Below are positions 1 through 64,000 of a stretch of DNA of 64,000 nt, piece by piece. Numbering within the stretch: the first letter of the stretch is position 1; the number at the start of each line of letters is the position of its first letter. The stretch comes from a phage. The position numbers were made by a program, and so were the translations under genes. The notes under the pieces were generated by a model that saw nothing but the letters and a program-made list of their open reading frames with translations, was not told the origin of the DNA and ran no database searches. The stretch lies in the sequence record PZ027503.1, one strand, 5' to 3'.

Positions 1-1
1 T

Positions 2-1117
2 AGCGGTTATATTTTAATTAAACCTGAAGATCTTCATTTATATGTCAACGAAGAAACAATAGCTGCAATTGATTATGATCAGATCGCTTTCCAAGCAGCA
101 TCTGCATTAGAGAAAAGAACAATCATTGCGAAGCACATCCCTTCAGGTGCTCAAAAGGAATTTAAAAATAAGACAGAGTTTTGGGGTAAAAGCAAGACTA
201 AAATTGGAGGTTGGCTAGGAGATACAAATGCAGAAAGAGCCTCCAAAAACAAACGTCCCTTCACAAAGGAAGAGTTCGAAATCATTGATAAGCAATACCC
301 GCCAGAAGATATCGGACACACCTTCCAAGCAGCTAAAACAAAAGTCTTAGGTATTCTAAAACATCTACGTTTAGAAAAATATTGCGGAGTTATTGGCGTA
401 GGAAAAACTTTCAGACACGCCTTCAAAATGCCTGTAGAATATAAGTCTGAACGATTAGATATTAAACCACTTCAGCTTTCAGAAACCAAAGATTATCTTG
501 TGGAGTTCCACAATGGTGATGTTGTTACTGTAATAGAGGCTGACGATGAGTTAGAGAAGTATGGTTTCCAAGGTTATAAAGATTATAAAAGGACGGGTAA
601 ATTTTCTTATATCGTAGTGTCTATAGATAAAGATAGTTTACATACTCCTAGTATCCTTTTTAATTTCTACAAAGAGGATGGAGTATTTAAAAATCCAGAT
701 ATAATTCTTATTGACGAGTCTATTGGCGACATATGGATCGTAGATAAAGGTAAAAAGAAAGAAGTTAAAGGTTGGGGAAGTTATTGGTTAGCCTATCAGA
801 TGCTAATGGGAGATAAAACAGATAGTATCCGACCTTATCAAGATTTTGATATTAAGTTCGGAGATATTACTTGTTTTAATCTTCTTTCAGCTTGTAAAAC
901 TCAAGCAGAACTTTTCCAAACAGTTAAAGATACTTACTACTCATGGTTCCCAGATGGTGTTAATTTTACTTCTTGGGATGGAGAAGAAGTCCATATGACA
1001 ACAGATGAATGGATAGAAACAATTTTCCAGTTGGTATACATGAAACGCTGGGATAATGACGATACAACATTTGAGAGTATGCTTCAGTCATACATCTCAC
1101 AACAGGAGGCAGAGTGA
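2..1117 (+). CDS. 5'-3' exonuclease / flap endonuclease family protein (RNase H-like); 5' end lies upstream of window
   Basis: Frame open from window edge to stop at 1115-1117; LMGDKTDSIRPYQDFDIKFGDITCFNLL resembles the H3TH region of FEN-type 5' nucleases. Confidence 0.45.
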   Translation, partial: SGYILIKPEDLHLYVNEETIAAIDYDQIAFQAASALEKRTIIAKHIPSGAQKEFKNKTEFWGKSKTKIGGWLGDTNAERASKNKRPFTKEEFEIIDKQYPPEDIGHTFQAAKTKVLGILKHLRLEKYCGVIGVGKTFRHAFKMPVEYKSERLDIKPLQLSETKDYLVEFHNGDVVTVIEADDELEKYGFQGYKDYKRTGKFSYIVVSIDKDSLHTPSILFNFYKEDGVFKNPDIILIDESIGDIWIVDKGKKKEVKGWGSYWLAYQMLMGDKTDSIRPYQDFDIKFGDITCFNLLSACKTQAELFQTVKDTYYSWFPDGVNFTSWDGEEVHMTTDEWIETIFQLVYMKRWDNDDTTFESMLQSYISQQEAE

Positions 1118-2073
1118 GCAGATTAACAGAAGAGCAGAAAGCAGATATCCTCAGTATGAGTGCAGAGGGTATGTCTTCTCGCAATATTGCAGCAATTGTT
1201 TTAGGTAGTCCAACAAGAAAAAGCACAGTAAATGATTTCCTTGCACGTTTCGGTGCAAGTAAACAAGAGCCAGTTAAAAAGAAACAACCAGTTATTAAAA
1301 TTATTGATGTTGAAACTGCACCAGAGATTGCATATACTTTCCGTCGATTCAAAGCCTTCATTTCTCCAGACCAGGTAATTCGTAGGGGTTATTTGTTATC
1401 TTACTCTTCTGCTGATTTGTATACAGGTGAAGTAGAAGGTAAGAACTTATCTTCTTATCCTCTTTTCGATATTGATCATACAGATGATTGGGAACTTTGC
1501 CAAGATCTTTGGAATCTTCTGAATGAAGCTGATGTTGTTGTGGCTCACAATGGGTACAAGTTTGACCGTGCATACATTAACCAACGCTTCGCATATCATG
1601 ATATGGCTCCACCTTCTAACTATGTAGTTGTTGATACCTTGAAGGCAGCTAAGAAACAGTTTGCACTTCCTTCCAATTCTCTTAAAGAAATGGGAGCGTA
1701 TTTTGAAACAGAAAGTGAAAAACTGGATAACGAGGGGTTCCCTTTATGGAAAGCATGTTGTGAAGGTGATCGTGATGCTTTTGAACGTATGCAGATTTAC
1801 AATGATGGTGATGTTGTTTCACTTCGTGATTTGTATATGAAAATCCTTCCGTGGATTCCACAGCATCCTAACTTATCCGCTTATTACCCAGACGAGAAAG
1901 TCCGTTGTTCTCGTTGCGGCAGTGATCATGTTCACGTTGTTACTGGTAAGCAATACCACACTGCGGTAAGTTCTTTCGATATCATTCGTTGTGAATCTTG
2001 TGGAGGTTTGTCACGTAGTAGAGCAAACACCAGATCCAAAGATAAACGAGCAGCAACCATTATTGGAATCTAA
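1114..2073 (+). CDS. DEDD-type 3'-5' exonuclease (DnaQ-like) with C-terminal Cys4 zinc ribbon
   Basis: Exo motifs IDVETA, VVAHNGYKFD, YNDGD; C-terminal CSRCG...CESCGG; ATGA overlap with upstream gene. Confidence 0.55.
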   Translation: MSRLTEEQKADILSMSAEGMSSRNIAAIVLGSPTRKSTVNDFLARFGASKQEPVKKKQPVIKIIDVETAPEIAYTFRRFKAFISPDQVIRRGYLLSYSSADLYTGEVEGKNLSSYPLFDIDHTDDWELCQDLWNLLNEADVVVAHNGYKFDRAYINQRFAYHDMAPPSNYVVVDTLKAAKKQFALPSNSLKEMGAYFETESEKLDNEGFPLWKACCEGDRDAFERMQIYNDGDVVSLRDLYMKILPWIPQHPNLSAYYPDEKVRCSRCGSDHVHVVTGKQYHTAVSSFDIIRCESCGGLSRSRANTRSKDKRAATIIGI

Positions 2074-2079
2074 TAATCA

Positions 2080-2102
2080 GGGAGCTTATTGCTCCCTTTT
2101 TT
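2080..2102 (+). terminator. intrinsic terminator
   Basis: GGGAGC-ttatt-GCTCCC hairpin followed by TTTTTT. Confidence 0.6.
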
Positions 2103-2103
2103 A

Positions 2104-2132
2104 TTGACAAAAATTTGATATTAGTGTATACT
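2104..2132 (+). promoter_or_regulatory. sigma70-like promoter
   Basis: TTGACA, 17-bp spacer, TATACT. Confidence 0.5.
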
Positions 2133-2159
2133 CTGCTAACCACAATAAAAGGAGGAAAT

Positions 2160-2387
2160 ATGAGCATTACATTAACAGGTAACGAAATTTTCGAACTGTT
2201 TGAAATGTTAGGTTTAAACTATACCATCGAGAAAGACCCAGATTTACTTGATGTTGAAATAACAATTCAAGAAGATACAGCAATCTACAATGATGATGGT
2301 GATGTTATCTATCAAGGTAGGGTAGCTTATTATACAGACTACCCAGAAGAAGGCGCAGTAGGAATTCAGGAGGAAAATTATGTCTAA
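2160..2387 (+). CDS. hypothetical protein
   Basis: AAGGAGG 3 nt upstream of ATG at 2160; track ORF trimmed to this start. Confidence 0.5.
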   Translation: MSITLTGNEIFELFEMLGLNYTIEKDPDLLDVEITIQEDTAIYNDDGDVIYQGRVAYYTDYPEEGAVGIQEENYV

Positions 2388-2781
2388 TGCTTTTGATAAT
2401 CAGGTTGACGGTGATCACTACACAAAAATGGCAATGCAACCTATTGAACTAGCTTATTTGGTTGGTGGCACACCTTGTTTTTGTAAATTGGCAAAATATG
2501 CAACACGTATTAAAGGTGAACGTCAGATTAACCTAGATAAAGCTATTCATTGTATTGAACTAGAAAGAACCCTTATGCAAAATAACACGTATATGGTTCG
2601 TGAAAATTATCCATCTATGACAAATGCAGCTAAACATGATCAAGCTATGCTTCTTATTGATTTCTTCACAAAAGATCCTTTAATACGAGTAGCACTGAAA
2701 CACATGTATAACTCTTCTTATGTAGATGCAATCGAAGCTATTAAACAACTTAAGGAACGTATTAGTGGCGAGCAATACTAA
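2380..2781 (+). CDS. DUF3310-like phage protein
   Basis: GDHY...IELAYLVGG...KLAKYATRIKG pattern recalled for DUF3310; start overlaps upstream stop. Confidence 0.45.
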   Translation: MSNAFDNQVDGDHYTKMAMQPIELAYLVGGTPCFCKLAKYATRIKGERQINLDKAIHCIELERTLMQNNTYMVRENYPSMTNAAKHDQAMLLIDFFTKDPLIRVALKHMYNSSYVDAIEAIKQLKERISGEQY

Positions 2782-2870
2782 ACAATATGGAGCAGGAGAA
2801 GTTTATAAAATATTCAACCGAAAAGGTGATAAACTTTTACTAACTTTGACTATTCCAGAAACAATGTGCA

Positions 2871-2899
2871 AGGCGGGGTTAGACCGCCTTTTGTTTTTT
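2871..2899 (+). terminator. intrinsic terminator
   Basis: AGGCGG-ggttaga-CCGCCT hairpin followed by TTTGTTTTTT. Confidence 0.5.
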
Positions 2900-2948
2900 A
2901 AACACAATATCCCACCAGGGGAATATACAGCTAAAAAGGTGAGCAATA

Positions 2949-3524
2949 TTGGCAGGTGAACCAAAAATAATGTGGGGTGAAGGAACACCCTGGAAAACAC
3001 AAGCTGAATTTTATACTTATCTTAGGGGATGTTTTAGAAAAGCATGGATGAGACACCCTAATAAAATTAAGGTTATCAATGCAAGGCGTTTTAAAGTTGA
3101 TCGAGTAGATAAAGACGGCAATGTAATGATAGACAAGAAAACTGGAAAACCAAAACAAGTTTGGAATTGTGAGTGCGAAATATGTGGACATAGGGGAGGA
3201 ATGAAAGACTTCCAAGTGGATCATATTCACGCAGCAAAACAACTTCAATGTTTTGATGATATTCCTCTTTTTGTTTTCCGTTTGATCTATGTGAAAGAAG
3301 AAGATTTGCGAATGGTTTGTAAATTGTGCAACTCTATTCTTGCTTATGCAGACAAGCAAGGCATATCTTTTGAAGAAGCAAAAGCTGAAAAAGAAGCGAT
3401 AGCTTTGTGTAGAGCTAAGAAAGATAAGGCATGGCTGAAGAAGCGTAAAATAGAACCTGAAAGCACAGTAGCAAAACGCCGTAAACAAATAGTCAAAATC
3501 CTATTGCAGGAAATTGAAAGTTAG
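2949..3524 (+). CDS. HNH endonuclease-like protein
   Basis: CECEICGH...DFQVDHIHAAK resembles HNH motif; TTG start after AAGGTG, alternative ATG at 2970. Confidence 0.4.
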   Translation: MAGEPKIMWGEGTPWKTQAEFYTYLRGCFRKAWMRHPNKIKVINARRFKVDRVDKDGNVMIDKKTGKPKQVWNCECEICGHRGGMKDFQVDHIHAAKQLQCFDDIPLFVFRLIYVKEEDLRMVCKLCNSILAYADKQGISFEEAKAEKEAIALCRAKKDKAWLKKRKIEPESTVAKRRKQIVKILLQEIES

Positions 3525-3561
3525 TATAAGATAACTATACTAAAAAGAGAGAGGAGGTTTT

Positions 3562-4170
3562 ATGCAGATAGTATGTGATTGGGATTTAGTTGTGGCTCCG
3601 TTAGATGTTGCTTGGTTAGAATGGTTGAATAAGATTAGTGGCCTTGGTGTTAAAATCGACACATTCACAAAAAATGCAGATTACGATCTTACCAACTATT
3701 TTCCTGGTTTCAGGGAAGAGTTCAACATAGATCCTTACGGATTTCTGGATAATCCTCATCTCTACGATACAATGGGTTTTGTTCCAGGTATGCCAGATTT
3801 CTTAAAGTATGTTTCAAGGAAAGGTGGCAATCTTTTGATCGCAAGTGTGACAAAAGGTGGTCACTTAAGTTCTAAACATAAACATGTTTTAAGAACATTG
3901 GACACGATTGATTTTAGCAAAGGATCTGGTAACGGCTTTTTTGCTACAAAAGAAAAATATTTATTGCCTTGTGATATAGCCATAGATGACAGGGCTGATA
4001 ACCTACTATATTTTCCAGATGAAGTGGTTAAAATATATTTTAATACGCCTTATAAAGATAACCATCTAGAAGAACTAAAGAAAAAACCAAATGTTGTGAT
4101 CACAGGTTTAGAAGATCAGTGGCTAACATGTTTGGATGTTTTTAACACTTTGAACAATTTTAAAAACTAA
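3562..4170 (+). CDS. HAD-superfamily phosphatase (possible 5'(3')-deoxyribonucleotidase)
   Basis: N-terminal CDWDLV (DxDxV-like), later IASVT, K, and IDDRADN motifs in HAD order; GAGGAGG RBS. Confidence 0.4.
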   Translation: MQIVCDWDLVVAPLDVAWLEWLNKISGLGVKIDTFTKNADYDLTNYFPGFREEFNIDPYGFLDNPHLYDTMGFVPGMPDFLKYVSRKGGNLLIASVTKGGHLSSKHKHVLRTLDTIDFSKGSGNGFFATKEKYLLPCDIAIDDRADNLLYFPDEVVKIYFNTPYKDNHLEELKKKPNVVITGLEDQWLTCLDVFNTLNNFKN

Positions 4171-4179
4171 GGAGAAAAA

Positions 4180-5178
4180 ATGACAAAACAGATTTCGGCT
4201 AGTATTATTGCACATTCCATCACTGAAGACGGAAAAGAGATTGTAACTTTCGAACTTGAATATCCACGTATTATTCATTCAGAACTGATGACTCACCGCC
4301 TGTTCAGTCGTAATGCTGCTTCTAGCCGTGCTATACCTGTTAAAACACTGATCGAAATGGTTCGAAATCAGCCTGCTCGTCCTTATCGTTTTGGGGCTAA
4401 CCAACCTGGTATGCAGGACAAAGGTGTTGATCATGACGCTCTTATTGATGCAGGTTATACTGCTCAAGAGTGGTGGGATCTTGCCGCGCTTAGTGCAGCA
4501 CGTTTTGCAGAAGAATTCTCTTTGGCAGGGTACCACAAACAAGTTGCAAACCGTCTTCTGGAACCTTTCCAACGAATTAAAACAGTTCTGACAGCAACAG
4601 AATATGAAAATTTCTGGTGGCTACGTGATGACAAAGAAGCCGATCCTACTATCGAAGCTTTGGCTAAAGAGATGCACAAAGAGTATGAAGAATCTACACC
4701 AGAAGTGCTGAAACCAGGGCAATGGCACACACCTTATGTAGACCATTTCTATGATACTATTGGCACAGAAGGTGACGATCATTTTGTTTTTGGTGGATAC
4801 TACGTTCAAGATGAATCTGGAGAAGTCGTTGTGCTTACTTTGGAAGAAGCCAAAGCTATTTCAGCTTCGTGTTGTGCACAGGTTAGCTATCGTCGTTTGA
4901 ATGCAACTAAAGATAAAGCTTTAGATATCTATGGTCGTTTGCTGACTGGGCGCAAGGTTCATGCTTCTCCGTTTGAACATCAAGCCACTCCAATGCAAGA
5001 AACATACGAACAATATGGAGAGAACTGTTTTGAAGATTTGTTTATCAATGCTCCTTGGGATTTTAACTCTTGGGAACCAGGTATTACCCATGTAGATCGT
5101 AATGGTAAGTTTTGGTCTGGCAATTTCAAAGGCTGGATTCAACATCGTCAACTTTTAACAAATCATACTAAATGGTGA
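4180..5178 (+). CDS. thyX: flavin-dependent thymidylate synthase (ThyX family)
   Basis: THRLFSRNAASSRA matches the ThyX RHR...S...S.R signature; AAGGAGAAAAA RBS. Confidence 0.7.
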   Translation: MTKQISASIIAHSITEDGKEIVTFELEYPRIIHSELMTHRLFSRNAASSRAIPVKTLIEMVRNQPARPYRFGANQPGMQDKGVDHDALIDAGYTAQEWWDLAALSAARFAEEFSLAGYHKQVANRLLEPFQRIKTVLTATEYENFWWLRDDKEADPTIEALAKEMHKEYEESTPEVLKPGQWHTPYVDHFYDTIGTEGDDHFVFGGYYVQDESGEVVVLTLEEAKAISASCCAQVSYRRLNATKDKALDIYGRLLTGRKVHASPFEHQATPMQETYEQYGENCFEDLFINAPWDFNSWEPGITHVDRNGKFWSGNFKGWIQHRQLLTNHTKW

Positions 5179-5194
5179 TCTGTTTAAATAGTTA

Positions 5195-5222
5195 TTGACT
5201 TTAGTATTAGTTTTAGTATAAT
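5195..5222 (+). promoter_or_regulatory. sigma70-like promoter
   Basis: TTGACT, 16-bp spacer, TATAAT. Confidence 0.5.
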
Positions 5223-5276
5223 ATAGCACAATACTGGGAGGAGGTGAGTCCTCCCGTTCAAAACGAAGGAGAAAAT

Positions 5277-5687
5277 ATGTCATTAGTAAATACTACAACT
5301 TGGGCTACCGTAAGCATGTCTACTGTAATGTCTACCCCTATCTGGAAACTAGAATCAAATAAACACAATGGCAATATCCCACACGAGAAACAAAATGCTG
5401 TTATTAGAGCGTCGCTTGTAATGCTGGGTATGGCTGAAGATTCACACTATTCTGTTGAGCGTAATGTGAATATCCGAAGCAATAACGATAAGCGGGTAGT
5501 GTTTGCAAATACAACGCTTTTCACTTTCCCTGTTTCACCTAATTGTGGTTTTAAACGAATCTACCAAGAAAATGATATTTTTCATTTTGGTGATGAAGAA
5601 TTTACAGGTTGGGGTGCGTCACATATTAAGATGGATGATTTCGGTAACTCTTATGATCCTGCGAAAGCAGATGATACTAATCAATGA
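5277..5687 (+). CDS. hypothetical protein
   Basis: GAAGGAG RBS before ATG at 5277; 5' UTR hairpin GGGAGG/CCTCCC. Confidence 0.5.
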   Translation: MSLVNTTTWATVSMSTVMSTPIWKLESNKHNGNIPHEKQNAVIRASLVMLGMAEDSHYSVERNVNIRSNNDKRVVFANTTLFTFPVSPNCGFKRIYQENDIFHFGDEEFTGWGASHIKMDDFGNSYDPAKADDTNQ

Positions 5688-5695
5688 GAGGGACA

Positions 5696-5938
5696 ATGAC
5701 TGATAATAAATATGAAGGCTGTGAAATCGAAGTCTATTTTGATGAAACTGTTGGTTGTAATGTAACTGTAATTCTAGACACTTCAAAACGTTTATCTCCT
5801 AAAAGACAAGAAGCAGACCGTCGAGCAAAAGCAAAAGGGTTTGATGACATAACTCATTTTGAAGGTTTTCTATATGCTAATGGACTTTTTAATGAAATGA
5901 AGTTTGGTTATGATGTAGATGTTTTGAATATGCATTAA
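5696..5938 (+). CDS. hypothetical protein
   Basis: ORF with GAGAGGG RBS; start chosen at ATG 5696. Confidence 0.45.
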   Translation: MTDNKYEGCEIEVYFDETVGCNVTVILDTSKRLSPKRQEADRRAKAKGFDDITHFEGFLYANGLFNEMKFGYDVDVLNMH

Positions 5939-5954
5939 TAATAGGGAGGAGAAG

Positions 5955-8195
5955 TTGATTCGTTTTGTAACTAAATCTAACGGTAAGACAGAGGAGTTTA
6001 ATCCAGAAAAACTTCGCAAATGGTCTGAATTTGCAGCAGGTAAACTAAACTGGTCTGAAATTGAATTAGAAGCTGTGAAGCGGTGTTATGACGGTGTGTC
6101 TACACGTGATCTGCATAAAGCAATGATTGCAGCGTGTATTGACAAGAAAACACAAGCTTACAGTGATATGGCAGGAAGACTTCTTCTTGGTATGATTTAC
6201 AAACAGGCTCATGGGGGATACCACAGTATCCCTTCACTGAATACCTTTTATCATGATATGGTAGAACGTGGACATTGGGCTAAAATGGATTATACTGATG
6301 AAGAGATCAAAGAAATAGGTAAGATTGTAAAGCATAATAAAAATCTAACTTATGGTTATTCTGTTTTACGTCAGATGGTAGATAAATATCTTATTCGAGA
6401 TGCAGTAAACGATGTGGTGCATGAGTCTCCACAGTTTCTTTTCATTGGTATCGCAATGAAGGTTATGGAGATCCAACCAAAAGAACGCCGTATAGAAGAT
6501 ATTAAAAAACTTTATACTTATGTTAGCGATCTTAAGATTAATCTGCCATCGCCGTATCTGACAACTCTACGAACTCCAATCAAAGGAAGTGCGTCTTGTT
6601 GTTTATTCCGTGCAGACGATACGGCAGAATCTTTAGCCATTGCTAATTACTTAGCTCATGAGTATACGTTGAATAACGCAGGTATTGGTGTTAATCTTCA
6701 AACTCGTGCCACAGGTCAAGGTGTTAAGAATAATCGTATTATTCATGGTGGTCTTCTTCCGTATCTGAAATGGATGGAAGATAGTGTTGGAGCTTCGAAG
6801 CAAGCAAGCCGTGGAGGTAGTGCTACAGTTACTTTTACCATACTTGAACCAGACTTCGACGATCTGATTCGACTGAAGAATCCAACAACACCTATAGATA
6901 AACGAGTAGACAAACTGGATTATTCTATTGTTGTTAACCGTTCGTTCTTGCGTCGAGCAGCAAAAAACGAAGATTGGATGTTAGTTAGTTGTGATGATGC
7001 TCCTGAACTTTATGAAGCTTTGTATAAAAGTGAAGAAGAGTTTGATGCAGTTTATGACAAAGTAAGCCGTCGCCGCATTAAGAAAAAATTTGTTAAGGCT
7101 CGTGATCTTCTGACAGAGATTATTGTTCAACGTGCAGAAACAGGACGTATTTACATGTTCTTTGCTGACAACGTTAACAACCATACACCTTTCCTGGATA
7201 CGGTGTATCAATCAAACCTGTGTCAAGAGATCTTCTTACCAACTAAAGCTTTCCACAGTATGCCGGATCTCTTTACTGGTGAGAATACAGAAGATCAAGA
7301 ATTGGCTTTATGCTTCTTATCTTCTATTGTTGCTGGTCGTGTCTTACCTGAAGAATATGAGGATGTTGCATACTACACTGTATTGACAATTGACAACGTT
7401 ATTGAAACAATGGATTATCCATTTAAACATAACGAAATAACTGCTAAAGCACGTAGATCTATTGGTGTAGGCATTACAAACTTAGCGCATTACTTGGCAA
7501 GTAATTTTGTAAATTATTCAGATGCTTATGCTAAAAAATTAATGCATGAACTTGCAGAACGTCATTACTTCTGGTTGGCAAAAGCCTCTCTGCGTCTGGC
7601 TAAGGAAAAAGGTAATGCGGAATGGATTGATAAGACCAAATGGCCTCAAGGTTGGCTACCAATTGACACTTATGCTAAAACAGTAGATAGTATCGGTAAT
7701 TTTGATCTTAAAATGGACTGGGAAGGCTTACGTGCTGAAATCATTGAACAAGGTGGTATCCGTAACAGTGTCTTGGCTGCTATCGCACCTAATGAGTCCA
7801 GCAGTTTGGTAAGCAATACTACTAACTCTCTGTATCCTGTTCGTGATACTATTATGTATAAACAAAGTCAGAAAGGTAGTGTATTATTTATTGTTCCAGA
7901 CTACGAAAAACTGAAAATGTTCTACCAGTCCGCCTGGGACACTCCGGCTAAAGACCTTGCAGAAATGTATGGTATCTTTACCAAGTTTACGGACCAAGGA
8001 ATTTCTTGTGATTCTTGGCTAGATTATTCTAAATTGGTAGGTGGACGTTTATCAGTGAAAGCTGAGATGCAGTTTATTCTGAATTTTGCTAGACTGGGTG
8101 GTAAGTCGTTGTATTACCTTAATAGTAGAACAAAATCAGCAGACTCTTTAGCACAAGAAGATTCTGATGGTGGTTGTGAAGCTTGCAAGATGTGA
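5955..8195 (+). CDS. nrdA: ribonucleoside-diphosphate reductase large subunit (class Ia, NrdA)
   Basis: 746 aa; N-terminal ATP-cone (VTKSNGKTEEFNPEKL); length and overall pattern typical of NrdA; TTG start after GGGAGGAG. Confidence 0.9.
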   Translation: MIRFVTKSNGKTEEFNPEKLRKWSEFAAGKLNWSEIELEAVKRCYDGVSTRDLHKAMIAACIDKKTQAYSDMAGRLLLGMIYKQAHGGYHSIPSLNTFYHDMVERGHWAKMDYTDEEIKEIGKIVKHNKNLTYGYSVLRQMVDKYLIRDAVNDVVHESPQFLFIGIAMKVMEIQPKERRIEDIKKLYTYVSDLKINLPSPYLTTLRTPIKGSASCCLFRADDTAESLAIANYLAHEYTLNNAGIGVNLQTRATGQGVKNNRIIHGGLLPYLKWMEDSVGASKQASRGGSATVTFTILEPDFDDLIRLKNPTTPIDKRVDKLDYSIVVNRSFLRRAAKNEDWMLVSCDDAPELYEALYKSEEEFDAVYDKVSRRRIKKKFVKARDLLTEIIVQRAETGRIYMFFADNVNNHTPFLDTVYQSNLCQEIFLPTKAFHSMPDLFTGENTEDQELALCFLSSIVAGRVLPEEYEDVAYYTVLTIDNVIETMDYPFKHNEITAKARRSIGVGITNLAHYLASNFVNYSDAYAKKLMHELAERHYFWLAKASLRLAKEKGNAEWIDKTKWPQGWLPIDTYAKTVDSIGNFDLKMDWEGLRAEIIEQGGIRNSVLAAIAPNESSSLVSNTTNSLYPVRDTIMYKQSQKGSVLFIVPDYEKLKMFYQSAWDTPAKDLAEMYGIFTKFTDQGISCDSWLDYSKLVGGRLSVKAEMQFILNFARLGGKSLYYLNSRTKSADSLAQEDSDGGCEACKM

Positions 8196-8203
8196 TGAAA
8201 CTA

Positions 8204-8222
8204 GGGGCTTCGGCCCCTTTTT
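8204..8222 (+). terminator. intrinsic terminator
   Basis: GGGGC-ttcg-GCCCC hairpin followed by TTTTT. Confidence 0.6.
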
Positions 8223-8239
8223 ATTGAGGAGAATTTTAA

Positions 8240-9325
8240 ATGGCAGCAATTAATTTACACAACGAAGTTTACAAAACAGGAAAATATCCAGTATTTTTGG
8301 GGGAGCAATTAGGGATCTTTGATTCTGTTAACGTAACTTATCCAGAAATGCACAAACTCTACAAACTTCAAAAAGCACAAGATTGGGATGAAAACGAAGT
8401 TAACTTGGATCAGACACGTAAAGATTTCGTAGCTTGTTCTAAAAACAACTATGATGTTATGATTAAAAACTTATCGTTCCAATGGGAAAATGATTCTCTT
8501 GCAAAATCAATCATCACTTTGTTCTCTCCATTCTTGAGTAACAATGAAGCCTGTGCTATGATGATGAAGCAGAGTGAAATGGAAGTTCTCCATGCGTTAA
8601 CGTATTCTGAAATAATCCGTCAATGTACTCCAGATCCAATTGAAGTCATCAATCAGATTATGATTAATGATAAAATTTTCAATCGTATGGGTATCATTGC
8701 TGATATCATGGGTCAGTTGGAAGAAGCTGGTCATAAGTATGCTCTAGGATTGATTGAAACTAACGATGAACTTCGATTGCTGATTCTTAAAGGGATGGTA
8801 GCCCTGATTGGATTAGAAGGTATTCAGTTTATATCTTCCTTCTCTGCTACTTTTGCTATGGCAGAACAACAATTGTTTGTTGGGGCTTGTAAGCTGATCC
8901 AGAAAATTATGCTAGATGAAATCTTGCATGTTAAGATGGATTATGCTGTAATTGATGCATTGATGCATGACCCAATTTGGCGTAAAATTTACGAAGACAA
9001 TATTGAAGAGTTGACTTTGATCCTCGACACTGTTGTTGAACAAGAGGAACAGTGGTGTGACTACCTGTTTAGTGAAGGTCGTTTTATTGTAGGTCTTAAC
9101 GCCGAATTGTCTAAACAGTGGGTTTATTTCAATGCTGCTCCTATTTATCGTCGATTGAAAATGAAAGCCAAGTTTAAAGCACCTAAACATAGTCCTTTAG
9201 CTTGGATGGAAAAATGGTTGAATCCTGATTTGATTCAGTCAGCAGCCCAAGAGATTCAGTTAACTAATTACAAATTGAATTCAGCTAACAAAGATCTCTC
9301 TGATGATGAGGAGCTTGACTTCTAA
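8240..9325 (+). CDS. nrdB: ribonucleoside-diphosphate reductase small subunit (NrdB)
   Basis: 361 aa directly after nrdA; di-iron ligand pattern (MEVLHALTYSE) and length typical of NrdB. Confidence 0.85.
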   Translation: MAAINLHNEVYKTGKYPVFLGEQLGIFDSVNVTYPEMHKLYKLQKAQDWDENEVNLDQTRKDFVACSKNNYDVMIKNLSFQWENDSLAKSIITLFSPFLSNNEACAMMMKQSEMEVLHALTYSEIIRQCTPDPIEVINQIMINDKIFNRMGIIADIMGQLEEAGHKYALGLIETNDELRLLILKGMVALIGLEGIQFISSFSATFAMAEQQLFVGACKLIQKIMLDEILHVKMDYAVIDALMHDPIWRKIYEDNIEELTLILDTVVEQEEQWCDYLFSEGRFIVGLNAELSKQWVYFNAAPIYRRLKMKAKFKAPKHSPLAWMEKWLNPDLIQSAAQEIQLTNYKLNSANKDLSDDEELDF

Positions 9326-9534
9326 TGATTTTGAGATGTGTTGGTATAATCGACACATTCAAAGACGTTTTTGACAAAGGGGCTTCTTATGAAGCCTCCG
9401 AAATGAAGAATGGTTTTTGTGATGTATTCGGTAAACGCCTGAAGAAAAACGGCGATCCTTGGCTAGGAGTTATGTCTTGTGGTCATATTATTGTAAATGG
9501 TGTTGCCAAGTTTGAAATAATTAAGGAGGAATAA
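9325..9534 (+). CDS. hypothetical protein
   Basis: ORF in track; start overlaps nrdB stop. Confidence 0.45.
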   Translation: MILRCVGIIDTFKDVFDKGASYEASEMKNGFCDVFGKRLKKNGDPWLGVMSCGHIIVNGVAKFEIIKEE

Positions 9535-9680
9535 TGGCTGAAAAACTTATTTTTTGTCCTGTGTGCGGTGGGACTGGACAGATGGAAGTGGAAATTATGG
9601 TAACATTTCCTTGCCTGAATTGTCATGGTGAGGGACGAGTAGTAGTCTTTGAAAAAGAAGAGGTGGAAGATGGAGAATGA
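9534..9680 (+). CDS. small zinc-ribbon protein (48 aa)
   Basis: Below track cutoff; CPVCGG...CLNCHG; TAATG overlap with upstream stop; GGAGGA RBS. Confidence 0.35.
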   Translation: MAEKLIFCPVCGGTGQMEVEIMVTFPCLNCHGEGRVVVFEKEEVEDGE

Positions 9681-9834
9681 AAAAGAGTATGTCCGTATTC
9701 CACGAGAATTAACAGATCACATTGCAGAAGCAATAGCTTTCGAAGCTAGATGTTGTGGAGGCATTGCTTACGATATTTATGAAGCAATTATTAAAGCTGC
9801 TCAAGAAGAGGAGGAGATGAAAAATGGGTATTGA
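9670..9834 (+). CDS. hypothetical protein
   Basis: ORF in track; start set at ATG 9670 (track begins at TTG 9649). Confidence 0.35.
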   Translation: MENEKEYVRIPRELTDHIAEAIAFEARCCGGIAYDIYEAIIKAAQEEEEMKNGY

Positions 9835-10150
9835 TATCGAATGGCGTATGTTACAGGGTGCACCTTTTAATAAGTGGGAAGAGGCTGTAGGAGAAGATCC
9901 TAGAATTGAAGAAGAATTTGACGGAGATTTTAACTGGTTCTTACAAGAAGGTCTGGACTTAAGTCGCATCTCTCCTTTCTACGATGCTGATGAGTCTTAT
10001 TGCATATATGGTATTTATTTAGAAGGCGGAGAAGGAAGCGTAGCTGTAGATCTTGAGCAATTAAATGAGAATGCAAAAGAAGCCTATGCAGAGCTACTTG
10101 AAAAATATAACATTAAAACGGAAACTATTATTTCTCAACATGTCTGGTAA
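9824..10150 (+). CDS. hypothetical protein
   Basis: ORF in track; acidic protein. Confidence 0.5.
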   Translation: MGIDIEWRMLQGAPFNKWEEAVGEDPRIEEEFDGDFNWFLQEGLDLSRISPFYDADESYCIYGIYLEGGEGSVAVDLEQLNENAKEAYAELLEKYNIKTETIISQHVW

Positions 10151-10159
10151 GGAGAGAAA

Positions 10160-10726
10160 ATGAAAGTAGAAAAAACAAAAATTGAAGGTGCGGTAATTAT
10201 CAAACCAGACGTTTATAAAGATGATCGTGGTTTCTTTTTAGAAACATATAATGAACAAAAATACGAAGATATTATTGGTAGACAAACTTTCGTTCAAGAT
10301 AACATGTCTAAATCAAACTTCGGTGTTTTGCGAGGAATGCACTTCCAAACAAACAACCCGCAAGGTAAGCTTGTTCGTTGTGTAAGTGGAGAAGTATTGG
10401 ATTTCGCTGTAGATTTACGTAAAGATAGTCCAACTTACGGTGCTTGGGACGGTGTTGTTCTTCGTGCACGACACCATACGCAGTTTTGGCTTCCACCTGG
10501 TTTGGCACATGGTTTTATAGTTTTGAGTATGGATGCTATCTTTGAATACAAATGCACAACTCCATACGACCCTTCTAGCGAACAAAGTTTACGTTGGGAT
10601 GATCCTGATATAGGGATCGATTGGGGATTTGATATGATTTTTGATGAAGATTTTAAACCTATTTTATCAACAAAAGATGCAATGGCTAAATCTTTTCAAC
10701 AGCTACGTAGTGAGGGTGTATGCTAA
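10160..10726 (+). CDS. rmlC: dTDP-4-dehydrorhamnose 3,5-epimerase-like cupin (RmlC-like)
   Basis: DDRGFFLETY, LRGMHFQ, KLVRCVSGEVLDFAVDLRKDSPTYG match RmlC hallmark motifs; 188 aa. Confidence 0.75.
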   Translation: MKVEKTKIEGAVIIKPDVYKDDRGFFLETYNEQKYEDIIGRQTFVQDNMSKSNFGVLRGMHFQTNNPQGKLVRCVSGEVLDFAVDLRKDSPTYGAWDGVVLRARHHTQFWLPPGLAHGFIVLSMDAIFEYKCTTPYDPSSEQSLRWDDPDIGIDWGFDMIFDEDFKPILSTKDAMAKSFQQLRSEGVC

Positions 10727-11562
10727 CATATCTGGTATTAGGTGGTAATGGACAACTGGGACAAGCTTTACGTAAAGTGGTTCCTTCGAATGTATCTTTA
10801 ATTTATCCTAAAGAACGTGTAGATATTACAAATTTTGAAGCTGTGCGAAACGCTATTGTTGAAGATTATGTAGACGGTGTTATTAACTGTGCTGCTTATA
10901 CGGCTGTAGATAAAGCAGAACATGATTTTGCTACTGCTTTGGCTGTTAATGCGTATGGACCTGCAAATATTGCGGCAGTGTGCAGCAAACTTAAAATTGA
11001 TTTTGTGCATATTTCTACAGATTATATTTTTAATTATTCTCATCCTATTTTTGAAGATACTACACCTAACCCAATAAACAATTATGGGTATACGAAAGAA
11101 CTTGGTGAAAAAATGGTGCGAGGAGTTAACCCAAATGCATATATTATTCGAACAGCCTCGGTATATAGCGAATTTGGAAATAACTTTCTAAAAACCATGT
11201 TGTCTCGCTATAATGATGGACAACGTGATTTTATTGTTGTTGCTGATCAGTTCTCTTGTCCAACATATGCTCCAGATTTAGCAGAAGCTATTTTTGAAGT
11301 ATTAAAAACAGGTTGGTCAAGGTCTGTTAAGACTTACCATTTTGCAGGAAGCCATCTTATTTCTTGGGCGGAGTTTGCGGAAAAGATCTTGACACAGATG
11401 CCAGAACCTGTTAAGATATCGGCGGTATCAGCTTCAACCTATAATGCTCCAGCAGCACGTCCGGTGAAGTCACAACTAGTAACCAGTCACTATCTTACAA
11501 AATCAGATTTAAATAAAGGTATTGAACAGTCTTTAGCAGTATTACTTAATAAGGAGAGGTAA
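10720..11562 (+). CDS. rmlD: dTDP-4-dehydrorhamnose reductase-like (RmlD-like) NAD(P)-binding protein
   Basis: N-terminal LVLGGNGQLGQAL Rossmann motif, ISTDYIF; 280 aa; overlaps rmlC-like stop. Confidence 0.7.
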   Translation: MLTYLVLGGNGQLGQALRKVVPSNVSLIYPKERVDITNFEAVRNAIVEDYVDGVINCAAYTAVDKAEHDFATALAVNAYGPANIAAVCSKLKIDFVHISTDYIFNYSHPIFEDTTPNPINNYGYTKELGEKMVRGVNPNAYIIRTASVYSEFGNNFLKTMLSRYNDGQRDFIVVADQFSCPTYAPDLAEAIFEVLKTGWSRSVKTYHFAGSHLISWAEFAEKILTQMPEPVKISAVSASTYNAPAARPVKSQLVTSHYLTKSDLNKGIEQSLAVLLNKER

Positions 11563-11822
11563 TGGAATTTGTAATTTTTGGTAAACCTAACTGTCAATTT
11601 TGCGAAATGTCAAAACAACTATTAACCATGCGCAATAAACAGTTTGAATATTTAAGTCTTGATCAAGACTATGATTTAGAATCAATGACTAAAACAGTTG
11701 TTGATCTTACCGGAGTTCCTCCACGCACATTTCCACAAATTCTGTCTGAAGTGAACGGGGAGGTAACATACGTAGGCGGTTTTACCGAACTGCGTGATCT
11801 CATGGCTCAAATTGCGGAGTAA
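11562..11822 (+). CDS. nrdC: glutaredoxin/thioredoxin-like protein (NrdC-like)
   Basis: CQFC active-site pair near N-terminus, 86 aa, resembles T4 NrdC. Confidence 0.6.
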   Translation: MEFVIFGKPNCQFCEMSKQLLTMRNKQFEYLSLDQDYDLESMTKTVVDLTGVPPRTFPQILSEVNGEVTYVGGFTELRDLMAQIAE

Positions 11823-11827
11823 CAATT

Positions 11828-11977
11828 ATGAAAAGTAAACAGAAACGTAAGATCTTTTCTCGTGCTTTGGCAAATGAGCTGAAGTCCAACATAAAGAAAA
11901 CGAAACCAAAACGTGAAACTTCTCCAGAACATCTGTTGTTTAACGAGTTGGATCACGGAGTAGGAGACGACGAATAG
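11828..11977 (+). CDS. small basic protein (49 aa)
   Basis: Below track cutoff; ATG 11828 to TAG 11975-11977. Confidence 0.3.
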   Translation: MKSKQKRKIFSRALANELKSNIKKTKPKRETSPEHLLFNELDHGVGDDE

Positions 11978-11984
11978 GAAGTAA

Positions 11985-12485
11985 ATGGCTAAAGTAGTAG
12001 ATGAGTTTGATATGCTACGAGTCGATGAAGGACTGAAGCTTACTGTTTATCAAGACCATCTTGGTTATTGGACAGTCGGCATAGGACACCTTCTGACTAA
12101 AATAAAAGATAAAGCAAAGGCTATTCAAATCTTAGATAATCTTCTTGGTCGTAAGACTAATGGAGTTATCACAGAAAAAGAAGCCCGTCAAATCTTTGCT
12201 GACGATGTTGCAAAAGTGAAGAGAGACATAAAAAACAGTACTATCTTATCACCAATCTATGATAAGGTTAGTGATACTCGTAAATTGGGAATAATTAACA
12301 TGGTTTTCCAGTTGGGGTTAAAAGGTGCTGAAGGGTTTCAAAATAGCTTGACTTTAATCAGCAATGCATATTATACTCAAGCAGGTAAAAACATGCGTAA
12401 AAGCCGATGGTATAGCCAGACGCCAAACCGTGCTGAACGAGTAATTAAAGTTCTGACTTCTGGAACTTTAGATGCTTACAACTAA
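11985..12485 (+). CDS. T4-type lysozyme (glycoside hydrolase family 24 endolysin)
   Basis: MLRVDEGLKLTVYQDHLGYWTVGIGHLL and KSRWYSQTPNRAERVIKVLTSGTLDAY closely parallel T4 lysozyme. Confidence 0.9.
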   Translation: MAKVVDEFDMLRVDEGLKLTVYQDHLGYWTVGIGHLLTKIKDKAKAIQILDNLLGRKTNGVITEKEARQIFADDVAKVKRDIKNSTILSPIYDKVSDTRKLGIINMVFQLGLKGAEGFQNSLTLISNAYYTQAGKNMRKSRWYSQTPNRAERVIKVLTSGTLDAYN

Positions 12486-12489
12486 TAAA

Positions 12490-12503
12490 GGGGCTTCGGC
12501 CCC
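12490..12503 (+). terminator. terminator-like hairpin (weak U-run)
   Basis: GGGGC-ttcg-GCCCC then TTCTAAAA. Confidence 0.35.
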
Positions 12504-12522
12504 TTCTAAAAGGAGTGCTACT

Positions 12523-13281
12523 ATGGGAAATAAAACCGCAGCTAAAACACAACGGCAGAAACTGGCTAATTCAGCAAAGATTGAAAGCCGTTATGCAGCA
12601 AAAGCGGTAGGTAATGACGATTACCGTTTAGATGAATTTATGCCTGAAGGGGACCAAAATAAGATTGTTCAAAGCATGATCTGGAATGATCTGACTGTTG
12701 TAAATGCTCCGGCAGGGACTGGTAAAACATCTGTTGCTTTATGGAAAGCTTTGCAGATGCTTCGTTCAGGAGACTTCCGTAAACTACTTTTTATCAAGAA
12801 CCCTACTGAAGTCGGAGATGACCAGATTGGTTTCTTGTCTGGGGATAAAACAGATAAACTAGCAGCACACTATGAATCTACAAAACGTATTTTCCAGCAA
12901 TTCATGACAGCCAACAAATTGGAAAACGATATTGGATCAGGTAAGATCGAATTGAATATTCCTAACTATTTGTTGGGGGCTACCCTGGATAATACAATCG
13001 TCATTATTGACGAAGCACAACTTATGTCAACAGAAACACTTAAACTTCTTATTGAACGTGCAGGTATTAATACGCATGTTATTGTATTAGGCGATGTTCG
13101 CCAGACATATGCAATTAAAAAACGTAGCAATGGTCTGCATCAAATTTTGGAACTTTTATATCCAGAAAATGAAGAAGGTGTTCGTGAGCCAATTGTAGAT
13201 TTTATTGGATACGTTGAACTGACAACGGACGATAATAAACGTGGACGTTTGTCTAAACTGATTACTGAAGTGTTTATTTAA
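12523..13281 (+). CDS. phoH: PhoH-like ATPase
   Basis: Walker A NAPAGTGKT, Walker B-like IVIIDEAQ; start set at ATG 12523 after AAAAGGAG. Confidence 0.85.
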   Translation: MGNKTAAKTQRQKLANSAKIESRYAAKAVGNDDYRLDEFMPEGDQNKIVQSMIWNDLTVVNAPAGTGKTSVALWKALQMLRSGDFRKLLFIKNPTEVGDDQIGFLSGDKTDKLAAHYESTKRIFQQFMTANKLENDIGSGKIELNIPNYLLGATLDNTIVIIDEAQLMSTETLKLLIERAGINTHVIVLGDVRQTYAIKKRSNGLHQILELLYPENEEGVREPIVDFIGYVELTTDDNKRGRLSKLITEVFI

Positions 13282-13316
13282 TAACATGGCAGGGAAGCCA
13301 TTTATAAGGAGGATTG

Positions 13317-13817
13317 ATGGGTGTAGCAACAATAGCTATCGGAAGAAGCGGTATAGATGAGTGCTATCAAACGGGACTCGTAAAACCTAACGAATTTCGT
13401 CAAATTTGTGTAAACCATATTGAAAAAGAGATTGCTCTTACTTTAGAGAATATGACCCTCCGAGATAAACTGGAAATGTTTAAATGTTGGTGTCTAGGAG
13501 AAGATTGGCTTTTAAACCATTTTCAAGAACTTTCTGATAGTAAAGAAAGCTTGTTTGATTGTATAATAGGAATAGCTGGCTCCGATCCTAGCCTTCTGCA
13601 CATAACAGAAGAAGAGGCGAAGTTACTGTTCTTAAGTAATTTGTTTAATAAGAAAGCACTGCTTGTTCGTGATTGCAGTGATCTTCTTAATAACCCGCTC
13701 GCAACGTCTGATCAAATTTTTGTTGACAAAGAGACACTACGTGCGATAGAATACATCTGCAAATATGTGAATGGCGGGAAAGCGGTTCTTAAAACGTTAA
13801 CAGAGGAGGAAGAATAG
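13317..13817 (+). CDS. hypothetical protein
   Basis: ORF in track; AAGGAGGA RBS. Confidence 0.5.
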   Translation: MGVATIAIGRSGIDECYQTGLVKPNEFRQICVNHIEKEIALTLENMTLRDKLEMFKCWCLGEDWLLNHFQELSDSKESLFDCIIGIAGSDPSLLHITEEEAKLLFLSNLFNKKALLVRDCSDLLNNPLATSDQIFVDKETLRAIEYICKYVNGGKAVLKTLTEEEE

Positions 13818-14509
13818 TGACGACAATTATTGCGACCAAAAATAAGATTTTGAGTGACGGTAAGGTAACTTTTGGTGGACGTGTAGATTCTATTAATTTC
13901 AAAAAGGTCCGAAAAATTGGAGATTACCTTGTAGGTGGTGCTGGTCGTCTGACCTCCGTGCTTTCTTTCTTTCAATGGTTTGAACAAAATCTACAGTGCG
14001 AAGCAGCACGTGATGCTGTCCCTGGTTTGATGATTCACTCTGATCCAGATAAAGAAGATGAAGAGTTTATTGCACTTGTTGTTCATCCAGACGGACGTAT
14101 TTTCCTGCACGAAGGTAACAACCCAACACGTGCATATCCGATTGATGAAGAATATTATGCGGTAGGAAGCGGGTCAGACTTTGCTTTAGCTGCTCTTGAT
14201 GCAGGAGCAACACCAGAACAGGCTATGGAAGTAGCTAAAAAGCGAGATGCTTTTTCTGGTGGTGAAACATTTATTGAAGAACAAGATGAGATTATTGAAT
14301 TAACAGATGATGATTTAGAAAACTTCTCCAAAGAAGAATTAATCAATCTTTTGAAATTCGGTAATCCCTACGGTGAAGAAGAACCTCGTAACGTGGCAGG
14401 TAACGAGGCGGATACTGAAGAAAAATCTGTTGCAGAAAACAACTTGACTTCTAAATCTGAAAATATTAATCTCGTAAATGTGGCGGATTTCGAAGGAACC
14501 GCTATTTAA
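13817..14509 (+). CDS. HslV/proteasome-like Ntn-hydrolase peptidase with acidic C-terminal tail
   Basis: N-terminal MTTII (Thr right after Met), KKVRK, GGAG, AVGSGSDFALAALDAG parallel HslV; GTG start after GAGGAGGAAG. Confidence 0.55.
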   Translation: MTTIIATKNKILSDGKVTFGGRVDSINFKKVRKIGDYLVGGAGRLTSVLSFFQWFEQNLQCEAARDAVPGLMIHSDPDKEDEEFIALVVHPDGRIFLHEGNNPTRAYPIDEEYYAVGSGSDFALAALDAGATPEQAMEVAKKRDAFSGGETFIEEQDEIIELTDDDLENFSKEELINLLKFGNPYGEEEPRNVAGNEADTEEKSVAENNLTSKSENINLVNVADFEGTAI

Positions 14510-14515
14510 CAAACT

Positions 14516-14529
14516 GCCCCTTCGGGGGC
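14516..14529 (+). terminator. terminator-like hairpin
   Basis: GCCCC-ttcg-GGGGC then ATTTCTT. Confidence 0.35.
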
Positions 14530-14554
14530 ATTTCTTAAACATAGGAGATTAATA

Positions 14555-14989
14555 ATGTTACAAGTTCCTGCTAAGTTTGTTGAAGGCGCTATCCACTCTT
14601 ACCGTCAAACATGTAAGAGGGCAAGAAACTGTTTAGATGGTCTGGTGGCAAAAACCTATACTGTTGAAAAGAAGAAACGTTGGTTTGGCAAAGATGTTTA
14701 CGAAGTTAATATTTTTGGTGAACATAAACTAAACCATGATACTCCTGAAAACATGTTAGAAATATTTCTAAGAGATGACAAAATATCTCCTATGGATTAC
14801 CAACTTTTAAAATTTTATGATTCTTCTTTGGCTATTGATAAGTTTGTTGAAGATATTCTGTCTAGAAAAACAGATAAAAACACTTATCCTCTAGAAGCTG
14901 ATCAAATAGGATTATTAAACGAGATTTCATCCTTTAAAGAGTTGGATAATATTACAAAAGAGGAGATTTTAGATGGCATTAGATTATGA
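14555..14989 (+). CDS. hypothetical protein
   Basis: ORF in track; GGAGA RBS. Confidence 0.5.
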   Translation: MLQVPAKFVEGAIHSYRQTCKRARNCLDGLVAKTYTVEKKKRWFGKDVYEVNIFGEHKLNHDTPENMLEIFLRDDKISPMDYQLLKFYDSSLAIDKFVEDILSRKTDKNTYPLEADQIGLLNEISSFKELDNITKEEILDGIRL

Positions 14990-15482
14990 TCGCCCAACGA
15001 GCGATTATTATCCGACACCGCAAAAAGCAATCAATAGTTTGTTTAGTGTTATAGATTTCAAAAATCTAAAGGAAGAAGGTTGGGTTTTTGCAGAACCTTG
15101 CAGAGGTGAAGCTGAAGCGATTTATCGCCATTTTCCTGAAGGTTCGGAATATTGCGAACTTGAAGAAGGTAAAGATTATTTTAGTCATGAATGGGAAAAT
15201 CGTCCCGACATTATAATCACAAACCCTCCATTTAAGTTAGCAATGGAGTTCTTGGAAAAGAGCTTAAAAGAGGCGGATGTTTGTATTTATCTTCTTCGGT
15301 TGGGCTTCTTGGAGTCAAAGAAACGACGAGAGTTCCATCAAAAGAATCCACCAACAAACCTTATAGTCCTTTCAGAACGGCCTTCGTTTGTTGCAGGTGG
15401 AACAGATAAGACAGCATACGCTTGGTATGTATACGACCCAAAGAATCGTTTGGGCCTCTCTCAACCATTTTATTTTGTTTAA
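14973..15482 (+). CDS. putative N6-adenine DNA methyltransferase (small phage Dam-like)
   Basis: DYYPTP near N-terminus and IIITNPPF motif; 169 aa. Confidence 0.45.
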   Translation: MALDYDRPTSDYYPTPQKAINSLFSVIDFKNLKEEGWVFAEPCRGEAEAIYRHFPEGSEYCELEEGKDYFSHEWENRPDIIITNPPFKLAMEFLEKSLKEADVCIYLLRLGFLESKKRREFHQKNPPTNLIVLSERPSFVAGGTDKTAYAWYVYDPKNRLGLSQPFYFV

Positions 15483-15494
15483 GGAGTGTGAACT

Positions 15495-15731
15495 ATGGGT
15501 AAACTAATTATGACAGTGGCTATTGATTTTGATGAAGTAGATGAAAGCCTCAACCTTTCACTTTCTACTGACGTAGATGGCGAAATGGATAATATTGAAG
15601 CAGCTACTGCTCTTTTCTTCAAAAAAGCCATTGAAGTTTATGCCGAACATGCTGCAAATCAGGCAGTAGATTACGGTGGTATCGTGCGAGCTTTAGTTCA
15701 CTCTACCGAGGGCAATGACTGGGAAGATTAA
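15495..15731 (+). CDS. hypothetical protein
   Basis: ORF in track; acidic. Confidence 0.45.
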   Translation: MGKLIMTVAIDFDEVDESLNLSLSTDVDGEMDNIEAATALFFKKAIEVYAEHAANQAVDYGGIVRALVHSTEGNDWED

Positions 15732-15934
15732 TGGCTTACAATTATTACTGCATTTATGCACATGAAAAGAAAAAAGGTGACACTGGGACTAACGTTTATG
15801 CGGAGTCCGAATCTCATGCAAAAGAGATTGGTGCTATCCTTTTATCACGCTGGACTGGAAATAATTACAGTGCAGAAGATATGTTTGCAGAAGTGGATTC
15901 TAGTATCCAAGAAGACAACATAACAACTACGTGA
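15731..15934 (+). CDS. hypothetical protein
   Basis: ORF in track; ATGG/TAATG-type coupling with upstream gene. Confidence 0.45.
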   Translation: MAYNYYCIYAHEKKKGDTGTNVYAESESHAKEIGAILLSRWTGNNYSAEDMFAEVDSSIQEDNITTT

Positions 15935-15950
15935 TATACTTATACTCCCT

Positions 15951-15978
15951 TTTCGGAGGGAGTATTTTAAGGAGGGAT
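15951..15978 (+). terminator. intrinsic terminator
   Basis: ATACTCCC...GGGAGTAT 8-bp stem followed by TTTT. Confidence 0.5.
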
Positions 15979-15979
15979 T

Positions 15980-16174
15980 ATGCAGAGCGGAGAAGAACTT
16001 TTAGAGAAACAATTCTCAACGCGTCAACAAGCTTTAAGTTATATGGTTTTTCTAAGCAATCTTGATGTGAATGAGATACTTTTACGGCGCGAAGGTAATT
16101 TCTGGAGCGTTAAATATCATGCAACAAGGTCTGTAATCTACCTGGAAGAGGCGGAATTCTCTTTGGTAGAATGA
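15980..16174 (+). CDS. hypothetical protein
   Basis: ORF in track; GGAGGG RBS. Confidence 0.45.
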   Translation: MQSGEELLEKQFSTRQQALSYMVFLSNLDVNEILLRREGNFWSVKYHATRSVIYLEEAEFSLVE

Positions 16175-16188
16175 TCCTAGGAGTAGTT

Positions 16189-16761
16189 ATGCGTTCAACT
16201 TTCACTGGCAAAATAAATGCTGGTTTGATTTTTACAGCAGTAAGCATTCTTAGCAAAAAGTTTAAAGTTGTTAACTTACCTGTGTGTGTCGATTTCGATC
16301 ATGTTTTTGATCCTTCGAACCCCACTCGTTGCATAGTAAGGAGTAATGTTGAAAACCCAACAGAAAATCTTTTTTATGTAACAAAACCATCTCAAAGCAT
16401 ACTTAACCAGGTTGAGGCGAAATTGATACCTAACGGTAAATATTACTCCTTTTTACCTTGTAAGTCGGTTGAAGTAGAGAATAGCAATACTTTCGCTAAT
16501 AACTTGTCTGTATTCGTTTTCTTTGTTTCACAGGAAGACGAAACAGATGAAATGGTAGCAACAGTGAGATCACTTTATGACTCTTTAGGGGTTGTTTATA
16601 GTCAACAAGTGTGCGAAAATAATAAAGCCTGTGTAGATTTCATTATCAACGGTATTTGTGTTTGTAGAGTAGAATCTTTTTGGCTGCACGATACATATGT
16701 GACTGTAGCAGAGGTTATATCTGAACCAAGATTTAGTCATGCGGTTTCGTTAATAATTTGA
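16189..16761 (+). CDS. hypothetical protein
   Basis: ORF in track trimmed to ATG 16189 after AGGAG. Confidence 0.45.
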   Translation: MRSTFTGKINAGLIFTAVSILSKKFKVVNLPVCVDFDHVFDPSNPTRCIVRSNVENPTENLFYVTKPSQSILNQVEAKLIPNGKYYSFLPCKSVEVENSNTFANNLSVFVFFVSQEDETDEMVATVRSLYDSLGVVYSQQVCENNKACVDFIINGICVCRVESFWLHDTYVTVAEVISEPRFSHAVSLII

Positions 16762-16771
16762 GGAGGAAGGA

Positions 16772-17101
16772 ATGGAAATTACTACAGAACAAGCCCTTAT
16801 CGACGAGGGTCGTAAAATCTTAGAAAAGTATTTAGGGGAGATTCATAAAACCCCTGGCTATTTGGGTTGGAGAATTGTTGAAGCTGTAGATTTCCTTCCT
16901 CGTAACAGTAAAAGCGTCGAAATGCGATCTCTTTTCTTATTAGTAAAGGTGGATGGGGATACACCTTTTAAAGATGCCGCAGAACATATTGAAAAAGTTG
17001 AAGAGAAAGCTTATGCAGAGTTTGCCGATCTTGTTTTAGAACAAGAGATTGAAGGGAAGGTGAATATTTTTATTTTCTTAGATTTTGAGGAGGATAAGTG
17101 A
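16772..17101 (+). CDS. hypothetical protein
   Basis: ORF in track; GAGGAGGAAGG RBS. Confidence 0.5.
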   Translation: MEITTEQALIDEGRKILEKYLGEIHKTPGYLGWRIVEAVDFLPRNSKSVEMRSLFLLVKVDGDTPFKDAAEHIEKVEEKAYAEFADLVLEQEIEGKVNIFIFLDFEEDK

Positions 17102-17841
17102 TCATACACAGAGAAATTACTGTTAAAAGCGATCAAGATCTTTTTATAATTGGAGATCTACACGGTTGTTATAATTTGTATGAAAAAGGAAAGGCAAAGT
17201 TAGGTATCAGAGATACAGATGTGGTTGTATCTCTAGGAGATCTTACTGACCGTGGAAAGCAAAACTTTCGTTGTGTTTTAGAATTTACTCGTAAACACAA
17301 TCGCTACGCTATTCGTGGCAATCATGAAGACATGATGATTAAAGGTATGCTAGAAGGAGATCGTAGCTACTACGAGTGTTGGTATCAAAATGGAGGATAT
17401 ACGGTCTTTGAAGAATGTGGTGAAGAAGGAGCTACAGCCTTAGCAATGATGACAGAAGATTTACCTGTTGTTCTCGTTGTTAACTACAGAGGCATGAAAC
17501 TTGCGTTTATTCATGGTGGGTATCCCTCTTCTTTGGAATATCTCCCTGTAACAGATATTCCAGAATACATTTCGAAGATGACAAAAACACAGGAAAACCG
17601 TTTTGCTGAAGCACTTATGTGGGACAGAGATATGGTAGACTGTGCTAAAGAGGGAATGAAACTTCCTGTTGTGATGGGTGTGGATTATGTGTTTCATGGA
17701 CACTCTTATGTAAAAACACCTATTATCAATGCGAATCGTGTTTATATGGATACTGGATCTGTGTTCAATAATAACTTAACATTTGCTTATTTCGATATGG
17801 ACGGTGGTCTTCAATTTTATTCAACTCTTGAGGAGGATTAA
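17098..17841 (+). CDS. Ser/Thr protein phosphatase (calcineurin-like metallophosphoesterase)
   Basis: GDLHG, GDLTDRG, GNHE metallophosphatase motifs in canonical order. Confidence 0.8.
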   Translation: MIIHREITVKSDQDLFIIGDLHGCYNLYEKGKAKLGIRDTDVVVSLGDLTDRGKQNFRCVLEFTRKHNRYAIRGNHEDMMIKGMLEGDRSYYECWYQNGGYTVFEECGEEGATALAMMTEDLPVVLVVNYRGMKLAFIHGGYPSSLEYLPVTDIPEYISKMTKTQENRFAEALMWDRDMVDCAKEGMKLPVVMGVDYVFHGHSYVKTPIINANRVYMDTGSVFNNNLTFAYFDMDGGLQFYSTLEED

Positions 17842-18149
17842 TGTATAAGATTACAATTATTCAAAGTGTAGGTAATATCCGTAAAGAAGTTATCTTAGAA
17901 ACAGAAGATGTTAATCTTGTTCGTGAGATTGTTCTTAAGGAAGATAACCTGCAAGCTGTAGAATCAGATGCACCGAATCTTATGGTGGATCAAGAATATT
18001 CTGAACTTCGTCGTATTTTTGAAGAGATTCAGAAGAAAGAAACACAACCGACCATAAAACCTTTTGGTCCTTATGATCCGAGCAATCCTAGCAGTCCTTG
18101 GATCATGAGAAATACGGAACCGTATACACCTTTTGAAATTACTTGTTGA
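17841..18149 (+). CDS. hypothetical protein
   Basis: ORF in track; ATGA-type overlap. Confidence 0.45.
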   Translation: MYKITIIQSVGNIRKEVILETEDVNLVREIVLKEDNLQAVESDAPNLMVDQEYSELRRIFEEIQKKETQPTIKPFGPYDPSNPSSPWIMRNTEPYTPFEITC

Positions 18150-18156
18150 GGTGATT

Positions 18157-18738
18157 ATGGCAGAACTGTTCTATACGGGAGTTGGAAGTAGAGACATATC
18201 CGAAGAAGAGTGGGCTTTGATGGTAGGCATAGGGAAATGGCTTTCAAACCTTGGGTTTAAATTAAGGTCTGGGAAGGCAGAGGGTAGTGATTCTGCTTTT
18301 GAAACAGGTGTCCAAGAGTCTGAAAATCCTACTAACAAGGAGATTTATGTTCCTTGGGAAAATTTCAAAGGTAATCAGATTCCAGGGGATGTTATTGTTC
18401 TTGCAAAACCAGATACAATGAACTATGCTATCTCTGTGCAATGGATCAAAGATGTTCACCCAGCCTATGAAAAGCTTAAGCAGGGTGCTAGAAAATTGCA
18501 CCAACGTAATGTGCATCAAGTGTTAGGTAGAGATTTGGAGAATCCTGCTCCATCATGTTTCTTGTTGGCTTGTGCTAATACTGATAAACATGGAGATGCA
18601 AAAGGTGGAACAGCTACGGCTTGGAAGATAGCTAAAGCCAATAATGTTCCTTGTTTAAACATTCGTGGGAAAACAAAACAAGAGATTTACGATTTTCTAC
18701 GACCTTTGGTAATGAGGGCAATAACAAGTGATTCCTAA
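18157..18738 (+). CDS. SLOG-superfamily (DprA/LOG-like) Rossmann-fold protein
   Basis: YTGVGSR...RSGKAEGSDSAFETG...KGGTATAWKIA resembles DprA/LOG glycine-rich motifs; start at ATG 18157 after GAGGTGA. Confidence 0.4.
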   Translation: MAELFYTGVGSRDISEEEWALMVGIGKWLSNLGFKLRSGKAEGSDSAFETGVQESENPTNKEIYVPWENFKGNQIPGDVIVLAKPDTMNYAISVQWIKDVHPAYEKLKQGARKLHQRNVHQVLGRDLENPAPSCFLLACANTDKHGDAKGGTATAWKIAKANNVPCLNIRGKTKQEIYDFLRPLVMRAITSDS

Positions 18739-19240
18739 ACGTAAACGTGGTGAACAAAGAACAAACTTGGCAGAAATCTTAGATTACAACATGGTTAATG
18801 ATGTGACAAAAGAAATTCTGCCTGTTGTAGAAGATATTCTTCAAAGAGGGTTACGATTCTGCTCGGATCGGGTGCATTTCATGTGGACACATAAAAGTGA
18901 CTCCGCTTTGAATTTCTATCCTTTGGATTATACTCTGAACAATACAGAGATGAAAGATATCAACAAATACTTAATGGGATATAAAGATATAACCGAAACC
19001 GTTCTTGGAGAATTGGCAGAAATCTTGGCTAACGATATTCTTAGAAATATTAATAAGGCTCTTGACAGAAGCCCAGCAGGAGTAGTAGTATCTTTTGCTG
19101 TGCCAGATATGGTTAAATATGAGTCTACAATACCTAATAAAGCTTATGCCTTTCTTCGGAGAGACGTTCGTGGAAATGTGTTGGAGATGGAGTCAAACTA
19201 CAAGATTGAGGAGGTTTTATGGCAGAGTTCGGATCAGTAA
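18728..19240 (+). CDS. hypothetical protein
   Basis: ORF in track. Confidence 0.45.
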   Translation: MIPKRKRGEQRTNLAEILDYNMVNDVTKEILPVVEDILQRGLRFCSDRVHFMWTHKSDSALNFYPLDYTLNNTEMKDINKYLMGYKDITETVLGELAEILANDILRNINKALDRSPAGVVVSFAVPDMVKYESTIPNKAYAFLRRDVRGNVLEMESNYKIEEVLWQSSDQ

Positions 19241-19509
19241 CAAGTTTTGAAAGTAACTTCGTTACCGCTTGGGAAGCTTGGGATGAAATGGGTGTTGGGG
19301 AACTTTATTTTTACAATGTAACACTACGTCCAGAGTATGCTTACCTGGTACCAGAAGGAACAGTTCAAATTGGCATGTATCTGTCTTCTCAAGATGGTGT
19401 TGTTCAATTTGAGTTTTATTCAAACACAACGGACAACGAATTTACATATCGTGCATTTCATGTCAACATGTCTTTAGGAGAGGAGAAATTTTATGACGAC
19501 CAAGTTTAA
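19219..19509 (+). CDS. hypothetical protein
   Basis: ORF in track. Confidence 0.45.
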   Translation: MAEFGSVTSFESNFVTAWEAWDEMGVGELYFYNVTLRPEYAYLVPEGTVQIGMYLSSQDGVVQFEFYSNTTDNEFTYRAFHVNMSLGEEKFYDDQV

Positions 19510-19690
19510 AACAGTAGAAGAAGCCGTAAAAGCAGCTTATGAGGCTTTAGCGGAAGCAGAGCAGTTAGCAGATGAGACTGGTAAAGGTTTCCGTTTCTCC
19601 CCTGAATATGGGATGGGTGGCTATTATGATCCAGAAGATGAAAATGAGAATACTGGAACAAATTGGCATCCATCTTCTTTAAGTTGTTAA
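19493..19690 (+). CDS. small acidic protein ending in NWHPSSLSC
   Basis: ORF in track; GGAGAGGAG RBS; C-terminal W-x-SS-x-SC shared with next two small genes. Confidence 0.5.
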   Translation: MTTKFKTVEEAVKAAYEALAEAEQLADETGKGFRFSPEYGMGGYYDPEDENENTGTNWHPSSLSC

Positions 19691-19701
19691 TAGGAGGTAA
19701 A

Positions 19702-19971
19702 GTGGGAATCGAAGATATCAAAGGTTATAAACCGCATACCGATGACAAAATTGGTAAAGTGAATGCTATTAAAGATGCTGAAGTTCGATTAGGATTAATC
19801 TTTGATGCTCTAATGTCTGAATTGTGGGCTGAACTGGATGATTGTGAAGATTTGGAAGAGTCTACCAATATATCCACCCGCCTTGACCAAATTTCAATAG
19901 CAAAGACTAAGTTGAAAGAAGCTTCTATGTGGGCCTGTCGTTCCGTTTTCCAACCAGAGGAGAAATACTAA
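19702..19971 (+). CDS. hypothetical protein
   Basis: ORF in track trimmed to GTG 19702 after TAGGAGG. Confidence 0.4.
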   Translation: MGIEDIKGYKPHTDDKIGKVNAIKDAEVRLGLIFDALMSELWAELDDCEDLEESTNISTRLDQISIAKTKLKEASMWACRSVFQPEEKY

Positions 19972-20189
19972 TGAGTGATCGTAATGTTGAAGAATTAACT
20001 GAAAAAGCCCAAGCTATTATGGCTTTAGTGGACGAACTTACAAAAGAAGCTGAAGATGCTGGTTTTGGTCTTAGTTTAGAAAATGACGCAATCTGTTTTG
20101 AAGATTGGCAATCCTCTTCTTGTTATGGTGAAGGTGATGATGGTTTCGTCGTTAATTCTCAAGGCGTTTGGCACAGTAGTAGCTGTTAA
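19971..20189 (+). CDS. small acidic protein with internal WQSSSC and C-terminal VWHSSSC
   Basis: ATG 19971 after GAGGAGAAA; paralogous N-terminal helix with 19493 gene. Confidence 0.5.
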   Translation: MSDRNVEELTEKAQAIMALVDELTKEAEDAGFGLSLENDAICFEDWQSSSCYGEGDDGFVVNSQGVWHSSSC

Positions 20190-20198
20190 GGAGAGATT

Positions 20199-20471
20199 GT
20201 GGAGTCTGAAGGCGAACTGCTGATAAAAAAGAAAGTTAAAGAGATGGAACAAGCACAAAGAAAGTTTCGTAAGGAGATTGAAGAACTTTGTGAACAGTTT
20301 CAGGAACAAGCTTGGATAGGTGACTACGGTAACGGAGAAACTTATTACCCTACAGGAACGCCAGCCGCAGATCACTATATTGATTTCATTTGTGAAGATT
20401 ATGGTGTAGAGTTGGATGAAAATGGTTTAACCACAAGAGGTGTTTGGATCTCTTCTTCCTCAATGTGTTAG
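20199..20471 (+). CDS. small acidic protein ending in VWISSSSMC
   Basis: GTG start after AAGGAGAG; same C-terminal motif class. Confidence 0.5.
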   Translation: MESEGELLIKKKVKEMEQAQRKFRKEIEELCEQFQEQAWIGDYGNGETYYPTGTPAADHYIDFICEDYGVELDENGLTTRGVWISSSSMC

Positions 20472-20480
20472 TAAATAATA

Positions 20481-20502
20481 ACCCGCTTCGGCGGGTTTTT
20501 TA
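20481..20502 (+). terminator. intrinsic terminator
   Basis: ACCCGC-ttcg-GCGGGT hairpin followed by TTTTTT. Confidence 0.6.
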
Positions 20503-20531
20503 TTGACAGGAATCTGGAAGCTTGATAAACT
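20503..20531 (+). promoter_or_regulatory. sigma70-like promoter
   Basis: TTGACA, 17-bp spacer, TAAACT. Confidence 0.45.
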
Positions 20532-20561
20532 TAACCTATCAACCAATAGAGGAGAAATATT

Positions 20562-21503
20562 ATGGTGTTAATTGGTAGCCGTGCATTACAAATTCATGCT
20601 ATGGACATGGGAAAAGACTTGTATCGCCCTTGTGTAGATTTAGATTACCTGTGTACAGAACAAGAGTGGGAAGAATTATCAAAAATGTTCTCTCAAGATG
20701 AGTTTGTTGAACTTGTAGAACGTAAAGGAAACAAAGGCCATGTCAAAATGATAGCTGGTGCACATTTGGAATACGATATTGCTTCTCAAGGAGATAGCAC
20801 AGAAGCTTTGATTAGTTATTGTGAAGATTCTGATGATGTTCGTCGAACTTACGCTGGACATGTTGTTGCTCCTTTAGATGTGCTCTACCTTCTTAAAATG
20901 AGTCATCGTTTTAAAAAAGATAGTCCTCACTTCTTTAAAACTATGAAAGATATTCATTTCATGCGGTCACTGGGCGCAAAGATCCCAGAAAATCTTAAGA
21001 GTATTTATGAGTTGCGTGAGAAAGAAACATACACTTACTCTCATCCGAACTTAAACGTAAAAAGTAAAGACTTTTTTAAAGGTGATGAGGTTCCGTATGT
21101 TTATGATCATGATTCTATCCATGAAGCAATCGCGGTAATGGATGCTCCGGCATATAAATCTTATATGAAAGATGGAAGTGAAGTTATGACCAGCAAAGAA
21201 AAGTTTTTTGCTCAACCAAAACATGTGCGCCTGTTAGGTGTTTATGAAGAAGCGTGTGTTTTGGCTTTGGAACGTTCACAAATTCCTTTCGGTGGAGAGA
21301 TCGGAGGTCCAACCCCTAAGCAAAGTTTTATAATGGCTTTATCTAAAGTCTGCACATCCATCACTAGTGGTTGGTTTAGGGAATATGCTTGGGAAAACTT
21401 TTATGTTGTTATTAAACTATATGAAAACATGGGCGAAAACGACTATGTTGAACGTTTTAAAGCTAATCAACATGTAGTAAAGCCTTTTGAAGGAGGTTAT
21501 TAA
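20562..21503 (+). CDS. hypothetical protein (possible nucleotidyltransferase-like fold, weak)
   Basis: 313 aa; N-terminal IGSRA...VDLDYL loosely resembles GS...DxD of Pol-beta-type NTases but spacing atypical. Confidence 0.5.
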   Translation: MVLIGSRALQIHAMDMGKDLYRPCVDLDYLCTEQEWEELSKMFSQDEFVELVERKGNKGHVKMIAGAHLEYDIASQGDSTEALISYCEDSDDVRRTYAGHVVAPLDVLYLLKMSHRFKKDSPHFFKTMKDIHFMRSLGAKIPENLKSIYELREKETYTYSHPNLNVKSKDFFKGDEVPYVYDHDSIHEAIAVMDAPAYKSYMKDGSEVMTSKEKFFAQPKHVRLLGVYEEACVLALERSQIPFGGEIGGPTPKQSFIMALSKVCTSITSGWFREYAWENFYVVIKLYENMGENDYVERFKANQHVVKPFEGGY

Positions 21504-21504
21504 T

Positions 21505-21900
21505 ATGTGTGGATATCTTTCAGAAAGTTATTTCAAAGTGACGCATGAGGATTTAGAAAAAGCACGATTGAAACTGACAGCTATTATTGAATACTCTAAT
21601 ACTGTTGATCACAGATTAAAGACTACTAAAGTATCTGTTCCTTGTTGGTTAGGTTTACGGCATAAAATAATGTCTCAACATGACCATGTTGTTCGAGAGA
21701 TGCATGGTTGGTGTTGGTTTCACGATGTGGCTCTGCATTTTGGTTATATTACAGAAGAAGAGCATAGATTCTGTGAACTAACATATCGTATTCCAACCCT
21801 TCACGATTTAGATTTGTGGAAGAAAGCAAACGAGATTTTTCTTACAGAAAGTGATTGGCGTAAAGTTATGGCTTGTCTTGAATGGAGGGGTAATGAGTAA
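21505..21900 (+). CDS. hypothetical protein
   Basis: ORF trimmed to ATG 21505 after GAAGGAGG. Confidence 0.5.
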   Translation: MCGYLSESYFKVTHEDLEKARLKLTAIIEYSNTVDHRLKTTKVSVPCWLGLRHKIMSQHDHVVREMHGWCWFHDVALHFGYITEEEHRFCELTYRIPTLHDLDLWKKANEIFLTESDWRKVMACLEWRGNE

Positions 21901-22576
21901 AACAGTTTTGTCTATGTTTGACGGATCTGGGATCATGGTGTTACGTTATGCCGAAGCAGGTCACAAGTGTTTTTGTGTAAACGCTGATGAAGGGGATCAC
22001 GGTAAATACGAGGTTAGGATGGAGCACCCAAACATAACCTATGTGAATGCCTGGATAGATTCTACATTCAACCCTGAAGATCATGGGATACCTAAACCCG
22101 ATATTATTTTTGGATTTCCACCTTGCACTATGTTAGCAGGTAGTGGTAGCAAACACGAACGCAGCACAGAGGAATTGGATGAAGCTTTAGCTAATATTCG
22201 TGTAGTGGAAGCTTTGGGTAACAAATATAATGTTCCTTGGATGATTGAGAACCCAGTAGGTAAACTTTCAACCTTATGGCGTAAACCCGATTTTTACTTT
22301 GATCCTTATGAGTATGGTGGGTATTTGTTTGAAGAGGAAGGAAGCTTTCATCCTAAAATGCCTACCCGTGATGGGTATACAAAGAAAACTTGTATTTGGC
22401 ACGGCAATGGTTTTGTTCAACCAGTTAAGAAACCAGTAGATCATATAGGCTGCTTCTGGGGTTGGAAAAGCTTAGGTGGAGCTAGTGCAAAAACAAAACA
22501 ACTTAGATCACTAACCGCACGTGGTTTTGCTCGTGCAGTGTTTTTGTCTAACAATCTTCTAGATAAGGAGAAATAA
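21893..22576 (+). CDS. C5-cytosine methyltransferase-like catalytic-core protein lacking a target-recognition domain
   Basis: LSMFDGSG (motif I-like), FGFPPC (PC motif), MIENP (ENV-like); only 227 aa; ATG 21893 after GGAGGGG. Confidence 0.35.
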   Translation: MSKTVLSMFDGSGIMVLRYAEAGHKCFCVNADEGDHGKYEVRMEHPNITYVNAWIDSTFNPEDHGIPKPDIIFGFPPCTMLAGSGSKHERSTEELDEALANIRVVEALGNKYNVPWMIENPVGKLSTLWRKPDFYFDPYEYGGYLFEEEGSFHPKMPTRDGYTKKTCIWHGNGFVQPVKKPVDHIGCFWGWKSLGGASAKTKQLRSLTARGFARAVFLSNNLLDKEK

Positions 22577-23229
22577 TGTCAAATTCAAAACCAGTGGTTG
22601 CTTATCAAGTAGATCGTAATGATGGTGAAGGAAGTGTTGTTATTTTCAGTACACACGGTCTTGAGGCTCGTCGAAAAGGTGCATATCGTTTAGAATGTGA
22701 GTTTGAAGACTGCACAAGCCACCGTGTCAAACAATTCGATCAATATGCTGATAAAGGCTTCGTCCCTATCAAAGCGTTACTGGAAGATGGTTGGTGGGTA
22801 TATTCTGCTTTTGATTACTCAAAACTGGAGGAGTCAGCTTCGTGCGCCTCCGAGATCGAATATGATGATTACTATGACACTCTATACCTTCCAGAATGGC
22901 TTGTCTTTTCTCCTGATGAGAGAAGTGTCTGGAAAACGTGGGAAGAAATGGAGAGACATGCGTATAGCATCAATGAAGCTTTAGATCGTAAAGCTTGGTT
23001 TATTGAGGCAGTAAAGGCGGCATACCCCCAATTCTCATTCTGTGATTTCACTGGTGGCCCAGGATACATTACACATACAGCCTCTTTTGAGTTTCCTGGT
23101 TCACGTTATAAGGGTAATGTTTATTGGGACTGGGATGAAAATAAACAACCTTCGGCTCAAGACTTCCGTTGCTATGTTTGTCAAGGCGATCAAGAAGCCC
23201 TTGACAAATACCTACAAAGTCTGGTATAG
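22576..23229 (+). CDS. hypothetical protein
   Basis: ORF in track; TAATG overlap. Confidence 0.5.
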   Translation: MSNSKPVVAYQVDRNDGEGSVVIFSTHGLEARRKGAYRLECEFEDCTSHRVKQFDQYADKGFVPIKALLEDGWWVYSAFDYSKLEESASCASEIEYDDYYDTLYLPEWLVFSPDERSVWKTWEEMERHAYSINEALDRKAWFIEAVKAAYPQFSFCDFTGGPGYITHTASFEFPGSRYKGNVYWDWDENKQPSAQDFRCYVCQGDQEALDKYLQSLV

Positions 23230-23244
23230 TGCCAGCATCTGAAC

Positions 23245-23276
23245 AAAGCCTCCTGTTTCAGGGGGCTTTTCTTTTA
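23245..23276 (+). terminator. intrinsic terminator
   Basis: AAAGCCTCC...GGGGGCTTT 9-bp stem (one G-U) followed by TCTTTTAT. Confidence 0.5.
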
Positions 23277-23287
23277 TAGGAGGGAAT

Positions 23288-23773
23288 ATGTTTCAAGTAA
23301 ATGTCAATGTGCATAATAGTTACTCTGATTGTGAAACGTGTGGCTATAATTCATCTAATGTTATTCGTATTAGTGGCGATTTAGGAGAAGCTTCTTTTGG
23401 AGAAGAAGCAAGTTGCTTTAGTGGTATGGATGCAGAATGGAATGATATTGCACATTGGTTAGTGAGCAAACTAAAAGAAAAAGAGAAACCATTTCCTACT
23501 CTGCTTGATCGTTCTCTTGTGGAAGATGCAGGTAAAGCATACGCAGACTATGCGTATGCAGACGGGAAATATTTGGAAGATGATAAGGCTAACCATTTGC
23601 TTTATGTTTACTATGAAGCTGAATCTGCCTACGATAATTATTACAGCATGTCTAACATCCTACGTCTGTTTGCAGAGTTTGATATTTATTTCGAAGTAGA
23701 ATTTTCAGAAGATGATACTTACGAGTACAATTCTTATGATCCATTTGAGGAGGAAGAATGCCAAGACGAGTGA
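23288..23773 (+). CDS. hypothetical acidic protein
   Basis: ORF in track; GGAGGGA RBS. Confidence 0.5.
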   Translation: MFQVNVNVHNSYSDCETCGYNSSNVIRISGDLGEASFGEEASCFSGMDAEWNDIAHWLVSKLKEKEKPFPTLLDRSLVEDAGKAYADYAYADGKYLEDDKANHLLYVYYEAESAYDNYYSMSNILRLFAEFDIYFEVEFSEDDTYEYNSYDPFEEEECQDE

Positions 23774-24573
23774 TTTTTGTAAGCGGTGCAGGTTTAAGTG
23801 CAGACAGTGGGATTCGAACATTTAGAACAGACACAGATAGTGGTCGTGCTTTATGGGAAGAATATGATTTAGAAGAGGTCTGCGATATTGGAGCTTTCCA
23901 AGCAGGTTATCGTGTTAGAACATCTCCAGATCTTCCAGTGGTCGGTGGTGTAGACGAGAACGGTATGGATTTGTATGCCAAAACACACGAATTTTATAAC
24001 AAAAGACGTGTTGAGCTTAAAGATGTACAACCTAATGCTGCACATATTCAAATAGCAAAGTGGTTTAAGGAATATCCTAACCAAATAGTAAACTTGACAA
24101 CAAACGTTGATGATCTACTAGAGCGAGCAGGTGTAGACAGAGATTCTGTTATTCACGTACACGGCTATCTTCCTGAAGTAGTTTACCGTATGCATCCTGG
24201 AGATTACAAAACACTGGTAGATATTGGTTACAATAGTATAAACATAGATGATTATAACTGGGTGAAGCCTAATGTTGTATTTTTTGGTGAGGCTGCACCT
24301 TTGTATGCAGATATGGCTCACTTGTTCGATACTTTGACCATGCAAGATTTGGTTGTAGTAGTAGGATGTTCAAACCAAGTTATCAATTTTAATTGGGAAT
24401 TATTTCCTGCACTTAGTATGGGTACAAAAATGGTTGTAGTTAACCCTGGAGTTAATTACGAAGAAACACTTCTCTATGAAGATCGTGGAGTTTTTGTTTA
24501 CCGAGAAAAAGCTGCAACAGCCTTCAGCAATGAAGGTTTCATTAAAATGGTCGAAGACCACTTAAACAAATAA
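23758..24573 (+). CDS. Sir2-family (sirtuin/CobB-like) protein lacking the zinc-ribbon cysteines
   Basis: GAGLSADSGIRTFR, QPNAAHIQIAKW, TTNVDDLLERAG, VIHVHG, VVFFGE parallel CobB; the Cys4 segment is absent. Confidence 0.8.
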   Translation: MPRRVIFVSGAGLSADSGIRTFRTDTDSGRALWEEYDLEEVCDIGAFQAGYRVRTSPDLPVVGGVDENGMDLYAKTHEFYNKRRVELKDVQPNAAHIQIAKWFKEYPNQIVNLTTNVDDLLERAGVDRDSVIHVHGYLPEVVYRMHPGDYKTLVDIGYNSINIDDYNWVKPNVVFFGEAAPLYADMAHLFDTLTMQDLVVVVGCSNQVINFNWELFPALSMGTKMVVVNPGVNYEETLLYEDRGVFVYREKAATAFSNEGFIKMVEDHLNK

Positions 24574-24582
24574 ACCACTCAA

Positions 24583-24605
24583 GGGGCTTCGGCCCCTTTC
24601 TTATT
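24583..24605 (+). terminator. intrinsic terminator
   Basis: GGGGC-ttcg-GCCCC followed by TTTCTTATT. Confidence 0.55.
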
Positions 24606-24616
24606 AGGAGAATAAA

Positions 24617-24889
24617 ATGACTGAAGAAATCCGTGATTACTACCTTGCACATTACGTTTACTACTTTGCCAATGCTACACAAAAAGGGGAAGGTAATCTT
24701 TACTTGGCAACAGGACATGGAACAGGCGTTAGGAAATCAAATATTGATAATGCCTTGGCTCAAGTGGCTGCGGGGCTAGAAGATAAACTTCAAACACCTG
24801 TAGTTGTAGTGATGCAAAATATAAGTTACTTAGCAAGTTGTACTGAAACCGAATTTAACGCGTCTGAGACGCAATCTAACGAAGAATAA
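24617..24889 (+). CDS. hypothetical protein
   Basis: ORF in track; AGGAGAATAAA RBS; last gene of plus-strand block. Confidence 0.5.
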   Translation: MTEEIRDYYLAHYVYYFANATQKGEGNLYLATGHGTGVRKSNIDNALAQVAAGLEDKLQTPVVVVMQNISYLASCTETEFNASETQSNEE

Positions 24890-24924
24890 AACAAAGGCAC
24901 CCACTTGGGTGCCTTTTCTATTTT
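24885..24924. terminator. bidirectional terminator at convergent strand switch
   Basis: AGGCACCC-actt-GGGTGCCT hairpin flanked by A-rich 5' side and TTTCTATTTT 3' side. Confidence 0.55.
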
Positions 24925-24958
24925 AGAGCGTCTCTGTTCGATTTAGGTGGGTTCTAGC

Positions 24959-25189
24959 TTACTTGTGTAGTGCTCTCTCGTATAACTCAATGATCAATTC
25001 ATCCTCTACTGTAATACGCGCCATTTGATCCGTCTTAAGTATTGTTGGTTGGTAGTGGTGCATTTCACTATTGATACTACAATCCCATTCGTCATAACCT
25101 AAATACTCTCCTACATGGACCTTAACCATAAAGGGAAACGGGTTATCTACCAAAAATGCCATACAACCTTCTTCGATTTTATTTAACAC
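24959..25189 (-). CDS. hypothetical protein
   Basis: ORF in track; AGGAGG upstream of GTG start. Confidence 0.4.
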   Translation of the reverse strand: MLNKIEEGCMAFLVDNPFPFMVKVHVGEYLGYDEWDCSINSEMHHYQPTILKTDQMARITVEDELIIELYERALHK

Positions 25190-25214
25190 ACGACCTCCTA
25201 TTGCTACAGATATG

Positions 25215-25236
25215 AAAAAACCCGCCGAAGCGGGTT
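25215..25236 (-). terminator. intrinsic terminator (minus strand)
   Basis: ACCCGC-ttcg-GCGGGTT hairpin followed by TTTTTT on minus strand. Confidence 0.55.
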
Positions 25237-25280
25237 CTATTGCTACGATAGGATCACTATCCTATAGTATTGTTTCTGTG

Positions 25281-25562
25281 TCAAGCCTTAGCGTAGAAAA
25301 ACTTCTCATATTCAGATTTTGTTACGATTGTGGGGCAACCTTTTGTTCCATCCTCGATAACAGGGGCTTCTACCATTCTGGTGTTGAATAAGCAATAAGT
25401 TCCACGCATGTAAATACCCAGTTTTGTTTCTACGATGTGCTCTTTACTTACGCTTGAAAACTTAATCTCACCATCGGAGTCTCTTATAGCAATAAGCGCA
25501 TGTTCGGGCCAATCTTTTCCTTTTGCTCCTAAAGCATTATACAATTCTTGAACGAGTTCCAT
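25281..25562 (-). CDS. hypothetical protein
   Basis: ORF in track. Confidence 0.45.
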   Translation of the reverse strand: MELVQELYNALGAKGKDWPEHALIAIRDSDGEIKFSSVSKEHIVETKLGIYMRGTYCLFNTRMVEAPVIEDGTKGCPTIVTKSEYEKFFYAKA

Positions 25563-25574
25563 GTGACCTCCTTA

Positions 25575-25748
25575 TTAAATAACAAATTTTTCTTCTTCTG
25601 GCTTATCGTAATCTGGAGAATAAACATGTGCGGGATTAAAACCTTTAAAATTTCCGCGACCTTTACGTGGACAGTTGAATGTGCGAGCTTGATGATCCCC
25701 AAAAGATTTCCCACAATGCATACATTTAAAATCAGTGCGTTTAGTCAT
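25575..25748 (-). CDS. small zinc-ribbon protein
   Basis: CMHCG...CPRKG; start set at ATG 25748 after AAGGAG; 5' UTR hairpin at 25769-25791. Confidence 0.4.
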   Translation of the reverse strand: MTKRTDFKCMHCGKSFGDHQARTFNCPRKGRGNFKGFNPAHVYSPDYDKPEEEKFVI

Positions 25749-25800
25749 GCCATATCTCCTTTTAAAAGGCTGCACCTATTGAAGATGCAGCTTTGATAGA

Positions 25801-25902
25801 TTATTTAGATGAGTCTAAAATGTCTTTTACTTTTGCCGTGATAACGTCTTGATATTTGTTAATAAGATAGCCTACAACTACACCTACGATAAATGAAACC
25901 AT
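25801..25902 (-). CDS. small hydrophobic peptide (33 aa)
   Basis: Below track cutoff; AAGGAG RBS; MVSFIVGVVVGYLI hydrophobic stretch. Confidence 0.3.
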   Translation of the reverse strand: MVSFIVGVVVGYLINKYQDVITAKVKDILDSSK

Positions 25903-25911
25903 TATTTCTCC

Positions 25912-26520
25912 TTATTTAAGTGGTGAGAGAACAATCTCTCGGTTTTTTAAGAACCAAAGCATGTCATCTTGATCATAATCTGATCCCTCTGTAGTAGAAT
26001 TTTTGATAGAATCAAAAAACCAACGAGGTATACCAAAACAACTTCCAGATGACTGCATGTCTTTCTGCGACATTTTAAATGTGATTGGAAAATCACAATT
26101 ATCAATCTCTCGGATATCTGCTGAAGATAAGATTGTAACTTCAACCAGTTCGTCGTTAGATGTAGTATCGTTGTCTTCCTGAATAATGTCAAATGCTTTT
26201 TGCACATCTTTTGCATCTAATGTTAAACCTGTGGCTTTCTGAAAAGCCGAAACAAAAATTAGAGCTTCTTCAGAGCAAGGGGCTTCCAGCAAATGAGCCA
26301 TAATAGGTGACAAGCAAATGTTAAGATCTTTGTCATACCAACGAACAATCCACACAGGCGTTGCTCCGTTTTGTTTGTCACGAGCCAAAATTGTAACGTG
26401 CTGACCTTCTTCTGGTATATGATACCAACCAGAAAAACCAGGACCTGTAGTAGATTTTTTGACACGTGCTACGTGTCCAACTTCTAAAGGATCTTTACCA
26501 TCCCAAATCTTCTCTTCCAT
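25912..26520 (-). CDS. hypothetical protein
   Basis: ORF in track, 202 aa. Confidence 0.5.
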   Translation of the reverse strand: MEEKIWDGKDPLEVGHVARVKKSTTGPGFSGWYHIPEEGQHVTILARDKQNGATPVWIVRWYDKDLNICLSPIMAHLLEAPCSEEALIFVSAFQKATGLTLDAKDVQKAFDIIQEDNDTTSNDELVEVTILSSADIREIDNCDFPITFKMSQKDMQSSGSCFGIPRWFFDSIKNSTTEGSDYDQDDMLWFLKNREIVLSPLK

Positions 26521-26528
26521 ATAACCTC

Positions 26529-26792
26529 CTAAATAACATCTTTGAAATAGTGAATCACTTCAATATTATGGTACAAAGTGCTTCGCTCTTTTGTGTACTC
26601 TGTTTTAGTAACAAACACTTTTGCAATACCGTACTTATGTGCTGGTAGGTTTGGATTGGTTTGCATAATTTCTTTCACTACACTTATAGTTTCGTGCTCG
26701 GATTCCCAATAAGTGAAGTAACCCTCACTATCAACGATTAAAGACTCGTTTTCAAGATCTACAAAACAGAAAAATATTGACGGATGGCTCAT
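26529..26792 (-). CDS. hypothetical protein
   Basis: ORF in track; ATGA overlap with upstream small gene. Confidence 0.45.
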   Translation of the reverse strand: MSHPSIFFCFVDLENESLIVDSEGYFTYWESEHETISVVKEIMQTNPNLPAHKYGIAKVFVTKTEYTKERSTLYHNIEVIHYFKDVI

Positions 26793-26956
26793 TCTTTTTC
26801 TTCAACCTTCCTCAAAGCTTTTTGATCGAATATGGCGTGTTGCAATTCCCCGTTTTCATCGAACCAAGTTACTTTACAAGATTCACCATAACTTTCTATT
26901 ACTGTCATTTGTTTGTTTGCACCTTTAAGACAAACCACATCACCTACTTGCATCAT
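26789..26956 (-). CDS. small protein, DUF2158-like (55 aa)
   Basis: Below track cutoff; GDVVCLKGANKQMTV pattern; ATGA overlaps on both sides. Confidence 0.35.
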   Translation of the reverse strand: MMQVGDVVCLKGANKQMTVIESYGESCKVTWFDENGELQHAIFDQKALRKVEEKE

Positions 26957-27402
26957 GATTGAGTTCCTTTTTGTTTTTCAATGGCTGCACGAATTTCTGC
27001 TAAAGGCTCTGCTACCAGATCTTCAACTTCTTGGATTTGTTCATTCATTACGTCACGAACCATTTGAATCCGCTCTTCAAGGGAAACAGCAAGTTCATCT
27101 GCATAAGCCATATTAAGAACGTGGTAGAAATTTTCTTGTGCACTTAAAGCACCAGATAACAAATAATCCTGATCTTCCTCTGGTAAAAGCATGTGTTGCT
27201 CATATTCAGCAAAAGTGTTTTTGTTAATCTCAAGCAAAGCACCCATCATAACATCATACTGATAATCTTTATGGCCAGGGTTGTTTAAAATAACATCTTC
27301 AAAGATATTAAGAAGAATCTTAGTAACAAAAGCATTGTTTTCGGCACCTTCCATCTGACGGATTACCGTGATTACTTCTTTTTCTTTAGCGTTTTGGCTC
27401 AT
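26953..27402 (-). CDS. hypothetical protein
   Basis: ORF in track. Confidence 0.5.
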   Translation of the reverse strand: MSQNAKEKEVITVIRQMEGAENNAFVTKILLNIFEDVILNNPGHKDYQYDVMMGALLEINKNTFAEYEQHMLLPEEDQDYLLSGALSAQENFYHVLNMAYADELAVSLEERIQMVRDVMNEQIQEVEDLVAEPLAEIRAAIEKQKGTQS

Positions 27403-27592
27403 AGTGTTTCTCCTCTGATTCTATTTGGATATAACCTGTGGTTTTGCACGGGTTACACTCGTAAATTTGACCTACATCCGCCATAACATATCCTGCACCA
27501 CCACAATAGGGGCAAGGCATAGGAGAACAAGGTGTGGACGTAGTGATTGTTACGACATTATCAATTTCCAACATTTTCGCCATTATTACCAT
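27386..27592 (-). CDS. small zinc-finger protein
   Basis: CPYCGG...CNPC; ORF in track. Confidence 0.4.
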   Translation of the reverse strand: MVIMAKMLEIDNVVTITTSTPCSPMPCPYCGGAGYVMADVGQIYECNPCKTTGYIQIESEEKHYEPKR

Positions 27593-27834
27593 TCCGCTAT
27601 TAACGTCAAACCAAGTGCATCGTTAAAACGCTCAACATTTGAGTATAGGTATGGAGGGGTTATTTGCTCTAAAATTTGTGCTGCTTCCACTTGGTGTTCT
27701 ATGTTTTGAGAAGTTCGGGCATAAACTAAGACACCCATTTTATTCAAAATAAAAACAGAATCAGACCCATCCAGCTTATCAACGGCTGCATACATTTTAG
27801 TCATATTTTCTCCTGGATTACCATTCAGCAACAA
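27586..27834 (-). CDS. hypothetical protein
   Basis: ORF in track. Confidence 0.4.
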   Translation of the reverse strand: MLLNGNPGENMTKMYAAVDKLDGSDSVFILNKMGVLVYARTSQNIEHQVEAAQILEQITPPYLYSNVERFNDALGLTLIAEW

Positions 27835-28033
27835 GACTGGGATTCATTGCAAAAGCTTTGAAAGTTGTTATGTCATGACTAACATTAAAACTAACACCTT
27901 TTACTTTCTCCAGTATTTGAACTTTTGTCTCTCCGTCCCACGGTAGGATGATAACACCATCTCCTGTGATCAACCACCAATGTTTCTCTCCATCTCGTGA
28001 ATCTTTTGCTTTGTATAGAAAATTGGAACTCAT
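27818..28033 (-). CDS. hypothetical protein
   Basis: ORF in track; AGGAGGAAGA RBS; promoter-like TTGACA upstream. Confidence 0.45.
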   Translation of the reverse strand: MSSNFLYKAKDSRDGEKHWWLITGDGVIILPWDGETKVQILEKVKGVSFNVSHDITTFKAFAMNPSLVAEW

Positions 28034-28393
28034 TCTTCCTCCTGTTCGGTATTATTCACCTGTGAGACACAATGTAACACAAGTTTTGTGAGTTTGTCAA
28101 GGATCTAATTACATTCTATAGAAGAAGAGGGTTAATAACCATAGGAATAATCTTACTATAGGTGCAATACTAGTTAAGAGTTAGATTGATAGGTAAGACT
28201 TATCTTAAACAGATAATTGATAGGTGAATCAGCATTGACTTTTTCAAAAAAATATGGTACCCTAAACATATGTTTACGAGCGATAGCGAGTAGTAGATTT
28301 CTATATAATAATGTTTCATGTTACTCACGATAGTGAGGTATGAAACGTAAGTGAAGGTAGATAAACTATGATCATCTATCTACCATCTATTAA

Positions 28394-28603
28394 TCAATAT
28401 AGATCTAATGTTAGACTAACAGTTATCCAACAAACAATAGCAGTCCATATAACAAGTAATGATCTACAAACTACATCCCATTCAAATACATTGTATGTTA
28501 ACCATTCTCCCATCACAACAGAAGAACCCAACCAACATCCAACAACAACTATAATCCAATAAAAGAATCCTACAGTAGAGTATACAGCAAAAGCTTTTAA
28601 CAT
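28394..28603 (-). CDS. small membrane protein
   Basis: Strongly hydrophobic 69-aa ORF; GGAGGA RBS. Confidence 0.45.
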   Translation of the reverse strand: MLKAFAVYSTVGFFYWIIVVVGCWLGSSVVMGEWLTYNVFEWDVVCRSLLVIWTAIVCWITVSLTLDLY

Positions 28604-29016
28604 CTTTCCTCCAGAAGTTGTTCAACAGTTTGACGAGTATGATTGTCCCAGTAAACCTTAGTGAAGTCAAGAGTTCCTTGTTCGTTTCTCTTAGTTTCGA
28701 AGAAGTATCCGCCTTCTCTTTCTACTCTGTCTCTAATGTGCTCTATAAGGTGCTTTTTACAAGATGCTGATAAACAATAGTCATACTCCCCACGAAGCAA
28801 TGCTATAGCTGCAAGTCTGTTATCACCAACTTGAGATATTGTCCAAGAAAGCATACTACCTTTTATACCTAAAGGTGTTTGTCGAATGGAATATCCACCA
28901 TGCCGACTGATAGAAATTATGGCAAGTGGTTCTCCTGTTAGGGATCTTCCTAATGCACCTTCTGTTGGACTTCCTTCAATAACACGTTTGAAAAAAGCTT
29001 TGATCTTACCTAACAT
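28597..29016 (-). CDS. hypothetical protein
   Basis: ORF in track. Confidence 0.5.
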   Translation of the reverse strand: MLGKIKAFFKRVIEGSPTEGALGRSLTGEPLAIISISRHGGYSIRQTPLGIKGSMLSWTISQVGDNRLAAIALLRGEYDYCLSASCKKHLIEHIRDRVEREGGYFFETKRNEQGTLDFTKVYWDNHTRQTVEQLLEERC

Positions 29017-29034
29017 AAGTCCCCCCTTAAAAAC

Positions 29035-29169
29035 TTACTTGTTTAAAGTATCTCTTACTTGTTCTGCTTGACGTTTAGTAATAAAAGTCCCAACCGAAAC
29101 GTTAAATTCATTGACTACAGAGAACGATCCATCACGATTCTCACGAATATTAAACAATTTCTTACTCAT
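29035..29169 (-). CDS. small protein (44 aa)
   Basis: Below track cutoff; AAGGAGG RBS 5 nt before ATG. Confidence 0.35.
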   Translation of the reverse strand: MSKKLFNIRENRDGSFSVVNEFNVSVGTFITKRQAEQVRDTLNK

Positions 29170-29365
29170 TTCTACCTCCTTCGATGCTTTGTGCCGTACC
29201 ATCCCAAGCCATTAGAATATTTGCCAATAGTTCACGAGGCTCTTTAAACCAAACTTCCATTTCATCAAGAATCTCGTCCGTGTCGTAAGTATAACCTGGA
29301 ACACCAAGTTCGCATTTCTTAAGATAGCTTTCTAACCAGCGGTGATAATTCTTAACCCCATTCAT
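29162..29365 (-). CDS. hypothetical protein
   Basis: ORF in track. Confidence 0.4.
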   Translation of the reverse strand: MNGVKNYHRWLESYLKKCELGVPGYTYDTDEILDEMEVWFKEPRELLANILMAWDGTAQSIEGGRNE

Positions 29366-29738
29366 ACTGTGCTACCTTTTCTTTTACCCAATCTACACGA
29401 TCTTTATCATAATGTTGAGTGCCAAGGAAAAGACCATTGTGGAAACTTTCCTCACCGAAAGGATAAATCGGATCTAAACCATCTTCTTCAAATAACATTT
29501 TTAGTCTCTGTGATGTAGATTTCTTAGTTTCTGAGTTGTAGTTTGTGGTTATAAGCCAATCTTCCAAACAACGACACAAACCTTGACGAGAATCCCAAGG
29601 AAAAACGCAATCTCCGACAGGAGCTTGTTCAGCCCATTTCAACCAGCCTTTAAAAAAGTTATACAGTATGTAGTCTTCAGTGTAATACATTAGCGCCTCC
29701 TTTACGTATACAATAACACCCCGAAGAACGGGGTGCAA
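29352..29738 (-). CDS. paralogous small-protein family A member
   Basis: Shares GLC...PF...VDWVKEKV pattern with six other ORFs; AAGGAGG RBS. Confidence 0.55.
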   Translation of the reverse strand: MHPVLRGVIVYVKEALMYYTEDYILYNFFKGWLKWAEQAPVGDCVFPWDSRQGLCRCLEDWLITTNYNSETKKSTSQRLKMLFEEDGLDPIYPFGEESFHNGLFLGTQHYDKDRVDWVKEKVAQYEWG

Positions 29739-29741
29739 CTG

Positions 29742-30353
29742 TTATTTAATCTGTTTGAAAATTTCGTTTGGAACGGTACCGTTTAAAATACCTTCTACGA
29801 TCTCCTGTGCAGACGTGTAAGAGAGTCCAAAAGAAGCTACGCCTAAAATTGCCTCCTTCAAAGGATCTGGCAGGGGTTCAAAATTACCTGCAACAAAGCC
29901 ACCTGCACAAGCAGCGCCTTCATCATCCCAGAAAACAACTGCTACATCGTTACCATGCGAAGTTGTGCGATGTGCAATAACTTCAACTTCGGTGCCTTCT
30001 TTAGGAACAGAATAAGAACTGTCCCAAGAATATCTTTCCAAATCAGGAACAAAGATAACCTTTTCACCTACTGGTGGCAGTTCACAACGATAGTACCAAG
30101 AATTTTTTTCGTTCATTGTTTTATTTTCCTCCACGTCTTCAAAAGTAACGATCCAATCGTAGCCGTAAGAAAACGGATATTTTAGATCTAAAGAATAAGT
30201 TTGACCTAGATCATCCTCAACAAGAACCATCCTGTCAAAGTTTGCGATGTTAGGATTATGTTTAATGATAGGGTATGTTTCCCCTACAGTAAATTGTCCC
30301 AAATGGTAAAGTTCATCTCTCCAAGTAATTTGGATATGAGTGCATTGAATCAT
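29742..30353 (-). CDS. hypothetical protein
   Basis: ORF in track, 203 aa. Confidence 0.5.
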   Translation of the reverse strand: MIQCTHIQITWRDELYHLGQFTVGETYPIIKHNPNIANFDRMVLVEDDLGQTYSLDLKYPFSYGYDWIVTFEDVEENKTMNEKNSWYYRCELPPVGEKVIFVPDLERYSWDSSYSVPKEGTEVEVIAHRTTSHGNDVAVVFWDDEGAACAGGFVAGNFEPLPDPLKEAILGVASFGLSYTSAQEIVEGILNGTVPNEIFKQIK

Positions 30354-30357
30354 AAAA

Positions 30358-30633
30358 TCACCCCCAAGAAATATTTATATATCTTACAATGTTTGCACTG
30401 TCTAAAGCCATGTTTGCACCACACCCACGCTCGCGCCAGTAACTAACAATACCTTCGCAGATACTTTCTTGTATCTTCTTATCACTTGGCATTTCTAGTA
30501 TAAGACTTGGGTTGTGGATGTTTATGTTATAATATCCTTCCTCTGCGGCTTGAGCTACCAACTTACTTACTTTTTCAAAGTACGGGGAATTAGTAGCATC
30601 TGCCATTGTTTTTAAGGTTTGTCTATCCATCAT
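30358..30633 (-). CDS. hypothetical protein
   Basis: ORF in track. Confidence 0.45.
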   Translation of the reverse strand: MMDRQTLKTMADATNSPYFEKVSKLVAQAAEEGYYNINIHNPSLILEMPSDKKIQESICEGIVSYWRERGCGANMALDSANIVRYINISWG

Positions 30634-31028
30634 TCTACCTCATCATAGAAGAAATCCAACTCTTGTTCCAGTTGTTTAACTCGATCCTTAACCCACTGTA
30701 CACGTTTTTCATTAAACATACAACGTTTTTCCTTACACTCTTGCTCAAAAGATTTTGCTGTGTTAAATGGGAAAGTTGTATCTAAGCCAGCGTTTTCAAA
30801 ACTGGCTAATTGCATACCATAAACAGAATATGCTAAAGAATGCTCTGCCCGAAATTCATCACTTATATACATACGCAGACCTCGGCATAAGCCAACATCA
30901 GCGTAACCACTTTCTCTTGGAAAGAGACGGAGGTGTTCTAACCAATTATTATAGAAATCTAAAAGAATCCTCTTACACTTCAAATCAATTGTCATAAAAA
31001 GTTTCTCCTTCATCAAACAAGTTGGCAA
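30630..31028 (-). CDS. paralogous small-protein family A member
   Basis: GLCRGL...PFN...RVQWVKDRV pattern. Confidence 0.5.
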   Translation of the reverse strand: MPTCLMKEKLFMTIDLKCKRILLDFYNNWLEHLRLFPRESGYADVGLCRGLRMYISDEFRAEHSLAYSVYGMQLASFENAGLDTTFPFNTAKSFEQECKEKRCMFNEKRVQWVKDRVKQLEQELDFFYDEVE

Positions 31029-31395
31029 GATTGTTCATGGCAATCTGGGTGGAAAGAAGACAACTGTTTGCAGACACATAAGCACGAGCTATTTTGTAAA
31101 CATAGACTTTCGTATTACAATTGTCTAGGATCGGAAGGCTTTCGTCGATAGCATCTATAACACTAAACATCACATCTAAAACTTTAATGGTGAGTGTTGT
31201 ATTTGTATCTTCGTAACCTTTTTCAATCAGACCTGAATAGAAGGTATAGTCCTCAACAGTTCGTCGTTTAAATTGGCGCATAAAATCGGAACCATCTGTA
31301 GCAGAATTGAACAAATTTTCAAAAAATACGTCCCATCCGGCAAAAAGGGCTGACAGCATGATTAAGTGATCTACAGATTCATTTTCTTGTTTCAT
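30985..31395 (-). CDS. hypothetical protein
   Basis: ORF in track. Confidence 0.45.
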   Translation of the reverse strand: MKQENESVDHLIMLSALFAGWDVFFENLFNSATDGSDFMRQFKRRTVEDYTFYSGLIEKGYEDTNTTLTIKVLDVMFSVIDAIDESLPILDNCNTKVYVYKIARAYVSANSCLLSTQIAMNNLANLFDEGETFYDN

Positions 31396-31403
31396 ATCCT
31401 CTC

Positions 31404-32075
31404 CTATTTAATGTTAAGTCTGGCACACAAACGAGAAACAGTTTTAGCATCCCATTTACCACCACGTGCTGTTGCTATTTTCTTACTGTTGAATTTTTCA
31501 GCAATAGTTTTGTAAGGTGTATTTAAATCTCTAAGGATCTCCAAACGTTCACGGAATGTCTCTGCAAAAGCATCTGCTTTAACAGAGTTGTATTCCATTT
31601 TTCCTTTTCTACGCGCAGCGGCAGTTTTAGGATTAGCACTGCCTAATAAAACACCTTTGCTTTTTGCTACAGCAAGACCCTTTTTAATACGATCAGCAAT
31701 ACCTCTAACCTCTTGTTCAGCCAGAACAGACAGAAGCTGTATAACCATTTTATCTGCATCTGGCATAATGGCTATCTTAACATCAATCATTTCTAGAAGA
31801 GTTGCTACGGAGGCGTTGTTACGACCCAAGCGGTCAACTTTAGCTACCAATAAAGTTGCTCCGGTAGCTTTACACATTTCAACCGCTTTAACCAGTTCCT
31901 TACGTTGCTTCCAATCGCCCTTACCCGAATAGTATTCAGAAAATTGACCAATAACTTCCGCATCAGGCACAGAGTCTAAGAAGTAACGGATATCGTTCTC
32001 TTGGCTCTCCATACCATATTGTGCCTCGCCTTTTTTCTGTTTAGAAAGACGACTGTAAACAACAAACTTTTTCAT
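31404..32075 (-). CDS. small serine recombinase (resolvase/invertase family)
   Basis: YSRLS...SQE catalytic region, KVDRLGRN, LAEQEVRGIADRIKKGLAVAKSKG, C-terminal HTH; start ATG 32075 after AGGAG; TTGACA-17-TAAAGT upstream. Confidence 0.8.
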   Translation of the reverse strand: MKKFVVYSRLSKQKKGEAQYGMESQENDIRYFLDSVPDAEVIGQFSEYYSGKGDWKQRKELVKAVEMCKATGATLLVAKVDRLGRNNASVATLLEMIDVKIAIMPDADKMVIQLLSVLAEQEVRGIADRIKKGLAVAKSKGVLLGSANPKTAAARRKGKMEYNSVKADAFAETFRERLEILRDLNTPYKTIAEKFNSKKIATARGGKWDAKTVSRLCARLNIK

Positions 32076-32145
32076 AACCACTCCTAAACCATTGCTGTAT
32101 TCTCACTTTACAAAATGAATAAACACTTGTCAAGGTATTTATTAT

Positions 32146-32358
32146 TTACAGCCATTCTACTCTTAAGCAGTATTCCTCGACATGTTGTTTACGCTTGTTT
32201 TTGTCTATGTAAGTGTATTCAACAAATGTCCCAAGATAGTCCTTGTCTACATTGTGTGGGCTATTGATTGGACATTTAGTACGACAAACCCGTTGCCACT
32301 GACGAAGAATTACGGCTTTGTTTTTAGGATCAAACGGATGAGGGTAATATACCTTCAT
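32146..32358 (-). CDS. hypothetical protein
   Basis: ORF in track. Confidence 0.45.
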   Translation of the reverse strand: MKVYYPHPFDPKNKAVILRQWQRVCRTKCPINSPHNVDKDYLGTFVEYTYIDKNKRKQHVEEYCLRVEWL

Positions 32359-32682
32359 TCACGCCCCCTGTTTTAGTCGAAAAATATTTTGAATAACTAG
32401 AGATGTATAGTTATCACCTAGTCCCATAAGTTCTACTTCCAAGTTTCGAATATCTTCCACCGTAGGAGGATATGTTGGTAAAAATGCTTGAGCATTGCCA
32501 GATCCAACCTCATTGCTGTAAGCAGTTGTAAAATTGTAAGATACAAAACATGAAACACCTTTTTGTCGGTACCCGATTAATCGACGAATACACCAGATAA
32601 GAGCCAAACCTATGAGAACACCTCCTAAACCAGCTAACAAGAAGGATAAGTTCATAATAGCTTCGTTAACAACTGCTTGCAT
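32359..32682 (-). CDS. membrane protein (one predicted TM helix)
   Basis: NLSFLLAGLGGVLIGLALIWCI hydrophobic segment. Confidence 0.45.
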   Translation of the reverse strand: MQAVVNEAIMNLSFLLAGLGGVLIGLALIWCIRRLIGYRQKGVSCFVSYNFTTAYSNEVGSGNAQAFLPTYPPTVEDIRNLEVELMGLGDNYTSLVIQNIFRLKQGA

Positions 32683-32692
32683 TCTTTTCTCC

Positions 32693-32992
32693 TTAGTTAT
32701 GTAAACCCAAATGTGCTACAACTTCTCTACGATAAGATAACTGCATAGCGATTTTATAGCCAGGATGAAAACCATTTACATCAATGTCATCAAACCAAAC
32801 CTCAAACGAACCGTGCTTAAGAGTCATTAAGTTGATATACCATTCGATAGTATAATGATCGTCAGCAATACCTTCGATGTAAAACTCTCGGCAACAATGA
32901 GATAAATCTTCACTTGTTTCACGTTTCCAGTCTTTGATAGCACCCTTCTCTTTAGCTTTATTCAGAATGTGGATCAGGTCTTCAACTTGCAT
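32693..32992 (-). CDS. hypothetical protein
   Basis: ORF in track. Confidence 0.45.
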   Translation of the reverse strand: MQVEDLIHILNKAKEKGAIKDWKRETSEDLSHCCREFYIEGIADDHYTIEWYINLMTLKHGSFEVWFDDIDVNGFHPGYKIAMQLSYRREVVAHLGLHN

Positions 32993-33044
32993 ATTCTCTC
33001 CTTTGTGGTTAATCTTTATATTTTAAATATTGTACCGTCTTCTG

Positions 33045-33458
33045 TCAAATAGTCTCTTTCTCTAAAACAACTCTTTGGATCACAACATCTTCAATGTTTG
33101 CCAAACAATGACCCAAAGTCAATCCCGCCTTGAAAGGTGCTTGTAGTTTGGATTCGGCTTCTACGCGAACAGAATGTTCCGCTCCGCACATGGTGTAATC
33201 TACACGGTAAACGTTTAAACCTAAGAACATAGATTCTTCTTCCTCACAACAAGGATGAAGTTCAGCCCAGTCCCAAGCATCTCCTTCTAAAGCAAATGGA
33301 GTATTGTAATTGAAGAAAGTGCAGCGCGGATATTCCCCGTTGAAAGAATCTTTCAGCAGAATATATTTCTTACCGTTTGCATGGAAGAGTTCTCCTTTGA
33401 TAACTTTACCTACAAGGATATCACTGTTAGTGGAACGGGTGCAAATAAACTTTTTCAT
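33045..33458 (-). CDS. hypothetical protein
   Basis: ORF in track. Confidence 0.45.
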   Translation of the reverse strand: MKKFICTRSTNSDILVGKVIKGELFHANGKKYILLKDSFNGEYPRCTFFNYNTPFALEGDAWDWAELHPCCEEEESMFLGLNVYRVDYTMCGAEHSVRVEAESKLQAPFKAGLTLGHCLANIEDVVIQRVVLEKETI

Positions 33459-33512
33459 GATTTTCTCCTCTCTGTTTCGATGAGATGATTATGACAAAGA
33501 CAGATCCTTCTG

Positions 33513-33839
33513 TCAACCAATTATTTCTTCTGCTACACGTTCTTTTACCCAGTTCACACGATCCACATTCAAATGACAACGGCCTTTTTCCGCTTCTAAG
33601 GTGTACTTTCCAAAATTACTGTTGAAAGGCAACACCATAACCAAACCTTTGAGGTAGAACTGCTCATGCATTTCATCCAGTACAGGTTCGTATCGTTCGC
33701 TTTCTCCTATGTCGTAAAAATCATAGAGGTTCGTGCACAAACCTGTGCAACGGGTGAACGGTTCACCTTCAGGAGCACCAGCTTCCAACCATGCCAAATA
33801 CGTGCGGTAAAATGTTAATAGCTCTTCGCTCATTTCCAC
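33513..33839 (-). CDS. paralogous small-protein family A member
   Basis: FYRTYLAWLEAGAP...GLC...QFY.KGL...PFN...CHLNVDRVNWVKERV. Confidence 0.55.
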   Translation of the reverse strand: MEMSEELLTFYRTYLAWLEAGAPEGEPFTRCTGLCTNLYDFYDIGESERYEPVLDEMHEQFYLKGLVMVLPFNSNFGKYTLEAEKGRCHLNVDRVNWVKERVAEEIIG

Positions 33840-34042
33840 TCTCCTTCGTGATAGTAAACCTCAAAAGAATAGTAAGTGAACATGCTCATTGTAACACCTG
33901 CCATTTCTGGATCAAAGGGGGTGTTGTTATACATGTCAACTACTGCCTGACCCGCTGCTTTGGCATGTGCTGCTGAATCACAGGCACAAACATCTTTCTC
34001 CCACGGAAACTTGCCATCATACTTAAGACGGACAATCCACAT
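33830..34042 (-). CDS. hypothetical protein
   Basis: ORF in track. Confidence 0.4.
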   Translation of the reverse strand: MWIVRLKYDGKFPWEKDVCACDSAAHAKAAGQAVVDMYNNTPFDPEMAGVTMSMFTYYSFEVYYHEGEWK

Positions 34043-34044
34043 GC

Positions 34045-34272
34045 TTATTCCTCCATCTCAAACCATTCAGGGAACACTTTATGGAAGACACGGGTTGTTT
34101 CCAAAAGGAATTCCAATTCTTTTTCCAGATCTGCGTTCCAATCGTGCACTTTAACATTGATTGCCAATGCACTTGCACGGCGACTCAATTCTTGACAGAT
34201 TGGATCACGCAGAACTATTGAGTCATAAAACTGACAAACAGCCTCAAGTTCATACCAGTTATAATCCGACAT
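34045..34272 (-). CDS. hypothetical protein
   Basis: ORF in track. Confidence 0.4.
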   Translation of the reverse strand: MSDYNWYELEAVCQFYDSIVLRDPICQELSRRASALAINVKVHDWNADLEKELEFLLETTRVFHKVFPEWFEMEE

Positions 34273-34598
34273 TATTCATCCTCCTCTGCAATACGATCTC
34301 TTACCCAATTAATCCTGTCCACGTTCAGGTGACATACCTCTGCATCTGATTCTAAGACATATGCATCGTAGTTCTCATTGAAAGGGAGTTCTTGACTCAA
34401 CCCTTTGTGGTAAAACTGTGAGTGCATTTCATCTGACAAGGTTGTTATAAGAGGATTGTAGCCATCCGCGTGCACATAGTCGAATAAGTTGGCACACAAA
34501 CCGCAATCCCGCCGAAAAGGTTTACCATCAGGAGCACCAACATCAATCCACGCTAGATAAATTTTATAAAACTCCATCAACCTTGCACTTGTTTTCAT
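34272..34598 (-). CDS. paralogous small-protein family A member
   Basis: Near-colinear with 33513 gene (FYKIYLAWIDVGAP...CHLNVDRINWVRDRI). Confidence 0.55.
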   Translation of the reverse strand: MKTSARLMEFYKIYLAWIDVGAPDGKPFRRDCGLCANLFDYVHADGYNPLITTLSDEMHSQFYHKGLSQELPFNENYDAYVLESDAEVCHLNVDRINWVRDRIAEEDE

Positions 34599-34836
34599 TT
34601 AGCCACCTCGTTAGTTTTTCTTGCTCTTTGTTTGCGCGTTCTAAGCTTCTGAACTTTAAACAGAGGGAACGAGAATCCCTACCCATGCACAAGCTTTCAT
34701 CTAAGCTGTGCTCCCCAACCAACCAAAGAGAGTATGTTTGAACATCTAACCCATAGTTTCTGTCTTTCCATAATCTCACCCCAAGAACATCAAAAGGCGC
34801 TTCCGCGACTAAAGAAAGAAACCGATCTTTATTCAT
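34564..34836 (-). CDS. hypothetical protein
   Basis: ORF in track. Confidence 0.4.
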   Translation of the reverse strand: MNKDRFLSLVAEAPFDVLGVRLWKDRNYGLDVQTYSLWLVGEHSLDESLCMGRDSRSLCLKFRSLERANKEQEKLTRWLNENKCKVDGVL

Positions 34837-34898
34837 ATTACACCACCTTGCTCACGTTGATAATGTATGTATACCATACATAAAATAAATGTCAAGGC

Positions 34899-35099
34899 TT
34901 ATCGACACAGATAGTTGTAACGATCTGCTTTATCCTCTGCTTCAGCAAAGTCAGCAATCAAGGAAGTTTTGAGTTCTTCCAACTCTTTCACCCAAGAGTC
35001 GTAATCGTTCTGTGTTTCTCCAATAGTTTGGAGAAAACAATCGTCGTAGCCAATAGACATGGCTAACTCGATAATACGTTCCAGTTTTTCTTCCATCAT
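34899..35099 (-). CDS. hypothetical protein
   Basis: ORF in track. Confidence 0.4.
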   Translation of the reverse strand: MMEEKLERIIELAMSIGYDDCFLQTIGETQNDYDSWVKELEELKTSLIADFAEAEDKADRYNYLCR

Positions 35100-35458
35100 T
35101 TCTCTCCTTCTACAGGCTTCTGTTTAACATAAAAGTAAGCACCACGAGCAAGATACAAATCATGTTCAATATCGCTCACAGGAAAACCATCTGGATTTTT
35201 AAAACCATCTTCTACAGCCAAAATGAGAGATCGTAAACTGATAGCTAACAACTCCATTTGATCTTGTAGTTTTCTATTTTCTGCGTAAAGGTTTTTGCAT
35301 TTTTGTTCTGCATTTTTCCATTGTTCTAATGCATGATCATAGCGGTGCATAAGAATAGCTTTTTCTTGTTCACGCTTAAAAGTTTCTTCGCAAATGAAAC
35401 CTGTGCCTAAACCAGTTTCTTCGTCTTTGACAAACACTTCAACAAAATCTTTAGACAT
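35096..35458 (-). CDS. hypothetical protein
   Basis: Track ORF trimmed to ATG 35458 after AGGAG, removing overlap with upstream gene. Confidence 0.4.
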   Translation of the reverse strand: MSKDFVEVFVKDEETGLGTGFICEETFKREQEKAILMHRYDHALEQWKNAEQKCKNLYAENRKLQDQMELLAISLRSLILAVEDGFKNPDGFPVSDIEHDLYLARGAYFYVKQKPVEGEK

Positions 35459-35459
35459 A

Positions 35460-35750
35460 TTATCTCCTATTTGCTTTAGGATACTCCCAACCCTCTGGGA
35501 GATCTTCTTTACACATCCACTCAAAAGGCCAGCGACAATAACTGTGCCATTTTCCATTGAGATACAAACAATCTTCATCTACTGGTCCACAAGGGTTGAT
35601 AACTACAACACACCCTTTCGCTCGCCAATATTGAACTATTTCAGGGTAAAAACAAGAAACGTCGGTCCACTCCCAAATACGTTCATCATTCAGACGGTAG
35701 GCTGCTGGTAATGTTTCTTTCATAGTATTAAACCTGAGCCAAGGAGTCAC
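35460..35750 (-). CDS. hypothetical Cys/Trp-rich protein
   Basis: ORF in track. Confidence 0.4.
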   Translation of the reverse strand: MTPWLRFNTMKETLPAAYRLNDERIWEWTDVSCFYPEIVQYWRAKGCVVVINPCGPVDEDCLYLNGKWHSYCRWPFEWMCKEDLPEGWEYPKANRR

Positions 35751-36183
35751 GCCAATTACGGCTATCTCCTTCTCCTAAATACCAGTAATCCGCAGCATTA
35801 AAAACTTGATAAGGAATACGCCACGCATAAGCGAAATCTGGAATCTCCGGTTTATGACTGTAACCATAACGCTCGCCATTCGAATCTGTTGCAATATAAT
35901 TAACAAATTCAGGAACCTCTAAAGTTTCACCTTGATACTCTACACGCTTGAAGCCATCTTCCACTTGTTCCTCCCCTTCTACCAGAAGGGCAAGAAGTTT
36001 GATGTGAGGGCAAGTGAAATCTTGTCCTGGATAACGTGAACGGATATCAGTTAACAATGCGATCACAGCATCCGATAACTCTTTATAATCCTCATATCTT
36101 ACAAATGTGCCTTCTGTCGGATCATCAGGACATAAACGCCAAACATCGTTGCAGTTTACAGCATAATGTCGCATTTTAGTCAT
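35728..36183 (-). CDS. hypothetical protein
   Basis: ORF in track. Confidence 0.45.
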   Translation of the reverse strand: MTKMRHYAVNCNDVWRLCPDDPTEGTFVRYEDYKELSDAVIALLTDIRSRYPGQDFTCPHIKLLALLVEGEEQVEDGFKRVEYQGETLEVPEFVNYIATDSNGERYGYSHKPEIPDFAYAWRIPYQVFNAADYWYLGEGDSRNWRDSLAQV

Positions 36184-36193
36184 AAATACCCCC

Positions 36194-36592
36194 TTATCGT
36201 TGCGTACAATCAGCTTCTAGAGTAAGAACATTCGTTATTGTTTTATCATTTTTTAGAAATGCAAACCAAGCCAAAGTGTCTCGATACTCTGTGCGCATCA
36301 TTACTACTTCAGTAGTGCCAATAAACTGTTGTGAACCGTACATAGCACTACCATCTTTACTTTTTTCTCCTGTGTATTGCAGAATGCCACTCATCAAAGC
36401 ACCACCTGAATTTTTAAGGATAAAGGAGTTATCTTTGTTAATGACAACAGAAGCCATTTTCTTAGGACCAGAAATAACTTCACCTTTCAGATTTTTAACA
36501 ACCACCTCTGACACACACTCATAAACTTGAGACGCATTTGCTGTTCCAAGTGATGCAATGAGTAACAATAAACCTACAATGATCTTTTTCAT
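36194..36592 (-). CDS. secreted protein with N-terminal signal peptide
   Basis: MKKIIVGLLLLIASLGTANA then polar mature region; GAGGAG RBS. Confidence 0.5.
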   Translation of the reverse strand: MKKIIVGLLLLIASLGTANASQVYECVSEVVVKNLKGEVISGPKKMASVVINKDNSFILKNSGGALMSGILQYTGEKSKDGSAMYGSQQFIGTTEVVMMRTEYRDTLAWFAFLKNDKTITNVLTLEADCTQR

Positions 36593-36687
36593 ATAAACTC
36601 TCCTCTTTATTTACCCGACGCGCCCCTGTTGGGCGGAAAGGGTTGTACGCAAAATTTTTAGCTCCAATCGTCGGGTGTCCCGACTCC

Positions 36688-36894
36688 TTACGCTTTTAAT
36701 GTTTTAACAGAATGACAAGCTTTGCAAACCATAACCGGAACAAGTTCATCTCCATTATCCGCATAAATCACTGTTTTCTTCATTCTGCCACCACATGAAC
36801 AATACTCCGTATGATCCACTGGAATATTAAATATTCCGTAATCACTTTCATACTGTTTCTTACATATGGACACTGCTTTTGTAAAACAAGACAT
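36688..36894 (-). CDS. small zinc-binding protein
   Basis: CSCGG...CKAC pairs. Confidence 0.4.
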   Translation of the reverse strand: MSCFTKAVSICKKQYESDYGIFNIPVDHTEYCSCGGRMKKTVIYADNGDELVPVMVCKACHSVKTLKA

Positions 36895-36896
36895 AC

Positions 36897-37118
36897 CTAC
36901 TCCGAAAGAACATTCACTTCATCAGAGAAAAATACGTAATCACAACCTTCCCAAACATCTTCTTCAAACCACTCCCATCCCTCAACTTTGGACATTTCTT
37001 CTATCGTAACAAAGAATGTTGTCATGTCATCGCTAACAAGATGTGCTTCAACAACAAAAGGAATCTGAACATTCTCAAAACCAACATAACCCAATACATC
37101 GCAAACTCTAATTTTCAT
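36897..37118 (-). CDS. hypothetical protein (paralog of 42078..42308)
   Basis: Shared KIR...EWF.E...EG.DYVFF pattern. Confidence 0.45.
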   Translation of the reverse strand: MKIRVCDVLGYVGFENVQIPFVVEAHLVSDDMTTFFVTIEEMSKVEGWEWFEEDVWEGCDYVFFSDEVNVLSE

Positions 37119-37119
37119 A

Positions 37120-37320
37120 TTATGCTCCTTTGTAGATTATGTTGGTGCGTTCACACTCTGCCACCAGCAAGCGATTAGCAATGTTGTCCATAGGAACATC
37201 AATCTCTACGCTCCAGGCATTGATATACACTTCTTCAATCTTTGCTCCAAGCGTTTGTGCGATCAGAGCAACAGCCCCAGCATATTCAAGTTTAATCTCA
37301 ATTACCATTTTGCACCTCAA
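37120..37320 (-). CDS. hypothetical protein
   Basis: ORF in track. Confidence 0.4.
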   Translation of the reverse strand: MRCKMVIEIKLEYAGAVALIAQTLGAKIEEVYINAWSVEIDVPMDNIANRLLVAECERTNIIYKGA

Positions 37321-37322
37321 GG

Positions 37323-37559
37323 TTATTTATCTTGCTTGTATCTTACAAGGCGATCACACTCTAGGTCAAGAAATTTCTCCGCATTTCGTTCATGTTTGAG
37401 CACAATACATTGTTCTTTCCAGTCTGTAGCTCTTTGCTGCGCTGCTCCTGGGTCAAAATCCCAAAGCCATGCCGCGAAAAGAACTACCATAACAATTACT
37501 AAGAAACTAAACACTATTGGCATTGCACATCCTCCTGTGTGGCATGGTCTTTTACCCAT
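37323..37559 (-). CDS. small membrane protein
   Basis: MPIVFSFLVIVMVVLFAAWLW hydrophobic helix. Confidence 0.4.
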   Translation of the reverse strand: MGKRPCHTGGCAMPIVFSFLVIVMVVLFAAWLWDFDPGAAQQRATDWKEQCIVLKHERNAEKFLDLECDRLVRYKQDK

Positions 37560-37828
37560 TTTATACGGGCAGCATTCAAATGCAATAGCCCGTTTCTTTG
37601 TGCAAAATCATATTTAAACCAGTCTCCGTCATCAAACGGGTATTCTTCAGACAATCCTGCCTCACGGAATTGCATTTGCATTTCATAATTTAGATCATCA
37701 TAACCTCCAGTCCAAAGGTAGAGGCAACTACATAATCCTTTATCATGCCAGAAAGGATTATTATCTGGAGCACCAGCTAACAGCCAGTTATGATATGCTT
37801 GATAAAATTCTTTAAGTTCTTCTGACAT
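37514..37828 (-). CDS. paralogous small-protein family A member
   Basis: FYQAYHNWLLAGAP...GLC...QF.EAGL...PFD...LHLNAARIKWVKDH. Confidence 0.5.
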   Translation of the reverse strand: MSEELKEFYQAYHNWLLAGAPDNNPFWHDKGLCSCLYLWTGGYDDLNYEMQMQFREAGLSEEYPFDDGDWFKYDFAQRNGLLHLNAARIKWVKDHATQEDVQCQ

Positions 37829-38005
37829 TTAACCTCCTGTGTACAGGGTTGAAAGATACACAGCAAACGCATTCTCGGCTGTTTTCACCTCCTCTTCAAG
37901 ATCTTCACGCTCTGCTGGCGTTAATGCATTCCGCACAGCAGCGTCTGCTTCTCGGATTTTTCTTACTAAACGTGAAACATCTTTCAATTGTTGAAAAGTA
38001 GCCAT
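37829..38005 (-). CDS. small protein (58 aa)
   Basis: Below track cutoff; AGGAG RBS; TAAATG junction with downstream gene. Confidence 0.35.
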   Translation of the reverse strand: MATFQQLKDVSRLVRKIREADAAVRNALTPAEREDLEEEVKTAENAFAVYLSTLYTGG

Positions 38006-38019
38006 AATTTTCTCCTGTT

Positions 38020-38379
38020 TTAGTGAGTATCACGCCATTCGGCAATCTCTTCGGCTAAACGATCACAAGAATCGAAAGCCACTTTACCTTCACCAGGGTA
38101 GTTCCAGAAGACACCCCGTGAATCTGTAATGTTTATATGATACTTGTCCCACATCTCTTTTGCAAGTGGTCGATCAACATATCCTTCAAAATATATTTCA
38201 GTTTCTGCTGAATATGGAGTGTAATCACTGGCAGCAAAAGCATCCTGGAAGATCACCATCACGTTACGTGTTGTGCTTGGGTACATCAATTGGTGAAATT
38301 TCAACAACCTTCCGTTGATCCTAACAACATCTCCTTCAAACAAGGAGATATCTTTTACTTTACGAAATTCTCCGCTCAT
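38020..38379 (-). CDS. hypothetical protein
   Basis: ORF in track. Confidence 0.45.
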   Translation of the reverse strand: MSGEFRKVKDISLFEGDVVRINGRLLKFHQLMYPSTTRNVMVIFQDAFAASDYTPYSAETEIYFEGYVDRPLAKEMWDKYHINITDSRGVFWNYPGEGKVAFDSCDRLAEEIAEWRDTH

Positions 38380-38388
38380 TTTACCCCC

Positions 38389-38580
38389 TTAATACACATC
38401 TCCTACAAACCAGATTTCTGGATCGCCATACTGATCCTTCTCGTAAGATTTATAGACATTACAGCAATATTTCAAAACACCATCGACAAAGATTGTTGAT
38501 CTTTCTTCTGGAATCTCTGTGATTTCACCTTTACGGGTTTCGAAGATGGTATCACCATTTTCAATTAGTCTGATTTTCAT
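38389..38580 (-). CDS. hypothetical protein
   Basis: ORF in track. Confidence 0.4.
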   Translation of the reverse strand: MKIRLIENGDTIFETRKGEITEIPEERSTIFVDGVLKYCCNVYKSYEKDQYGDPEIWFVGDVY

Positions 38581-38779
38581 ATCGTACTTCCTTCAATGCG
38601 AGTAATGCATTCACCAGATTATCAACACCTTGATCATCCAGTGCAATAACATCAAAGTTAAACCCTGTATCAGTTGGGACTTTACGTTTTATGGTGTAAT
38701 AGTCTCCTTCATGACGTTCAACATCCGCGTATGGGTAACTGCTGTTTGGATCATGTTTTACGCGAATAGATGTTTTCAT
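38561..38779 (-). CDS. hypothetical protein
   Basis: ORF in track. Confidence 0.4.
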   Translation of the reverse strand: MKTSIRVKHDPNSSYPYADVERHEGDYYTIKRKVPTDTGFNFDVIALDDQGVDNLVNALLALKEVRYENQTN

Positions 38780-39249
38780 GTTTTGTTCTCCTCTTTAATT
38801 GCAACACGGAACTTATTAGCTTCTCTCACCTGGTGCATGAAGTCTTTCTTCTTCATAATCCAGATGGACATTTCATCCAGTTCTTCTGGGTGAATCTGAA
38901 GATTACGGCGATCAGACAGGAACCAAGTTTTCTCCCACCAGAAGCGTTGATCCTCCTCTTCGTGATATTTATATGTCTCTTTTTCTTCTTCTGTGAGAAG
39001 TTTGAATCGGTTTTTCGCTTCGTACCTCATTGGGGTATGAAAAGGAATGCCATTATCACCATTATACACCGCAGACGTACCCAGACAATAACCAGTTTCT
39101 GCGTCGATCATTTGGTAGTGAAACTCACACTCCAGTTCAACATACTCTAAATCCCCATAAAAATCACTAATCAAGAAAGCAATGTAAGTTTCACCGTGTT
39201 CGGGAACAAATTCTTGCTTTGTCAACATCTCCAGTTTCAAACCTGCCAT
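38776..39249 (-). CDS. hypothetical protein
   Basis: ORF in track, 157 aa. Confidence 0.45.
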   Translation of the reverse strand: MAGLKLEMLTKQEFVPEHGETYIAFLISDFYGDLEYVELECEFHYQMIDAETGYCLGTSAVYNGDNGIPFHTPMRYEAKNRFKLLTEEEKETYKYHEEEDQRFWWEKTWFLSDRRNLQIHPEELDEMSIWIMKKKDFMHQVREANKFRVAIKEENKT

Positions 39250-39261
39250 TGCTTTTTCCTT

Positions 39262-39513
39262 TTAGTCAAACCAGTTGTATTCAGAAGGGTAACGAGCGTA
39301 GTTTGGCTTGTACCCCAGCCTTTTCATCTTAACAGACATACGAGTGAAGCCAAAGGTTGTTTTGCCCTTAGACATAAACTTCTTCCCACTCTTCATTGGC
39401 TTCTTAGGGTCTTTGATCGTCTGGTGTAACGCTCGCGCAAGCCATAAAGTGTATGCGCTCGGCACTTGATTAACTTTCATCTTGTTACCTTTCATCATTT
39501 CACCTCGGACCAA
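39262..39513 (-). CDS. small basic protein
   Basis: Lys/Arg-rich 83-aa ORF. Confidence 0.4.
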   Translation of the reverse strand: MVRGEMMKGNKMKVNQVPSAYTLWLARALHQTIKDPKKPMKSGKKFMSKGKTTFGFTRMSVKMKRLGYKPNYARYPSEYNWFD

Positions 39514-39794
39514 TCAATAGTGATCCACTCATATGCTCCGTTTAGGTCCATTTCTTTATAAACAACAAGCCCACGCTCACGAAGAATTGCTACTGCTTCA
39601 TCCATCCACTTCACCTGATTGTAGATCTGCTCTGGGTGGGTGGGAGAATTATTCAGACCAAAATCAGATGGCGTGAAATTTCTTGAAGAGTTTCCCGCTC
39701 GTGCTTCAGCAAAACATGTCTCGATCACTTCTTCAACAGGGAAGTTGAAGGAAGCTTCTTTTGCAATACGGCGTAACTGTTCGGTCAGATTCAT
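39495..39794 (-). CDS. hypothetical protein
   Basis: ORF in track. Confidence 0.45.
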   Translation of the reverse strand: MNLTEQLRRIAKEASFNFPVEEVIETCFAEARAGNSSRNFTPSDFGLNNSPTHPEQIYNQVKWMDEAVAILRERGLVVYKEMDLNGAYEWITIDWSEVK

Positions 39795-39821
39795 CTTATT
39801 CTCCTTTCGTTGTGCGAAACA

Positions 39822-40259
39822 TTACAGCAGATCTAATGCTTTCAACTCTTCTTTCAATGATTCAGGCAGGTCACATTCAATGTCAATCAGAGATAACAAG
39901 TGACCAACAATGCCTTCCAGATGTTGATACTCACTATAACTTATAAATTCAGAATTGTAAACAGAAACATCCTTAGTTTCTTTCACAACTTCCCCCGCAG
40001 ACACGCACATAAAAAAGTTACGCTCTCCGCGAGCTAACAATATCTCCCAACTCCTGAACGGATACTGTCCAGCTTCAATAATATCCCCGCTGTCCAATAA
40101 AGTCAATGAGCAAACAGACCCTGATTCACTAACATCTTCGACGCGGAAACAAGACCCTTCAATCAAAGCTGCCATTTTGAAATTTTCATCAGAGATCATA
40201 GAGAAAGCTTCACATGCAGCTTTACTTTTGAAACAGTAAACAGCATTAACTTTAAACAT
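39822..40259 (-). CDS. hypothetical protein
   Basis: ORF in track. Confidence 0.45.
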   Translation of the reverse strand: MFKVNAVYCFKSKAACEAFSMISDENFKMAALIEGSCFRVEDVSESGSVCSLTLLDSGDIIEAGQYPFRSWEILLARGERNFFMCVSAGEVVKETKDVSVYNSEFISYSEYQHLEGIVGHLLSLIDIECDLPESLKEELKALDLL

Positions 40260-40271
40260 AACATTCCCCTT

Positions 40272-40727
40272 TTAAACAAAAGATACGCCGATGGTAGCAA
40301 CAACCAAACGTTTATAAACTTCAACCTCTTCTGTAGGATTAGCCATTTTATGCTCTGCTGCTTCTTTCAAAGCTTCTTCATAACTTTCAAATCCAGAAAT
40401 ACAGGTGTCATCAGTCATTACAACATACCACTCTTCTTTTGTTGTATCAACAGGTTCTTCTTGGGGTTTTCCACGACCACCACGAATACCACCGTCAACA
40501 AAATAATCTATATGAGCAGAATTGATTATGTAACGATCCCCATCACTAGCAGTGATAATACCGTCTCTCCCTATCACAACAATTGACAAGATATTACCAT
40601 TTGCATCAGTGCTCAACACCTCGAAAAAATTCTCTCCAATGATAGCAGCCATACTGTTATCAAAGGTAGAATATAATTGCATATAATCTTCATCCTGGAA
40701 ACGGTAGACATGACCTTCTTTGAACAT
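40272..40727 (-). CDS. hypothetical protein (tandem paralog B1)
   Basis: C-terminal WYVVMTDD...EVYKRLVVATIG resembles adjacent gene. Confidence 0.45.
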   Translation of the reverse strand: MFKEGHVYRFQDEDYMQLYSTFDNSMAAIIGENFFEVLSTDANGNILSIVVIGRDGIITASDGDRYIINSAHIDYFVDGGIRGGRGKPQEEPVDTTKEEWYVVMTDDTCISGFESYEEALKEAAEHKMANPTEEVEVYKRLVVATIGVSFV

Positions 40728-40732
40728 TGGCT

Positions 40733-41269
40733 TTACTCCTTATCAATAGTGATTGTGGCGTTTGCTACTGCAACACGAGCGTAAATCTCAACCGTCTTCG
40801 ACGGATAATCCTTCTTAGCTTTTGTAGCGACTTCAGAAGCTTTTTCAAAACTAGAACAAACATCTACACACTCTGATCCTACGATCACAACATGCCATTG
40901 TGGTTCTGCTTTACCCATTGTTTCCTCCTTTACTTCTTCAAAATATTTAAATTCTTCGTTATCAATCAAATAAGTATACGAATTAAACCCTGGGGTAACA
41001 CCTGCTGTATAGAGGGTACCATTGATATAAAACTCAAGAACATGACCATACTTATCATCTGTATTCATAACTTTGAAAACTTCGTTTCCAATTGCTTGAC
41101 AAACAGCAATATTTGCTTTGTCCTGTGTTGCCATAGCTCCTTGGTCAGCAACGCTTTTGAATTTATAAGTAAACCCTACTTTAAACACGATGTGCTCCTT
41201 CTTGTTCAAGAGTAAAAGGAATGATTTCACCGTAGCTGTATCGCATAGCATCCACTTCTTCTTCTGCAC
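40733..41269 (-). CDS. hypothetical protein (tandem paralog B2)
   Basis: C-terminal WHVVIVGS...EIYARVAVANAT resembles adjacent gene. Confidence 0.45.
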   Translation of the reverse strand: MQKKKWMLCDTATVKSFLLLLNKKEHIVFKVGFTYKFKSVADQGAMATQDKANIAVCQAIGNEVFKVMNTDDKYGHVLEFYINGTLYTAGVTPGFNSYTYLIDNEEFKYFEEVKEETMGKAEPQWHVVIVGSECVDVCSSFEKASEVATKAKKDYPSKTVEIYARVAVANATITIDKE

Positions 41270-41375
41270 GTTGTGCTAGTTCTAATGTTGCACAGATTTT
41301 GTAAGGGACAGTGCTGCATTGGCTCCAGCCTGGGGTATTCTTTGTTACTAAATATACAGTAGTTCCTTTATTCAT
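41181..41375 (-). CDS. hypothetical protein
   Basis: ORF in track; overlaps upstream ORF end, start uncertain. Confidence 0.3.
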   Translation of the reverse strand: MNKGTTVYLVTKNTPGWSQCSTVPYKICATLELAQRAEEEVDAMRYSYGEIIPFTLEQEGAHRV

Positions 41376-41829
41376 AACTTTCTCCTCCTAGTTCATCATA
41401 CCATTTCAAAGCGTCTTTTGGAAGCATACCAAAATCTTCTTTCAGTTCTTTTTCAATCTCTTCTTGCATTTCCATCAGCGTTTTCAGTTGACGGACTTTT
41501 TTGTGCATAGCCACATTCCTTTCATTAAGGTTTGTCACTACATTATTTGCACGACTCGGTGGAAATGACAAAGGTTTCACGGGAAGATAATCTTCGATAT
41601 TATCTAGTGCGTTACGAAAATTATGATCCAAGAAACGCACATCTACACGATTGTAATCAGCAGCTACAACAGTGAACACTTTAAACGGCACGTTGGATAA
41701 AGTATGTTGCACACAGACAGTACCCATATTACCTTCAATTTTACTGGTAACTTCCAGCAAACCTGTATGAGCACTAACATAATCGTGAACACATTGCACA
41801 TAAGCTGCCAGTATAGTGAATTGTCTCAT
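41368..41829 (-). CDS. hypothetical protein
   Basis: ORF in track. Confidence 0.45.
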   Translation of the reverse strand: MRQFTILAAYVQCVHDYVSAHTGLLEVTSKIEGNMGTVCVQHTLSNVPFKVFTVVAADYNRVDVRFLDHNFRNALDNIEDYLPVKPLSFPPSRANNVVTNLNERNVAMHKKVRQLKTLMEMQEEIEKELKEDFGMLPKDALKWYDELGGESYE

Positions 41830-42074
41830 TTTCTACCTCCCCATAATGCTAACATTTTATTGAAAATGGAAACGCGTCGTGCGCGAGATGCCATATCATA
41901 GTTCATTCTTTCCGTCTCTGCAAGAAATTGATCTACTGTAATCAACGCTTCTGTTTTCTCTTTCAGAGTTTGCATATTCATCCATTCACATTCGGAGTAC
42001 CAATTATCGAAATACAAACTATCAAGAAGATCCATTGCTGCTTCGTTCTGTTGTGGTGTGATCATTGCACACAA
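41826..42074 (-). CDS. hypothetical protein
   Basis: ORF in track. Confidence 0.4.
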   Translation of the reverse strand: MCAMITPQQNEAAMDLLDSLYFDNWYSECEWMNMQTLKEKTEALITVDQFLAETERMNYDMASRARRVSIFNKMLALWGGRK

Positions 42075-42077
42075 CCT

Positions 42078-42308
42078 TTAATAGACAATTTCATATTCGT
42101 GAGGAAAGAAAACATAATCTTCCCCTTCTCGTGCATCTATCTCGTCCCAAAACCACTCCTGCACTTCCATCATCTTCGAGAATCGCACATGAGCAAGCCC
42201 ACTGTATTCCACTGTAGCTTCCAACACAAGTGGAAATTTTGCATGTGCCAATCCTTTATAACCACCATCATTCTCAATACGAATTTTCATACGTTTCATG
42301 TTATGCAT
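42078..42308 (-). CDS. hypothetical protein (paralog of 36897..37118)
   Basis: Shared EWFWDEIDAREGEDYVFF pattern. Confidence 0.45.
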   Translation of the reverse strand: MHNMKRMKIRIENDGGYKGLAHAKFPLVLEATVEYSGLAHVRFSKMMEVQEWFWDEIDAREGEDYVFFPHEYEIVY

Positions 42309-42510
42309 CTTTCATATTCTCCACGAAGTGACGAGCAACAGGATTCCCGTGGAAATATTCATTGATGAAATCGATCACACACGTTTCACTGCCTGTCACA
42401 ACGGACGGTGCGAAGTTTCGGAACTGCACGAGTACACGACTTGCATTAGCAAGGGTGTGCACACGATCAGTGTTAGCTAAATACAAGGATACAGTTTTCA
42501 TATTTGACAT
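42301..42510 (-). CDS. hypothetical protein
   Basis: ORF in track. Confidence 0.4.
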   Translation of the reverse strand: MSNMKTVSLYLANTDRVHTLANASRVLVQFRNFAPSVVTGSETCVIDFINEYFHGNPVARHFVENMKDA

Positions 42511-42569
42511 TTCAATCTCCTCATTGGCTATCTGTTATGTGCGGTATGCAAACCACTATACAGACATTT

Positions 42570-42953
42570 TTATTCAATGCAAGCATTATTTGCATCTTCA
42601 ATGCGATCTTTCACCCATTGAAGACGTAACGTGTTGGTATGACACGCCAAGTTTATACACTCTGAAAGGTAATCCATGCAATCTGCATTGAACGGAAGAT
42701 TGTAGTCCAGCCCTGCACATGTAAATTGTTTCCTCATTTCATATTTCAAACGGTCTAACAAACTATCCCGCCATCTTCTATCTTCTTCTCTAGTTGTCTC
42801 ACCAACAAAATCATCTACATAATCTACCAGACAACCACATAAGCCACTCGTTGTGCGATTCATTGCAGGATAGTTGGCAATCCATGCTTTATAGAAGCGA
42901 AGCAATGTTGCACTACTCAACGGAATATTATTTGTCATTTTTCTCTCCTTCAT
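42570..42953 (-). CDS. paralogous small-protein family A member
   Basis: FYKAWIANYP...SGLCGCL...QF.CAGLDYNLPFN...RLQWVKDRI. Confidence 0.5.
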   Translation of the reverse strand: MKERKMTNNIPLSSATLLRFYKAWIANYPAMNRTTSGLCGCLVDYVDDFVGETTREEDRRWRDSLLDRLKYEMRKQFTCAGLDYNLPFNADCMDYLSECINLACHTNTLRLQWVKDRIEDANNACIE

Positions 42954-43272
42954 AATCCTGAATTCTATCTAACACCCATTGTATACGATGTTTGTTTTTA
43001 TGGCAAATATGTTTTTTATGTTCGAAGGTGTATTCTTCATAACCACCTTCATTAAACGGGAAATTGTAATCTAGTCCTGCACTAATAAACTGTGATTTCA
43101 TCTCCTGTTGTAGACGAGGTAACAGTTCATCAGGGTATGTTCCCTCTACATACTTAATCAAACATATGCACAAACCACTCGTTGTGTGACCTTCTACCTC
43201 ACCAGTAAGCCAAGCTTTGTAAAACTTCATTAGACGTAAGCTACTCAACGGAACATTTCTACTCTCTTGCAT
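42928..43272 (-). CDS. paralogous small-protein family A member
   Basis: FYKAWLTGE...SGLCICL...QF.SAGLDYNFPFN...RIQWVLDRI; GAGAGGAG RBS. Confidence 0.5.
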   Translation of the reverse strand: MQESRNVPLSSLRLMKFYKAWLTGEVEGHTTSGLCICLIKYVEGTYPDELLPRLQQEMKSQFISAGLDYNFPFNEGGYEEYTFEHKKHICHKNKHRIQWVLDRIQDYEGEKNDK

Positions 43273-43793
43273 GATAATCTCCTCTCATTCTTAGCCATCT
43301 TTCATGGCAATCATCAATCACCAACATCATACGATCAATCTTAGGGAATTACAATCGAATTATCATAGGGGATTCCTATCAATTATCCCATATATACCGA
43401 TTATTTTTGACACCCCACTCTTGTATAAAAAGTAACCCAAAATATCTACGGGGAGAGATTATTTCGGGACACCCTGTTTCATGGCAATCATGGCAAGAAT
43501 ATCTAATAGAATCAATATGATATGGCAAAAATCATGGCGCATACGTAAGAAGTGCTTAACGCGAACTTTCGGGCCGTCAGGTCCACGCAGCGACAATTCC
43601 CAAATATCATGCGAATGAGAATAATTATCATTCGTATTCAATGACTTATGCAAGGCTCATGCCAACATAGCGACAAGGTGGGCCACTTGATTATAAATCA
43701 CACAAACACTTATTTATCAATAGGTTGGCAACTTCATCATATGACGGAACAATGTCAACTAATCCCGCTCATAACAGACAGACTATTATTTAT

Positions 43794-43807
43794 ATGAGAA
43801 TGATTAT
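43794..43807. repeat. ATGAGAATGATTAT direct repeat, copy 1
   Basis: Identical 14-mer at 56494-56507; both within near-palindromic AT-rich sites. Confidence 0.4.
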
Positions 43808-44202
43808 TATTTAAACGTTTATTAACATAAAACCAGAATAAATCAAGAATTTTCTGATTTTATTTACGTTTAAGAGAAGATGCTCAACATCCTACCGGAT
43901 CGCCGTTGGCAATCCTGCGGATATTTACGCCCCCATGATTAAGGTTTATCTCTTTTCTTAGTGCTCAACATTCCCGCCCGTGGCGGTAACATTTCGCCCC
44001 CAAAATTATTGACTTTTATTCTATTATGTGCATAGTGTGCAATGTATCGGAATGATGATAATCATCCTCCCATTGCCCCCAATAATTATTGCCATGCTAA
44101 TGATCTCATATTGTAATTATTACAATGATTATTGTTATTGCGCTAATGTTATGATCTTGGTAATTACATATAATGCTAATAATAAGCCAGCGCAATGAGT
44201 GT

Positions 44203-44218
44203 AAGCGTAATTACGCTT
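44203..44218. repeat. perfect 16-bp palindrome AAGCGTAATTACGCTT
   Basis: Self-complementary over 16 bp. Confidence 0.5.
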
Positions 44219-44379
44219 GCAATTATTGCAAGCTACGCAATAACAAGAAATAACCGTCACCGATGGTTATGATTGTTGGGGTGTAGTTGGCTTATTATTA
44301 GCTCGCTATGTGTCCGGCATAGCGTGCTAATGATGATCCTGGGAATGATTCGTTTTGTAATGATTTCATTCAGTCACTA

Positions 44380-44620
44380 TTATGGCAATAGTTATTATTT
44401 TAATGGTTTCGTTTGTTATTGTTCGTTAGTTGGTTGTTTTGTCGTGTTATCGTTATTTTGCTTAGTATTCATCATGGTTTGATTGTTTGTCGTTATCAAT
44501 CATCTTGCTATTATTCCTTTGATTATGATTAGTTTGCTTATTGTTTTATGTTGTTTGTTGGTTAGTTGTTGCGAACTATTATCAACATTATAATTATGCG
44601 CTTATATTGCATAGATAATC
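44380..44620. repeat. strand-skewed GT-rich low-complexity tract
   Basis: About 240 bp composed mostly of T and G on the plus strand with degenerate GTT/ATT repeats. Confidence 0.4.
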
Positions 44621-44852
44621 ATGGGTAGATGATAATGGTTATCATTGCACTAGAAAGGAGGTAGAAGGGTGTTTTTGATGGTTTGTTGTTGGTTGTTGAT
44701 CGATTTTAACCGCTATAAATGGCTCTCTAACAGCCTGTTACCCTGGGAGGTATGGTTATTCGTTTAATGGTTGATTAGCTCGATACCGCGATTTATTCAA
44801 TTTTGTTCTGTGTCGGTTTTTCATAGGCGAAAGCTATCAACATTGTTCGGGC

Positions 44853-44889
44853 AAAAAGAAAGGGCGCTTGGTGCGCCCTTGTTTTGTTG
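44853..44889. terminator. bidirectional terminator
   Basis: GGGCGC-ttggt-GCGCCC hairpin flanked by AAAAAGAAA and TTGTTTTGTTG. Confidence 0.5.
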
Positions 44890-44893
44890 TCAA

Positions 44894-45313
44894 TTATAAC
44901 GCTTCATAGATTGAGTAGATCCGGTTTGCCAGGTCATTACGAAAGCGGAATTTTTCATCACGTTTGATCATCAGATCCTTAAAACCGCATTCTTTCAGTG
45001 CTTCATTAACTTTACTGCGGCATACTTTCATATTGTCCTGCGCGTCACCAATAAACTTGTTACTATGATGCATTGCTTTGATCTCTTCTTCCAGGACCAG
45101 GGCAACTACACGGATCGGATCAAGCTGATACGCGGTAACATCCATGCGGCATTGTAAACGGCTTTTAACGTCTGCCACCGGATATACTGCAACCTCTTCC
45201 CCGTCAACGTTCACAATAACCAATTTACCATCGATTTCGAAGCCTTTAGCGGCGCTACCGTGACAAAAAGCGTTGTCGAAGGAGTAAGCTGGATTATTTG
45301 ATTTAATGTTCAT
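44894..45313 (-). CDS. hypothetical protein
   Basis: ORF in track; first gene of the GC-richer sub-region. Confidence 0.5.
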   Translation of the reverse strand: MNIKSNNPAYSFDNAFCHGSAAKGFEIDGKLVIVNVDGEEVAVYPVADVKSRLQCRMDVTAYQLDPIRVVALVLEEEIKAMHHSNKFIGDAQDNMKVCRSKVNEALKECGFKDLMIKRDEKFRFRNDLANRIYSIYEAL

Positions 45314-45453
45314 GGTGTTGTCCTTTGTTTCGTTTCGTTGTTTGCTGCCAGTGAGTTAAATATAATATAACGCCGATCCCCTGTCAATAGGGGATAGCGC
45401 ATTATTTACATTTCTTTACGTTAAAGGGCGCTTAGTGCGCCCCTTGTACAATC

Positions 45454-45822
45454 TTACTTTGTGCGGTTGTGAACGTTATCGCGTTCAACCATCAGGGCAA
45501 GGCGGATCAGTTGATCAGTTGTATCGCGTAAATTGTCGGGCCATGTTTTACTGTTCCAGCTATCCATGTTTGATTGTATATAGGTTTCAATGGCTTGATC
45601 CATATTATCAAACAAGTTTTCCTCCAGGCTCTCGGCTGTTTCACACTGGAAAGCATTAGCGACACTATTAATCAATAAGCAAGCCAGTAAATCAGCATTA
45701 CGCCAATTTTTACGGATAGTTTCATCTGTCAGATAACCAACGAGATTAACCTTTGCGCCAGTGGTTGACGTTGCGATCACTTCTTGTGCTTTTTCAAGTG
45801 CTTTAATTGCTGATTTGCTCAT
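45454..45822 (-). CDS. hypothetical protein
   Basis: Track ORF trimmed to ATG 45822 after AAAGAGGAAAA. Confidence 0.45.
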   Translation of the reverse strand: MSKSAIKALEKAQEVIATSTTGAKVNLVGYLTDETIRKNWRNADLLACLLINSVANAFQCETAESLEENLFDNMDQAIETYIQSNMDSWNSKTWPDNLRDTTDQLIRLALMVERDNVHNRTK

Positions 45823-46206
45823 TTTATTTTCCTCTTTGTGGGCTTGCTGTATTGCTCGCCCTACGTGATAAATAATAATGTAAGCGTGATCCGGTGTCAA
45901 TAGGTAGCATTGTAAAGATTTGATAGTTTATTCCTTTGATGTTTTGTTGTTTGATAGATGTTAGCTATCAATATATGGCGGGGTCGTCCGGTGATTATCT
46001 TCCCCTGCTCCCAGGTGCCGCCCGTTCAATAAGTATAACAAAAAACAGGACAAAAACAAGCCCTGTTTATTTATCTTAAAACCAGTTGCCAACCGTTTCC
46101 AATAGGTCACTGACTACCAGGACAACATTGATCAGCACATATTTAATCAGGAAGGGGATTAGCGCCAGCGCCGCTACTATGATCCCCATTGTCATGATTA
46201 CCTTTC

Positions 46207-46497
46207 TCATTGTTGGCGGTTTACGTAAGCTTTACCGTTTACGGTCATCTGTATGGCTTCAAGGTCTGGATCTTCCTTAAGGTCGCGTGCAAGCTCACCG
46301 CAGCGGATACCCTCGAATCCGTAGTATTCTGTTTCCCCGTCCTTAAAAGTTTTAGCGGCAAGGCATAGGCGATAATTAACGCCGATCCGGTTTACCGCGT
46401 TGATATCGGTTAACGCGATGGATTCAGGCAAATCATTAGCCATTACAGGCGCGTTAATACCAACAACCAGGGCAACTACTGCGATCATCTTTTTCAT
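46207..46497 (-). CDS. secreted protein with N-terminal signal peptide
   Basis: MKKMIAVVALVVGINAPVMA signal-like N-terminus; hairpin GGGGCGGTAACGCCCC in leader. Confidence 0.5.
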   Translation of the reverse strand: MKKMIAVVALVVGINAPVMANDLPESIALTDINAVNRIGVNYRLCLAAKTFKDGETEYYGFEGIRCGELARDLKEDPDLEAIQMTVNGKAYVNRQQ

Positions 46498-46552
46498 GCT
46501 TTCTAGCCTCTTCCTATTGCGTTTAATGGGGCGTTACCGCCCCGCTTATGGT

Positions 46553-46789
46553 TTATTGATTGATGTTATAATGAAAATTATTTTCTTCAATAGCTTTTAA
46601 AATAAAAGCCGTGATCGCTTTCGTGTCTACTTGTTCGAACGTATCGGAATAGCACCAATAATGATCATCCCCTACTTTCGGCGGGTAAACCTGGACAAGG
46701 AGATCGCCACCTGGTTGATCTATAAGCTCAACATGTAAGCCGGATGATTCAGCGGTTTTAACGGCGTTTAATACTGTTGCAATACTCAT
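46553..46789 (-). CDS. hypothetical protein
   Basis: ORF in track; AAAGGAA RBS; leader hairpin. Confidence 0.45.
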   Translation of the reverse strand: MSIATVLNAVKTAESSGLHVELIDQPGGDLLVQVYPPKVGDDHYWCYSDTFEQVDTKAITAFILKAIEENNFHYNINQ

Positions 46790-46833
46790 AATCTTTTCCT
46801 TTCTGATGTGGGGCGTTGCCGCCCCTTTGTTGA

Positions 46834-47133
46834 TTAGATCGCTGTTTCCAGTAGTTCGGCTAACGTCTTACCGCCTGATAGTTGGTCTAACGTTTGCTCT
46901 TCTGGCAAGAAATTAGCTGATATTAATCCGACTTGATTCCCTTTGTGCCAATTGGCTTGACGGATGATTCCATCCTTTAAAGATTTTACCGCCATTGTGC
47001 AACCGTCGCCAAATGATTCATTTTTATGATCCATTACTTCATAAGCGCCCAGCTTGCTGCTGTTAGGCACCATCAACGCGAATACATCACCAACAACCAG
47101 TTTTTCTACGGTAACAATAGCGATAGTTTCCAT
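46834..47133 (-). CDS. hypothetical protein
   Basis: ORF in track; GAGGAAAG RBS; leader hairpin. Confidence 0.5.
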   Translation of the reverse strand: METIAIVTVEKLVVGDVFALMVPNSSKLGAYEVMDHKNESFGDGCTMAVKSLKDGIIRQANWHKGNQVGLISANFLPEEQTLDQLSGGKTLAELLETAI

Positions 47134-47151
47134 TTTACTTTCCTCATTATC

Positions 47152-47169
47152 GGCGGCACCATTGCCGCC
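47152..47169 (-). promoter_or_regulatory. 5' leader stem-loop of promoter/stem-loop cassette
   Basis: GGCGGCA-atgg-TGCCGCC on the sense (minus) strand, no U-run, preceded by TTGATC/TATATT promoter-like elements. Confidence 0.5.
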
Positions 47170-47211
47170 CTACGCATTAAATATAAGTTATCTAAGAGAT
47201 TAGATCAAGGA

Positions 47212-47403
47212 TTATTTTGTAAAGATTACAGCTTCATCAAAATTTTCAACATAGTAAGCAAGCTCCTCATTTGCTGCAACCATTCCTAAAAGTTGGCTAT
47301 AAGATAAACCTTTGATCCCTTCCTCGTTGTTTAATGCTTCGATGATTTCATCAACGGGCGCAAAAAACATGTTATTCGATTCCAGGTAGGAGATGGTTTT
47401 CAT
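47212..47403 (-). CDS. hypothetical protein
   Basis: ORF in track. Confidence 0.45.
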   Translation of the reverse strand: MKTISYLESNNMFFAPVDEIIEALNNEEGIKGLSYSQLLGMVAANEELAYYVENFDEAVIFTK

Positions 47404-47424
47404 AATGTTTACCTTTTTCGGGGA

Positions 47425-47480
47425 GCGGCACCATTGCCGCCCTACGTGGTAAATATTAGCACACTGGCGATCTGTGTCAA
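47425..47480 (-). promoter_or_regulatory. promoter plus 5' stem-loop cassette
   Basis: TTGACA (plus tgtcaa 47475-47480), -10-like AT-rich hexamer, then GCGGCAATGGTGCCGC hairpin. Confidence 0.5.
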
Positions 47481-47486
47481 TACTTT

Positions 47487-47873
47487 TTATTCAATATAAA
47501 TCAAATTATCTTCACCAATGTAAGCCGACACGTTCGGCATAAACTTAGCTGCATTGGTTAGGCGGTTCGCCGTGTTAGTGGTGTATATTTCAGGGCGATC
47601 CCAAAAGCCTACGCCGTGACTGTTACGGGTAAAATGTAAATCATTCCCGATCTGGTTGGCTGTTGCGCCGTCGCTCATTGCCTCAGAGATAGCGGCAAGA
47701 TTAGCATTAATAAAGGCTGTTACATCCTGGGCGATCCGTTGATCCGCACTAGGAGAAAAATCATAATCGTCTAAGTTATCAATAAAATTACCTTCATAAT
47801 CCCTTGCTGATTCAGCAAAAATAAAGGCTTCTTTATAGCCGTTGATGATTTCAATAATGATTTCTGTTTTCAT
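47487..47873 (-). CDS. hypothetical protein
   Basis: ORF in track; ATGA overlap. Confidence 0.5.
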   Translation of the reverse strand: MKTEIIIEIINGYKEAFIFAESARDYEGNFIDNLDDYDFSPSADQRIAQDVTAFINANLAAISEAMSDGATANQIGNDLHFTRNSHGVGFWDRPEIYTTNTANRLTNAAKFMPNVSAYIGEDNLIYIE

Positions 47874-48085
47874 GCTGTACGCTCGACAATAATAATAGTT
47901 TGCGGGATCTCGTTTTCTACTACTAACAAGGCTTTTTTCTGTGTGATAGATATTTTAACACGTTGTAAAGTAGCGGTAAAATCTTTCATTTCATTATGCG
48001 CGGATTTAGTACAATGCCAGATCTCAGGTTTACCAACTTGCAAGCCGCGTAAAAATTCCGTTTTACCTGTCTTATTCGTGATCAT
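47870..48085 (-). CDS. hypothetical protein
   Basis: Track ORF trimmed to ATG 48085 after AAGGTGA. Confidence 0.45.
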   Translation of the reverse strand: MITNKTGKTEFLRGLQVGKPEIWHCTKSAHNEMKDFTATLQRVKISITQKKALLVVENEIPQTIIIVERTA

Positions 48086-48095
48086 TTGTTTCACC

Positions 48096-48200
48096 TTAAC
48101 CGATACCGTGGGAAGATAGGATCATATTAGCCATAGTTGCAACTACTCCAACCGATAACGCCAGGCCAACCACTGCAACCGTGAAAATTTTCTCTAACAT
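48096..48200 (-). CDS. small hydrophobic peptide (34 aa)
   Basis: Below track cutoff; GAGGG RBS; directly downstream of a cassette. Confidence 0.35.
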   Translation of the reverse strand: MLEKIFTVAVVGLALSVGVVATMANMILSSHGIG

Positions 48201-48218
48201 GATTCTACCCTCATTAAT

Positions 48219-48280
48219 GGGCGTTGCACCATTGCCCCGCCCTACGTAATACACTTTACCAGATAACAAACCATTGTCAA
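48219..48280 (-). promoter_or_regulatory. promoter plus 5' stem-loop cassette
   Basis: TTGACA at 48275-48280 (minus), nested hairpin GGGCG..GCA-ccat-TGC..CGCCC. Confidence 0.45.
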
Positions 48281-48338
48281 GGTTTATTTACTACATCTTT
48301 TAAGCTGTATTTTTAAAATACAGCTTTCAGGCTGTCAA

Positions 48339-48509
48339 TTACTCTTCATCGTCGCCGTTATAGTATTCAATGCCGTTTTCATCGGTTACGGTGATGTTAA
48401 CGCCACCGATAGCAACACGATCACGGGCAAACGTCATAGCTTCGTTTAAATCTTCAGACCAAAAAATATTGTGACCTTTGCGCGATACATAAAACATAGT
48501 TGGGATCAT
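48339..48509 (-). CDS. hypothetical protein
   Basis: Track ORF trimmed to ATG 48509; the longer N-terminus would translate the leader hairpin. Confidence 0.4.
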   Translation of the reverse strand: MIPTMFYVSRKGHNIFWSEDLNEAMTFARDRVAIGGVNITVTDENGIEYYNGDDEE

Positions 48510-48594
48510 GATTTGTTTCTCTTCTGTTGTGAGCGGTGGACCATTCCGCCGCTCTATGTAATAAACTTTACTACGTTGTTTGCCTACTGTCAAA

Positions 48595-48879
48595 TTATTT
48601 TTTAATGTTTTGCCCTACAAAATTGATCACTTCCTTAAGCTGTCTCTCTGTCATGATCGTACCTGGTAACTCTTCTTTAATTTCTTCCGGTAAATAAATA
48701 TTACCGCGCCAGGTTAACAAACAACCGTTTTGATCTTCGCAGATAGAATAAGAAAACATCCACTCGCAATCATTCTCAAGCTCCCAAAAACACAAAAAGT
48801 CTTCTTTCCCTAAGTTTTCAACGGTTAAACATAATCCGCGACGTGCTGCATAATTAGTTAGGCTTTTTGTGATTTTCAT
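48595..48879 (-). CDS. hypothetical protein
   Basis: Track ORF trimmed to ATG 48879; track start at 48912 lies inside the hairpin loop. Confidence 0.45.
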   Translation of the reverse strand: MKITKSLTNYAARRGLCLTVENLGKEDFLCFWELENDCEWMFSYSICEDQNGCLLTWRGNIYLPEEIKEELPGTIMTERQLKEVINFVGQNIKK

Positions 48880-48959
48880 GATTTTTCTCTCTTCTGTTGT
48901 GAGCGGCACCATTGCCGCCCTACAAGATACATATTATCAGACTACGCGGACTTGTCAAA

Positions 48960-49070
48960 CTATTTTTTCTTTTTCTTTGCTTCCAACCGTCTAAGGTTAC
49001 GGCTTGACTTATTGCGCAAGGCGCTTAGATCGTCGTACCCTTTCCATGCTTGCATATCTTTCGGATTCAT
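48960..49070 (-). CDS. small basic protein (36 aa)
   Basis: AAGGGGGA RBS before ATG 49070; the longer track ORF would overlap the upstream gene by 150 nt. Confidence 0.35.
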   Translation of the reverse strand: MNPKDMQAWKGYDDLSALRNKSSRNLRRLEAKKKKK

Positions 49071-49080
49071 GTTATCCCCC

Positions 49081-49359
49081 TTAACGATTATAAACATTAT
49101 GGATGGCTTCAAAGGCAAGATGACCATAAGCCGCCAAATCGGGATTGATCCAAGCGTTATCCAACATCGTTTCAAGGACTGTGGAATCATCGTATAAAGC
49201 ATCATAGAAATCTGCACGGATGATCGTTTCAATGTCGTCCGGTGTTAGTTTGTCGTTCAACTTGCACACTGTTTCAACGTCAACACCAATTTTCCAATTT
49301 TGTAAATTAGTGGTTAACATTGTTTTCATTTCTTCGGTTGTTAATTTAACGATGGTCAT
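49081..49359 (-). CDS. hypothetical protein
   Basis: ORF in track; cassette immediately upstream. Confidence 0.5.
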   Translation of the reverse strand: MTIVKLTTEEMKTMLTTNLQNWKIGVDVETVCKLNDKLTPDDIETIIRADFYDALYDDSTVLETMLDNAWINPDLAAYGHLAFEAIHNVYNR

Positions 49360-49383
49360 GATTTTTTCTCTCTTCTGTTAGGC

Positions 49384-49400
49384 GGGGCGCTTGTCGCCCC
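49384..49400 (-). promoter_or_regulatory. 5' leader stem-loop (cassette variant)
   Basis: GGGGCG-acaag-CGCCCC with TTGACA about 40 nt upstream on minus strand. Confidence 0.45.
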
Positions 49401-49439
49401 TATGTGATACATCTTATCAGGTTGATTCAGCTTGTCAAA

Positions 49440-49601
49440 CTATTTGTTAGCCGGATTATATGCCAGGACCGCGCCGCTTGCTTTCACGCTTTCCGCTTCA
49501 TAGTTGCGCAGATCGTTTTCTGTAAGATTGAGCGCGATCACTTCCTCAATCTCAACACCAGCGGCAATGGCGATCTCTTTGATAATGTCTGCTGTTTTCA
49601 T
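49440..49601 (-). CDS. hypothetical protein
   Basis: Track ORF trimmed to ATG 49601. Confidence 0.4.
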   Translation of the reverse strand: MKTADIIKEIAIAAGVEIEEVIALNLTENDLRNYEAESVKASGAVLAYNPANK

Positions 49602-49611
49602 GGTATGTACC

Positions 49612-49731
49612 TTATAAGATGATTGATAAGATAGTGACAACGAAAGCGATTATACTGATGGCAAATGTCATCTTTTTACCTTCGGATACTGCCGGATTTT
49701 CTACCGTGTATTCTACTGTGTACTTGCTCAT
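49612..49731 (-). CDS. small hydrophobic peptide (39 aa)
   Basis: Below track cutoff; GAGAGGA RBS; C-terminal hydrophobic helix. Confidence 0.3.
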   Translation of the reverse strand: MSKYTVEYTVENPAVSEGKKMTFAISIIAFVVTILSIIL

Positions 49732-49829
49732 CGTGTAATCCTCTCGTTTGCTTTGGGAACTATTCCCGCCGCCCTATGAATTAAATATACACTATCTCAA
49801 AATGATTGCAAGCCTTTTTCTAAATTATT

Positions 49830-50114
49830 TTATGCAGTAAACAAACCATCATTTACAACGGCGGCGATGATCTCCCGTGCCATTGATTCAGGGAAAGGGG
49901 CGCTATAGTCCTGGCTTGTCTCATCGGTATCGGTGATCCAATGATAAGCTAACGAGTAAAAGCCTTTACTAACTGTTTTCAGTGAGATGATGATCACTCG
50001 GTCAAGCTTATTGGTGAATGTTGCCGTTAATGTGTCACCCTCCTGCGTCATGTTGGACAAGTAAGCGGGATCATTAATCAGGGAAAACATTAGCACGGTG
50101 TTAGCTTTACTCAT
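49830..50114 (-). CDS. hypothetical protein
   Basis: Track ORF trimmed to ATG 50114 after GAGGA. Confidence 0.45.
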   Translation of the reverse strand: MSKANTVLMFSLINDPAYLSNMTQEGDTLTATFTNKLDRVIIISLKTVSKGFYSLAYHWITDTDETSQDYSAPFPESMAREIIAAVVNDGLFTA

Positions 50115-50186
50115 GATTGCATCCTCAAAGGGGGCGCGGCACCATTGCCGCCCTACACGATAACTATAACACAATATAAAACAGGA

Positions 50187-50393
50187 TCAACCTTTATTTT
50201 TCCACGGTGTCAGCTTGTTAATCATTGGTGATAAATAGCGTTTACCAACGTAAAACAGCACGCCAACTGATGCAACGGCGGCGACCTCATGCATAGCCGA
50301 CGGGAAACGGGTATCATAATAAGATCCAATAATAGCAATAGCGGCAACGGCTGCAACGTCGATAATGATTTTTTCTTGTTTTGCGGTGATCAT
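50187..50393 (-). CDS. small membrane protein (two hydrophobic segments)
   Basis: IIIDVAAVAAIAIIG and VAAVASVGVLFYVG segments. Confidence 0.45.
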   Translation of the reverse strand: MITAKQEKIIIDVAAVAAIAIIGSYYDTRFPSAMHEVAAVASVGVLFYVGKRYLSPMINKLTPWKNKG

Positions 50394-50478
50394 AATATTT
50401 ACCTTTTTGTATGGTGGGGAACTATTCCCCGCCTGATGTAATACAGTTTAACAGGTCCGGTTATGGTGTCAACCACTT

Positions 50479-50664
50479 TTAAAGATATTTTATGTTAATG
50501 ATGTTTTCAGGTTTTACCTTGTTATGATGTGCATCAACATAGATCAAACCATCGTCAGAAAAGCCCAGGATCACGCCCTGCGCAATAAAACCGTATTCGT
50601 CACGGTAACGCACGGCTATTTTTAATGTTGCGCTGTAGGCTGTTTTAAGCTCGTTTAAAGTCAT
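50479..50664 (-). CDS. hypothetical protein
   Basis: ORF in track; GAGGA RBS. Confidence 0.45.
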   Translation of the reverse strand: MTLNELKTAYSATLKIAVRYRDEYGFIAQGVILGFSDDGLIYVDAHHNKVKPENIINIKYL

Positions 50665-50685
50665 TTTTGTTTATCCTCTACATGT

Positions 50686-50711
50686 AAAAAGAAAGGGCGC
50701 TTGGTGCGCCC
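50686..50711 (-). terminator. intrinsic terminator (minus strand)
   Basis: GGGCGC-accaa-GCGCCC followed by TTTCTTTTT on minus strand. Confidence 0.55.
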
Positions 50712-50719
50712 TTGTTATG

Positions 50720-50866
50720 TTAATCCTCTAAATCCATCCAATTATATTTGTCACTCTTCCCGCGCTTTGTTTTATTGCGCTTGTCGCCTTTGCGGATCAC
50801 TTCCTCGTTCCAGGCCTTGCGGATCTTGGAAGATTGAATTTTTTCTGCGCGATTAGATGTATTCAT
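50720..50866 (-). CDS. small basic protein (48 aa)
   Basis: Below track cutoff; AAAGAGGAAA RBS. Confidence 0.35.
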   Translation of the reverse strand: MNTSNRAEKIQSSKIRKAWNEEVIRKGDKRNKTKRGKSDKYNWMDLED

Positions 50867-50945
50867 TTTGTTTCCTCTTTATATGAGCGGCACTATTGCC
50901 GCTATATTGTTAATTTAAACTGTTTTGTAAAATTGTCAAGGTTTA

Positions 50946-51299
50946 TCATTCATAAGAGCAAGCAAGGATCACGCCTGCAATATAAAGCCAATAATTTTCC
51001 CTTTCTCGTTGGATTTTATCATCGCTGCTATTCTCTTTAATGTATCCCCAGGATGTTAACAACCGATCTACTTCCCAATACTCGAAAGCTATATTAATAT
51101 TTGACGGTAAACCTTGTAACCATGATGCTATTGCTCTGATAATGTTATGATCGTAACGTTTTTGATTATCGGTGTACCAATATTCAGATTTAAAACAGCG
51201 CATCAATTCCGCGATCTTCTCTTTCTCTTCTGTGATGCCATACTCGCTATAATCAATTGAGGCCAGAATATAAAGTTTAATTGCATTTTGTGCTTTCAT
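50946..51299 (-). CDS. hypothetical protein
   Basis: ORF in track; cassette upstream. Confidence 0.5.
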   Translation of the reverse strand: MKAQNAIKLYILASIDYSEYGITEEKEKIAELMRCFKSEYWYTDNQKRYDHNIIRAIASWLQGLPSNINIAFEYWEVDRLLTSWGYIKENSSDDKIQRERENYWLYIAGVILACSYE

Positions 51300-51319
51300 G
51301 GTGTCTCTCTTCTGTTGTT

Positions 51320-51337
51320 GGCGGCACCATTGCCGCC
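51320..51337 (-). promoter_or_regulatory. 5' leader stem-loop of cassette
   Basis: GGCGGCA-atgg-TGCCGCC. Confidence 0.5.
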
Positions 51338-51376
51338 CTATGTGTTACATCTTACCGGATTTTTAAAACTTGTCAA

Positions 51377-51598
51377 TCATTTTTCTACTATCATTTGATA
51401 CCCTGTTTCCAGGTTAGTAAACACCGTGATCCCGTCCTGGCGTTCACTCATTAGCATACAAGGCGCTAACATCCTTTCTACTGCCTTGCACTCATTGTAA
51501 ACGGCGGTTATGTCTCCTGCGGCCTTGTCTTCTGTGGTGAATGTATCGTTTACGTAAACCTGACCAGCGACAACGGCGACAATAGCGAAAGTGATCAT
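51377..51598 (-). CDS. hypothetical protein
   Basis: ORF in track; N-terminus MITFA shared with next small ORF. Confidence 0.45.
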   Translation of the reverse strand: MITFAIVAVVAGQVYVNDTFTTEDKAAGDITAVYNECKAVERMLAPCMLMSERQDGITVFTNLETGYQMIVEK

Positions 51599-51665
51599 GG
51601 TGTTTCCTTGTTAGTAGTGGTTTCTCTTCTCTATAGCGCCCATTGTAAGGCGCTATAACGAAAAG

Positions 51666-51839
51666 TCAACGATTATTTTTAAGGCTTAAAGTACCTAACT
51701 TGTCAGCATGACGCAGACCAGGGAAGATCCATTTGCCTGATTCATCTTTTACAGGTGCTTTAAACGTAGCGCCCAGGTTGGCGGCGTTAATTTTACGGGC
51801 AACGTTGCGAGCGGCTTCACGGGTAGCGAAAGTGATCAT
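51666..51839 (-). CDS. small protein (57 aa)
   Basis: Below track cutoff; begins MITFA like neighbouring gene. Confidence 0.3.
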   Translation of the reverse strand: MITFATREAARNVARKINAANLGATFKAPVKDESGKWIFPGLRHADKLGTLSLKNNR

Positions 51840-51931
51840 GGTGTTTTCCTCTTCTCTTTGTTAGGCGGTGGACCATTCCGCCGCCTTGATGTAATACAGT
51901 TTACTTTATTTTTGCAGTATTGCAAGCGGTT

Positions 51932-52144
51932 TTATGAAATAATCGTCAAAGTAAAATTGTAATCACCTGATTGATACAATACTTTATCACCGAACGTTCC
52001 AACACGTTTAACATTGCAATATATACCCATAACACTTTTTACATCTTTGATATTCTTCACGCCTGTAATATCTTTATTAAAATGATCGTGATCAGAAAAT
52101 AAAACTTGACTTGCATTTTTTAACAGTGTGCGGATATTAGCCAT
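51932..52144 (-). CDS. hypothetical protein
   Basis: ORF in track; cassette upstream. Confidence 0.45.
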   Translation of the reverse strand: MANIRTLLKNASQVLFSDHDHFNKDITGVKNIKDVKSVMGIYCNVKRVGTFGDKVLYQSGDYNFTLTIIS

Positions 52145-52234
52145 CGTAATAATCTCTCTTCTGTTGTGAGCGGCACCATTGCCGCCCTACGTAATATAGT
52201 TTACTCTTTTTCTTTCCCGTGTCAACAATCTTTT

Positions 52235-52462
52235 TCAGATTAATTCATCCAGGCATAACAGGCGATCAACGTTGAGATCGGTTAGGCTGATGGTTGGCAC
52301 CTGGTAGGATTCGATGTACTCGACGCTTGCATATTCCCCAAAATTAGCAATAGCCCACTTATTCAAGATCTCACATACATCATTAATCTTTTTGTTTGTT
52401 ACGACTGCAATAACCTGGGAAGTGCCAACGGTGCCGGATACGCGAACAATATTGATAGCCAT
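52235..52462 (-). CDS. hypothetical protein
   Basis: ORF in track; N-terminus MAINI shared with 52882 gene. Confidence 0.45.
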   Translation of the reverse strand: MAINIVRVSGTVGTSQVIAVVTNKKINDVCEILNKWAIANFGEYASVEYIESYQVPTISLTDLNVDRLLCLDELI

Positions 52463-52552
52463 AATCTTTAATCTCTCTGTTTTGGCGGGAAACCACTTCC
52501 CGCCCTATGTGATACATCTTACACTAATTTTAAACGTTGTCAACTGTTTTTA

Positions 52553-52792
52553 TTACATTCCAACCATCGCGGCACGGATCGCAGTAGTGCTATATTTGAA
52601 ACCGTCTGGCGTTTTATCTTGTCCAGTTTGTTCCAGAAAAAGCATCATATCCCGCGCCGCATCATTACGATTAGCATTAGCGTTAATAAAATCTTGGGCC
52701 AACCGGTATAACGATTCATCGTTATTAATCCAAAGGCTTACATTCCAATGAGTTTTGTTTTTGTGACCGTTGTACATTTTAGATTTAGCCAT
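52553..52792 (-). CDS. hypothetical protein
   Basis: ORF in track. Confidence 0.45.
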   Translation of the reverse strand: MAKSKMYNGHKNKTHWNVSLWINNDESLYRLAQDFINANANRNDAARDMMLFLEQTGQDKTPDGFKYSTTAIRAAMVGM

Positions 52793-52881
52793 GATTTTTC
52801 TCTCTTTTTCAGTGAGGCGGGAAGTGTTCCCGCTCTCTATGTAATACAGTTTACTCTTTTTATTCGTGCTGTCAATGCTTT

Positions 52882-53247
52882 TTATAAATCTTTTTTACGT
52901 TTTACATCGCTCGCATGACTGTATACAGTGATCCCATTGTCACGGCAAAAACGGGAAAGGTAGGCATAATTTGAAAACTCTTTACCTTCCAGGTTGATAA
53001 CCTTGCTAAACTCTTCTAGGGCAACGGTATCAAAATGATCACCATAGCCATATTGAAACGGAACGTTAACCACCTCGATCAGTTTACCGCCGATCTCAAC
53101 GTCAACCATTAAAGAGAAATATGTGTTACCGTAGGACCGTTGAAACCAGCGACGGGCGCTAATGTGCACCGCTTCAATGCTGGATAATTCAATTTTAGCC
53201 GTGTTAGCCAGGGTAGCATAAGCGGAAACATTGATATTAATAGCCAT
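52882..53247 (-). CDS. hypothetical protein
   Basis: ORF in track. Confidence 0.5.
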   Translation of the reverse strand: MAININVSAYATLANTAKIELSSIEAVHISARRWFQRSYGNTYFSLMVDVEIGGKLIEVVNVPFQYGYGDHFDTVALEEFSKVINLEGKEFSNYAYLSRFCRDNGITVYSHASDVKRKKDL

Positions 53248-53344
53248 GATGATAATCTCTCTTTTTGGTTAGTGGGAAGTATTCCCGATAAAAGTTATTA
53301 TGCTTATACTATCACTCATTGTCAATAGTATAAGACTAAAACTT

Positions 53345-53524
53345 TTAACGATAATCGTTATAGGCTTTATTGACCTGGCGAATGTAACATTCGAAAGCAA
53401 GATCAATGTATTCGTATTCACGCACATAATCACCATAGGTCACTACATACATTTTTAAAGTTTCCTCATAAGCCAGGAGGATCGAATCTAAACCTATAAT
53501 CTCAGTTTTTGCAATGATAGCCAT
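53345..53524 (-). CDS. small protein (59 aa)
   Basis: Below track cutoff; begins MAII; cassette directly upstream. Confidence 0.35.
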   Translation of the reverse strand: MAIIAKTEIIGLDSILLAYEETLKMYVVTYGDYVREYEYIDLAFECYIRQVNKAYNDYR

Positions 53525-53544
53525 GATGTTAACCTTTTATTGTT

Positions 53545-53602
53545 GGCGGCACCATTGCCGCCCTACGTGATAAACTATACCAGAAGTTTAAACAGTGTCA
53601 AC
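53545..53602 (-). promoter_or_regulatory. promoter plus 5' stem-loop cassette (best-resolved copy)
   Basis: Minus strand: TTGACA (53602-53597), 17-bp spacer, TATAGT (53579-53574), 11 nt, GGCGGCA-atgg-TGCCGCC (53562-53545). Confidence 0.55.
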
Positions 53603-53607
53603 CGTTT

Positions 53608-53970
53608 TTATTCGTAAATTTTACCGCTTTCGGCCCATACCATAACGCGGCGCATACTATCCCAAGTGTTTTGATCCAGGTTTAAGCCGTGCAACTCTTC
53701 GGTACTTCCCAGACCAGGTACCGCTTTGTTGTAAGTCGCATATAAGCGCCCTTGATACTCATACGCCAGAGTAAGATCCGTTTGAATCATCTTTTTAAGC
53801 ATAGCATTAAGCATCATATTAGCGGCATGTTGATCACGTTTTAGCGGTAACATATCAATAAGGGCGCGATAAGCTGAAACATGGATATCAACCGTTTCAC
53901 GTGGTAAATTTTTCATATCATCGCGGAAAGATACCAGATTAAATATGATAGTATTGATTTGCTTGCTCAT
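53608..53970 (-). CDS. hypothetical protein
   Basis: ORF in track. Confidence 0.5.
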   Translation of the reverse strand: MSKQINTIIFNLVSFRDDMKNLPRETVDIHVSAYRALIDMLPLKRDQHAANMMLNAMLKKMIQTDLTLAYEYQGRLYATYNKAVPGLGSTEELHGLNLDQNTWDSMRRVMVWAESGKIYE

Positions 53971-54185
53971 TGTGTTACCCTTTTTTGTTTTGGCGGGGAA
54001 GTATTCCGCCGCCCTATGTGATACATCTTATCAGATTAAAAAACGTTGTCAAGAATATTTTTAGAAAATAATATCCGCTACTACAACCCAAAATGGAACG
54101 GCTAGAATGATAGCGTTAATCGTTCCAACCGTCAAGCTATTTTCTTTATTAATCATTGTAAGCCTCTTGCATAATTTCACTATGA

Positions 54186-54201
54186 GCGGCACCATTGCCG
54201 C
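54186..54201 (-). promoter_or_regulatory. 5' leader stem-loop of cassette
   Basis: GCGGCA-atgg-TGCCGC. Confidence 0.45.
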
Positions 54202-54238
54202 CCTACGTGGTAAATATTATGCCAGTGGCGGCGATATG

Positions 54239-54805
54239 TCAAAGACTATTTTCAAAGTTTTCTAGTGCGATCCTTTTTTCTTCCTCTGTCGGCTGATAAT
54301 CAGGAAAAGCATCAACACACAACAACGGCGGGATCTCTTCGTACTCTTCCTCTTCCGTTGTCTCCTCGTCTTCCTCCTGGGCTATGGCTGCAATTTTGGC
54401 TAATTTTCTTTCGGCTTGAATCAATTTACCATCAAGTACGTTTTTTGCCATGTTGTAAGCGGTCCAGGTGATGCGCTTACTTTCCAACGCTTCATCAAGC
54501 GCCGCTATCTTGCTGGGGTATTCATCCAGGACACGAAAAGCCGGATCAATTTTGTACAAAGGATTATCTTTCGCGCCGTCGCTTGCATCTTCCGCACTGG
54601 ATAAATCAGCGTTACCATTTGCCAGCCAGCCAGGGCGCACATAACGCGCTTTTACGTTGCCGTTACTACGTGCTAATCTGTTACCTATTTGCTCACCGCT
54701 ATATCCCGTGGATTCATCGATAAGATGATCGGGAATGATGCGCGGATCATCTGCTTCATGTTTTACCCAAGACTGGATCACATATTCGCGGCCCATATTA
54801 ACCAC
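54239..54805 (-). CDS. hypothetical acidic protein
   Basis: ORF in track, 188 aa with Glu-rich segment. Confidence 0.5.
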   Translation of the reverse strand: MVNMGREYVIQSWVKHEADDPRIIPDHLIDESTGYSGEQIGNRLARSNGNVKARYVRPGWLANGNADLSSAEDASDGAKDNPLYKIDPAFRVLDEYPSKIAALDEALESKRITWTAYNMAKNVLDGKLIQAERKLAKIAAIAQEEDEETTEEEEYEEIPPLLCVDAFPDYQPTEEEKRIALENFENSL

Positions 54806-55055
54806 CTTTTTTCAACAATTGGCATACTTTAAAAAGACTTGCTGAATCCTTGCAAGGGTAGAAAGATGTACGATAATCACGTACGCCAACCTTGCGGATC
54901 TCGATGTTCTCGCATGTTGTTTGATCAAAGATATTTATTTCATCACGCCCCCTTATATAAACATAGTGGGGATGTATTAACGCATATTTTGCTAATCTGT
55001 AAAAAGCGTTATCTTTGAACGCGATCACGTGACCTTTTAATTTGATGTAAAACAT
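54798..55055 (-). CDS. hypothetical protein
   Basis: ORF in track; cassette upstream. Confidence 0.45.
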   Translation of the reverse strand: MFYIKLKGHVIAFKDNAFYRLAKYALIHPHYVYIRGRDEINIFDQTTCENIEIRKVGVRDYRTSFYPCKDSASLFKVCQLLKKGG

Positions 55056-55131
55056 TCTACCACCTTACAAATAGCGGGAACTATTCCCGCTTTATGTAAC
55101 ATATTAACAAATTATTCGTTAATGTCAAGCC

Positions 55132-55404
55132 TTAAAGCAAAAACGCTACATCTTGCGCTTTTAGTGTAGTATCAACCATTTTCGGGCTTTTATAATCAAC
55201 AAAGCGCGCGGTTTTTTCAATAGCGAAACCGAGATAATCTTGCTTGTTGAAATTACACTCTTTCTTAAATGTTTCCCGTGCAATGGCAATCGCTGCGTCC
55301 AGGGATAAACGCCCGTCAATATTGATATTAGCGAAAGATCCGCCACCGCTCATAGGTTTACCAGTTGTGCCAGCTACGATCATTGTTGCGCTATATGATG
55401 CCAT
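55132..55404 (-). CDS. hypothetical protein
   Basis: ORF in track; cassette upstream. Confidence 0.45.
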   Translation of the reverse strand: MASYSATMIVAGTTGKPMSGGGSFANINIDGRLSLDAAIAIARETFKKECNFNKQDYLGFAIEKTARFVDYKSPKMVDTTLKAQDVAFLL

Positions 55405-55494
55405 GATGATAATCTCTCTTCTGTTACGAGCGGGAAACCACTTCCCGCCCTATGTGATACATCTTATCAGGTTGTTGTTTGTTGTCAATACTTT

Positions 55495-55692
55495 TTATTC
55501 TATCCCTGCAATTTGATTAACGCGCTTGCATTTTGTAGCGTGCTGGTCTTCTGTAATGACTCCCATTTCTAACAGGGAATCAATGAAAGATAAAACCGTT
55601 TCATGATCATCCTGGGGATGACTGAACTCAGTAAAACCGTTTACCACGACGCTGATTTGTCCTGCTTTCGCCACAATGTGCAATGTTGCCAT
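55495..55692 (-). CDS. hypothetical protein
   Basis: ORF in track; last gene of the cassette array. Confidence 0.45.
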   Translation of the reverse strand: MATLHIVAKAGQISVVVNGFTEFSHPQDDHETVLSFIDSLLEMGVITEDQHATKCKRVNQIAGIE

Positions 55693-55891
55693 GATTTTAA
55701 CTCCAGGTGATGAATGATGTTTTTTGTTGGTGGACGGTGGATTATGGAGATCCTCACCTTTGCCCGTCCTGCATTGCGCCCCTCCTGTTGTTTATTGTCG
55801 TTGTGCCGCGCCCCCCTCGACAAGATGAATACTACGCCACCAGGTGAGGAACGTCAACCACTTTTTCAATCTTTTTTATTTTCTTTTTTGC

Positions 55892-55920
55892 TTGCTGTAT
55901 ATGAAGGAAACGGCTATCAT
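55892..55920 (+). promoter_or_regulatory. possible sigma70-like promoter
   Basis: TTGCTG, 17-bp spacer, TATCAT upstream of lone plus-strand gene. Confidence 0.3.
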
Positions 55921-55967
55921 CTTTCTACCGCGCCAACCAGGGCGCACAACAAAGAAAGGGCGATACC

Positions 55968-56234
55968 ATGACAAATACTACATTACACCTTATGCACTCA
56001 TTGGGCTGGCAAGGCGGCACGGTGCACCAGGTAGCAAGCGCAACGGGCTTAAAGGTTGAAACAGTTCTCAACCTGGGCGATCATAAGGTGGAAGAGATAG
56101 ATCATTTTGATTCGTTCGCTGATGGTTATTTATGGGCTTGCAGTGGCGGCGGGGAAAGCAAGATACCGCCAGGGGAGCGGGGTAATATGTATTTTTGGTT
56201 AGGTGTCCTATCCTGGCAAGAAGATAAAAAATAA
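55968..56234 (+). CDS. hypothetical protein (lone plus-strand gene inside minus-strand block)
   Basis: 88-aa ORF with AAGGG RBS; GC-richer than surroundings. Confidence 0.45.
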   Translation: MTNTTLHLMHSLGWQGGTVHQVASATGLKVETVLNLGDHKVEEIDHFDSFADGYLWACSGGGESKIPPGERGNMYFWLGVLSWQEDKK

Positions 56235-56262
56235 TCTTGACAAGCCCAGGGATCGGGCTTAT
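56234..56262 (+). promoter_or_regulatory. sigma70-like promoter
   Basis: TTGACA, 17-bp spacer, TATACT; no sizeable ORF downstream. Confidence 0.5.
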
Positions 56263-56269
56263 ACTGTTT

Positions 56270-56480
56270 TACATACAGAAGAGGAAGCGCCACCCCACGG
56301 CGTAAAGGCGGGGCTAACATACCAGGGCGCTGGTTGGAAGGTTGATCGCCGGTAGGCTGGGCGCTATATATTTGTAAAGAAATGTAAAGATAAAATAATC
56401 GCTTGCTTTCCTGGCTGGATCTGTTATTCTTATTACATGGCGAGGGGACACGGGAGCGCGAGACAAACACCACCCCTGCG
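56270..56480 (+). ncRNA. candidate non-coding transcribed region (unclassified)
   Basis: Downstream of consensus promoter; GC-rich with several potential helices; no ORF over 20 codons. Confidence 0.2.
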
Positions 56481-56493
56481 CGTCATTCTCTAG

Positions 56494-56507
56494 ATGAGAA
56501 TGATTAT
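56494..56507. repeat. ATGAGAATGATTAT direct repeat, copy 2
   Basis: Identical to 43794-43807; lies in Fur-box-like near-palindrome GAGAATGATTATCATTC. Confidence 0.4.
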
Positions 56508-56617
56508 CATTCACCTTATTAAATAAGAATCAATCTCATTTATAAACTTAAATGCGAATCATTATCATTTGCATTTCCATATGAGAACTCTTCTCATTCT
56601 CACCTGCATAAATTTTT

Positions 56618-56660
56618 GTAAACTTTAAATTTTGCTTTTGTACTTTCATTTTTGTAAAAG
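56618..56660. repeat. about 40-bp direct repeat, copy 1 (AAACTTTAAATTTTG...TTTTGTAAA)
   Basis: About 35 of 39 positions identical to copy at 56756-56798; period about 138 bp. Confidence 0.5.
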
Positions 56661-56755
56661 CAAAAAAACTTTAAATACTGTGGGCGCGCAAAATTTTTAA
56701 AATTTTCCTTGACTTTTGAGTTTTGTTTTGTATCTAACATTTTAAGATAATTTTC

Positions 56756-56798
56756 CTAAACTTTAAATTTTGGTTTTCAACTTTCACTTTTGTAAATT
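56756..56798. repeat. about 40-bp direct repeat, copy 2
   Basis: See 56618-56660; each copy followed by a shorter related AAAACTTTAAATA motif. Confidence 0.5.
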
Positions 56799-56957
56799 CT
56801 TAAAAAGTTTAAATAATTTGAGGGATTTTTGAGATAATGGATAGTGGGAATTTGATATAACCTTTAATCTTATTAGTAGACCTTCAGGAACCCACTTAGA
56901 TCGAATCCTAGTGATGCAAACTGAAAAAGATAAGGGTTTGTATAGGACAAAATAACA

Positions 56958-56990
56958 GGCTCTCTACGGTGCTGTAGGAGCCTTATTTCT
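56958..56990. terminator. bidirectional terminator-like hairpin
   Basis: GGCTC.CTAC-ggtgct-GTAG.GAGCC followed by TTATTTCT (plus) and TGTTATTTTG (minus). Confidence 0.45.
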
Positions 56991-57038
56991 ATGCTACAAA
57001 GTGACACCTTTGTTCTAAAAATGAAAAAAGTTAAAATA

Positions 57039-57581
57039 TCACAAATATCGTCTTTGCGGTATTTTGTCTGGGAAAAGTATTTCGATCAGTTTATTATGAT
57101 ATTTACCTAAAAGATTCTGCCCTTTCCAGGTGGCAGGGTTTAGCACCCCTGGTTCATACATCCCCATTCCAATTCCGTAAACCTTATCGTAGGGGCTTGC
57201 TTCAACAAACGTTTTGTATTGGTAAAGGTGTAAGTCTGCATACAAATCTGGATTCTGTACATATTTCAAGCATAAACCTCGCATAACAATACGCTCACGG
57301 TTCTCTTCCCATACGTTGTTATCAAAATCCGACACTGCCCTACCCATACGTTTGTAATAAGCTTGGATCTTCTCATCTTTCCGTATCAAACTATGAGTCA
57401 GAATAGCCTGTGCAGTGTTGTGATCATTAAAAAGCAAAGCTTTACGCCACATCATGTATTGTTCGACACAATTAAATGTCTGATTGTAACCTGGTTCGGT
57501 TTCTGTAAAGGGTGCAATATACCAATTACTAAAAACATCTTTATGTGAAAAGAAGAATACATAATCATCAGTTATTCGCAT
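57039..57581 (-). CDS. NADAR-domain protein (YbiA-like, DUF1768)
   Basis: FFFS...FSNW, VEQYMMWRKALLF, KRMGR, VEASPYDKVYGIGMG, NLLGK follow the YbiA/NADAR pattern. Confidence 0.75.
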   Translation of the reverse strand: MRITDDYVFFFSHKDVFSNWYIAPFTETEPGYNQTFNCVEQYMMWRKALLFNDHNTAQAILTHSLIRKDEKIQAYYKRMGRAVSDFDNNVWEENRERIVMRGLCLKYVQNPDLYADLHLYQYKTFVEASPYDKVYGIGMGMYEPGVLNPATWKGQNLLGKYHNKLIEILFPDKIPQRRYL

Positions 57582-57756
57582 TTTTCATACTCTCCAAAAT
57601 TTCACGTTGCCCTTGCTGATAGGCTTTCATCAGAACTACTTTAAGGTTTGTCTCCAAGAGGTCTTCATTGTAATTATACCGCTCCACAACATATGTCAAT
57701 TCATCATAAAGATCAAGAACGGGGTAGAATACAGGGTTATCTGCTAAACGTGCCAT
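57568..57756 (-). CDS. hypothetical protein
   Basis: Track ORF trimmed to ATG 57756 after AAAGGAGAAA. Confidence 0.4.
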   Translation of the reverse strand: MARLADNPVFYPVLDLYDELTYVVERYNYNEDLLETNLKVVLMKAYQQGQREILESMKNANN

Positions 57757-57769
57757 AATTTCTCCTTTG

Positions 57770-58135
57770 TTAGTCCATCCACCAGTAGCCATAAACTGCG
57801 TCTGCGTCGATGAGTTTGTGTTTGTTGTTTCGCATGTAGTCTAAGATAAGTAGACGTTTATTGTATCTGGAGAGATTATGACCCTCTTTTCCGCCATAGT
57901 CAAAATATTTTGCAAGATCTTTGCACTCAAACAAAATTAGTTCGGGAGTTTCTTCACACTGGTCTGTCTGGTACACTTGACGAATGATCATGTATACATC
58001 ATCGTCTTCCGCTAAATGCTCTACTGGTCCACATCCAGCAGGAACAAATTCATAGTCCCATCTGATCAGATGTTTCTCTACTGCTTCAAAGAAGTCCATT
58101 CTTTCGTTGCGCATAATTTGAACGTCAACTAACAT
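57770..58135 (-). CDS. hypothetical protein
   Basis: ORF in track; AGGAGGAAAC RBS. Confidence 0.5.
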   Translation of the reverse strand: MLVDVQIMRNERMDFFEAVEKHLIRWDYEFVPAGCGPVEHLAEDDDVYMIIRQVYQTDQCEETPELILFECKDLAKYFDYGGKEGHNLSRYNKRLLILDYMRNNKHKLIDADAVYGYWWMD

Positions 58136-59136
58136 GTTTCCTCCTGTAATATTCCACCATAAAGTTTATAAATGTTTTGTATTGATGCCAGACAAGATAG
58201 CTCCACTGTTTCTGTGTAGCCGTCTGGCATAGCATATTTGCTCACTGCTTCTGTGTCTAACACCTTTTTGCAATACTTTTCTGAATTTTTGCACTGCTTC
58301 ACAGTGGGGAACTGCCACACTTGAACTTGTCTCATAGTAAACACATTGCGGCTATTCTGTTCTTTGATACGGCGATCACTACTATTGGCAATACCAAACT
58401 TCAGTGCACAAAGAATACCATCTTCATCATAAATATGATTAATGTAACATTGTTGTTGGTTTTGGCCCCCGCACTGCGGACACCCACTCCCCTTATGTAG
58501 CAAACCATCTGCACGCCCTATCTGTTCCCCGTGCTCCTTACATCCATATTTAAACTTACCCATTGTTGAAGGTTTACCGATCCATCCTACCCATATATAT
58601 CCTCTCCTTTCTACTTCCTTTCTTGTTCTATAGGTGGTCTGATCCTCTGTGTATTTGTAACTTGTAGAACAGCGGCAAGGGAGACACCCACGTTTAAGAT
58701 GACTTCCGGTAGCATAGAATTTACCATCACACACCCCAGCTTCCACATATTCATCATGAGAGCAAACAGGACATTCAACCATCCATACTATATCACACCC
58801 TTTACGTTCCCCTGTATTGGTGAAAATAGTGCCTTCCTTAAATTTACCTACCTTCATAAAATCTTGTATGTGTTGCTGGTCTGGAATAGTGATAGCTTTG
58901 CTTCTCTTTTTCGAACGTTCCCTGTAGGCGCACTTAGGACAACCTCGACCATCTTTAAAACTGTGAAACGTTGTAGTATTCCATTCATGACCATGCTCAC
59001 AACGATTGATCATCTTCGTATGCACACCTTTATCTTCTCCATACGTGCCGAGAATGGTAATCCCTTTAGCCTCAGCTATCGGCTTACATTCTTCCATATA
59101 TGTTTCAATACTCTTCTTTACTGGCATATCTAACAA
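58129..59136 (-). CDS. Cys-rich protein with repeated G-x-G-C-P-x-C zinc-ribbon-like motifs
   Basis: CEHGHEW...GRGCPKC, ECPVC, RGCLPCRC, GSGCPQCGG; 335 aa. Confidence 0.45.
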   Translation of the reverse strand: MLDMPVKKSIETYMEECKPIAEAKGITILGTYGEDKGVHTKMINRCEHGHEWNTTTFHSFKDGRGCPKCAYRERSKKRSKAITIPDQQHIQDFMKVGKFKEGTIFTNTGERKGCDIVWMVECPVCSHDEYVEAGVCDGKFYATGSHLKRGCLPCRCSTSYKYTEDQTTYRTRKEVERRGYIWVGWIGKPSTMGKFKYGCKEHGEQIGRADGLLHKGSGCPQCGGQNQQQCYINHIYDEDGILCALKFGIANSSDRRIKEQNSRNVFTMRQVQVWQFPTVKQCKNSEKYCKKVLDTEAVSKYAMPDGYTETVELSCLASIQNIYKLYGGILQEETC

Positions 59137-59164
59137 TTCTCTTCCTATTAAACTGAAATCAATA

Positions 59165-59188
59165 TAACAAAACCCGCCGAAGCGGGTT
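59165..59188 (-). terminator. intrinsic terminator (minus strand)
   Basis: ACCCGC-ttcg-GCGGGTT followed by TTTGTT on minus strand, just after ATPase stop. Confidence 0.5.
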
Positions 59189-59205
59189 TAGCTATTTGTG
59201 CTGTA

Positions 59206-60345
59206 TCAGAATACGCTACCCAGTGTGGTAGATCGCTGCGTTACAGGCTCCAGCACCACTCGCAGAGTGTTTCCTGGTGTAGTGCTCATCACCAGGATCT
59301 TACCACCTTCAATCAGATCACAAGTTAGACCATCAGCAGTTGCACATAGATCAATATGTGGGTCGCCATCTTCGTCTAGGATAACATAACTATTGGTTTC
59401 CATTGCTTCCACTTCATCATCTTTCAAGCTTTGTAGATAGATGTTCAAGGAACAAGCACCCGACAAAAACTTAGTAGGGGTAAAGTCGTGCCAGTTATTG
59501 ATCCAATTCACCTTCAAGGTTTTACCATTAGCTACAATAGAAGCCACATTCCATTTAGCATCATTGCCTAAAGAAATACCCATCATTTCAAGACATTCTT
59601 TAAAAGTCATTTTTGGATAGAAATTCAATTCTTCTACAATGCCTTGAATAACATCGAAAGACAACTCTGTGCTAACATCCCATAAACGTTGGAAGTTATC
59701 TACGTGTTTTTTATTTACCAAGTTCTTATCCAAGTAATCTAACATAGTTTCACTAGACAGTTTATCGTAATTGAAACTGTAGTAGATACGACTAGGACGG
59801 TTTACAAAATATTCCGAGATATAGCCACTATTTTTAGTGAGGATGTAAAGTTTATTCCCACTTCCTGTTCCATCCAACAAGGTCAACAGTGCTTCCTGAT
59901 CTTCTTTCTTAGCGTACACTTTATCAAATTCGTCAAATAAAACAACAGCACGATCTGTAATTTTACTCATAAATTCTAAGAAGCCAGCATCTGTGTAAGG
60001 CTGTGTAACCAAAATGGTTGGAATACCTAAACCTTCTGTGGACATTAGAGACATGCTAATCAGTTTAGCTAACATCGTCTTACCACTGCCTTTTGTCCCT
60101 GTCAGTAACACCCCAGTATTTTTACCTTCTTTACTACGACGAGCAAATGTTTTAATAACATGTGCGGCGCGATCTTTAGTTTCCCCATAAAGAGTGTTCG
60201 GAAGAGAGAAACTTTCGCCACGCACTAAAGAGTAGTTACCGTGCGGATCGCAGTTGACAACCCAAACTCCAGCAGGAAGTTTATTAGCTTCAACACCATA
60301 TTCCTTATTTACAACAGCCACATCTCCAAAAATAGTGTATTTCAT
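59206..60345 (-). CDS. P-loop ATPase (AAA-like)
   Basis: Walker A LTGTKGSGKT, Walker B VVLFDEFD; 379 aa; TAATG coupling to upstream gene. Confidence 0.6.
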   Translation of the reverse strand: MKYTIFGDVAVVNKEYGVEANKLPAGVWVVNCDPHGNYSLVRGESFSLPNTLYGETKDRAAHVIKTFARRSKEGKNTGVLLTGTKGSGKTMLAKLISMSLMSTEGLGIPTILVTQPYTDAGFLEFMSKITDRAVVLFDEFDKVYAKKEDQEALLTLLDGTGSGNKLYILTKNSGYISEYFVNRPSRIYYSFNYDKLSSETMLDYLDKNLVNKKHVDNFQRLWDVSTELSFDVIQGIVEELNFYPKMTFKECLEMMGISLGNDAKWNVASIVANGKTLKVNWINNWHDFTPTKFLSGACSLNIYLQSLKDDEVEAMETNSYVILDEDGDPHIDLCATADGLTCDLIEGGKILVMSTTPGNTLRVVLEPVTQRSTTLGSVF

Positions 60346-60701
60346 TAGAACGTTTCTCCTTTTAAAATAATTACTGTAAACTTTGCAGTTTTTTCACTCT
60401 TAATATTCTTGATTAATAAGTACTCTCCTCCAGGGGCATCTTTGTATTGTTTAATAGCTACTATTTCATTTTTGCAAGTAGCTATAATCGAATAAAAAGG
60501 ACGTTCCGTGTTATCTTCTTTTCCTGTATATGCCTCAACATCTTGGCACTCTTCTAGAACACCATTTCCAGGTGTATAGTAAAATTTGTTGCCTGTGATC
60601 ACAACATCTTTACCAATATCTGTTTTAACTGCTACAAATTTTTGAGCGTAAGTGGTGAAGCTTACGGTAGCCAGCAATGTGGCTAAGATTAATTTTTTCA
60701 T
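60345..60701 (-). CDS. secreted protein with N-terminal signal peptide
   Basis: MKKLILATLLATVSFTTYA signal-like N-terminus; AGGAGGGAAG RBS; start set at ATG 60701. Confidence 0.5.
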   Translation of the reverse strand: MKKLILATLLATVSFTTYAQKFVAVKTDIGKDVVITGNKFYYTPGNGVLEECQDVEAYTGKEDNTERPFYSIIATCKNEIVAIKQYKDAPGGEYLLIKNIKSEKTAKFTVIILKGETF

Positions 60702-60712
60702 AAACTTCCCTC

Positions 60713-60877
60713 CTATTCCCACAACATACAAATCGCAGCGACAAACATATTAGCAATAGCTGCACCAAGAACTATAAACATCGCCAGTTCAGAACAATAT
60801 TCACCAACCAGAGGGGATACTATTGCACAGAGTAGTCCCAATGTCAAACACAAGTTGATGATGAAGTTTAAAATCAT
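60713..60877 (-). CDS. small hydrophobic membrane protein (54 aa)
   Basis: Below track cutoff; AAGGAGAGAAT RBS; two hydrophobic segments. Confidence 0.4.
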   Translation of the reverse strand: MILNFIINLCLTLGLLCAIVSPLVGEYCSELAMFIVLGAAIANMFVAAICMLWE

Positions 60878-60886
60878 ATTCTCTCC

Positions 60887-61078
60887 TTACAACCAACCCT
60901 TTGCCTGGTAGCCTTTAGAAAATCCATTTTCCCATTCTTCGAATTCCTTTTTGTGTGTCATTGGACAGTATGGATTTACTTTATTAAACATACCAAACTT
61001 GAACCCTGCGGTATACCCTTTCTTAAAAGCTATTGATTCTAAAGAGATCATATTCTTTCTCCTCTTAGAACTCGACAA
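60887..61078 (-). CDS. hypothetical protein
   Basis: ORF in track. Confidence 0.4.
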   Translation of the reverse strand: MSSSKRRKNMISLESIAFKKGYTAGFKFGMFNKVNPYCPMTHKKEFEEWENGFSKGYQAKGWL

Positions 61079-61316
61079 TGATTTTGTCTAAGTGTTCTGC
61101 TTCAACTTGGGATAATGTTAACACCTGCACCAAACCTCTGTCAATGCCTAATTTGATCACTTGCAAATAATCACCGAAAAGATCAGAGATTTCAATCTGG
61201 TGTTCAGTAACCACCACGACCTCGTTACCCTTGGTATACTCTCTCCAGATTCGTCCACACTTGTAAATGAAATCTTTCTGGTCTTCACTGATCATCTTAG
61301 GCTTAACGCTTAACAT
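61065..61316 (-). CDS. hypothetical protein
   Basis: ORF in track. Confidence 0.4.
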   Translation of the reverse strand: MLSVKPKMISEDQKDFIYKCGRIWREYTKGNEVVVVTEHQIEISDLFGDYLQVIKLGIDRGLVQVLTLSQVEAEHLDKIIVEF

Positions 61317-61672
61317 TACATACTCCCGTATTCTGGTTCAATATTATGTTTACGACAAATGGTATCCCAACGTTCATTACCAAAACTTCTTCCATGTAGA
61401 GCGTTAAATGCGAAATGCTCTGCCAACCACAATACTACATCATCAGGATCTGTGTCAAGAGGAATTCTAAACTCTCGATCATAACGCATACGCAGAATAA
61501 AATCCTTATCATCTTCAAGGAGATACATGTGACTTTTAGCCCGTGATGCCAAATCAAAGAAAGGAGGCTCATCTTTCCAAACGTGACGCTCAACTTCAAC
61601 ACCATGATCAACTACCAGAGTAGCGATTACCTCTCTCATTTCTTTACTAAACATATTACCTCCATTAACCAA
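61316..61672 (-). CDS. hypothetical protein
   Basis: ORF in track. Confidence 0.45.
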   Translation of the reverse strand: MVNGGNMFSKEMREVIATLVVDHGVEVERHVWKDEPPFFDLASRAKSHMYLLEDDKDFILRMRYDREFRIPLDTDPDDVVLWLAEHFAFNALHGRSFGNERWDTICRKHNIEPEYGSM

Positions 61673-61853
61673 TTAGTTCAACCGATTTGCAAATGTAAAT
61701 CCAAACTGGAGTGAGCATAAGAGCTATACCGAATGCACAATTCCACTTAATTCCCATTTCCTCTATTAGAGACATGATTAAGCCAACAGCACTAATAATC
61801 AGATAGATCCCTAAGAAAGCCATTGTGAAGAATTCAGACATATTTAGCTCCAA
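61665..61853 (-). CDS. small membrane protein
   Basis: Two hydrophobic segments (FFTMAFLGIYLIISAVGLIM, FGIALMLTPVWIYI). Confidence 0.45.
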   Translation of the reverse strand: MELNMSEFFTMAFLGIYLIISAVGLIMSLIEEMGIKWNCAFGIALMLTPVWIYICKSVELIG

Positions 61854-62200
61854 AGATTATCAAAATAACTAGCGAATAAAAGACGGCCCTCTAACCGTGC
61901 CTTCCTTTGATCTTCAGCATACACGATTTCTGGATTACCACTATCAATAAAAGCATTCTCCATCTTTTCTAAAATATTTAACCACTCTCTTCTACCTGTC
62001 TCCTCTTCTTCATCTGTATACGGCGCACTTCTATTTGGATACAAAACACGCATCAGTTTAGTGGGGATCATGACAAACGTGCTATTGTTTGCCTTCTCAC
62101 GGAAGGCTTTAATTCCTGCATAGATTACCTTCCCCAAAGCTGCATCCAAATCCATCAGGTCACTTTCTTCTATTTGAATTTCATCGTGTACAATTTTCAT
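61844..62200 (-). CDS. hypothetical protein
   Basis: ORF in track. Confidence 0.45.
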   Translation of the reverse strand: MKIVHDEIQIEESDLMDLDAALGKVIYAGIKAFREKANNSTFVMIPTKLMRVLYPNRSAPYTDEEEETGRREWLNILEKMENAFIDSGNPEIVYAEDQRKARLEGRLLFASYFDNLWS

Positions 62201-62484
62201 CGTGCCTTCTCCCGATCTGCATCTAATTTCAACAAGAAAGCTGTATACTCTTCCGAACCTTGGTGTAAAAACATGTGATAAGAGCTTACCAGTTTCTTCG
62301 TTGTCGTATAACGTTCCATTTCCCCAACAACACCTCCACCTAGTGTGTAGAGCACAATACCTTCAACTCCAACATAGGTTACTACTTCAACCAAGTCTGT
62401 GTTATCCCAATAGTAGTTAGGTGACACAATAAGATCGCCAACTGCCAGTTTAATGTTTGCTACTTCATCTTGTGAATAATACAT
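62197..62484 (-). CDS. hypothetical protein
   Basis: Track ORF trimmed to ATG 62484 after AGAGAGGAGAA. Confidence 0.4.
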   Translation of the reverse strand: MYYSQDEVANIKLAVGDLIVSPNYYWDNTDLVEVVTYVGVEGIVLYTLGGGVVGEMERYTTTKKLVSSYHMFLHQGSEEYTAFLLKLDADREKAR

Positions 62485-62521
62485 TTGGTTCTCCTCTCTT
62501 AATTGATGGAAATAGTATACC

Positions 62522-63013
62522 TTACCACATAATCTCGCGCAACTCTTTTTCTTCTTTAAAATTACGCAAGTTTTCCAGTGCACGGTTTAGGTCTTCTTCC
62601 GTCTCTGCTTTCTGGACTTTTTCCATCATTTTCGCAACAATATTTTTCTTAACTTGCAAATCTGGAACAGGCATACGTTTTTCCATTTCATAAACTTCTC
62701 GTTTATGACGTTCCTCCATCTCTGCTTTTTCTTTTACCCAATCCGCCTCGTCCATTGCACCTTTGCAGACACAAGTGTAACCTTTAATAGTATAATCACC
62801 ATGTTCAATACCAGGTTGAAGAGCTAAGGCTTCATTACCACAATACGCGCACAACGGACGACCTGGCATTTTCAAAGTTTTGGTAGCCTTAGCGCCACAT
62901 TGACTATCCCAGCTTGTTTTATAACTGGAACCGTTGTCTCCGTGAGAACGACCAACCAAGAAGTTACGGAAGAAACCCATAGCACGTTCGTCAATGTAAT
63001 CAGGGTAAGCCAT
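62522..63013 (-). CDS. hypothetical protein with Cys cluster
   Basis: ORF in track; CAYCG...CVCKG. Confidence 0.45.
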   Translation of the reverse strand: MAYPDYIDERAMGFFRNFLVGRSHGDNGSSYKTSWDSQCGAKATKTLKMPGRPLCAYCGNEALALQPGIEHGDYTIKGYTCVCKGAMDEADWVKEKAEMEERHKREVYEMEKRMPVPDLQVKKNIVAKMMEKVQKAETEEDLNRALENLRNFKEEKELREIMW

Positions 63014-63025
63014 TATATTCTCCTT

Positions 63026-63319
63026 TCACATTAAGACACGTTTTGTGTCGATGGGTGCATTATCAAACATGTTAAGAACATTGTCAAGCAGTTTTACTAA
63101 TTCGTTTGTAATTTGTTCCTTTGAACGGGAGGAAGTGAGCACTTTGCTTTCACCAACAATATGCATAACTTTTATAGGAGCGTCTAAAATGATGTTGTGC
63201 TGACGATCCTCTTCAAAAGAAGCCAACCATTTCTCATTGTTACCGTGCAAGGCTATAATCACACCAAAACCGTTAATTGTTTCAGAAATATTCTTAGTTG
63301 CTAAAGTAATGTTCATCAT
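63026..63319 (-). CDS. hypothetical protein
   Basis: ORF in track; first gene of minus block; TTGATC-16-TATCAT promoter-like element upstream. Confidence 0.45.
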   Translation of the reverse strand: MMNITLATKNISETINGFGVIIALHGNNEKWLASFEEDRQHNIILDAPIKVMHIVGESKVLTSSRSKEQITNELVKLLDNVLNMFDNAPIDTKRVLM

Positions 63320-63375
63320 CTACCTCTCTTGTTAATGTTCATACATGATACCTGAAAATAATTTCAGATCAAGTG

Positions 63376-63403
63376 TTGACATGCTTTTTAGTCCTGTTAA
63401 GAT
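63376..63403 (+). promoter_or_regulatory. sigma70-like promoter at divergent junction
   Basis: TTGACA, 16-bp spacer, TAAGAT. Confidence 0.45.
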
Positions 63404-63433
63404 CAACTCATACAAAACGAGAGGAGAAAACAA

Positions 63434-63862
63434 ATGCAAAACATGACTTGGACCGAAGCTAAAGAAGCGATGCAGAATGGCAAACGTGTGAAGCACGAAT
63501 ACTTCTGTAGTGATGAGTGGTTTGAGATGCAATACGGTGTTATTCTGGATGAGCATGGCTACAATATGTCAAACTGGTTCCGAGGGGAAGCTTGGCAGGA
63601 ACAGGGTTGGTTTGTAATTGAAAAAGAAGACAGTAAGGAAGAAGGCGTGTTGTCTAATGTAGAACGCGAGATGAGGGAAACAAAGATACCTGCTTTGGAT
63701 TTTGTATACCTGGAAGAACTTGTGGCAGCATCTTTTGTAGCAGGAAACCTTTGGAATACACCTGTTAGCCGACTGGAGAACCAAAATAACCCGTCTGCTC
63801 GTAATCACAAGCTTTATAAGGGTAAAGGTCACAACAAATTAAAGAAAGGAAAGAAGAAATGA
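63434..63862 (+). CDS. DUF2829-like protein with basic C-terminal tail
   Basis: N-terminal MTWTEAKEAMQNGKRVKHEYF...GWFVIE resembles DUF2829 pattern; GAGAGGAGAAAAC RBS. Confidence 0.4.
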   Translation: MQNMTWTEAKEAMQNGKRVKHEYFCSDEWFEMQYGVILDEHGYNMSNWFRGEAWQEQGWFVIEKEDSKEEGVLSNVEREMRETKIPALDFVYLEELVAASFVAGNLWNTPVSRLENQNNPSARNHKLYKGKGHNKLKKGKKK

Positions 63863-63999
63863 TCTACAAAAACAAGTTCACTGGTTGTCTCCGTAAATTT
63901 ATCGATAAGAAAGGGTATGTTTCTCTTGACAACGGGGCTACATGGATAGAGAATGGTGCTTCAGAACAATTGATTAAAGCTTTGCCTTACTACGAGGAG
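63859..63999 (+). CDS. hypothetical protein, 3' end beyond window
   Basis: ATGA overlap with upstream stop; frame open to window end. Confidence 0.4.
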   Translation, partial: MIYKNKFTGCLRKFIDKKGYVSLDNGATWIENGASEQLIKALPYYEE

Positions 64000-64000
64000 G

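Follow-up and report, generated by a model that had tools for sequence, protein, structure and literature searches.

The dTDP-L-rhamnose pathway of bacteria is encoded by rmlBDAC (rfb) genes, represented by RfbC and RfbD of Escherichia coli K-12 and by the Salmonella enzymes 1dzr and 1kbz. Mimivirus and chloroviruses likewise encode nucleotide-rhamnose synthesis together with their own glycosyltransferases, and glycosylate their virions. However, the pathway of these giant viruses is UDP-based, with eukaryote-like enzymes, a host from another domain and proteins unrelated to those considered here. In phage T4, a sugar-transfer function, glucosylation of DNA, is encoded in the nucleotide-metabolism region.

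A closely related system is the rmlB-rmlA-rmlC-rmlD cluster of phAPEC8 and phi92-like phages (Phapecoctavirus, Justusliebigvirus), already annotated and discussed (PMC7552041, PMC8594841). The absence of RmlA/B in phage ESCO37 has also been noted (PMC10269720). The literature already covers both the genes and the rmlA/B polymorphism. Collections for phage therapy and biocontrol commonly include Phapecoctavirus and phi92-like phages. The role of the rhamnose pathway in these phages was previously termed "peculiar", and no functional study of phage rml genes was found in the literature.

The rmlC-rmlD locus

The stretch of DNA analysed here (64,000 nucleotides, sequence record PZ027503.1), called the window below, belongs to a phAPEC8-like phage (Phapecoctavirus, Stephanstirmvirinae), a group of E. 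coli phages. Its rml genes are orthologous to those of phAPEC8 and the phi92-like phages and occupy the same slot, the locus being 98-99% identical to that of phAPEC8 at the nucleotide level. However, only rmlC and rmlD are present. The features of the region are as follows.

3562-4170, NT5C/HAD-type deoxynucleotidase (Pfam)
4180-5178, ThyX (Pfam)
5955-8195, NrdA (Pfam)
8240..9325, + strand, nrdB, the upstream edge of the conserved rml slot (PF00268, E 6.5e-33)
9824..10150, + strand, conserved hypothetical gene, 108 aa, phrog_15453, directly 5' of rmlC
10151..10155, + strand, GGAGA Shine-Dalgarno box holding the rmlB-rmlA deletion junction (base-level comparison with phAPEC8)
10160..10726, + strand, rmlC, predicted dTDP-4-dehydrorhamnose 3,5-epimerase, 188 aa (TIGR01221, PF00908, 1dzr alignment)
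10720..11562, + strand, rmlD, predicted dTDP-4-dehydrorhamnose reductase, 280 aa (TIGR01214, PF04321, PDB RmlD entries)
11562..11822, + strand, nrdC-like glutaredoxin, the downstream edge of the slot, translationally coupled to rmlD (PF00462, E 1.8e-9)
11985-12485, lysozyme (Pfam)
12472-13281, PhoH (Pfam)

The two overlapping open reading frames of the original prediction were recovered as described, both on the + strand. They share 7 nt (ATGCTAA), and a single nucleotide is common to the end of rmlD and the glutaredoxin start (TAATG). Pfam matches were found for the neighbours named there, nrdB, glutaredoxin, lysozyme, phoH, ThyX and the HAD phosphatase. The two genes described as methyltransferase-like (14973-15482 and 21851-22576) had no Pfam match at E<=1e-3, but in phage anhysbys their homologues carry the RefSeq label DNA methyltransferase. 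Scans for intrinsic promoters and terminators around the rml operon gave no enrichment against shuffled sequence, and the window gave no match when scanned for tRNAs and against Rfam.

The phage RmlC scores 225.4 bits against the NCBIfam equivalog TIGR01221 (cut-off 155.75, residues 2-181 of 188), matches Pfam PF00908 with E 1e-66 and can be aligned from end to end with Salmonella RmlC 1dzr (E 4e-56). The enzyme is recognised by a catalytic His/Tyr acid-base pair with Lys and Asp (H63, K73, Y133 and D170 in Salmonella). In the alignment with 1dzr these correspond to H61, K70, Y130 and D173, which are invariant among three subfamily members and E. coli K-12 RfbC. Mono-epimerases with the RmlC fold (NovW and the 3-epimerase 4hmz) have far lower scores among the PDB matches. 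RmlD scores 238.6 bits against TIGR01214 (cut-off 224.05, a narrow margin of 14 bits), matches PF04321 with E 1.4e-73 and is similar to the PDB RmlD entries 3sc6, 1vl0 and 1kbz. Its NAD(P)H motif GxxGxxG (G8/G11/G14) and catalytic triad T100, Y122, K126 are invariant.

Thus the RmlC-like and RmlD-like assignments hold, both proteins being above the equivalog cut-offs with catalytic residues intact, and profile searches place neither of them in unrelated cupin or SDR subfamilies. Judged by their sequences, rmlC and rmlD are genuine, intact genes for the last two steps of dTDP-L-rhamnose synthesis, with the same families, catalytic residues and predicted chemistry as the bacterial pathway. RmlC would epimerise dTDP-4-keto-6-deoxy-D-glucose at both C3 and C5, and the predicted product of RmlD has the stereochemistry of L-rhamnose. 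However, as the RmlD score is just 14 bits over the cut-off, reduction at C4 to 6-deoxy-L-talose is also conceivable.

Among cellular RmlC proteins, the nearest ones belong to Enterobacterales such as Pectobacterium, Serratia and Klebsiella (56-60% identity). The phage RmlC is 50% identical to RfbC of E. coli K-12 and the phage RmlD 31% identical to RfbD. Unlike the bacterial rfb genes, the phage genes form a clade of their own, lie between nrdB and the glutaredoxin gene with no O-antigen cluster, and are uncoupled from rmlA and rmlB.

Loss of rmlB and rmlA and supply of the substrate

RmlA and RmlB had been said to be absent from the window. A tblastn search with phage and E. coli K-12 proteins bore this out, returning just the expected RmlB-RmlD SDR paralogy. 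The complete genome of anhysbys, another phage with rmlC and rmlD only, contains neither gene (E<=1e-3); no complete RmlA-D set was found in these two-gene phages, of which the window and anhysbys were searched. On the other hand, rmlB and rmlA are present in 48 related GenBank records, and the four-gene cluster occupies the same nrdB-grx slot in phAPEC8, phiWec179, the phi92-like phage PHB05 and Klebsiella phage 05F01. The ancestral locus of the Stephanstirmvirinae is nrdB, rmlB, rmlA, rmlC, rmlD, grx.

The state of the window is derived, by a deletion of 1,876 bp whose junction was located by base-level comparison with phAPEC8. The left flank of the junction corresponds to the region upstream of rmlB in phAPEC8, and the right flank to the region upstream of rmlC. 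Both flanks contain the same GGAGA microhomology, a ribosome-binding site, and the breakpoint lies inside it. The phrog_15453 gene is found 5' of rmlB in the four-gene relatives. The identical junction occurs in 22 GenBank records (18 phages), including anhysbys, ZCKP1, ESCO37, nepoznato and Mt1B1_P17, and phage DIJ07P2 has a separate deletion of 811 bp that destroyed rmlA. The two-gene state occurs in at least three rmlCD haplotypes that are interspersed among four-gene phages, and a single clonal origin was rejected for this reason. The two-gene allele was either spread by recombination or produced more than once by deletion at this microhomology.

The genes rmlC and rmlD are under purifying selection and were retained in every isolate examined: the reading frames are intact in 16 of 16 isolates, including all eight with two genes. 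The pN/pS ratios are 0.04 for rmlC and 0.11 for rmlD in the two-gene phages, as against 0.04 and 0.17 in the four-gene phages; for rmlA and rmlB they are 0.10-0.13, again indicating purifying selection. Since the pathway in this phage is incomplete, rmlC and rmlD might be a functionless remnant left over once rmlB and rmlA were gone. However, the intact frames in the two-gene isolates, the same constraint as in four-gene phages, an RmlC protein with 100% identity to its four-gene counterparts, the presence of the two-gene state on at least three haplotype backgrounds and the sparing of rmlCD by two independent deletions make this hardly credible, and it is rejected on the selection data. This pair of genes is the half of the phage pathway that cannot be dispensed with.

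With rmlB and rmlA deleted, the substrate would have to be host-derived. The substrate of RmlC is also an intermediate of enterobacterial common antigen (ECA), formed by the enzymes RffG and RffH. Of 5,426 complete E. coli genomes, 5,309 (98%) have the rffG-rffH pair. Probably, these host enzymes can supply the missing RmlB and RmlA activities, and the phage would use the host intermediate. An rfbC homologue was detectable in 2,199 of the 5,426 genomes (~41%), which is a lower bound, as blastn misses divergent alleles. The near-universal presence of rffG and rffH and the lower frequency of detectable rfbC are the likely reason why rmlC and rmlD are kept without rmlB and rmlA.

The glycosyltransferase cassette

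Glycosyltransferases were sought elsewhere in the genome, and a cassette of four adjacent genes was found outside the window, as homologues of gp013-gp016 of anhysbys. It lies about 75 kb from the rml locus. The gene gp015 is present in the same ~65+62 records as RmlC, two-gene phages included. However, this co-occurrence is limited to one clade and therefore counts as one evolutionary event. In the more distant Klebsiella phages 05F01 and KP2025 the glycosyltransferases are also away from the rml genes, and thus there is no usable physical linkage.

As Pfam matches were below gathering thresholds, the glycosyltransferase classes rest on PHROGs and on AlphaFold models compared by Foldseek, which confirm GT-A and GT-B folds but give no hint of the acceptor. 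No usable match came from sequence searches, either of PDB with gp013 and gp016 or of NCBIfam with each of the four proteins. The gp015 model is of the GT-A type and includes a DxD motif; in PDB it is most similar to A197, a viral glycosyltransferase of STIV. For the gp013 model the fold is GT-B/GT4-like, with the protein O-glycosyltransferases Gtf3, GtfC and SdgB among its structural neighbours. These fold matches are of a generic kind (TM 0.4-0.6), and enzymes acting on lipid-linked glycans (PglA, WaaG, TarM) are among them as well.

Other phage homologues of gp015 are limited to glycosyltransferases of cluster-F mycobacteriophages, which are distant (24-29% identity, E 1e-6 to 1e-7, 52-79% query coverage). 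Cluster-F phages such as Che8 glycosylate their capsid, as reported in PMC11256854 with reference to Freeman et al. 2023, and like the Stephanstirmvirinae they encode a multi-glycosyltransferase cassette. Unlike the Stephanstirmvirinae, they have no rml genes. No report of virion glycosylation in Stephanstirmvirinae was found in the literature. The same three-gene cassette occurs in a Serratia prophage just 5' of the terminase and capsid genes. The 16.8-kb contig of this prophage contains no rml genes, and thus the cassette is not strictly dependent on phage rml genes.

Possible roles of the pathway

The original prediction left the role open between surface glycans, DNA and protein. The choice is still unsettled, although DNA modification is disfavoured by HincII cutting, restriction-sensitive relatives and the glycosyltransferase folds. 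On balance, we lean to the reading that rmlC and rmlD finish dTDP-L-rhamnose from a host intermediate as the donor for the phage cassette, with an acceptor other than DNA, perhaps a protein. In the infected cell RmlC and RmlD would convert dTDP-4-keto-6-deoxy-D-glucose to dTDP-L-rhamnose, with substrate coming from host RffH/RffG of the ECA pathway, found in almost all E. coli, or from RfbA/RfbB. The phage would then retain just the two steps absent from most of its E. coli hosts. The conserved four-gene cassette is the likely consumer of this donor. Its acceptor is probably not DNA; the best guess is a protein, and most plausibly a virion protein.

A different destination for the sugar is the host envelope. 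During infection, dTDP-rhamnose and the phage glycosyltransferases may change lipid-linked intermediates of O-antigen, ECA or LPS or divert them, for example blocking superinfection or reducing the loss of progeny on cell debris. ECA synthesis would also be starved as dTDP-4-keto-6-deoxyglucose is drained. Indeed, RmlC and WecE of the ECA operon compete for this one host intermediate, and PglA, WaaG, TarM and PimA, structural neighbours of gp013, act on lipid-linked or wall glycans. Moreover, relatives of this phage recognise surface glycans (PMC11990801). However, the phage is strictly lytic, and no flippase, polymerase or GtrA/GtrB-type membrane component was found in the annotated anhysbys genome. 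The cassette of the Serratia prophage is in the late region beside the terminase and capsid genes, which is not a position for lysogenic conversion. A purely draining role fits poorly with the four-gene phages, which raise the pathway flux. We therefore regard remodelling of the host surface as rather unlikely.

The idea that rhamnose is transferred to hydroxymethylated bases, as in the glucosyl-hmC of T4, was proposed by Olsen et al. 2020 (PMC7552041). It is in line with the position of the rml genes inside a nucleotide-metabolism operon, between nrdB and grx, and with the faint, local similarity of gp015 to beta-glucosyl-HMC alpha-glucosyltransferase (phrog_842, E 6e-6) and to the TET-associated glycosyltransferase family (PF20691, E 1e-3, 37 residues). 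However, the phi92-like sister genus has the same genes and is 'exceptionally susceptible' to restriction-modification (PMC8594841). In a collection of APEC phages, HincII resistance was seen only in ESCO10, ESCO47 and ESCO58, and the Phapecoctavirus phages ESCO5, ESCO13, ESCO25 and ESCO37 are not among the resistant ones (PMC10269720). T4 combines its alpha- and beta-glucosyltransferases with a dCMP hydroxymethylase, whereas at the annotation level the 286 RefSeq features of anhysbys include no hydroxymethylase and no TET/JBP, and the sole thymidylate synthase is ThyX. Finally, the folds differ from those of T4: its alpha- and beta-glucosyltransferases are not in the best PDB matches of the gp013 or gp015 model. 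Thus DNA modification is unlikely to be the purpose of the rml genes, and glycosylated bases in particular are very improbable.

The position amid nrdAB, thyX, the deoxynucleotidase and grx, conserved across the subfamily, also suggests a regulatory effect on the nucleotide pool. The host intermediate would be pushed to dTDP-rhamnose, which would inhibit RmlA-type enzymes and spare dTTP for the replication of phage DNA, without any glycoconjugate being formed. That dTDP-L-rhamnose feeds back to inhibit RmlA is well established biochemically, which counts in favour of this. However, in the ancestral and majority state rmlA and rmlB are present and under purifying selection, and their activity uses up dTTP. 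The co-occurrence of a conserved glycosyltransferase cassette with the rml genes also does not fit, and such a role seems quite improbable.

Returning to the favoured reading, a more specific form of it would have the phage's own dTDP-L-rhamnose and a portable three- or four-gene cassette build a rhamnose glycan on virion proteins, with rmlC and rmlD as a host-independent core and rmlB and rmlA as a dispensable booster. This is tentative and rather doubtful. If true, these phages would be the first coliphages with a glycosylated virion, and the glycan could alter the stability, immune recognition or adsorption of therapy-candidate phages.

An early nucleotide-metabolism operon is no obvious site for a virion-glycosylation function, which speaks against the favoured reading. 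Phages that naturally have two or four of the rml genes, combined with rff and rfb mutants of E. coli, form a ready genetic system for distinguishing glycosylation of the virion from that of the host envelope.

Identity and surroundings of rmlC and rmlD

The predicted pair of overlapping RmlC-like and RmlD-like genes is confirmed, as both products score above the NCBIfam equivalog cut-offs and retain the catalytic residues.

Rhamnose genes of the window
10160-10726, + strand: rmlC, dTDP-4-dehydrorhamnose 3,5-epimerase, 188 aa (PF00908, TIGR01221)
10720-11562, + strand: rmlD, dTDP-4-dehydrorhamnose reductase, 280 aa (PF04321, TIGR01214)

In profile searches, the rmlC product matches PF00908 (Pfam, E 1e-66) and TIGR01221 (NCBIfam, 225.4 bits, cut-off 155.75), and the rmlD product matches PF04321 (E 1e-73) and, with a small margin, TIGR01214 (238.6 bits, cut-off 224.05). 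Salmonella RmlC (1dzr) aligns with the phage RmlC over the full length (E 4e-56), and the solved RmlD structures 3sc6, 1vl0 and 1kbz align with the phage RmlD. The window proteins were aligned with those of three divergent subfamily phages and with E. coli K-12 RfbC and RfbD. The catalytic H61, K70, Y130 and D173 of RmlC and G8/G11/G14 (GxxGxxG), T100, Y122 and K126 of RmlD are unchanged in all of them. The overlaps of rmlC with rmlD (ATGCTAA) and of the rmlD end with the start of the next gene (TAATG) indicate that the genes are translationally coupled.

The nucleotide-metabolism surroundings were also described correctly: genes for an NT5C/HAD-type deoxynucleotidase, ThyX, NrdA and NrdB lie upstream, and those for glutaredoxin, lysozyme and PhoH downstream. 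The NT5C-type 5'(3')-deoxyribonucleotidase (HAD superfamily, 3562-4170) is barely over the Pfam cut-off; thyX (4180-5178) is directly downstream of its gene, in an operon shared with nrdAB. A strong GC hairpin with a T-run between nrdA and nrdB (8203-8218, + strand) and a palindromic GC hairpin right after the lysozyme gene (12487-12506) flank the unit nrdB, rmlC, rmlD, grx (glutaredoxin), lysozyme; the hairpin scan overall gave no enrichment relative to shuffled sequence. At 47100-55500, where genes are on the minus strand, there are at least nine copies of a 47-88-nt intergenic repeat, reading on the gene strand TTGACAA, approximately 17 nt, TAAGATGTATCAC, then a GC-rich hairpin (GGCGGCAATGGTGCCGCC). 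The copies resemble sigma-70-type early promoters of one family, with a conserved 5' stem-loop after each.

The rml genes of Phapecoctavirus have been annotated in GenBank since the sequencing of phAPEC8 in 2012, the rhamnose pathway has been termed "peculiar" (PMC7552041), a "putative dTDP glycosylation machinery" has been mentioned (PMC8594841), and the absence of RmlA/RmlB from ESCO37 has been noted (PMC10269720). Thus the finding is a correct re-identification of a known thing. This analysis contributes the precise junction of the deletion and how frequent it is, a further deletion of independent origin, evidence of selection, a host-complementation rationale, and a probable link between the rml genes and a portable glycosyltransferase cassette. 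Proof of virion or host glycosylation would be needed to raise its modest interest.

The four-gene cluster and its deletions

The phAPEC8-like phages (Phapecoctavirus, Stephanstirmvirinae) are 98-99.4% identical to the rml region, and certain relatives match it as two pieces, spanning 5.08 kb versus 3.2 kb. The gene order in phAPEC8 is nrdB, small ORFs, rmlB, rmlA, rmlC, rmlD, grx, lysozyme, phoH. The rmlB-A-C-D cluster occupies the same nrdB-grx slot in the more distant Phapecoctavirus phiWec179, the phi92-like Justusliebigvirus PHB05, and the deeply divergent Klebsiella phage 05F01 (RmlC 46% identity), which makes the four-gene cluster the ancestral state of the subfamily. In nucleotides, phAPEC8 and phiWec179 share 88-90% identity in rmlB/rmlA, 64-67% in rmlC/rmlD and 76-80% in the genes flanking the cluster. 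Thus the two halves differ in history, and rmlBA and rmlCD act as distinct modules. The rmlA-rmlC junction is a mosaic boundary in this pair of phages. In the rml region, E. coli Phapecoctavirus has 94-99% identity to several records that name Campylobacter, Acinetobacter, Pseudomonas or Klebsiella as the phage host (MG065650.1, OP562383.1, OR584014.1, MH252123.1, others); these host labels may be unreliable or reflect contamination.

The window and anhysbys, a complete relative, lack exactly 1,876 bp between the start regions of rmlB and rmlC. As originally noted, RmlA and RmlB are absent from the window: tblastn with phage and K-12 queries gave no match there, and none in the 149-kb anhysbys genome. 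The breakpoint is within GGAGA, the Shine-Dalgarno box common to the rmlB and rmlC starts, and thus the ribosome-binding site was passed on to rmlC. A 90-nt probe spanning the junction found it, identical, in 22 GenBank records (18 distinct phages without RefSeq duplicates); rmlB-rmlA is present in 48 records. A different, independent deletion of 811 bp, with the short microhomology ACT at its junction, was found in Phapecoctavirus DIJ07P2 (L009, 2501-3569). It leaves a shortened rmlB fused with the 3' end of rmlA, an ORF of 306 aa, and keeps rmlC and rmlD intact.

The two-gene allele occurs on at least three rmlCD haplotype backgrounds, interleaved with four-gene phages: in rmlCD, the window and anhysbys have 2-6 nt differences from the four-gene BI-EHEC versus 30-34 from the two-gene nepoznato, ESCO37 and Mt1B1_P17. 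Thus either recombination spread this allele, or it arose more than once at one and the same microhomology. ESCO5 and ESCO37 are documented to have recombined in the laboratory (PMC10269720).

Retention of rmlCD and probable host supply of the substrate

Sixteen isolates were considered (eight two-gene, seven four-gene, and DIJ07P2). That rmlCD is a remnant is strongly disfavoured by intact rmlC and rmlD in all sixteen, by low pN/pS, and by the complete identity (100%) of the window's RmlC to the protein of several four-gene phages.

pN/pS of the rml genes (crude counts from polymorphism; recombination blurs which substitutions postdate the deletion)
rmlC: two-gene 0.04; four-gene 0.04
rmlD: two-gene 0.11; four-gene 0.17
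rmlB: two-gene, gene absent; four-gene 0.10
rmlA: two-gene, gene absent; four-gene 0.13

The substrate of RmlC, dTDP-4-keto-6-deoxy-D-glucose, is made in E. coli by RfbA/RfbB. A second source is the isozymes RffH/RffG of the enterobacterial common antigen operon, where the consumer is WecE. The K-12 rffG-rffH segment is present in 5,309 of the 5,426 complete E. coli genomes, whereas only 2,199 have an rfbC homologue that blastn detects, a lower bound since divergent alleles escape the search. Therefore a phage needing dTDP-L-rhamnose in any E. coli must bring RmlC and RmlD. With the intermediate supplied by host RffH/RffG or RfbA/RfbB, phage RmlA/RmlB would merely increase the flux. These counts support host complementation as the likely reason why rmlBA can be lost but rmlCD cannot.

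The glycosyltransferase cassette and candidate acceptors of rhamnose

Glycosyltransferase cassette of anhysbys, outside the window
L004 10294-13438: gp013-gp016, four adjacent glycosyltransferase genes (PHROGs)

The cassette is approximately 21 kb past the window's end in anhysbys coordinates. All four genes belong to PHROGs glycosyltransferase families; their Pfam matches are all sub-threshold. gp015 is found in the same records as RmlC (about 65 Phapecoctavirus and 62 phi92-like/phiWec), two-gene phages included.

For rmlCD, a role in virion or host glycosylation is putative. DNA glycosylation, suggested as the purpose of rhamnose by Olsen et al. (PMC7552041), is disfavoured. The phi92-like phages, in which the same genes occur, have been described as "exceptionally susceptible" to restriction-modification systems (PMC8594841), and HincII resistance in an APEC phage collection was limited to three genomes, no Phapecoctavirus among them (PMC10269720). 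Neither a hydroxymethylase nor a TET/JBP enzyme is annotated in anhysbys, and gp015 resembles DNA-base glycosyltransferase families only faintly, over short local stretches. For gp015, AlphaFold predicts a GT-A fold (pLDDT 89) that contains a DDD motif, and the best match in the PDB is the viral glycosyltransferase A197 of STIV. The AlphaFold model of gp013 (pLDDT 93) has a predicted GT-B/GT4-like fold, with neighbours PglA, BshA, MshA, TarM, WaaG and the protein O-glycosyltransferases Gtf3, GtfC and SdgB; neither T4 DNA glucosyltransferase nor EarP is among its top 50 structural neighbours. Outside this phage group, gp015 has phage homologues only among the glycosyltransferases of cluster-F mycobacteriophages, members of which carry glycans on capsid proteins according to PMC11256854 (citing Freeman 2023). 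A prophage of Serratia sp. M24T3 (L014, 5589-7670) contains the same three-gene cassette in the same order (37-41% identity), with lysis genes on one side and terminase and capsid genes directly downstream. We lean towards a protein, possibly a virion protein, as the acceptor, each supporting point being weak; a lipid-linked envelope glycan is a serious rival.

The portable cassette consists of a small, a GT-A-like and a GT-B/GT4-like glycosyltransferase, duplicated to four genes in coliphages. Close to it in anhysbys, outside the window, is a Ter-type cluster (L004, 18262-24838) encoding TerC, TerD/"tellurite resistance", a ComF-like PRTase (PF15610, E 1.7e-41), a Macro domain and a HAD hydrolase. 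In the metagenomic contigs L015 and L016, genes for TelA, vWA-TerF and TerD are immediately upstream of the same cassette.

Follow-up and report, generated by a model that had tools for sequence, protein, structure and literature searches.

Stand-alone SLOG proteins of viruses were described by Iyer, Burroughs, Anantharaman and Aravind in 2022 (PMC9503650) as phage-encoded and uncharacterised, enriched in medium-sized and large phages, situated in early regions and either fused to or located beside Macro, NADAR and DUF4326 domains. The authors ascribed them "primarily to the YpsA-like clade" and predicted that they act on soluble derivatives of ADP-ribose (ADPr). Other SLOG proteins are better characterised. 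DprA/Smf (PF02481; structures 4LJK/4LJR from H. pylori, 3UQZ from S. pneumoniae and 3MAJ from R. palustris) is encoded by competence regulons. ShosA (8ZVA, 9VZO), whose partner is the PRTase toxin ShosT, forms dimers, carries a SAM domain and binds to RecA. The SLOG domain of ThsA, from the Thoeris system (7UXS, 6LHX), serves as the sensor in a fusion with a Sir2 effector, and LOG/PpnN/YgdH and the Moco-carrier proteins (MCP; 2IZ5, 5WQ3, 9US2, 1RCU) carry the motif PGGxGTxxE. In the H. pylori DprA (HpDprA), R52 serves as the "switch" arginine of the pocket, while F140, R143 and N144 orient a base of ssDNA into it; the substitutions R52E and R143E lower the affinity for ssDNA about 315-fold and 173-fold, and ssDNA binding persists in the truncated Rossmann domain on its own (PMC3950713). 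Two kinds of enzyme whose folds are unrelated to SLOG also enter the argument: DarG (a Macro domain plus a DarT-binding domain) takes ADP-ribose off thymidine on ssDNA (PMC5179494), and NADARs, known as antitoxins and as orphan phage proteins, take it off guanine in DNA, one study having found that the NADAR of T4 gave no rescue of cells from DarT1 in vivo (PMC11125620).

The gene considered here lies in a stretch of 64,000 nucleotides of phage DNA (sequence record PZ027503.1), the whole of which I will call the window. Its features are collected in Table 1. The product, 193 amino acids long, is 100% identical to gp207 of Escherichia phage nepoznato (YP_009985924.1), and its start codon at 18157 is the one given in RefSeq. 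The stop codon of the preceding gene (17841-18149) contributes its final two bases to the Shine-Dalgarno-like sequence, an overlap from which it follows that the genes form a tightly packed operon. That gene and the two on the other side (18728-19240 and 19219-19509) match only PHROGs of unknown function, and none of the three has a Pfam match. In nepoznato, the DNA-metabolism operon around the gene includes a ligase, exonucleases and an RdgC-like protein. The transcription unit to which the SLOG gene belongs likely has its 3' end at the downstream hairpin.

Table 1. Features of the SLOG gene, its signals and a candidate partner gene, in window coordinates.
Feature	Position	Strand	Remarks
SLOG gene	18157..18738	+	193-aa single-domain DprA-clade product; PHROG 768
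Shine-Dalgarno-like GAGGTG	18148..18153	+	3 nt 5' of the ATG; read directly from the sequence
YTGVGSR	18172..18192	+	Residues 6-12, loop after strand 1; DprA motif 1, G-S/T/A-R
RSGKAEGSD	18265..18291	+	Residues 37-45, loop after strand 2; equivalent of DprA SGLARGID
LHQRN	18496..18510	+	Residues 114-118, pocket helix; DprA motif 2, F/L/Y-x-x-R-N/D
KGGTATA	18601..18621	+	Residues 149-155, glycine-rich loop and helix; equivalent of DprA RSGSLITA
GC-rich hairpin (strong), then T-run	20480..20497	+	Terminator-like on both strands; consensus scan only
TTGACA-type promoter-like site	20503		After the hairpin; consensus scan only
NADAR-domain protein	57039..57581	-	180 aa; custom NADAR HMM, E=1e-3; phmmer, E=3.7e-15 to PDB 8BAU

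The original prediction, made from the sequence alone, was of a stand-alone SLOG-like protein of the DprA/LOG fold, and that much has held up. The protein is a three-layer alpha/beta Rossmannoid with glycine-rich loops after strands 1 and 2 and a late GG(T/S), that is, a SLOG Rossmann fold, and it matches PHROG 768 ("DprA-like DNA recombination-mediator protein") from residue 2 to 182 against positions 2-180 of the 191 in the profile (E=2e-62, 211 bits). RefSeq gives the identical protein the same mediator name. The outcome that had been named as fatal to the prediction, a non-Rossmann fold or top matches to unrelated families, did not occur. Searches of Pfam, NCBIfam and PDB with the single sequence returned nothing significant, and the assignment draws on profiles and structure prediction. 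Against Pfam PF02481 the protein scores 12.7 bits over residues 9-52 only (E=0.07; gathering cutoff 29.6), and 39 of 56 family members match that profile at E<0.01, the best at 2.6e-7, so the family is a divergent outlier of the Pfam DprA. Not one of the 56 matches the Pfam profiles for LOG (Lysine_decarbox), YpsA or YAcAr.

A profile search of PDB with the family found only DprA, and hhalign of the family against DprA gave E=7e-6 with every motif in register; the local alignment spans residues 9-54 only, the full-length register coming from a relaxed MAC or global alignment cross-checked by MAFFT --add. When profiles and structures were compared with DprA, LOG and ThsA, as had been proposed along with the prediction, DprA was closer than ThsA, which proved a farther structural neighbour than DprA, MCP or LOG. 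No match to the ThsA SLOG domain was found at the level of sequence, and the phage protein stands alone, with neither a Sir2 nor a TM effector. Nor does it belong, by match or by closest fold, with PF06908 (YpsA) or PF10686 (YAcAr, DUF2493): in a fold search of BFVD, viral YAcAr/DUF2493 SLOG proteins compare with the family at a TM-score of about 0.44, as against 0.75-0.81 within the family. The protein is thus of the DprA clade within SLOG, by motif, Pfam and fold, whereas the viral proteins of Iyer et al. were described as mostly YpsA-like. Their other traits, the kind of phage, the early regions and the partner domains, are reproduced in this family.

The loops YTGVGSR and KGGTATAWKIA had been singled out as glycine-rich ligand-binding loops, and both do align with those of DprA. 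G10, S11 and R12 correspond to HpDprA G50, T51 and R52 (R12 also to R115 of the S. pneumoniae protein, SpDprA), L114, R117 and N118 to F140, R143 and N144, and G151 to G164, with motifs as defined in PMC3950713. All these pocket residues of HpDprA have counterparts that are invariant or nearly so: across 56 sequences, G10, R12, H115, R117 and N118 never vary, and S11 is conserved to at least 90%. The geometry of the pocket is taken from alignments, in which HpDprA Y108 and P135 cannot be placed with certainty. The glutamate of the LOG motif PGGxGTxxE is absent from the loop, which reads KGGTATAWK, and no glutamate is conserved there in the family. The polar positions that are invariant in the family, beyond those of DprA itself, form an unusually sharp set. 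R37, W67, H115 and Q121 are invariants specific to it (DprA has a hydrophobic residue at the position of R37), and the segment from strand 3 to the RN helix differs from that of DprA. Judged from these alignments, the 193-aa protein would bind ssDNA. Conservation of the pocket cannot in itself separate ssDNA from a soluble ligand, since LOG and ThsA hold free nucleotides in the same place. Net charge and isoelectric point were also tried as marks of DNA binders and set aside as non-discriminating (isoelectric point: family median 7.7; Rossmann domains of true DprA proteins 5.8-9.2).

What surrounds the pocket in DprA is another matter. The SAM domain and the C-terminal DML1/winged helix are absent, the 193 residues being Rossmann core throughout. 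The residues through which SpDprA binds RecA and dimerises are known (PMC4066776). In the alignment, E235, M238, D243 and E265 become K157, K160, P165 and R170, the family columns at E235, D243, E265 and M238 reading N/K/M, P, R/N/T and K, respectively, in a comparison tempered by the weak conservation of the acidic triad among DprA proteins themselves (PMC4066776). Of the dimer interface (G249/S250/I263/Q264/L269/T271/D275), which the phage protein does not appear to retain, G249, S250, I263 and Q264 fall within a 17-residue deletion that takes out the hairpin used for dimerisation; in its place the C-terminus has one helix (174-191). By the alignment, then, the determinants of RecA binding and dimerisation are lost. 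Since these residues are substituted or deleted and both accessory domains are missing, the label "recombination mediator" is doubtful and probably misleading, and annotation pipelines keep spreading it.

Clues to function come from the company that the family keeps. Fusions are scarce, with about 7 in the 150 best representatives and another two on plasmids; the great majority, the present protein included, stand alone. The module is joined to NADAR in two proteins (P0141, P0224), to DUF4326 in one (P0193) and to phrog_2072 in another (P0215), and two giant proteins (P0122, P0123) combine two copies of it with YAcAr and NADAR. No identity was found for the extra domains of P0236 and P0245, and for those of P0222 and P0239 the only match is phrog_9995, a group without an assigned function. 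In the two plasmid proteins the partner is a Macro domain, which in the Erythrobacter plasmid is of the DarG type (E=2.9e-32 to 5M3I and 2.1e-27 to 5M31). The module itself is neither Macro nor NADAR, and any part that it has in de-ADP-ribosylation is suggested only by association with these recurrent fusion partners and neighbours, which act on the module's proposed ligand, ssDNA.

Among 41 independent phage lineages, the neighbours include Macro-like genes in 6 (at a median of 0.95 kb upstream), NAMPT-like genes in 5, Prs-like genes in 4 and NADAR at two loci. These are raw counts, as are those for genes of dNTP metabolism (PhoH, RNR, ThyX), which, counted with no background control, are equally frequent (PhoH in 10 of the 41), so that adjacency may reflect only a shared "early auxiliary" region. 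No immediate neighbour is conserved across the 41 lineages, no RecA/UvsX/SSB cluster emerged among the neighbours, and no family of recombinases recurs. On conjugative plasmids the module lies among genes for handling ssDNA, in one block with SRAP, thermonuclease and SSB on the same strand; recA, RdgC and DUF1071 are near it in some plasmids, RdgC and DUF1071 together in one from Aromatoleum. SRAP proteins (HMCES/YedK family) shield abasic sites in ssDNA. In Sphingomonad plasmids the SRAP gene is 1.5 kb upstream on the same strand at 27 loci, which represent essentially one lineage of plasmid backbone; for these high-GC loci ORFs were called with a GC3 filter, supplemented by ORF-independent tblastn.

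In the phage at hand, NADAR and a Macro-like protein (gp077 in nepoznato) are encoded separately from the SLOG module. A distance of 38 kb separates the NADAR gene from the SLOG gene, the two lying on opposite strands, and RefSeq calls the NADAR product just "hypothetical protein"; the phmmer match to PDB 8BAU is to an entry entitled "NADAR domain-containing protein". As NADAR is elsewhere the commonest domain fused to this SLOG family, the protein is a candidate partner that may act in trans.

The reading that I prefer, at a probability of roughly 0.4, is that the protein is a module with a pocket for ssDNA or its bases, tied to the reversal of DNA ADP-ribosylation. It would be a minimal single-domain SLOG of the DprA branch that keeps a small, positively charged pocket for base insertion (G10-S11-R12, L114-x-x-R117-N118, G151) and has lost everything needed for loading RecA: SAM domain, winged helix, dimerisation hairpin and acidic triad. 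Made early, from the operon for DNA and nucleotide metabolism, it would bind exposed single strands, or a modified base that they display, and so guard or target the invading DNA in concert with NADAR, acting on ADP-ribosylated guanine, and a Macro of the DarG/TARG1 type, acting on thymine, enzymes fused to it in many relatives and separate here. Both that coupling and a role in counter-defence, for example against toxins of the DarT type, are suggested by these associations. The protein probably helps invading DNA cope with attack by the host, rather than promoting recombination. A bolder reading, possible but on the tentative side, makes the family a class of counter-defence or DNA-care factors, not recognised before, in phages and conjugative plasmids. 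Here the protein is a base-flipping reader of ADP-ribosylated or otherwise damaged bases in exposed ssDNA, which presents them to NADAR or the DarG-type Macro, shields the ssDNA from DarT-like toxins or, as an N-glycosidase, excises the adduct itself. If true, this would be the first demonstration of a SLOG domain working on modified DNA, and would account for the presence, in some 3% of sequenced phages, of a "DprA" unable to load RecA. The finding would be routine if the protein instead proved to be no more than a helper that binds ssDNA.

The original prediction went on from fold to function, proposing a decoy or sponge for nucleotide signals or else a DprA-like protein; clade and motifs favour the latter, and the former survives as a live competing explanation, one that I consider less likely. 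According to it, the SLOG pocket takes in a small immune messenger or toxin derived from NAD+ or ADP-ribose (cADPR isomers, His-ADPR, ADPr-phosphates), much as Iyer et al. predicted for viral SLOG proteins, and either sequesters it or cleaves an N-glycosidic bond, with Macro, NADAR, DUF4326 and Nudix proteins dismantling the rest. The protein, however, is nearer to DprA than to ThsA, YpsA or YAcAr in both sequence and structure and does not have the catalytic glutamate motif of LOG; the fused Macro is of the DarG type, whose known substrate is ADP-ribosylated ssDNA; and the plasmid contexts with SSB, SRAP, nuclease and RdgC go unexplained. No phage sponge is known to have a SLOG fold, and the sponges Tad1, Tad2 and Acb2 are not known to have a fold related to it. 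If the link to de-ADP-ribosylation or to ADPr signals holds, the family is a new player in the evasion of NAD+-dependent immunity (DarTG, Thoeris), with relevance to host range in phage therapy, phAPEC8-like phages being candidates for such use.

The name in the databases implies a DprA in the classical sense, binding phage ssDNA and loading a recombinase, RecA of the host or some other, onto SSB-coated ssDNA for recombination-dependent replication or repair. Homology at the level of the clade, the conserved pocket, the operon with its ligase, exonucleases and RdgC-like protein, the nearby RdgC, DUF1071 and recA on some plasmids, and the capacity of the isolated HpDprA Rossmann domain all speak for this. 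Yet the mediator function of SpDprA and ShosA depends on dimerisation (PMC12961424), and the phage protein lacks the SAM and winged-helix domains and shows substitutions or deletions at the acidic triad and dimer zone; besides the lack of a recurring recombinase neighbour, the annotation of nepoznato positions 1-118000 lists no recombinase of the RecA, UvsX, Erf or Red type. I judge it improbable. Still less probable is an N-glycosidase for ssDNA, in which a modified base, such as an ADP-ribosylated one, is flipped out of ssDNA by the pocket and a glycosidic bond cleaved by the polar residues H115, Q121, D45 and W67, in the way that LOG and other TIR/DrHyd/SLOG enzymes treat free nucleotides. 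The characterised catalytic members of the TIR-DrHyd-SLOG group all hydrolyse or transfer N-glycosidic bonds (PMC9503650), and the sharp set of invariant polar residues and the SRAP gene of the Sphingomonad plasmids fit; but no catalytic motif is shared with LOG, DprA has no catalytic activity of its own, the link to SRAP is confined to that single plasmid lineage, and the fused enzymes that remove ADPr make a second hydrolase partly redundant. Mimicry of ShosA, by which the phage protein would stand in for the unstable DprA-like antitoxin of ShosTA and neutralise ShosT, seems far-fetched. The match between the two extends only over the shared GSR/SG-A-G-D motif, and the family is far wider than expected for a counter to one system. 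Antitoxin activity needs dimerisation, the SAM domain and RecA binding (PMC12961424), and the phage protein has neither that domain nor, by the alignment, the determinants of the other two, on which account this was discarded as the main explanation.

The gene is real and its family already catalogued, with a function that is experimentally uncharacterised; few accessory proteins of phages of which this can be said are as widespread. The family comprises about 6,000 clusters at 50% identity. Of 50,697 phage genomes on deposit, about 1,440 have a member (the 3% mentioned above), and some conjugative plasmids carry them as well. The phages concerned include Phapecoctavirus, Pakpunavirus, Nankokuvirus, N4-like, T4-like and jumbo phages.

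The DprA-like gene starts just behind its upstream neighbor, whose last bases overlap the Shine-Dalgarno sequence, and its 3' end is overlapped by 11 nt by the downstream gene. It is thus part of a tightly packed operon, the apparent end of which is a strong hairpin and T-run. The rightward operon around it encodes functions of DNA and nucleotide metabolism: RNA and DNA ligases, PNK, an RdgC-like protein, exonucleases, ThyX, RNR, glutaredoxin, PhoH, methyltransferases, a NinI-like phosphatase and a Sir2-like protein. The phage is a phAPEC8-like Phapecoctavirus of E. coli, 99.1–99.6% identical in nucleotide sequence to the 15 best-matching records. Since the protein is 100% identical to gp207 of Escherichia phage nepoznato, named "DprA-like DNA recombination-mediator protein" in RefSeq, and matches the like-named PHROG 768 (E = 2e-62), the gene was already catalogued; protein and family are known to RefSeq, PHROGs and VOGs.

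Positions in the window of the DprA-like gene and of other features discussed
Feature	Position	Strand	Remark
'Histidyl tRNA synthetase' (label)	16171-16761	+	196 aa; phrog_4806, E = 3e-64
Upstream gene	end at 18149
Shine-Dalgarno GAGGTG	18148-18153	+	5' of DprA-like gene
DprA-like gene	18157-18738	+	intact, 193 codons, ATG start; many stop codons on the opposite strand
Downstream gene	18728-19240
Tandem paralogue	19493-19690	+
Tandem paralogue	19971-20189	+
Tandem paralogue	20199-20471	+
Hairpin/T-run	20480-20497		apparent operon end
Promoter-like TTGACA/TAAACT	20503-20531
DUF7277 + DUF7275 protein	20562-21503	+	313 aa; E = 8.5e-14 and 7.5e-76; phrog_2141
Sir2-like protein	23758-24573	+	271 aa
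NADAR protein	57039-57581	-	180 aa

The original prediction had drawn a SLOG-like fold from three motifs, which are found at residues 6-12, 37-51 and 149-159, and the fold call was correct. Structure prediction gave neither a non-Rossmann fold nor top matches to unrelated families. In fold comparison the scores were 15.9 for the Moco-carrier protein 2IZ5, 15.6 for DprA 3MAJ, 15.0 for H. pylori DprA (HpDprA, 4LJK), 14.9 for TM1055 (1RCU), 14.2 and 14.0 for the LOG-type proteins 9US2 and 5WQ3, 13.2 for ShosA (the DprA-like antitoxin of ShosTA, 8ZVA), 12.4 for YpsA 2NX2 and 10.9 for the SLOG domain of ThsA (7UXS), while ranks 1–11 of Foldseek against the PDB are DprA and ShosA.

By structure alone DprA cannot be told from Moco-carrier and LOG proteins, but by sequence it can. 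Pfam DprA (PF02481) is matched at E < 0.01 by 39 of the 56 aligned family members and LDcluster4 by four, and none of the 56 matches LOG, YpsA or YAcAr in the Pfam search. In the PDB the family profile retrieves DprA chains and nothing else. Against five solved or reference DprA domains hhalign gives E = 7e-6, and at a relaxed threshold residues 4-182 align with each motif in register (phage/DprA: GVGSR/vGSR, RSGKAEGSD/SGLARGID, KLHQRN/dFPRRN, KGGTATA/RSGSLITA). In Wang et al. (2014; PMC3950713) the DprA domain is defined by two motifs that bind ssDNA, G-S/T/A-R and F/L/Y-x-x-R-N/D, and LOG by PGGxGTxxE; both DprA motifs are invariant in the phage family, and the LOG glutamate is absent from its alignment and residue map. 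YAcAr/DUF2493, the other common viral SLOG family, stands apart, at a TM of ~0.44 as compared to 0.75–0.81 within the family (BFVD). The family thus has the SLOG fold and belongs by motif to the DprA clade; this placement, rather than a YpsA/YAcAr-like one, is new here.

Homologues were found by tblastn in 1,443 of 50,697 phage records, among them N4-like, T4-like and jumbo phages, with hosts that include Klebsiella, Pseudomonas, Escherichia, Aeromonas, Vibrio and Acinetobacter. Searched with a profile, 1.84 billion representatives yielded 5,967 clusters at E ≤ 1e-3 and 2,043 at E ≤ 1e-30; stand-alone proteins of 170–210 aa make up nearly all of these. The set of residues invariant in the 56 sequences is sharp: G10, R12, R37, G39, A41, G43, D45, W67, H115, R117, N118, Q121, G124, S133, G150, G151, T152, T154 and A159. 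The searchable literature yielded no experiments on the family. Judged by residue mapping, the predicted base/ssDNA pocket is conserved: G50/T51/R52, F140, R143, N144 and G164 of HpDprA are kept as G10/S11/R12, L114, R117, N118 and G151. In HpDprA, R52E and R143E lower ssDNA affinity ~315-fold and ~173-fold, respectively (PMC3950713).

Fusions were sought among the 150 best family representatives and in plasmids. The module is joined to NADAR in P0141 and P0224, to DUF4326 in P0193, to phrog_2072 (which shares an IGCGLAG motif with the Macro-like neighbor described below) in P0215, and to a phrog_9995 domain in P0222 and P0239. Two metagenomic polyvalent proteins of ~1,480 aa, P0122 (1475 aa) and P0123 (1488 aa), hold two tandem module copies, a YAcAr SLOG domain, LDcluster4 matches and a C-terminal NADAR. 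Two plasmid proteins fuse the module to a Macro domain; in that of Erythrobacter (module 59-248, Macro 264-400) the Macro part matches the DarG macrodomains 5M3I (E = 2.9e-32) and 5M31 (E = 2.1e-27), antitoxin domains that take ADP-ribose off thymidine on ssDNA (PMC5179494). NADAR enzymes, including those of the phage gp30.3 type, take it off guanine in DNA (PMC11125620), and orphan NADARs of T4-like phages counter DarTG1 (PMC11825919). The module is recurrently fused, then, to DNA-de-ADP-ribosylating domains.

Phage contexts came from 80 IMG/VR loci and six loci of annotated phages; de-replication left 41 lineages, whose DprA-like proteins are <60% identical, and all neighbors were clustered. 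The gene always lies within early or auxiliary blocks, and the 41 lineages have no universal partner and no RecA, UvsX or SSB cluster among the neighbors. One theme is dNTP metabolism (PhoH in 10/41, also RNR, ThyX, dCMP deaminase and glutaredoxin) and another is NAD/ADP-ribose: a Macro-like protein in 6/41 at a median 0.95 kb upstream, NAMPT-family proteins in 5/41, Prs-like in 4/41 and NADAR at two loci. These counts, taken without a background model, are suggestive only. The Macro-like neighbor is phrog_335 ("phosphatase"; Pfam Macro, E = 8e-4; TARG1/OARD1-like, E = 2.7e-5). A string of Prs-like kinase, NAMPT-like, Macro-like ('phosphatase'), two small ORFs and DprA-like gene is conserved in Pakpunavirus vB_PaeM_C2-10_Ab02 (locus L005, 1-4076) and in L051, L059, L061, L062 and L071; its first two genes resemble the published two-enzyme NAD+ reconstitution pathway of phages.

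In 185,579 species genomes that were scanned, 58 loci turned up, the majority in Sphingomonadaceae, and the plasmid collection held 29 records with a homologue, 12 predicted to be conjugative, including pNL1. The Sphingomonad copy sits in a conserved block, same-strand apart from DUF1173: DUF736, hypothetical, SRAP, two hypotheticals, DprA-like, hypothetical, (DUF1173), pentapeptide-repeat protein, thermonuclease, SSB and MucR. This gene set is ssDNA-centered, yet essentially one backbone lineage. In an unrelated Aromatoleum plasmid, RdgC and DUF1071 lie immediately upstream of the DprA-like gene; the plasmid neighbors, then, handle ssDNA. The block, seen in Novosphingobium pNL1 (L151, NC_009426.1 126035-136026) and 57 related loci (L092-L149), looks like the leading region, or an establishment module, of conjugative plasmids.

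What, then, does the protein do? The annotated role, that of a RecA mediator, is unlikely. When the RecA-binding and dimerization determinants of S. pneumoniae DprA (SpDprA; Lisboa et al. 2014, PMC4066776) are mapped, E235, M238, D243 and E265 are replaced by K157, K160, P165 and R170, and G249, S250, I263 and Q264 fall in a 17-residue deletion. The C-terminus is a single helix in the predicted model, which has neither a SAM nor a winged-helix domain. The RecA-loader apparatus has been lost, leaving the database label unsupported by the features examined here, and the absence of those features from the family is new here. Mimicry of ShosA is the least probable reading: SpDprA and ShosA need dimerization and RecA binding to work as mediator and antitoxin (PMC12961424), and the determinants of both are missing here.

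The main competitor, proposed in the original prediction and by Iyer et al., is that the protein binds or degrades soluble signals derived from ADPr; a paper of 2022 already put forward the idea of stand-alone SLOG domains with which phages counter NAD+/ADPr-based immunity. A free nucleotide could occupy the same pocket, so this reading is a real possibility, though a lesser one. What is new here is that the fused partners are specifically enzymes for ADP-ribosylated ssDNA, suggesting that the role is directed at DNA rather than at a signal. I favor, at a probability of roughly 40%, a module that would bind ssDNA, or a modified base on it, and would guard, or do the targeting, for invading DNA, coupled to reversal of DNA ADP-ribosylation. 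That the protein is itself a glycosidase of ssDNA bases is doubtful, somewhat more so than the mediator role. The observation is right and will not surprise specialists; the hypothesis that the family raises is directly testable.

The window NADAR is bona fide (phmmer E = 3.7e-15 to PDB 8BAU), its RefSeq equivalent, nepoznato gp118, being only a 'hypothetical protein'; NADARs of phages are known to act against DarTG1, or suspected of it. Outside the window the genome has a Macro-like protein (nepoznato gp077, E = 2e-49 to the HMM of the Macro-like neighbor cluster). The nepoznato gene for it (NC_052658.1 94332-94805), labelled 'phosphatase', encodes a TARG1/DarG-class Macro-like protein of the family found directly upstream of the DprA-like gene in those six lineages. 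With the Sir2-like protein, SLOG, NADAR, Macro and Sir2 genes thus occur together in this phage, a pattern that Iyer et al. (2022) noted in DNA viruses. The Sir2-like protein is only 66% identical to nepoznato gp193, as against 100% for the DprA-like protein 5.6 kb upstream, and the distance between the two genes is ~1.4 kb shorter in the window than in nepoznato. Together these differences point to an indel, or to local mosaicism, in phages that are nearly identical elsewhere.

The label 'histidyl tRNA synthetase', given by PHROG and RefSeq, looks dubious, since the protein has no Pfam match at all and a second gene of the genome, nepoznato gp087, bears the same label. The DUF7277/DUF7275 gene directly follows the terminator and the promoter-like site. 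The three tandem paralogues, small acidic proteins of 65–90 aa, have in common a helical N-terminus and an invariant W-x-S-S-(S)-x-C tail at the very end of the protein; two of the three match the C-terminus of phrog_899, and together they resemble a small diversifying gene family.

Follow-up and report, generated by a model that had tools for sequence, protein, structure and literature searches.

A family of small, acidic phage proteins that share a nearly invariant C-terminal Trp...Ser-Ser...Cys tail is encoded, almost always, just upstream of a gene for a MenT-like nucleotidyltransferase (NTase). Since the small genes so consistently occupy this position, the two partners probably work together, and we regard it as very likely that the small-protein family and the downstream NTase constitute a functional module. 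We further infer a physical contact between the two types of protein, the tail as the element that makes this contact, a transfer chemistry and a biological role. Taken as a whole, our best explanation is that old paralogues form a module with an NTase and that a site composed of their tail and a conserved loop engages the catalytic cleft of this enzyme, most likely as an acceptor; we put it forward as a tentative model.

The Phapecoctavirus locus and its three small genes

The window, by which we mean the entire stretch of 64,000 nucleotides of phage DNA that was analysed (sequence record PZ027503.1), derives from a phAPEC8-like coliphage of the genus Phapecoctavirus; its positions 18000-21600 share 99.6% identity with phage phAPEC8_ev052 and 99.1% with phAPEC8. 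The original prediction had singled out three open reading frames (ORFs) for acidic proteins of 65-90 aa with related C-termini, the middle one with an additional internal WQSSSC. All three are present with these positions, lengths and termini, the internal copy occupies residues 46-51 of the middle protein, and the proteins are indeed acidic (pI 4.05-4.40, 4.31 in the case of paralogue 1; net charge -8 to -13). Each ORF is preceded by a good Shine-Dalgarno sequence (Table 1). In the phAPEC8 annotation, the corresponding proteins gp188, gp190 and gp191 are labelled 'hypothetical'.

The six reading frames of the whole window contain 1071 stop-to-stop segments with a length of 30 aa or more; the terminal motif stands at the end of just three of them, the small ORFs, and its recurrence there is not a matter of chance. 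The Ser codons of the tail vary from copy to copy (TCT TCT; AGT AGT AGC; TCT TCT TCC TCA), and this use of different codon families points to selection at the level of the protein rather than to a DNA repeat. An ORF at 18728-19240 that ends in WQSSDQ was ruled out as a family member. No tRNA genes were found in the window.

Table 1. Coordinates of the small genes, the partner enzyme gene and associated features in the window
Feature	Position (nt)	Strand	Properties
Paralogue 1	19493..19690	+	65 aa; ATG start; RBS GGAGAGGAG; ends NWHPSSLSC; phAPEC8 gp188; 'YGMGG' subtype
Paralogue 1, tail WHPSSLSC	19664-19687	+	from the ORF sequence
Acb2/Vs.4 homologue	19702-19971		between copies 1 and 2; PF24729, E 1.9e-19; PDB 7UQ2, E 1.6e-42
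Paralogue 2	19971..20189	+	72 aa; ATG start; RBS GAGGAG; ends VWHSSSC; phAPEC8 gp190; 'double-motif' subtype
Paralogue 2, internal WQSSSC	20106-20123	+	residues 46-51; YGEG directly after
Paralogue 2, terminal WHSSSC	20169-20186	+	short form, lacking the two residues that precede Cys
Paralogue 3	20199..20471	+	90 aa; GTG start; RBS AAGGAG; ends VWISSSSMC; phAPEC8 gp191; 'DYGxGxTYYP' subtype
Paralogue 3, tail WISSSSMC	20445-20468	+	from the ORF sequence
Intrinsic-terminator-like hairpin and T-run	20480..20497	+	closes the small-gene block; annotated terminator in phAPEC8
Sigma-70-like promoter match	20503..20531	+	TTGACA-17-TAAACT with upstream TG; ahead of the enzyme gene; consensus match only
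Partner enzyme gene	20562..21503	+	313 aa; Pol-beta-fold NTase; DUF7277 and DUF7275; phAPEC8 gp192
Enzyme residues G5, S6	20574-20579	+	catalytic-type, conserved motif
Enzyme residues D26, D28	20637-20645	+	catalytic-type, conserved motif
Enzyme residue E70	20769	+	catalytic-type, third carboxylate

The tail-motif protein family

The three window proteins resemble each other weakly in mutual BLASTP comparisons (E 0.013 and E 0.12, with no match for one pair). All of them match PHROG 899 (E 1.2e-12 for gp188, 1.4e-5 for gp190, and 5.1e-14 for gp191) over the same profile positions, about 148-221, and all are matched by an HMM of the family (E 1.6e-22 for paralogue 1). They are thus true paralogues within a single uncharacterised phage family, PHROG 899. 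The 'uncharacterized proteins' of the RB69ORF139c type in T4-like phages belong to the same family, a catalogue entry without a function.

Homologues were sought by word-indexed and exhaustive profile searches of 1.84 billion representative proteins. The tail-motif family is small: clustering at 50% identity leaves 39 representative clusters, and clustering at 90% leaves 248 proteins. Almost all members measure 65-120 aa, and none carries a functional name. The designation 'inhibitor of prohead protease' on the homologue of phage ESCO10 was set aside, as the product names in that record are out of register, and the long surface-protein matches P0023, P0029, P0031 and P0034 from the exhaustive search proved to be repeat-domain look-alikes without the tail. 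Of 149 small homologues, 144 end exactly in the signature W(-8)-x-[S/A/P](-6)-S(-5)-S(-4)-x-x-C(-1), with the Trp, the two Ser and the last Cys invariant; the five exceptions are mostly truncated or one residue longer. Remoter family members have S-A in place of S-S, or a tighter spacing, and retain the Trp and the terminal Cys. Outside the tail, the homologues are just 20-30% identical. The view that the tail is both unusual and conserved, from which this study started, is thus strongly upheld, the homologues in related phages included.

A YGxG.TYYP loop is the second conserved element of the family, and a looser helix motif (EAE.IADE.G..F) is found family-wide at the N-terminus; the N-terminal pattern originally noticed in the first two window proteins corresponds to the latter. 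Family members were defined by two features, both present in all three window proteins: the YGxG mid-motif and a tail that reads W(-8)-x-[S/A/P]-S-S-x-x-C(-1) or, in its short version, W-x-x-S-S-C. Three subtypes, A ('YGMGG'), B ('DYGxGxTYYP') and C (double-motif), occur together in at least 18 loci of T4-like and phAPEC8-like phages; the paralogues are therefore old and non-redundant. In the double-motif subtype, to which gp190 belongs, an internal W-x-x-S-S-C is joined straight to YG, and the terminal copy lacks the two residues in front of the Cys. Both copies are held by 26 members, some of them from T4-like phages (e.g., WG01 ORF129, ...EDWLNSSCYGEE...IWYPSSC). The direct junction of the internal copy with YG suggests that the tail and the YGxG loop make up one site.

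An AlphaFold2 model of gp191, built from an alignment of 123 sequences, is confident (pLDDT 94.2) and consists of a helix (residues 4-34) and a small sheet, in agreement with the helical N-terminus that had been foreseen for these proteins. The tail is modelled as a strand (residues 82-85) followed by a helical turn (residues 86-89; pLDDT ~87) and is folded onto the domain. In this monomer model, the tail is hence not a free peptide, and the invariance of the motif could be partly structural. A Foldseek comparison of the model with BFVD returned uncharacterised family members only (e.g., RB69ORF139c and proteins of Aeromonas phage 31 and Yersinia phage TG1), a search of PDB sequences with the 123-sequence profile gave nothing beyond coiled-coil noise, the best match being to a designed helical protein (E 0.024), and scans of the three small proteins against Pfam, NCBIfam and PADLOC yielded nothing significant. 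Activation of the C-terminus in the manner of ubiquitin-like or ThiS-MoaD proteins was dismissed, given a terminus that is Cys rather than Gly-Gly and the lack of a beta-grasp match; an identity of the three proteins as Acb2/Tad1 sponges was likewise dismissed, as they do not match PF24729.

Genetic linkage to a nucleotidyltransferase gene

In the window, the last small gene stops at position 20471 and the enzyme gene starts at position 20562 on the same strand. This linkage, with its fixed order and strand, is near-universal. A set of 80 IMG/VR loci was collected with the NTase as the anchor. In 72 of them, one or more ORFs on the same strand carry the strict terminal motif, and 182 of the 183 same-strand ORFs of this kind are located upstream of the NTase; one extra motif ORF lies on the opposite strand. 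In a pooled set that combines the HMM hits with 13 other loci, a family member is present in 86 of 93 loci, in one to eight copies each, and 252 of the 257 copies are found upstream of the NTase, while 247 end in Cys. Seven of the 93 NTase loci have no family member within 4 kb. The copy nearest to the enzyme start is separated from it by a median gap of 303 bp; among the 85 loci that have a copy upstream, this gap is at most 150 bp in 37. Many loci have other genes inserted between the family members and the NTase.

The same arrangement is found when one starts from the small proteins. Seven individual loci were looked up on the basis of divergent members, among them a 378-kb jumbo-phage contig and Myxococcus phage Mx1, and in all seven the NTase gene is located 0-2 kb downstream on the same strand. 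The T4-like phage WG01 (Dhakavirus) possesses four tandem family members (ending in ...WISSSAMC, ...WVSSSSEC, ...WFTSSMSC and, in the double-motif protein, ...WLNSSC...WYPSSC), followed by the enzyme gene; each array of small genes is accompanied by a single enzyme gene. The module is present in RB69, in JS98-like and phAPEC8-like coliphages, in phages of Acinetobacter, Aeromonas and Pseudomonas, and in jumbo phages, and when the ORFs of 89 loci were clustered all-against-all, sharing across phage lineages was limited to the small-protein and NTase families. When bacterial and archaeal genomes were surveyed, one per species for 185,579 species, the enzyme was detected on five MAG contigs only, and all five carry tail-motif genes immediately upstream in a phage-type layout. 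The module is hence essentially confined to phages, and these data do not support an origin as a bacterial toxin-antitoxin or defence system.

Between the first and the second small gene of the window lies a gene for a close homologue of T4 Vs.4/Acb2, an anti-CBASS sponge. The original prediction had left this gene unnamed and had not connected the enzyme gene downstream. Acb2 is present in one of the 89 module loci and missing from the other 88; it is a lineage-specific insertion, and was discarded as a component of the module. The small-gene array and the enzyme gene are split in the window by a terminator-like hairpin and a promoter-like site.

These features of the window bear on the idea that the small proteins are effectors in their own right, hitting host or defence components on their own by way of the W/S/S/C and YGxG elements (as a ligand or metal site, a sponge, or an enzyme inhibitor), with the linkage to the NTase reflecting common regulation or a common pathway and no direct contact between the products. 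Such a role would suit genes that neighbour an anti-CBASS sponge gene in an early and accessory region, that are transcriptionally apart from the enzyme gene in the window, and whose products, according to the prediction, have a tail built into a compact fold. However, the sponge gene is an exception among the module loci, the small proteins have no PADLOC, Pfam or NCBIfam hits, and the linkage to the NTase persists in phages without other common genes, which would be difficult to account for if no functional tie existed. A metal site, one of the functions initially proposed for the tail, finds little support in a motif with one invariant Cys and no invariant His, Asp or Glu. We consider action independent of the NTase to be unlikely.

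The downstream nucleotidyltransferase

The product of the downstream gene has a core alpha/beta NTase fold with an intact catalytic motif, hG[GS]...D-x-[DE], and a third carboxylate. It belongs to a family that has 2209 or more members in the protein database and is represented in 735 phage records; the gp191-type small protein is found in 416 phage records. The enzyme family is highly conserved (mean column identity 48%, more than 50 invariant positions), and G5, S6, D26, D28, E70 and K112 are invariant along with about 50 further positions. The large extra C-terminal region of the protein is also highly conserved, and the family is net acidic (median pI 5.6). The list of fold matches comprises the MenT1 toxin (11.9), which is the closest structure, TglT/MenT3 (10.4), ANT(2'') (9.7), the Megavirus polyadenylate synthase (9.5), MenT4 (9.1) and LnuA (9.1). 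The preserved GS...DxD motif and third carboxylate, together with a fold like that of MenT and ANT enzymes, suggest that the NTase is probably active. At the sequence level, the enzyme did not match DUF1814/AbiEii (PF08843), RlaP (PF10127) or solved proteins.

RlaP is an RNA-ligase-associated phage Pol-beta NTase that is thought to act in RNA repair (PMC7824862, PMC12776372). Like RlaP, the window enzyme is a phage-encoded, stand-alone Pol-beta NTase of large phages; unlike RlaP, its conserved neighbour is the tail-motif protein and not an RNA ligase, and the absence of a PF10127 match excludes it from that family (PMC12776372).

In its architecture, the phage module is nearest to the MenA1-MenT1 (MenAT1) toxin-antitoxin pair of Mycobacterium tuberculosis (PDB 8an4), in which a 68-aa helical protein, encoded just upstream of MenT1, serves as the inhibitor of the enzyme (PMC10435456). 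MenT1, MenT3 and MenT4 act on tRNA, and the small upstream regulator of MenT1 is an inhibitor rather than a substrate (PMC10435456). The phage module differs from MenAT1 in several respects. Neither partner has sequence similarity to its mycobacterial counterpart; the phage enzyme, with 313 aa, contains the large conserved C-terminal region as an addition; one to eight paralogous small genes are present instead of one; the small proteins possess the invariant W-x-x-S-S-x-x-C end and a beta-sheet domain, while MenA1 lacks a beta-sheet domain; and the module resides in large virulent phages and not on bacterial chromosomes.

An inhibitor of the MenA1 type is the main rival to a role of the small proteins as acceptors. 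The NTase would then be a MenT-like tRNA-modifying enzyme employed in the shut-off of host translation or in the repair of tRNA ends, and the small proteins would be stoichiometric inhibitors or pseudo-substrates whose tail and helix plug its active site and thereby time its activity. This proposal draws on the closest structural relative, MenT1, being blocked by just such a small helical protein from an upstream gene (PMC10435456), but the small phage proteins resemble MenA1 in neither sequence nor fold and have no sequence similarity to any solved protein, and the NTase has no PF08843/DUF1814 match. Furthermore, one to eight diverged and co-retained paralogues per single enzyme are atypical of an antitoxin, antitoxin interfaces usually co-vary instead of being invariant, the near-absence of the module from bacterial genomes ill suits an addiction-type toxin-antitoxin system, and the net acidic NTase differs from typical tRNA-binding toxins. 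On balance, we judge this arrangement to be rather unlikely.

The tail as a putative acceptor site

Several NTase-fold enzymes are encoded beside a protein whose hydroxyl group they modify, as in MntA-HepT (a type VII toxin-antitoxin system), GlnD-PII, and CitX-CitD/MdcG-MdcC. More generally, Pol-beta-type enzymes modify protein hydroxyls, as GlnD does on PII, GlnE on glutamine synthetase, and MntA on HepT, and in the small acidic carriers CitD and MdcC, a Ser receives a nucleotide-derived prosthetic group in phosphodiester linkage from CitX and MdcG, respectively. The phage module resembles the adjacent pairs in that an NTase-fold enzyme gene adjoins the gene of its putative target, which is small and acidic as are CitD and MdcC. 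It differs from them in that there is no homology and there are no Pfam hits, the acceptor motifs are not the same, and the modification in phages is hypothetical.

Each small protein packs a long N-terminal helix against a small beta-sheet, and its invariant residues lie in the YGxG/TYYP loop and at the very end of the chain, W-x-[S/A/P]-S-S-(x-x)-Cys-COOH. We propose that these two elements form a composite site that engages the catalytic cleft of the NTase. The enzyme would then transfer a nucleotidyl group, or one derived from a nucleotide, to a conserved hydroxyl of the small protein, the candidates being the Ser at -5 or -4 and a Tyr of the loop. The small proteins would thus be substrates or carriers, and their variable bodies may give each paralogue a separate role during infection. 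A position-fixed tail on otherwise strongly diverged paralogues is what one would expect if many proteins have to fit one conserved partner site, and we lean slightly towards the tail being the element that engages the enzyme. Many diverged paralogues with one identical and fixed motif are also the pattern that substrates of a single enzyme would display; this, and the analogy with GlnD, GlnE, MntA, CitX and MdcG, favours an acceptor or carrier role, and the net acidic character of the NTase family is more in line with an acceptor that is a protein or a small molecule than with a general RNA-binding enzyme. That the tail or the loop is covalently modified is nevertheless a possibility that we hold with some doubt. 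A more specific version, in which the MenT-fold NTase covalently loads the Ser-Ser...Cys tails (with NMP, with a nucleotide-derived group, or by activation of Ser followed by ring closure with Cys), would amount to an unprecedented phage modification system, and we regard it as improbable.

Several observations count against a function as acceptor. The tail is folded in the monomer model, other genes or transcription signals often intervene between the two partners, and seven of the 93 loci are devoid of a family member within 4 kb; moreover, the related enzymes MenT1, MenT3 and MenT4 have tRNA as their target, and MenT1 is under the control of an inhibitor (PMC10435456). A transfer to a hydroxyl also leaves the need for Cys as the last residue without an explanation.

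Of the functions that had originally been considered for the tail, recognition by a modifying enzyme thus gains circumstantial support from the NTase gene that almost always lies directly downstream, although an inhibitor or an adaptor would fit the same data; a metal or cofactor site did not fare well, as discussed above, and nothing was found in favour of a targeting tag.

The small proteins could alternatively serve as adaptors or specificity subunits, with the tail as a docking peptide for one pocket of the NTase and the variable bodies steering the enzyme to different targets. A constant tail on variable bodies, the co-retention of subtypes A, B and C in T4-like and phAPEC8-like phages, and the presence of one enzyme gene for each array are all in keeping with this notion. 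However, the bodies are tiny and consist mostly of the conserved helix and sheet, and docking alone leaves the requirement for Ser-Ser and a terminal Cys unaccounted for. An adaptor function therefore appears to us very unlikely.

Tandem arrays of diverged precursors ahead of a single enzyme gene are typical of RiPP loci, and one may envisage a RiPP-like maturation in which the NTase activates a tail Ser for conversion into dehydroalanine, to which the terminal Cys adds (lanthionine- or AviCys-like), or the formation of a peptide-derived cofactor. The tail does offer Ser plus a terminal Cys at a position fixed from the C-terminus. Yet none of the usual enzymes or proteins (dehydratase, cyclase, LanD-type flavoprotein, radical-SAM enzyme, protease, exporter) is conserved nearby in the 89 loci, the small proteins are confidently folded domains unlike leader-core peptides, and the spacing between Ser and Cys is unequal in the long and the short forms of the tail. 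In addition, no Pol-beta-fold NTase is known to perform a RiPP-like activation of Ser. Such a maturation is, in our estimation, highly improbable.

Significance for phage biology

The protein families that make up the module have already been catalogued (PHROG 899, PF23940/PF23942), without an assigned function. Literature searches for PHROG 899, for DUF7275/DUF7277, for a C-terminal cysteine in combination with nucleotidyltransferase and phage, and for MenT/AbiEii in phages uncovered no description of the module, the terminal motif, or the linkage to the NTase. We are thus dealing with a two-gene module that is widely conserved and apparently unstudied, that occurs in model and therapeutic phages, and whose signature, an invariant C-terminal Trp...Ser-Ser...Cys, is unusually sharp.

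If the tail is a nucleotidyl acceptor, phage infection would involve a novel type of post-translational modification, and if the tails are indeed loaded, the small proteins would form a new class of carriers or effectors that T4-like, phAPEC8-like, jumbo and Myxococcus phages use during infection. Should the small proteins be inhibitors instead, virulent phages would carry a regulated MenT-type enzyme, a finding that would bear on the tRNA-centred conflict between phages and their hosts.

Genomic context of the small-gene block

The genes for the three tail-motif proteins, small acidic polypeptides ending in W-x-x-S-S-x-x-Cys (PHROG 899), have a DprA-like gene a short way upstream, and the surrounding region is annotated in phAPEC8 as coding for a NinI-like phosphatase, PhoH, an HslV-like peptidase, methyltransferases and Sir2. 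This neighbourhood has the look of an early or accessory part of the genome. The C-terminus of the 170-aa upstream ORF bears a superficial likeness to the tail motif, but the ORF has no terminal Cys and is not matched by the family HMM. The first and second paralogues are separated by an inserted gene for a close relative of T4 Vs.4/Acb2, an anti-CBASS cyclic-oligonucleotide sponge; such a homologue is present in only one of the 89 loci that carry the module of tail-motif genes and a downstream nucleotidyltransferase gene.

Features in and around the module (window coordinates)
Feature	Position	Strand	Evidence or remark
DprA-like recombination-mediator protein	18133-18738	+	PHROG 768, E 2.3e-62
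170-aa ORF, PHROG 8569 (unknown function)	18728-19240	+	C-terminus ...EEVLWQSSDQ
T4 Vs.4/Acb2 homologue, 89 aa	19702-19971	+	PDB 7UQ2, E 1.6e-42; PF24729, E 1.9e-19
Terminator (hairpin + T-run), then promoter-like site	20480-20531	+	sequence pattern
Ser/Thr-rich invariant segment K-V-C-T-S-I-T-S-G-W-F-R	enzyme residues 262-273 (gene 20562-21503)	+	conservation in enzyme family

Annotation of related records

In the record of phage ESCO10 (GenBank OM386655, locus L002), product names are displaced relative to the genes: a 97-aa tail-motif protein (3941-4234) is named 'inhibitor of prohead protease', and adjoining small ORFs carry names such as 'helicase' and 'baseplate hub'. These labels are misleading. 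Over the 3.6-kb query (window 18000-21600), the records OP562383 ('Acinetobacter phage vB_AbaM_ABPW7') and MG065650 ('Campylobacter phage B15') match E. coli phAPEC8-like phages at about 99% identity, and their host labels look doubtful.

The nucleotidyltransferase gene and its partners

Seven nucleotidyltransferase loci (L013, L014, L015, L023, L061, L077, L078) have no clear tail-motif family member within 4 kb upstream of the enzyme gene, L077 offering a degenerate 72-aa candidate with the C-terminus ...EEWYSSSEAWTPSGCSY; the partner genes of these enzymes may be located elsewhere or may have been lost. In the window phage, the enzyme may have its own transcript, distinct from that of the small genes, because a strong hairpin with a T-run (AACCCGCTTCGGCGGGTT TTTTT) and, directly after it, a promoter-like TTGACA-17-TAAACT site with an upstream TG precede its gene. 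An invariant Cys of the nucleotidyltransferase, C264, falls within the Ser/Thr-rich segment, and the C-terminal region that holds this segment has no counterpart in the MenT structures. The segment may contact the terminal Cys of the partner small protein.
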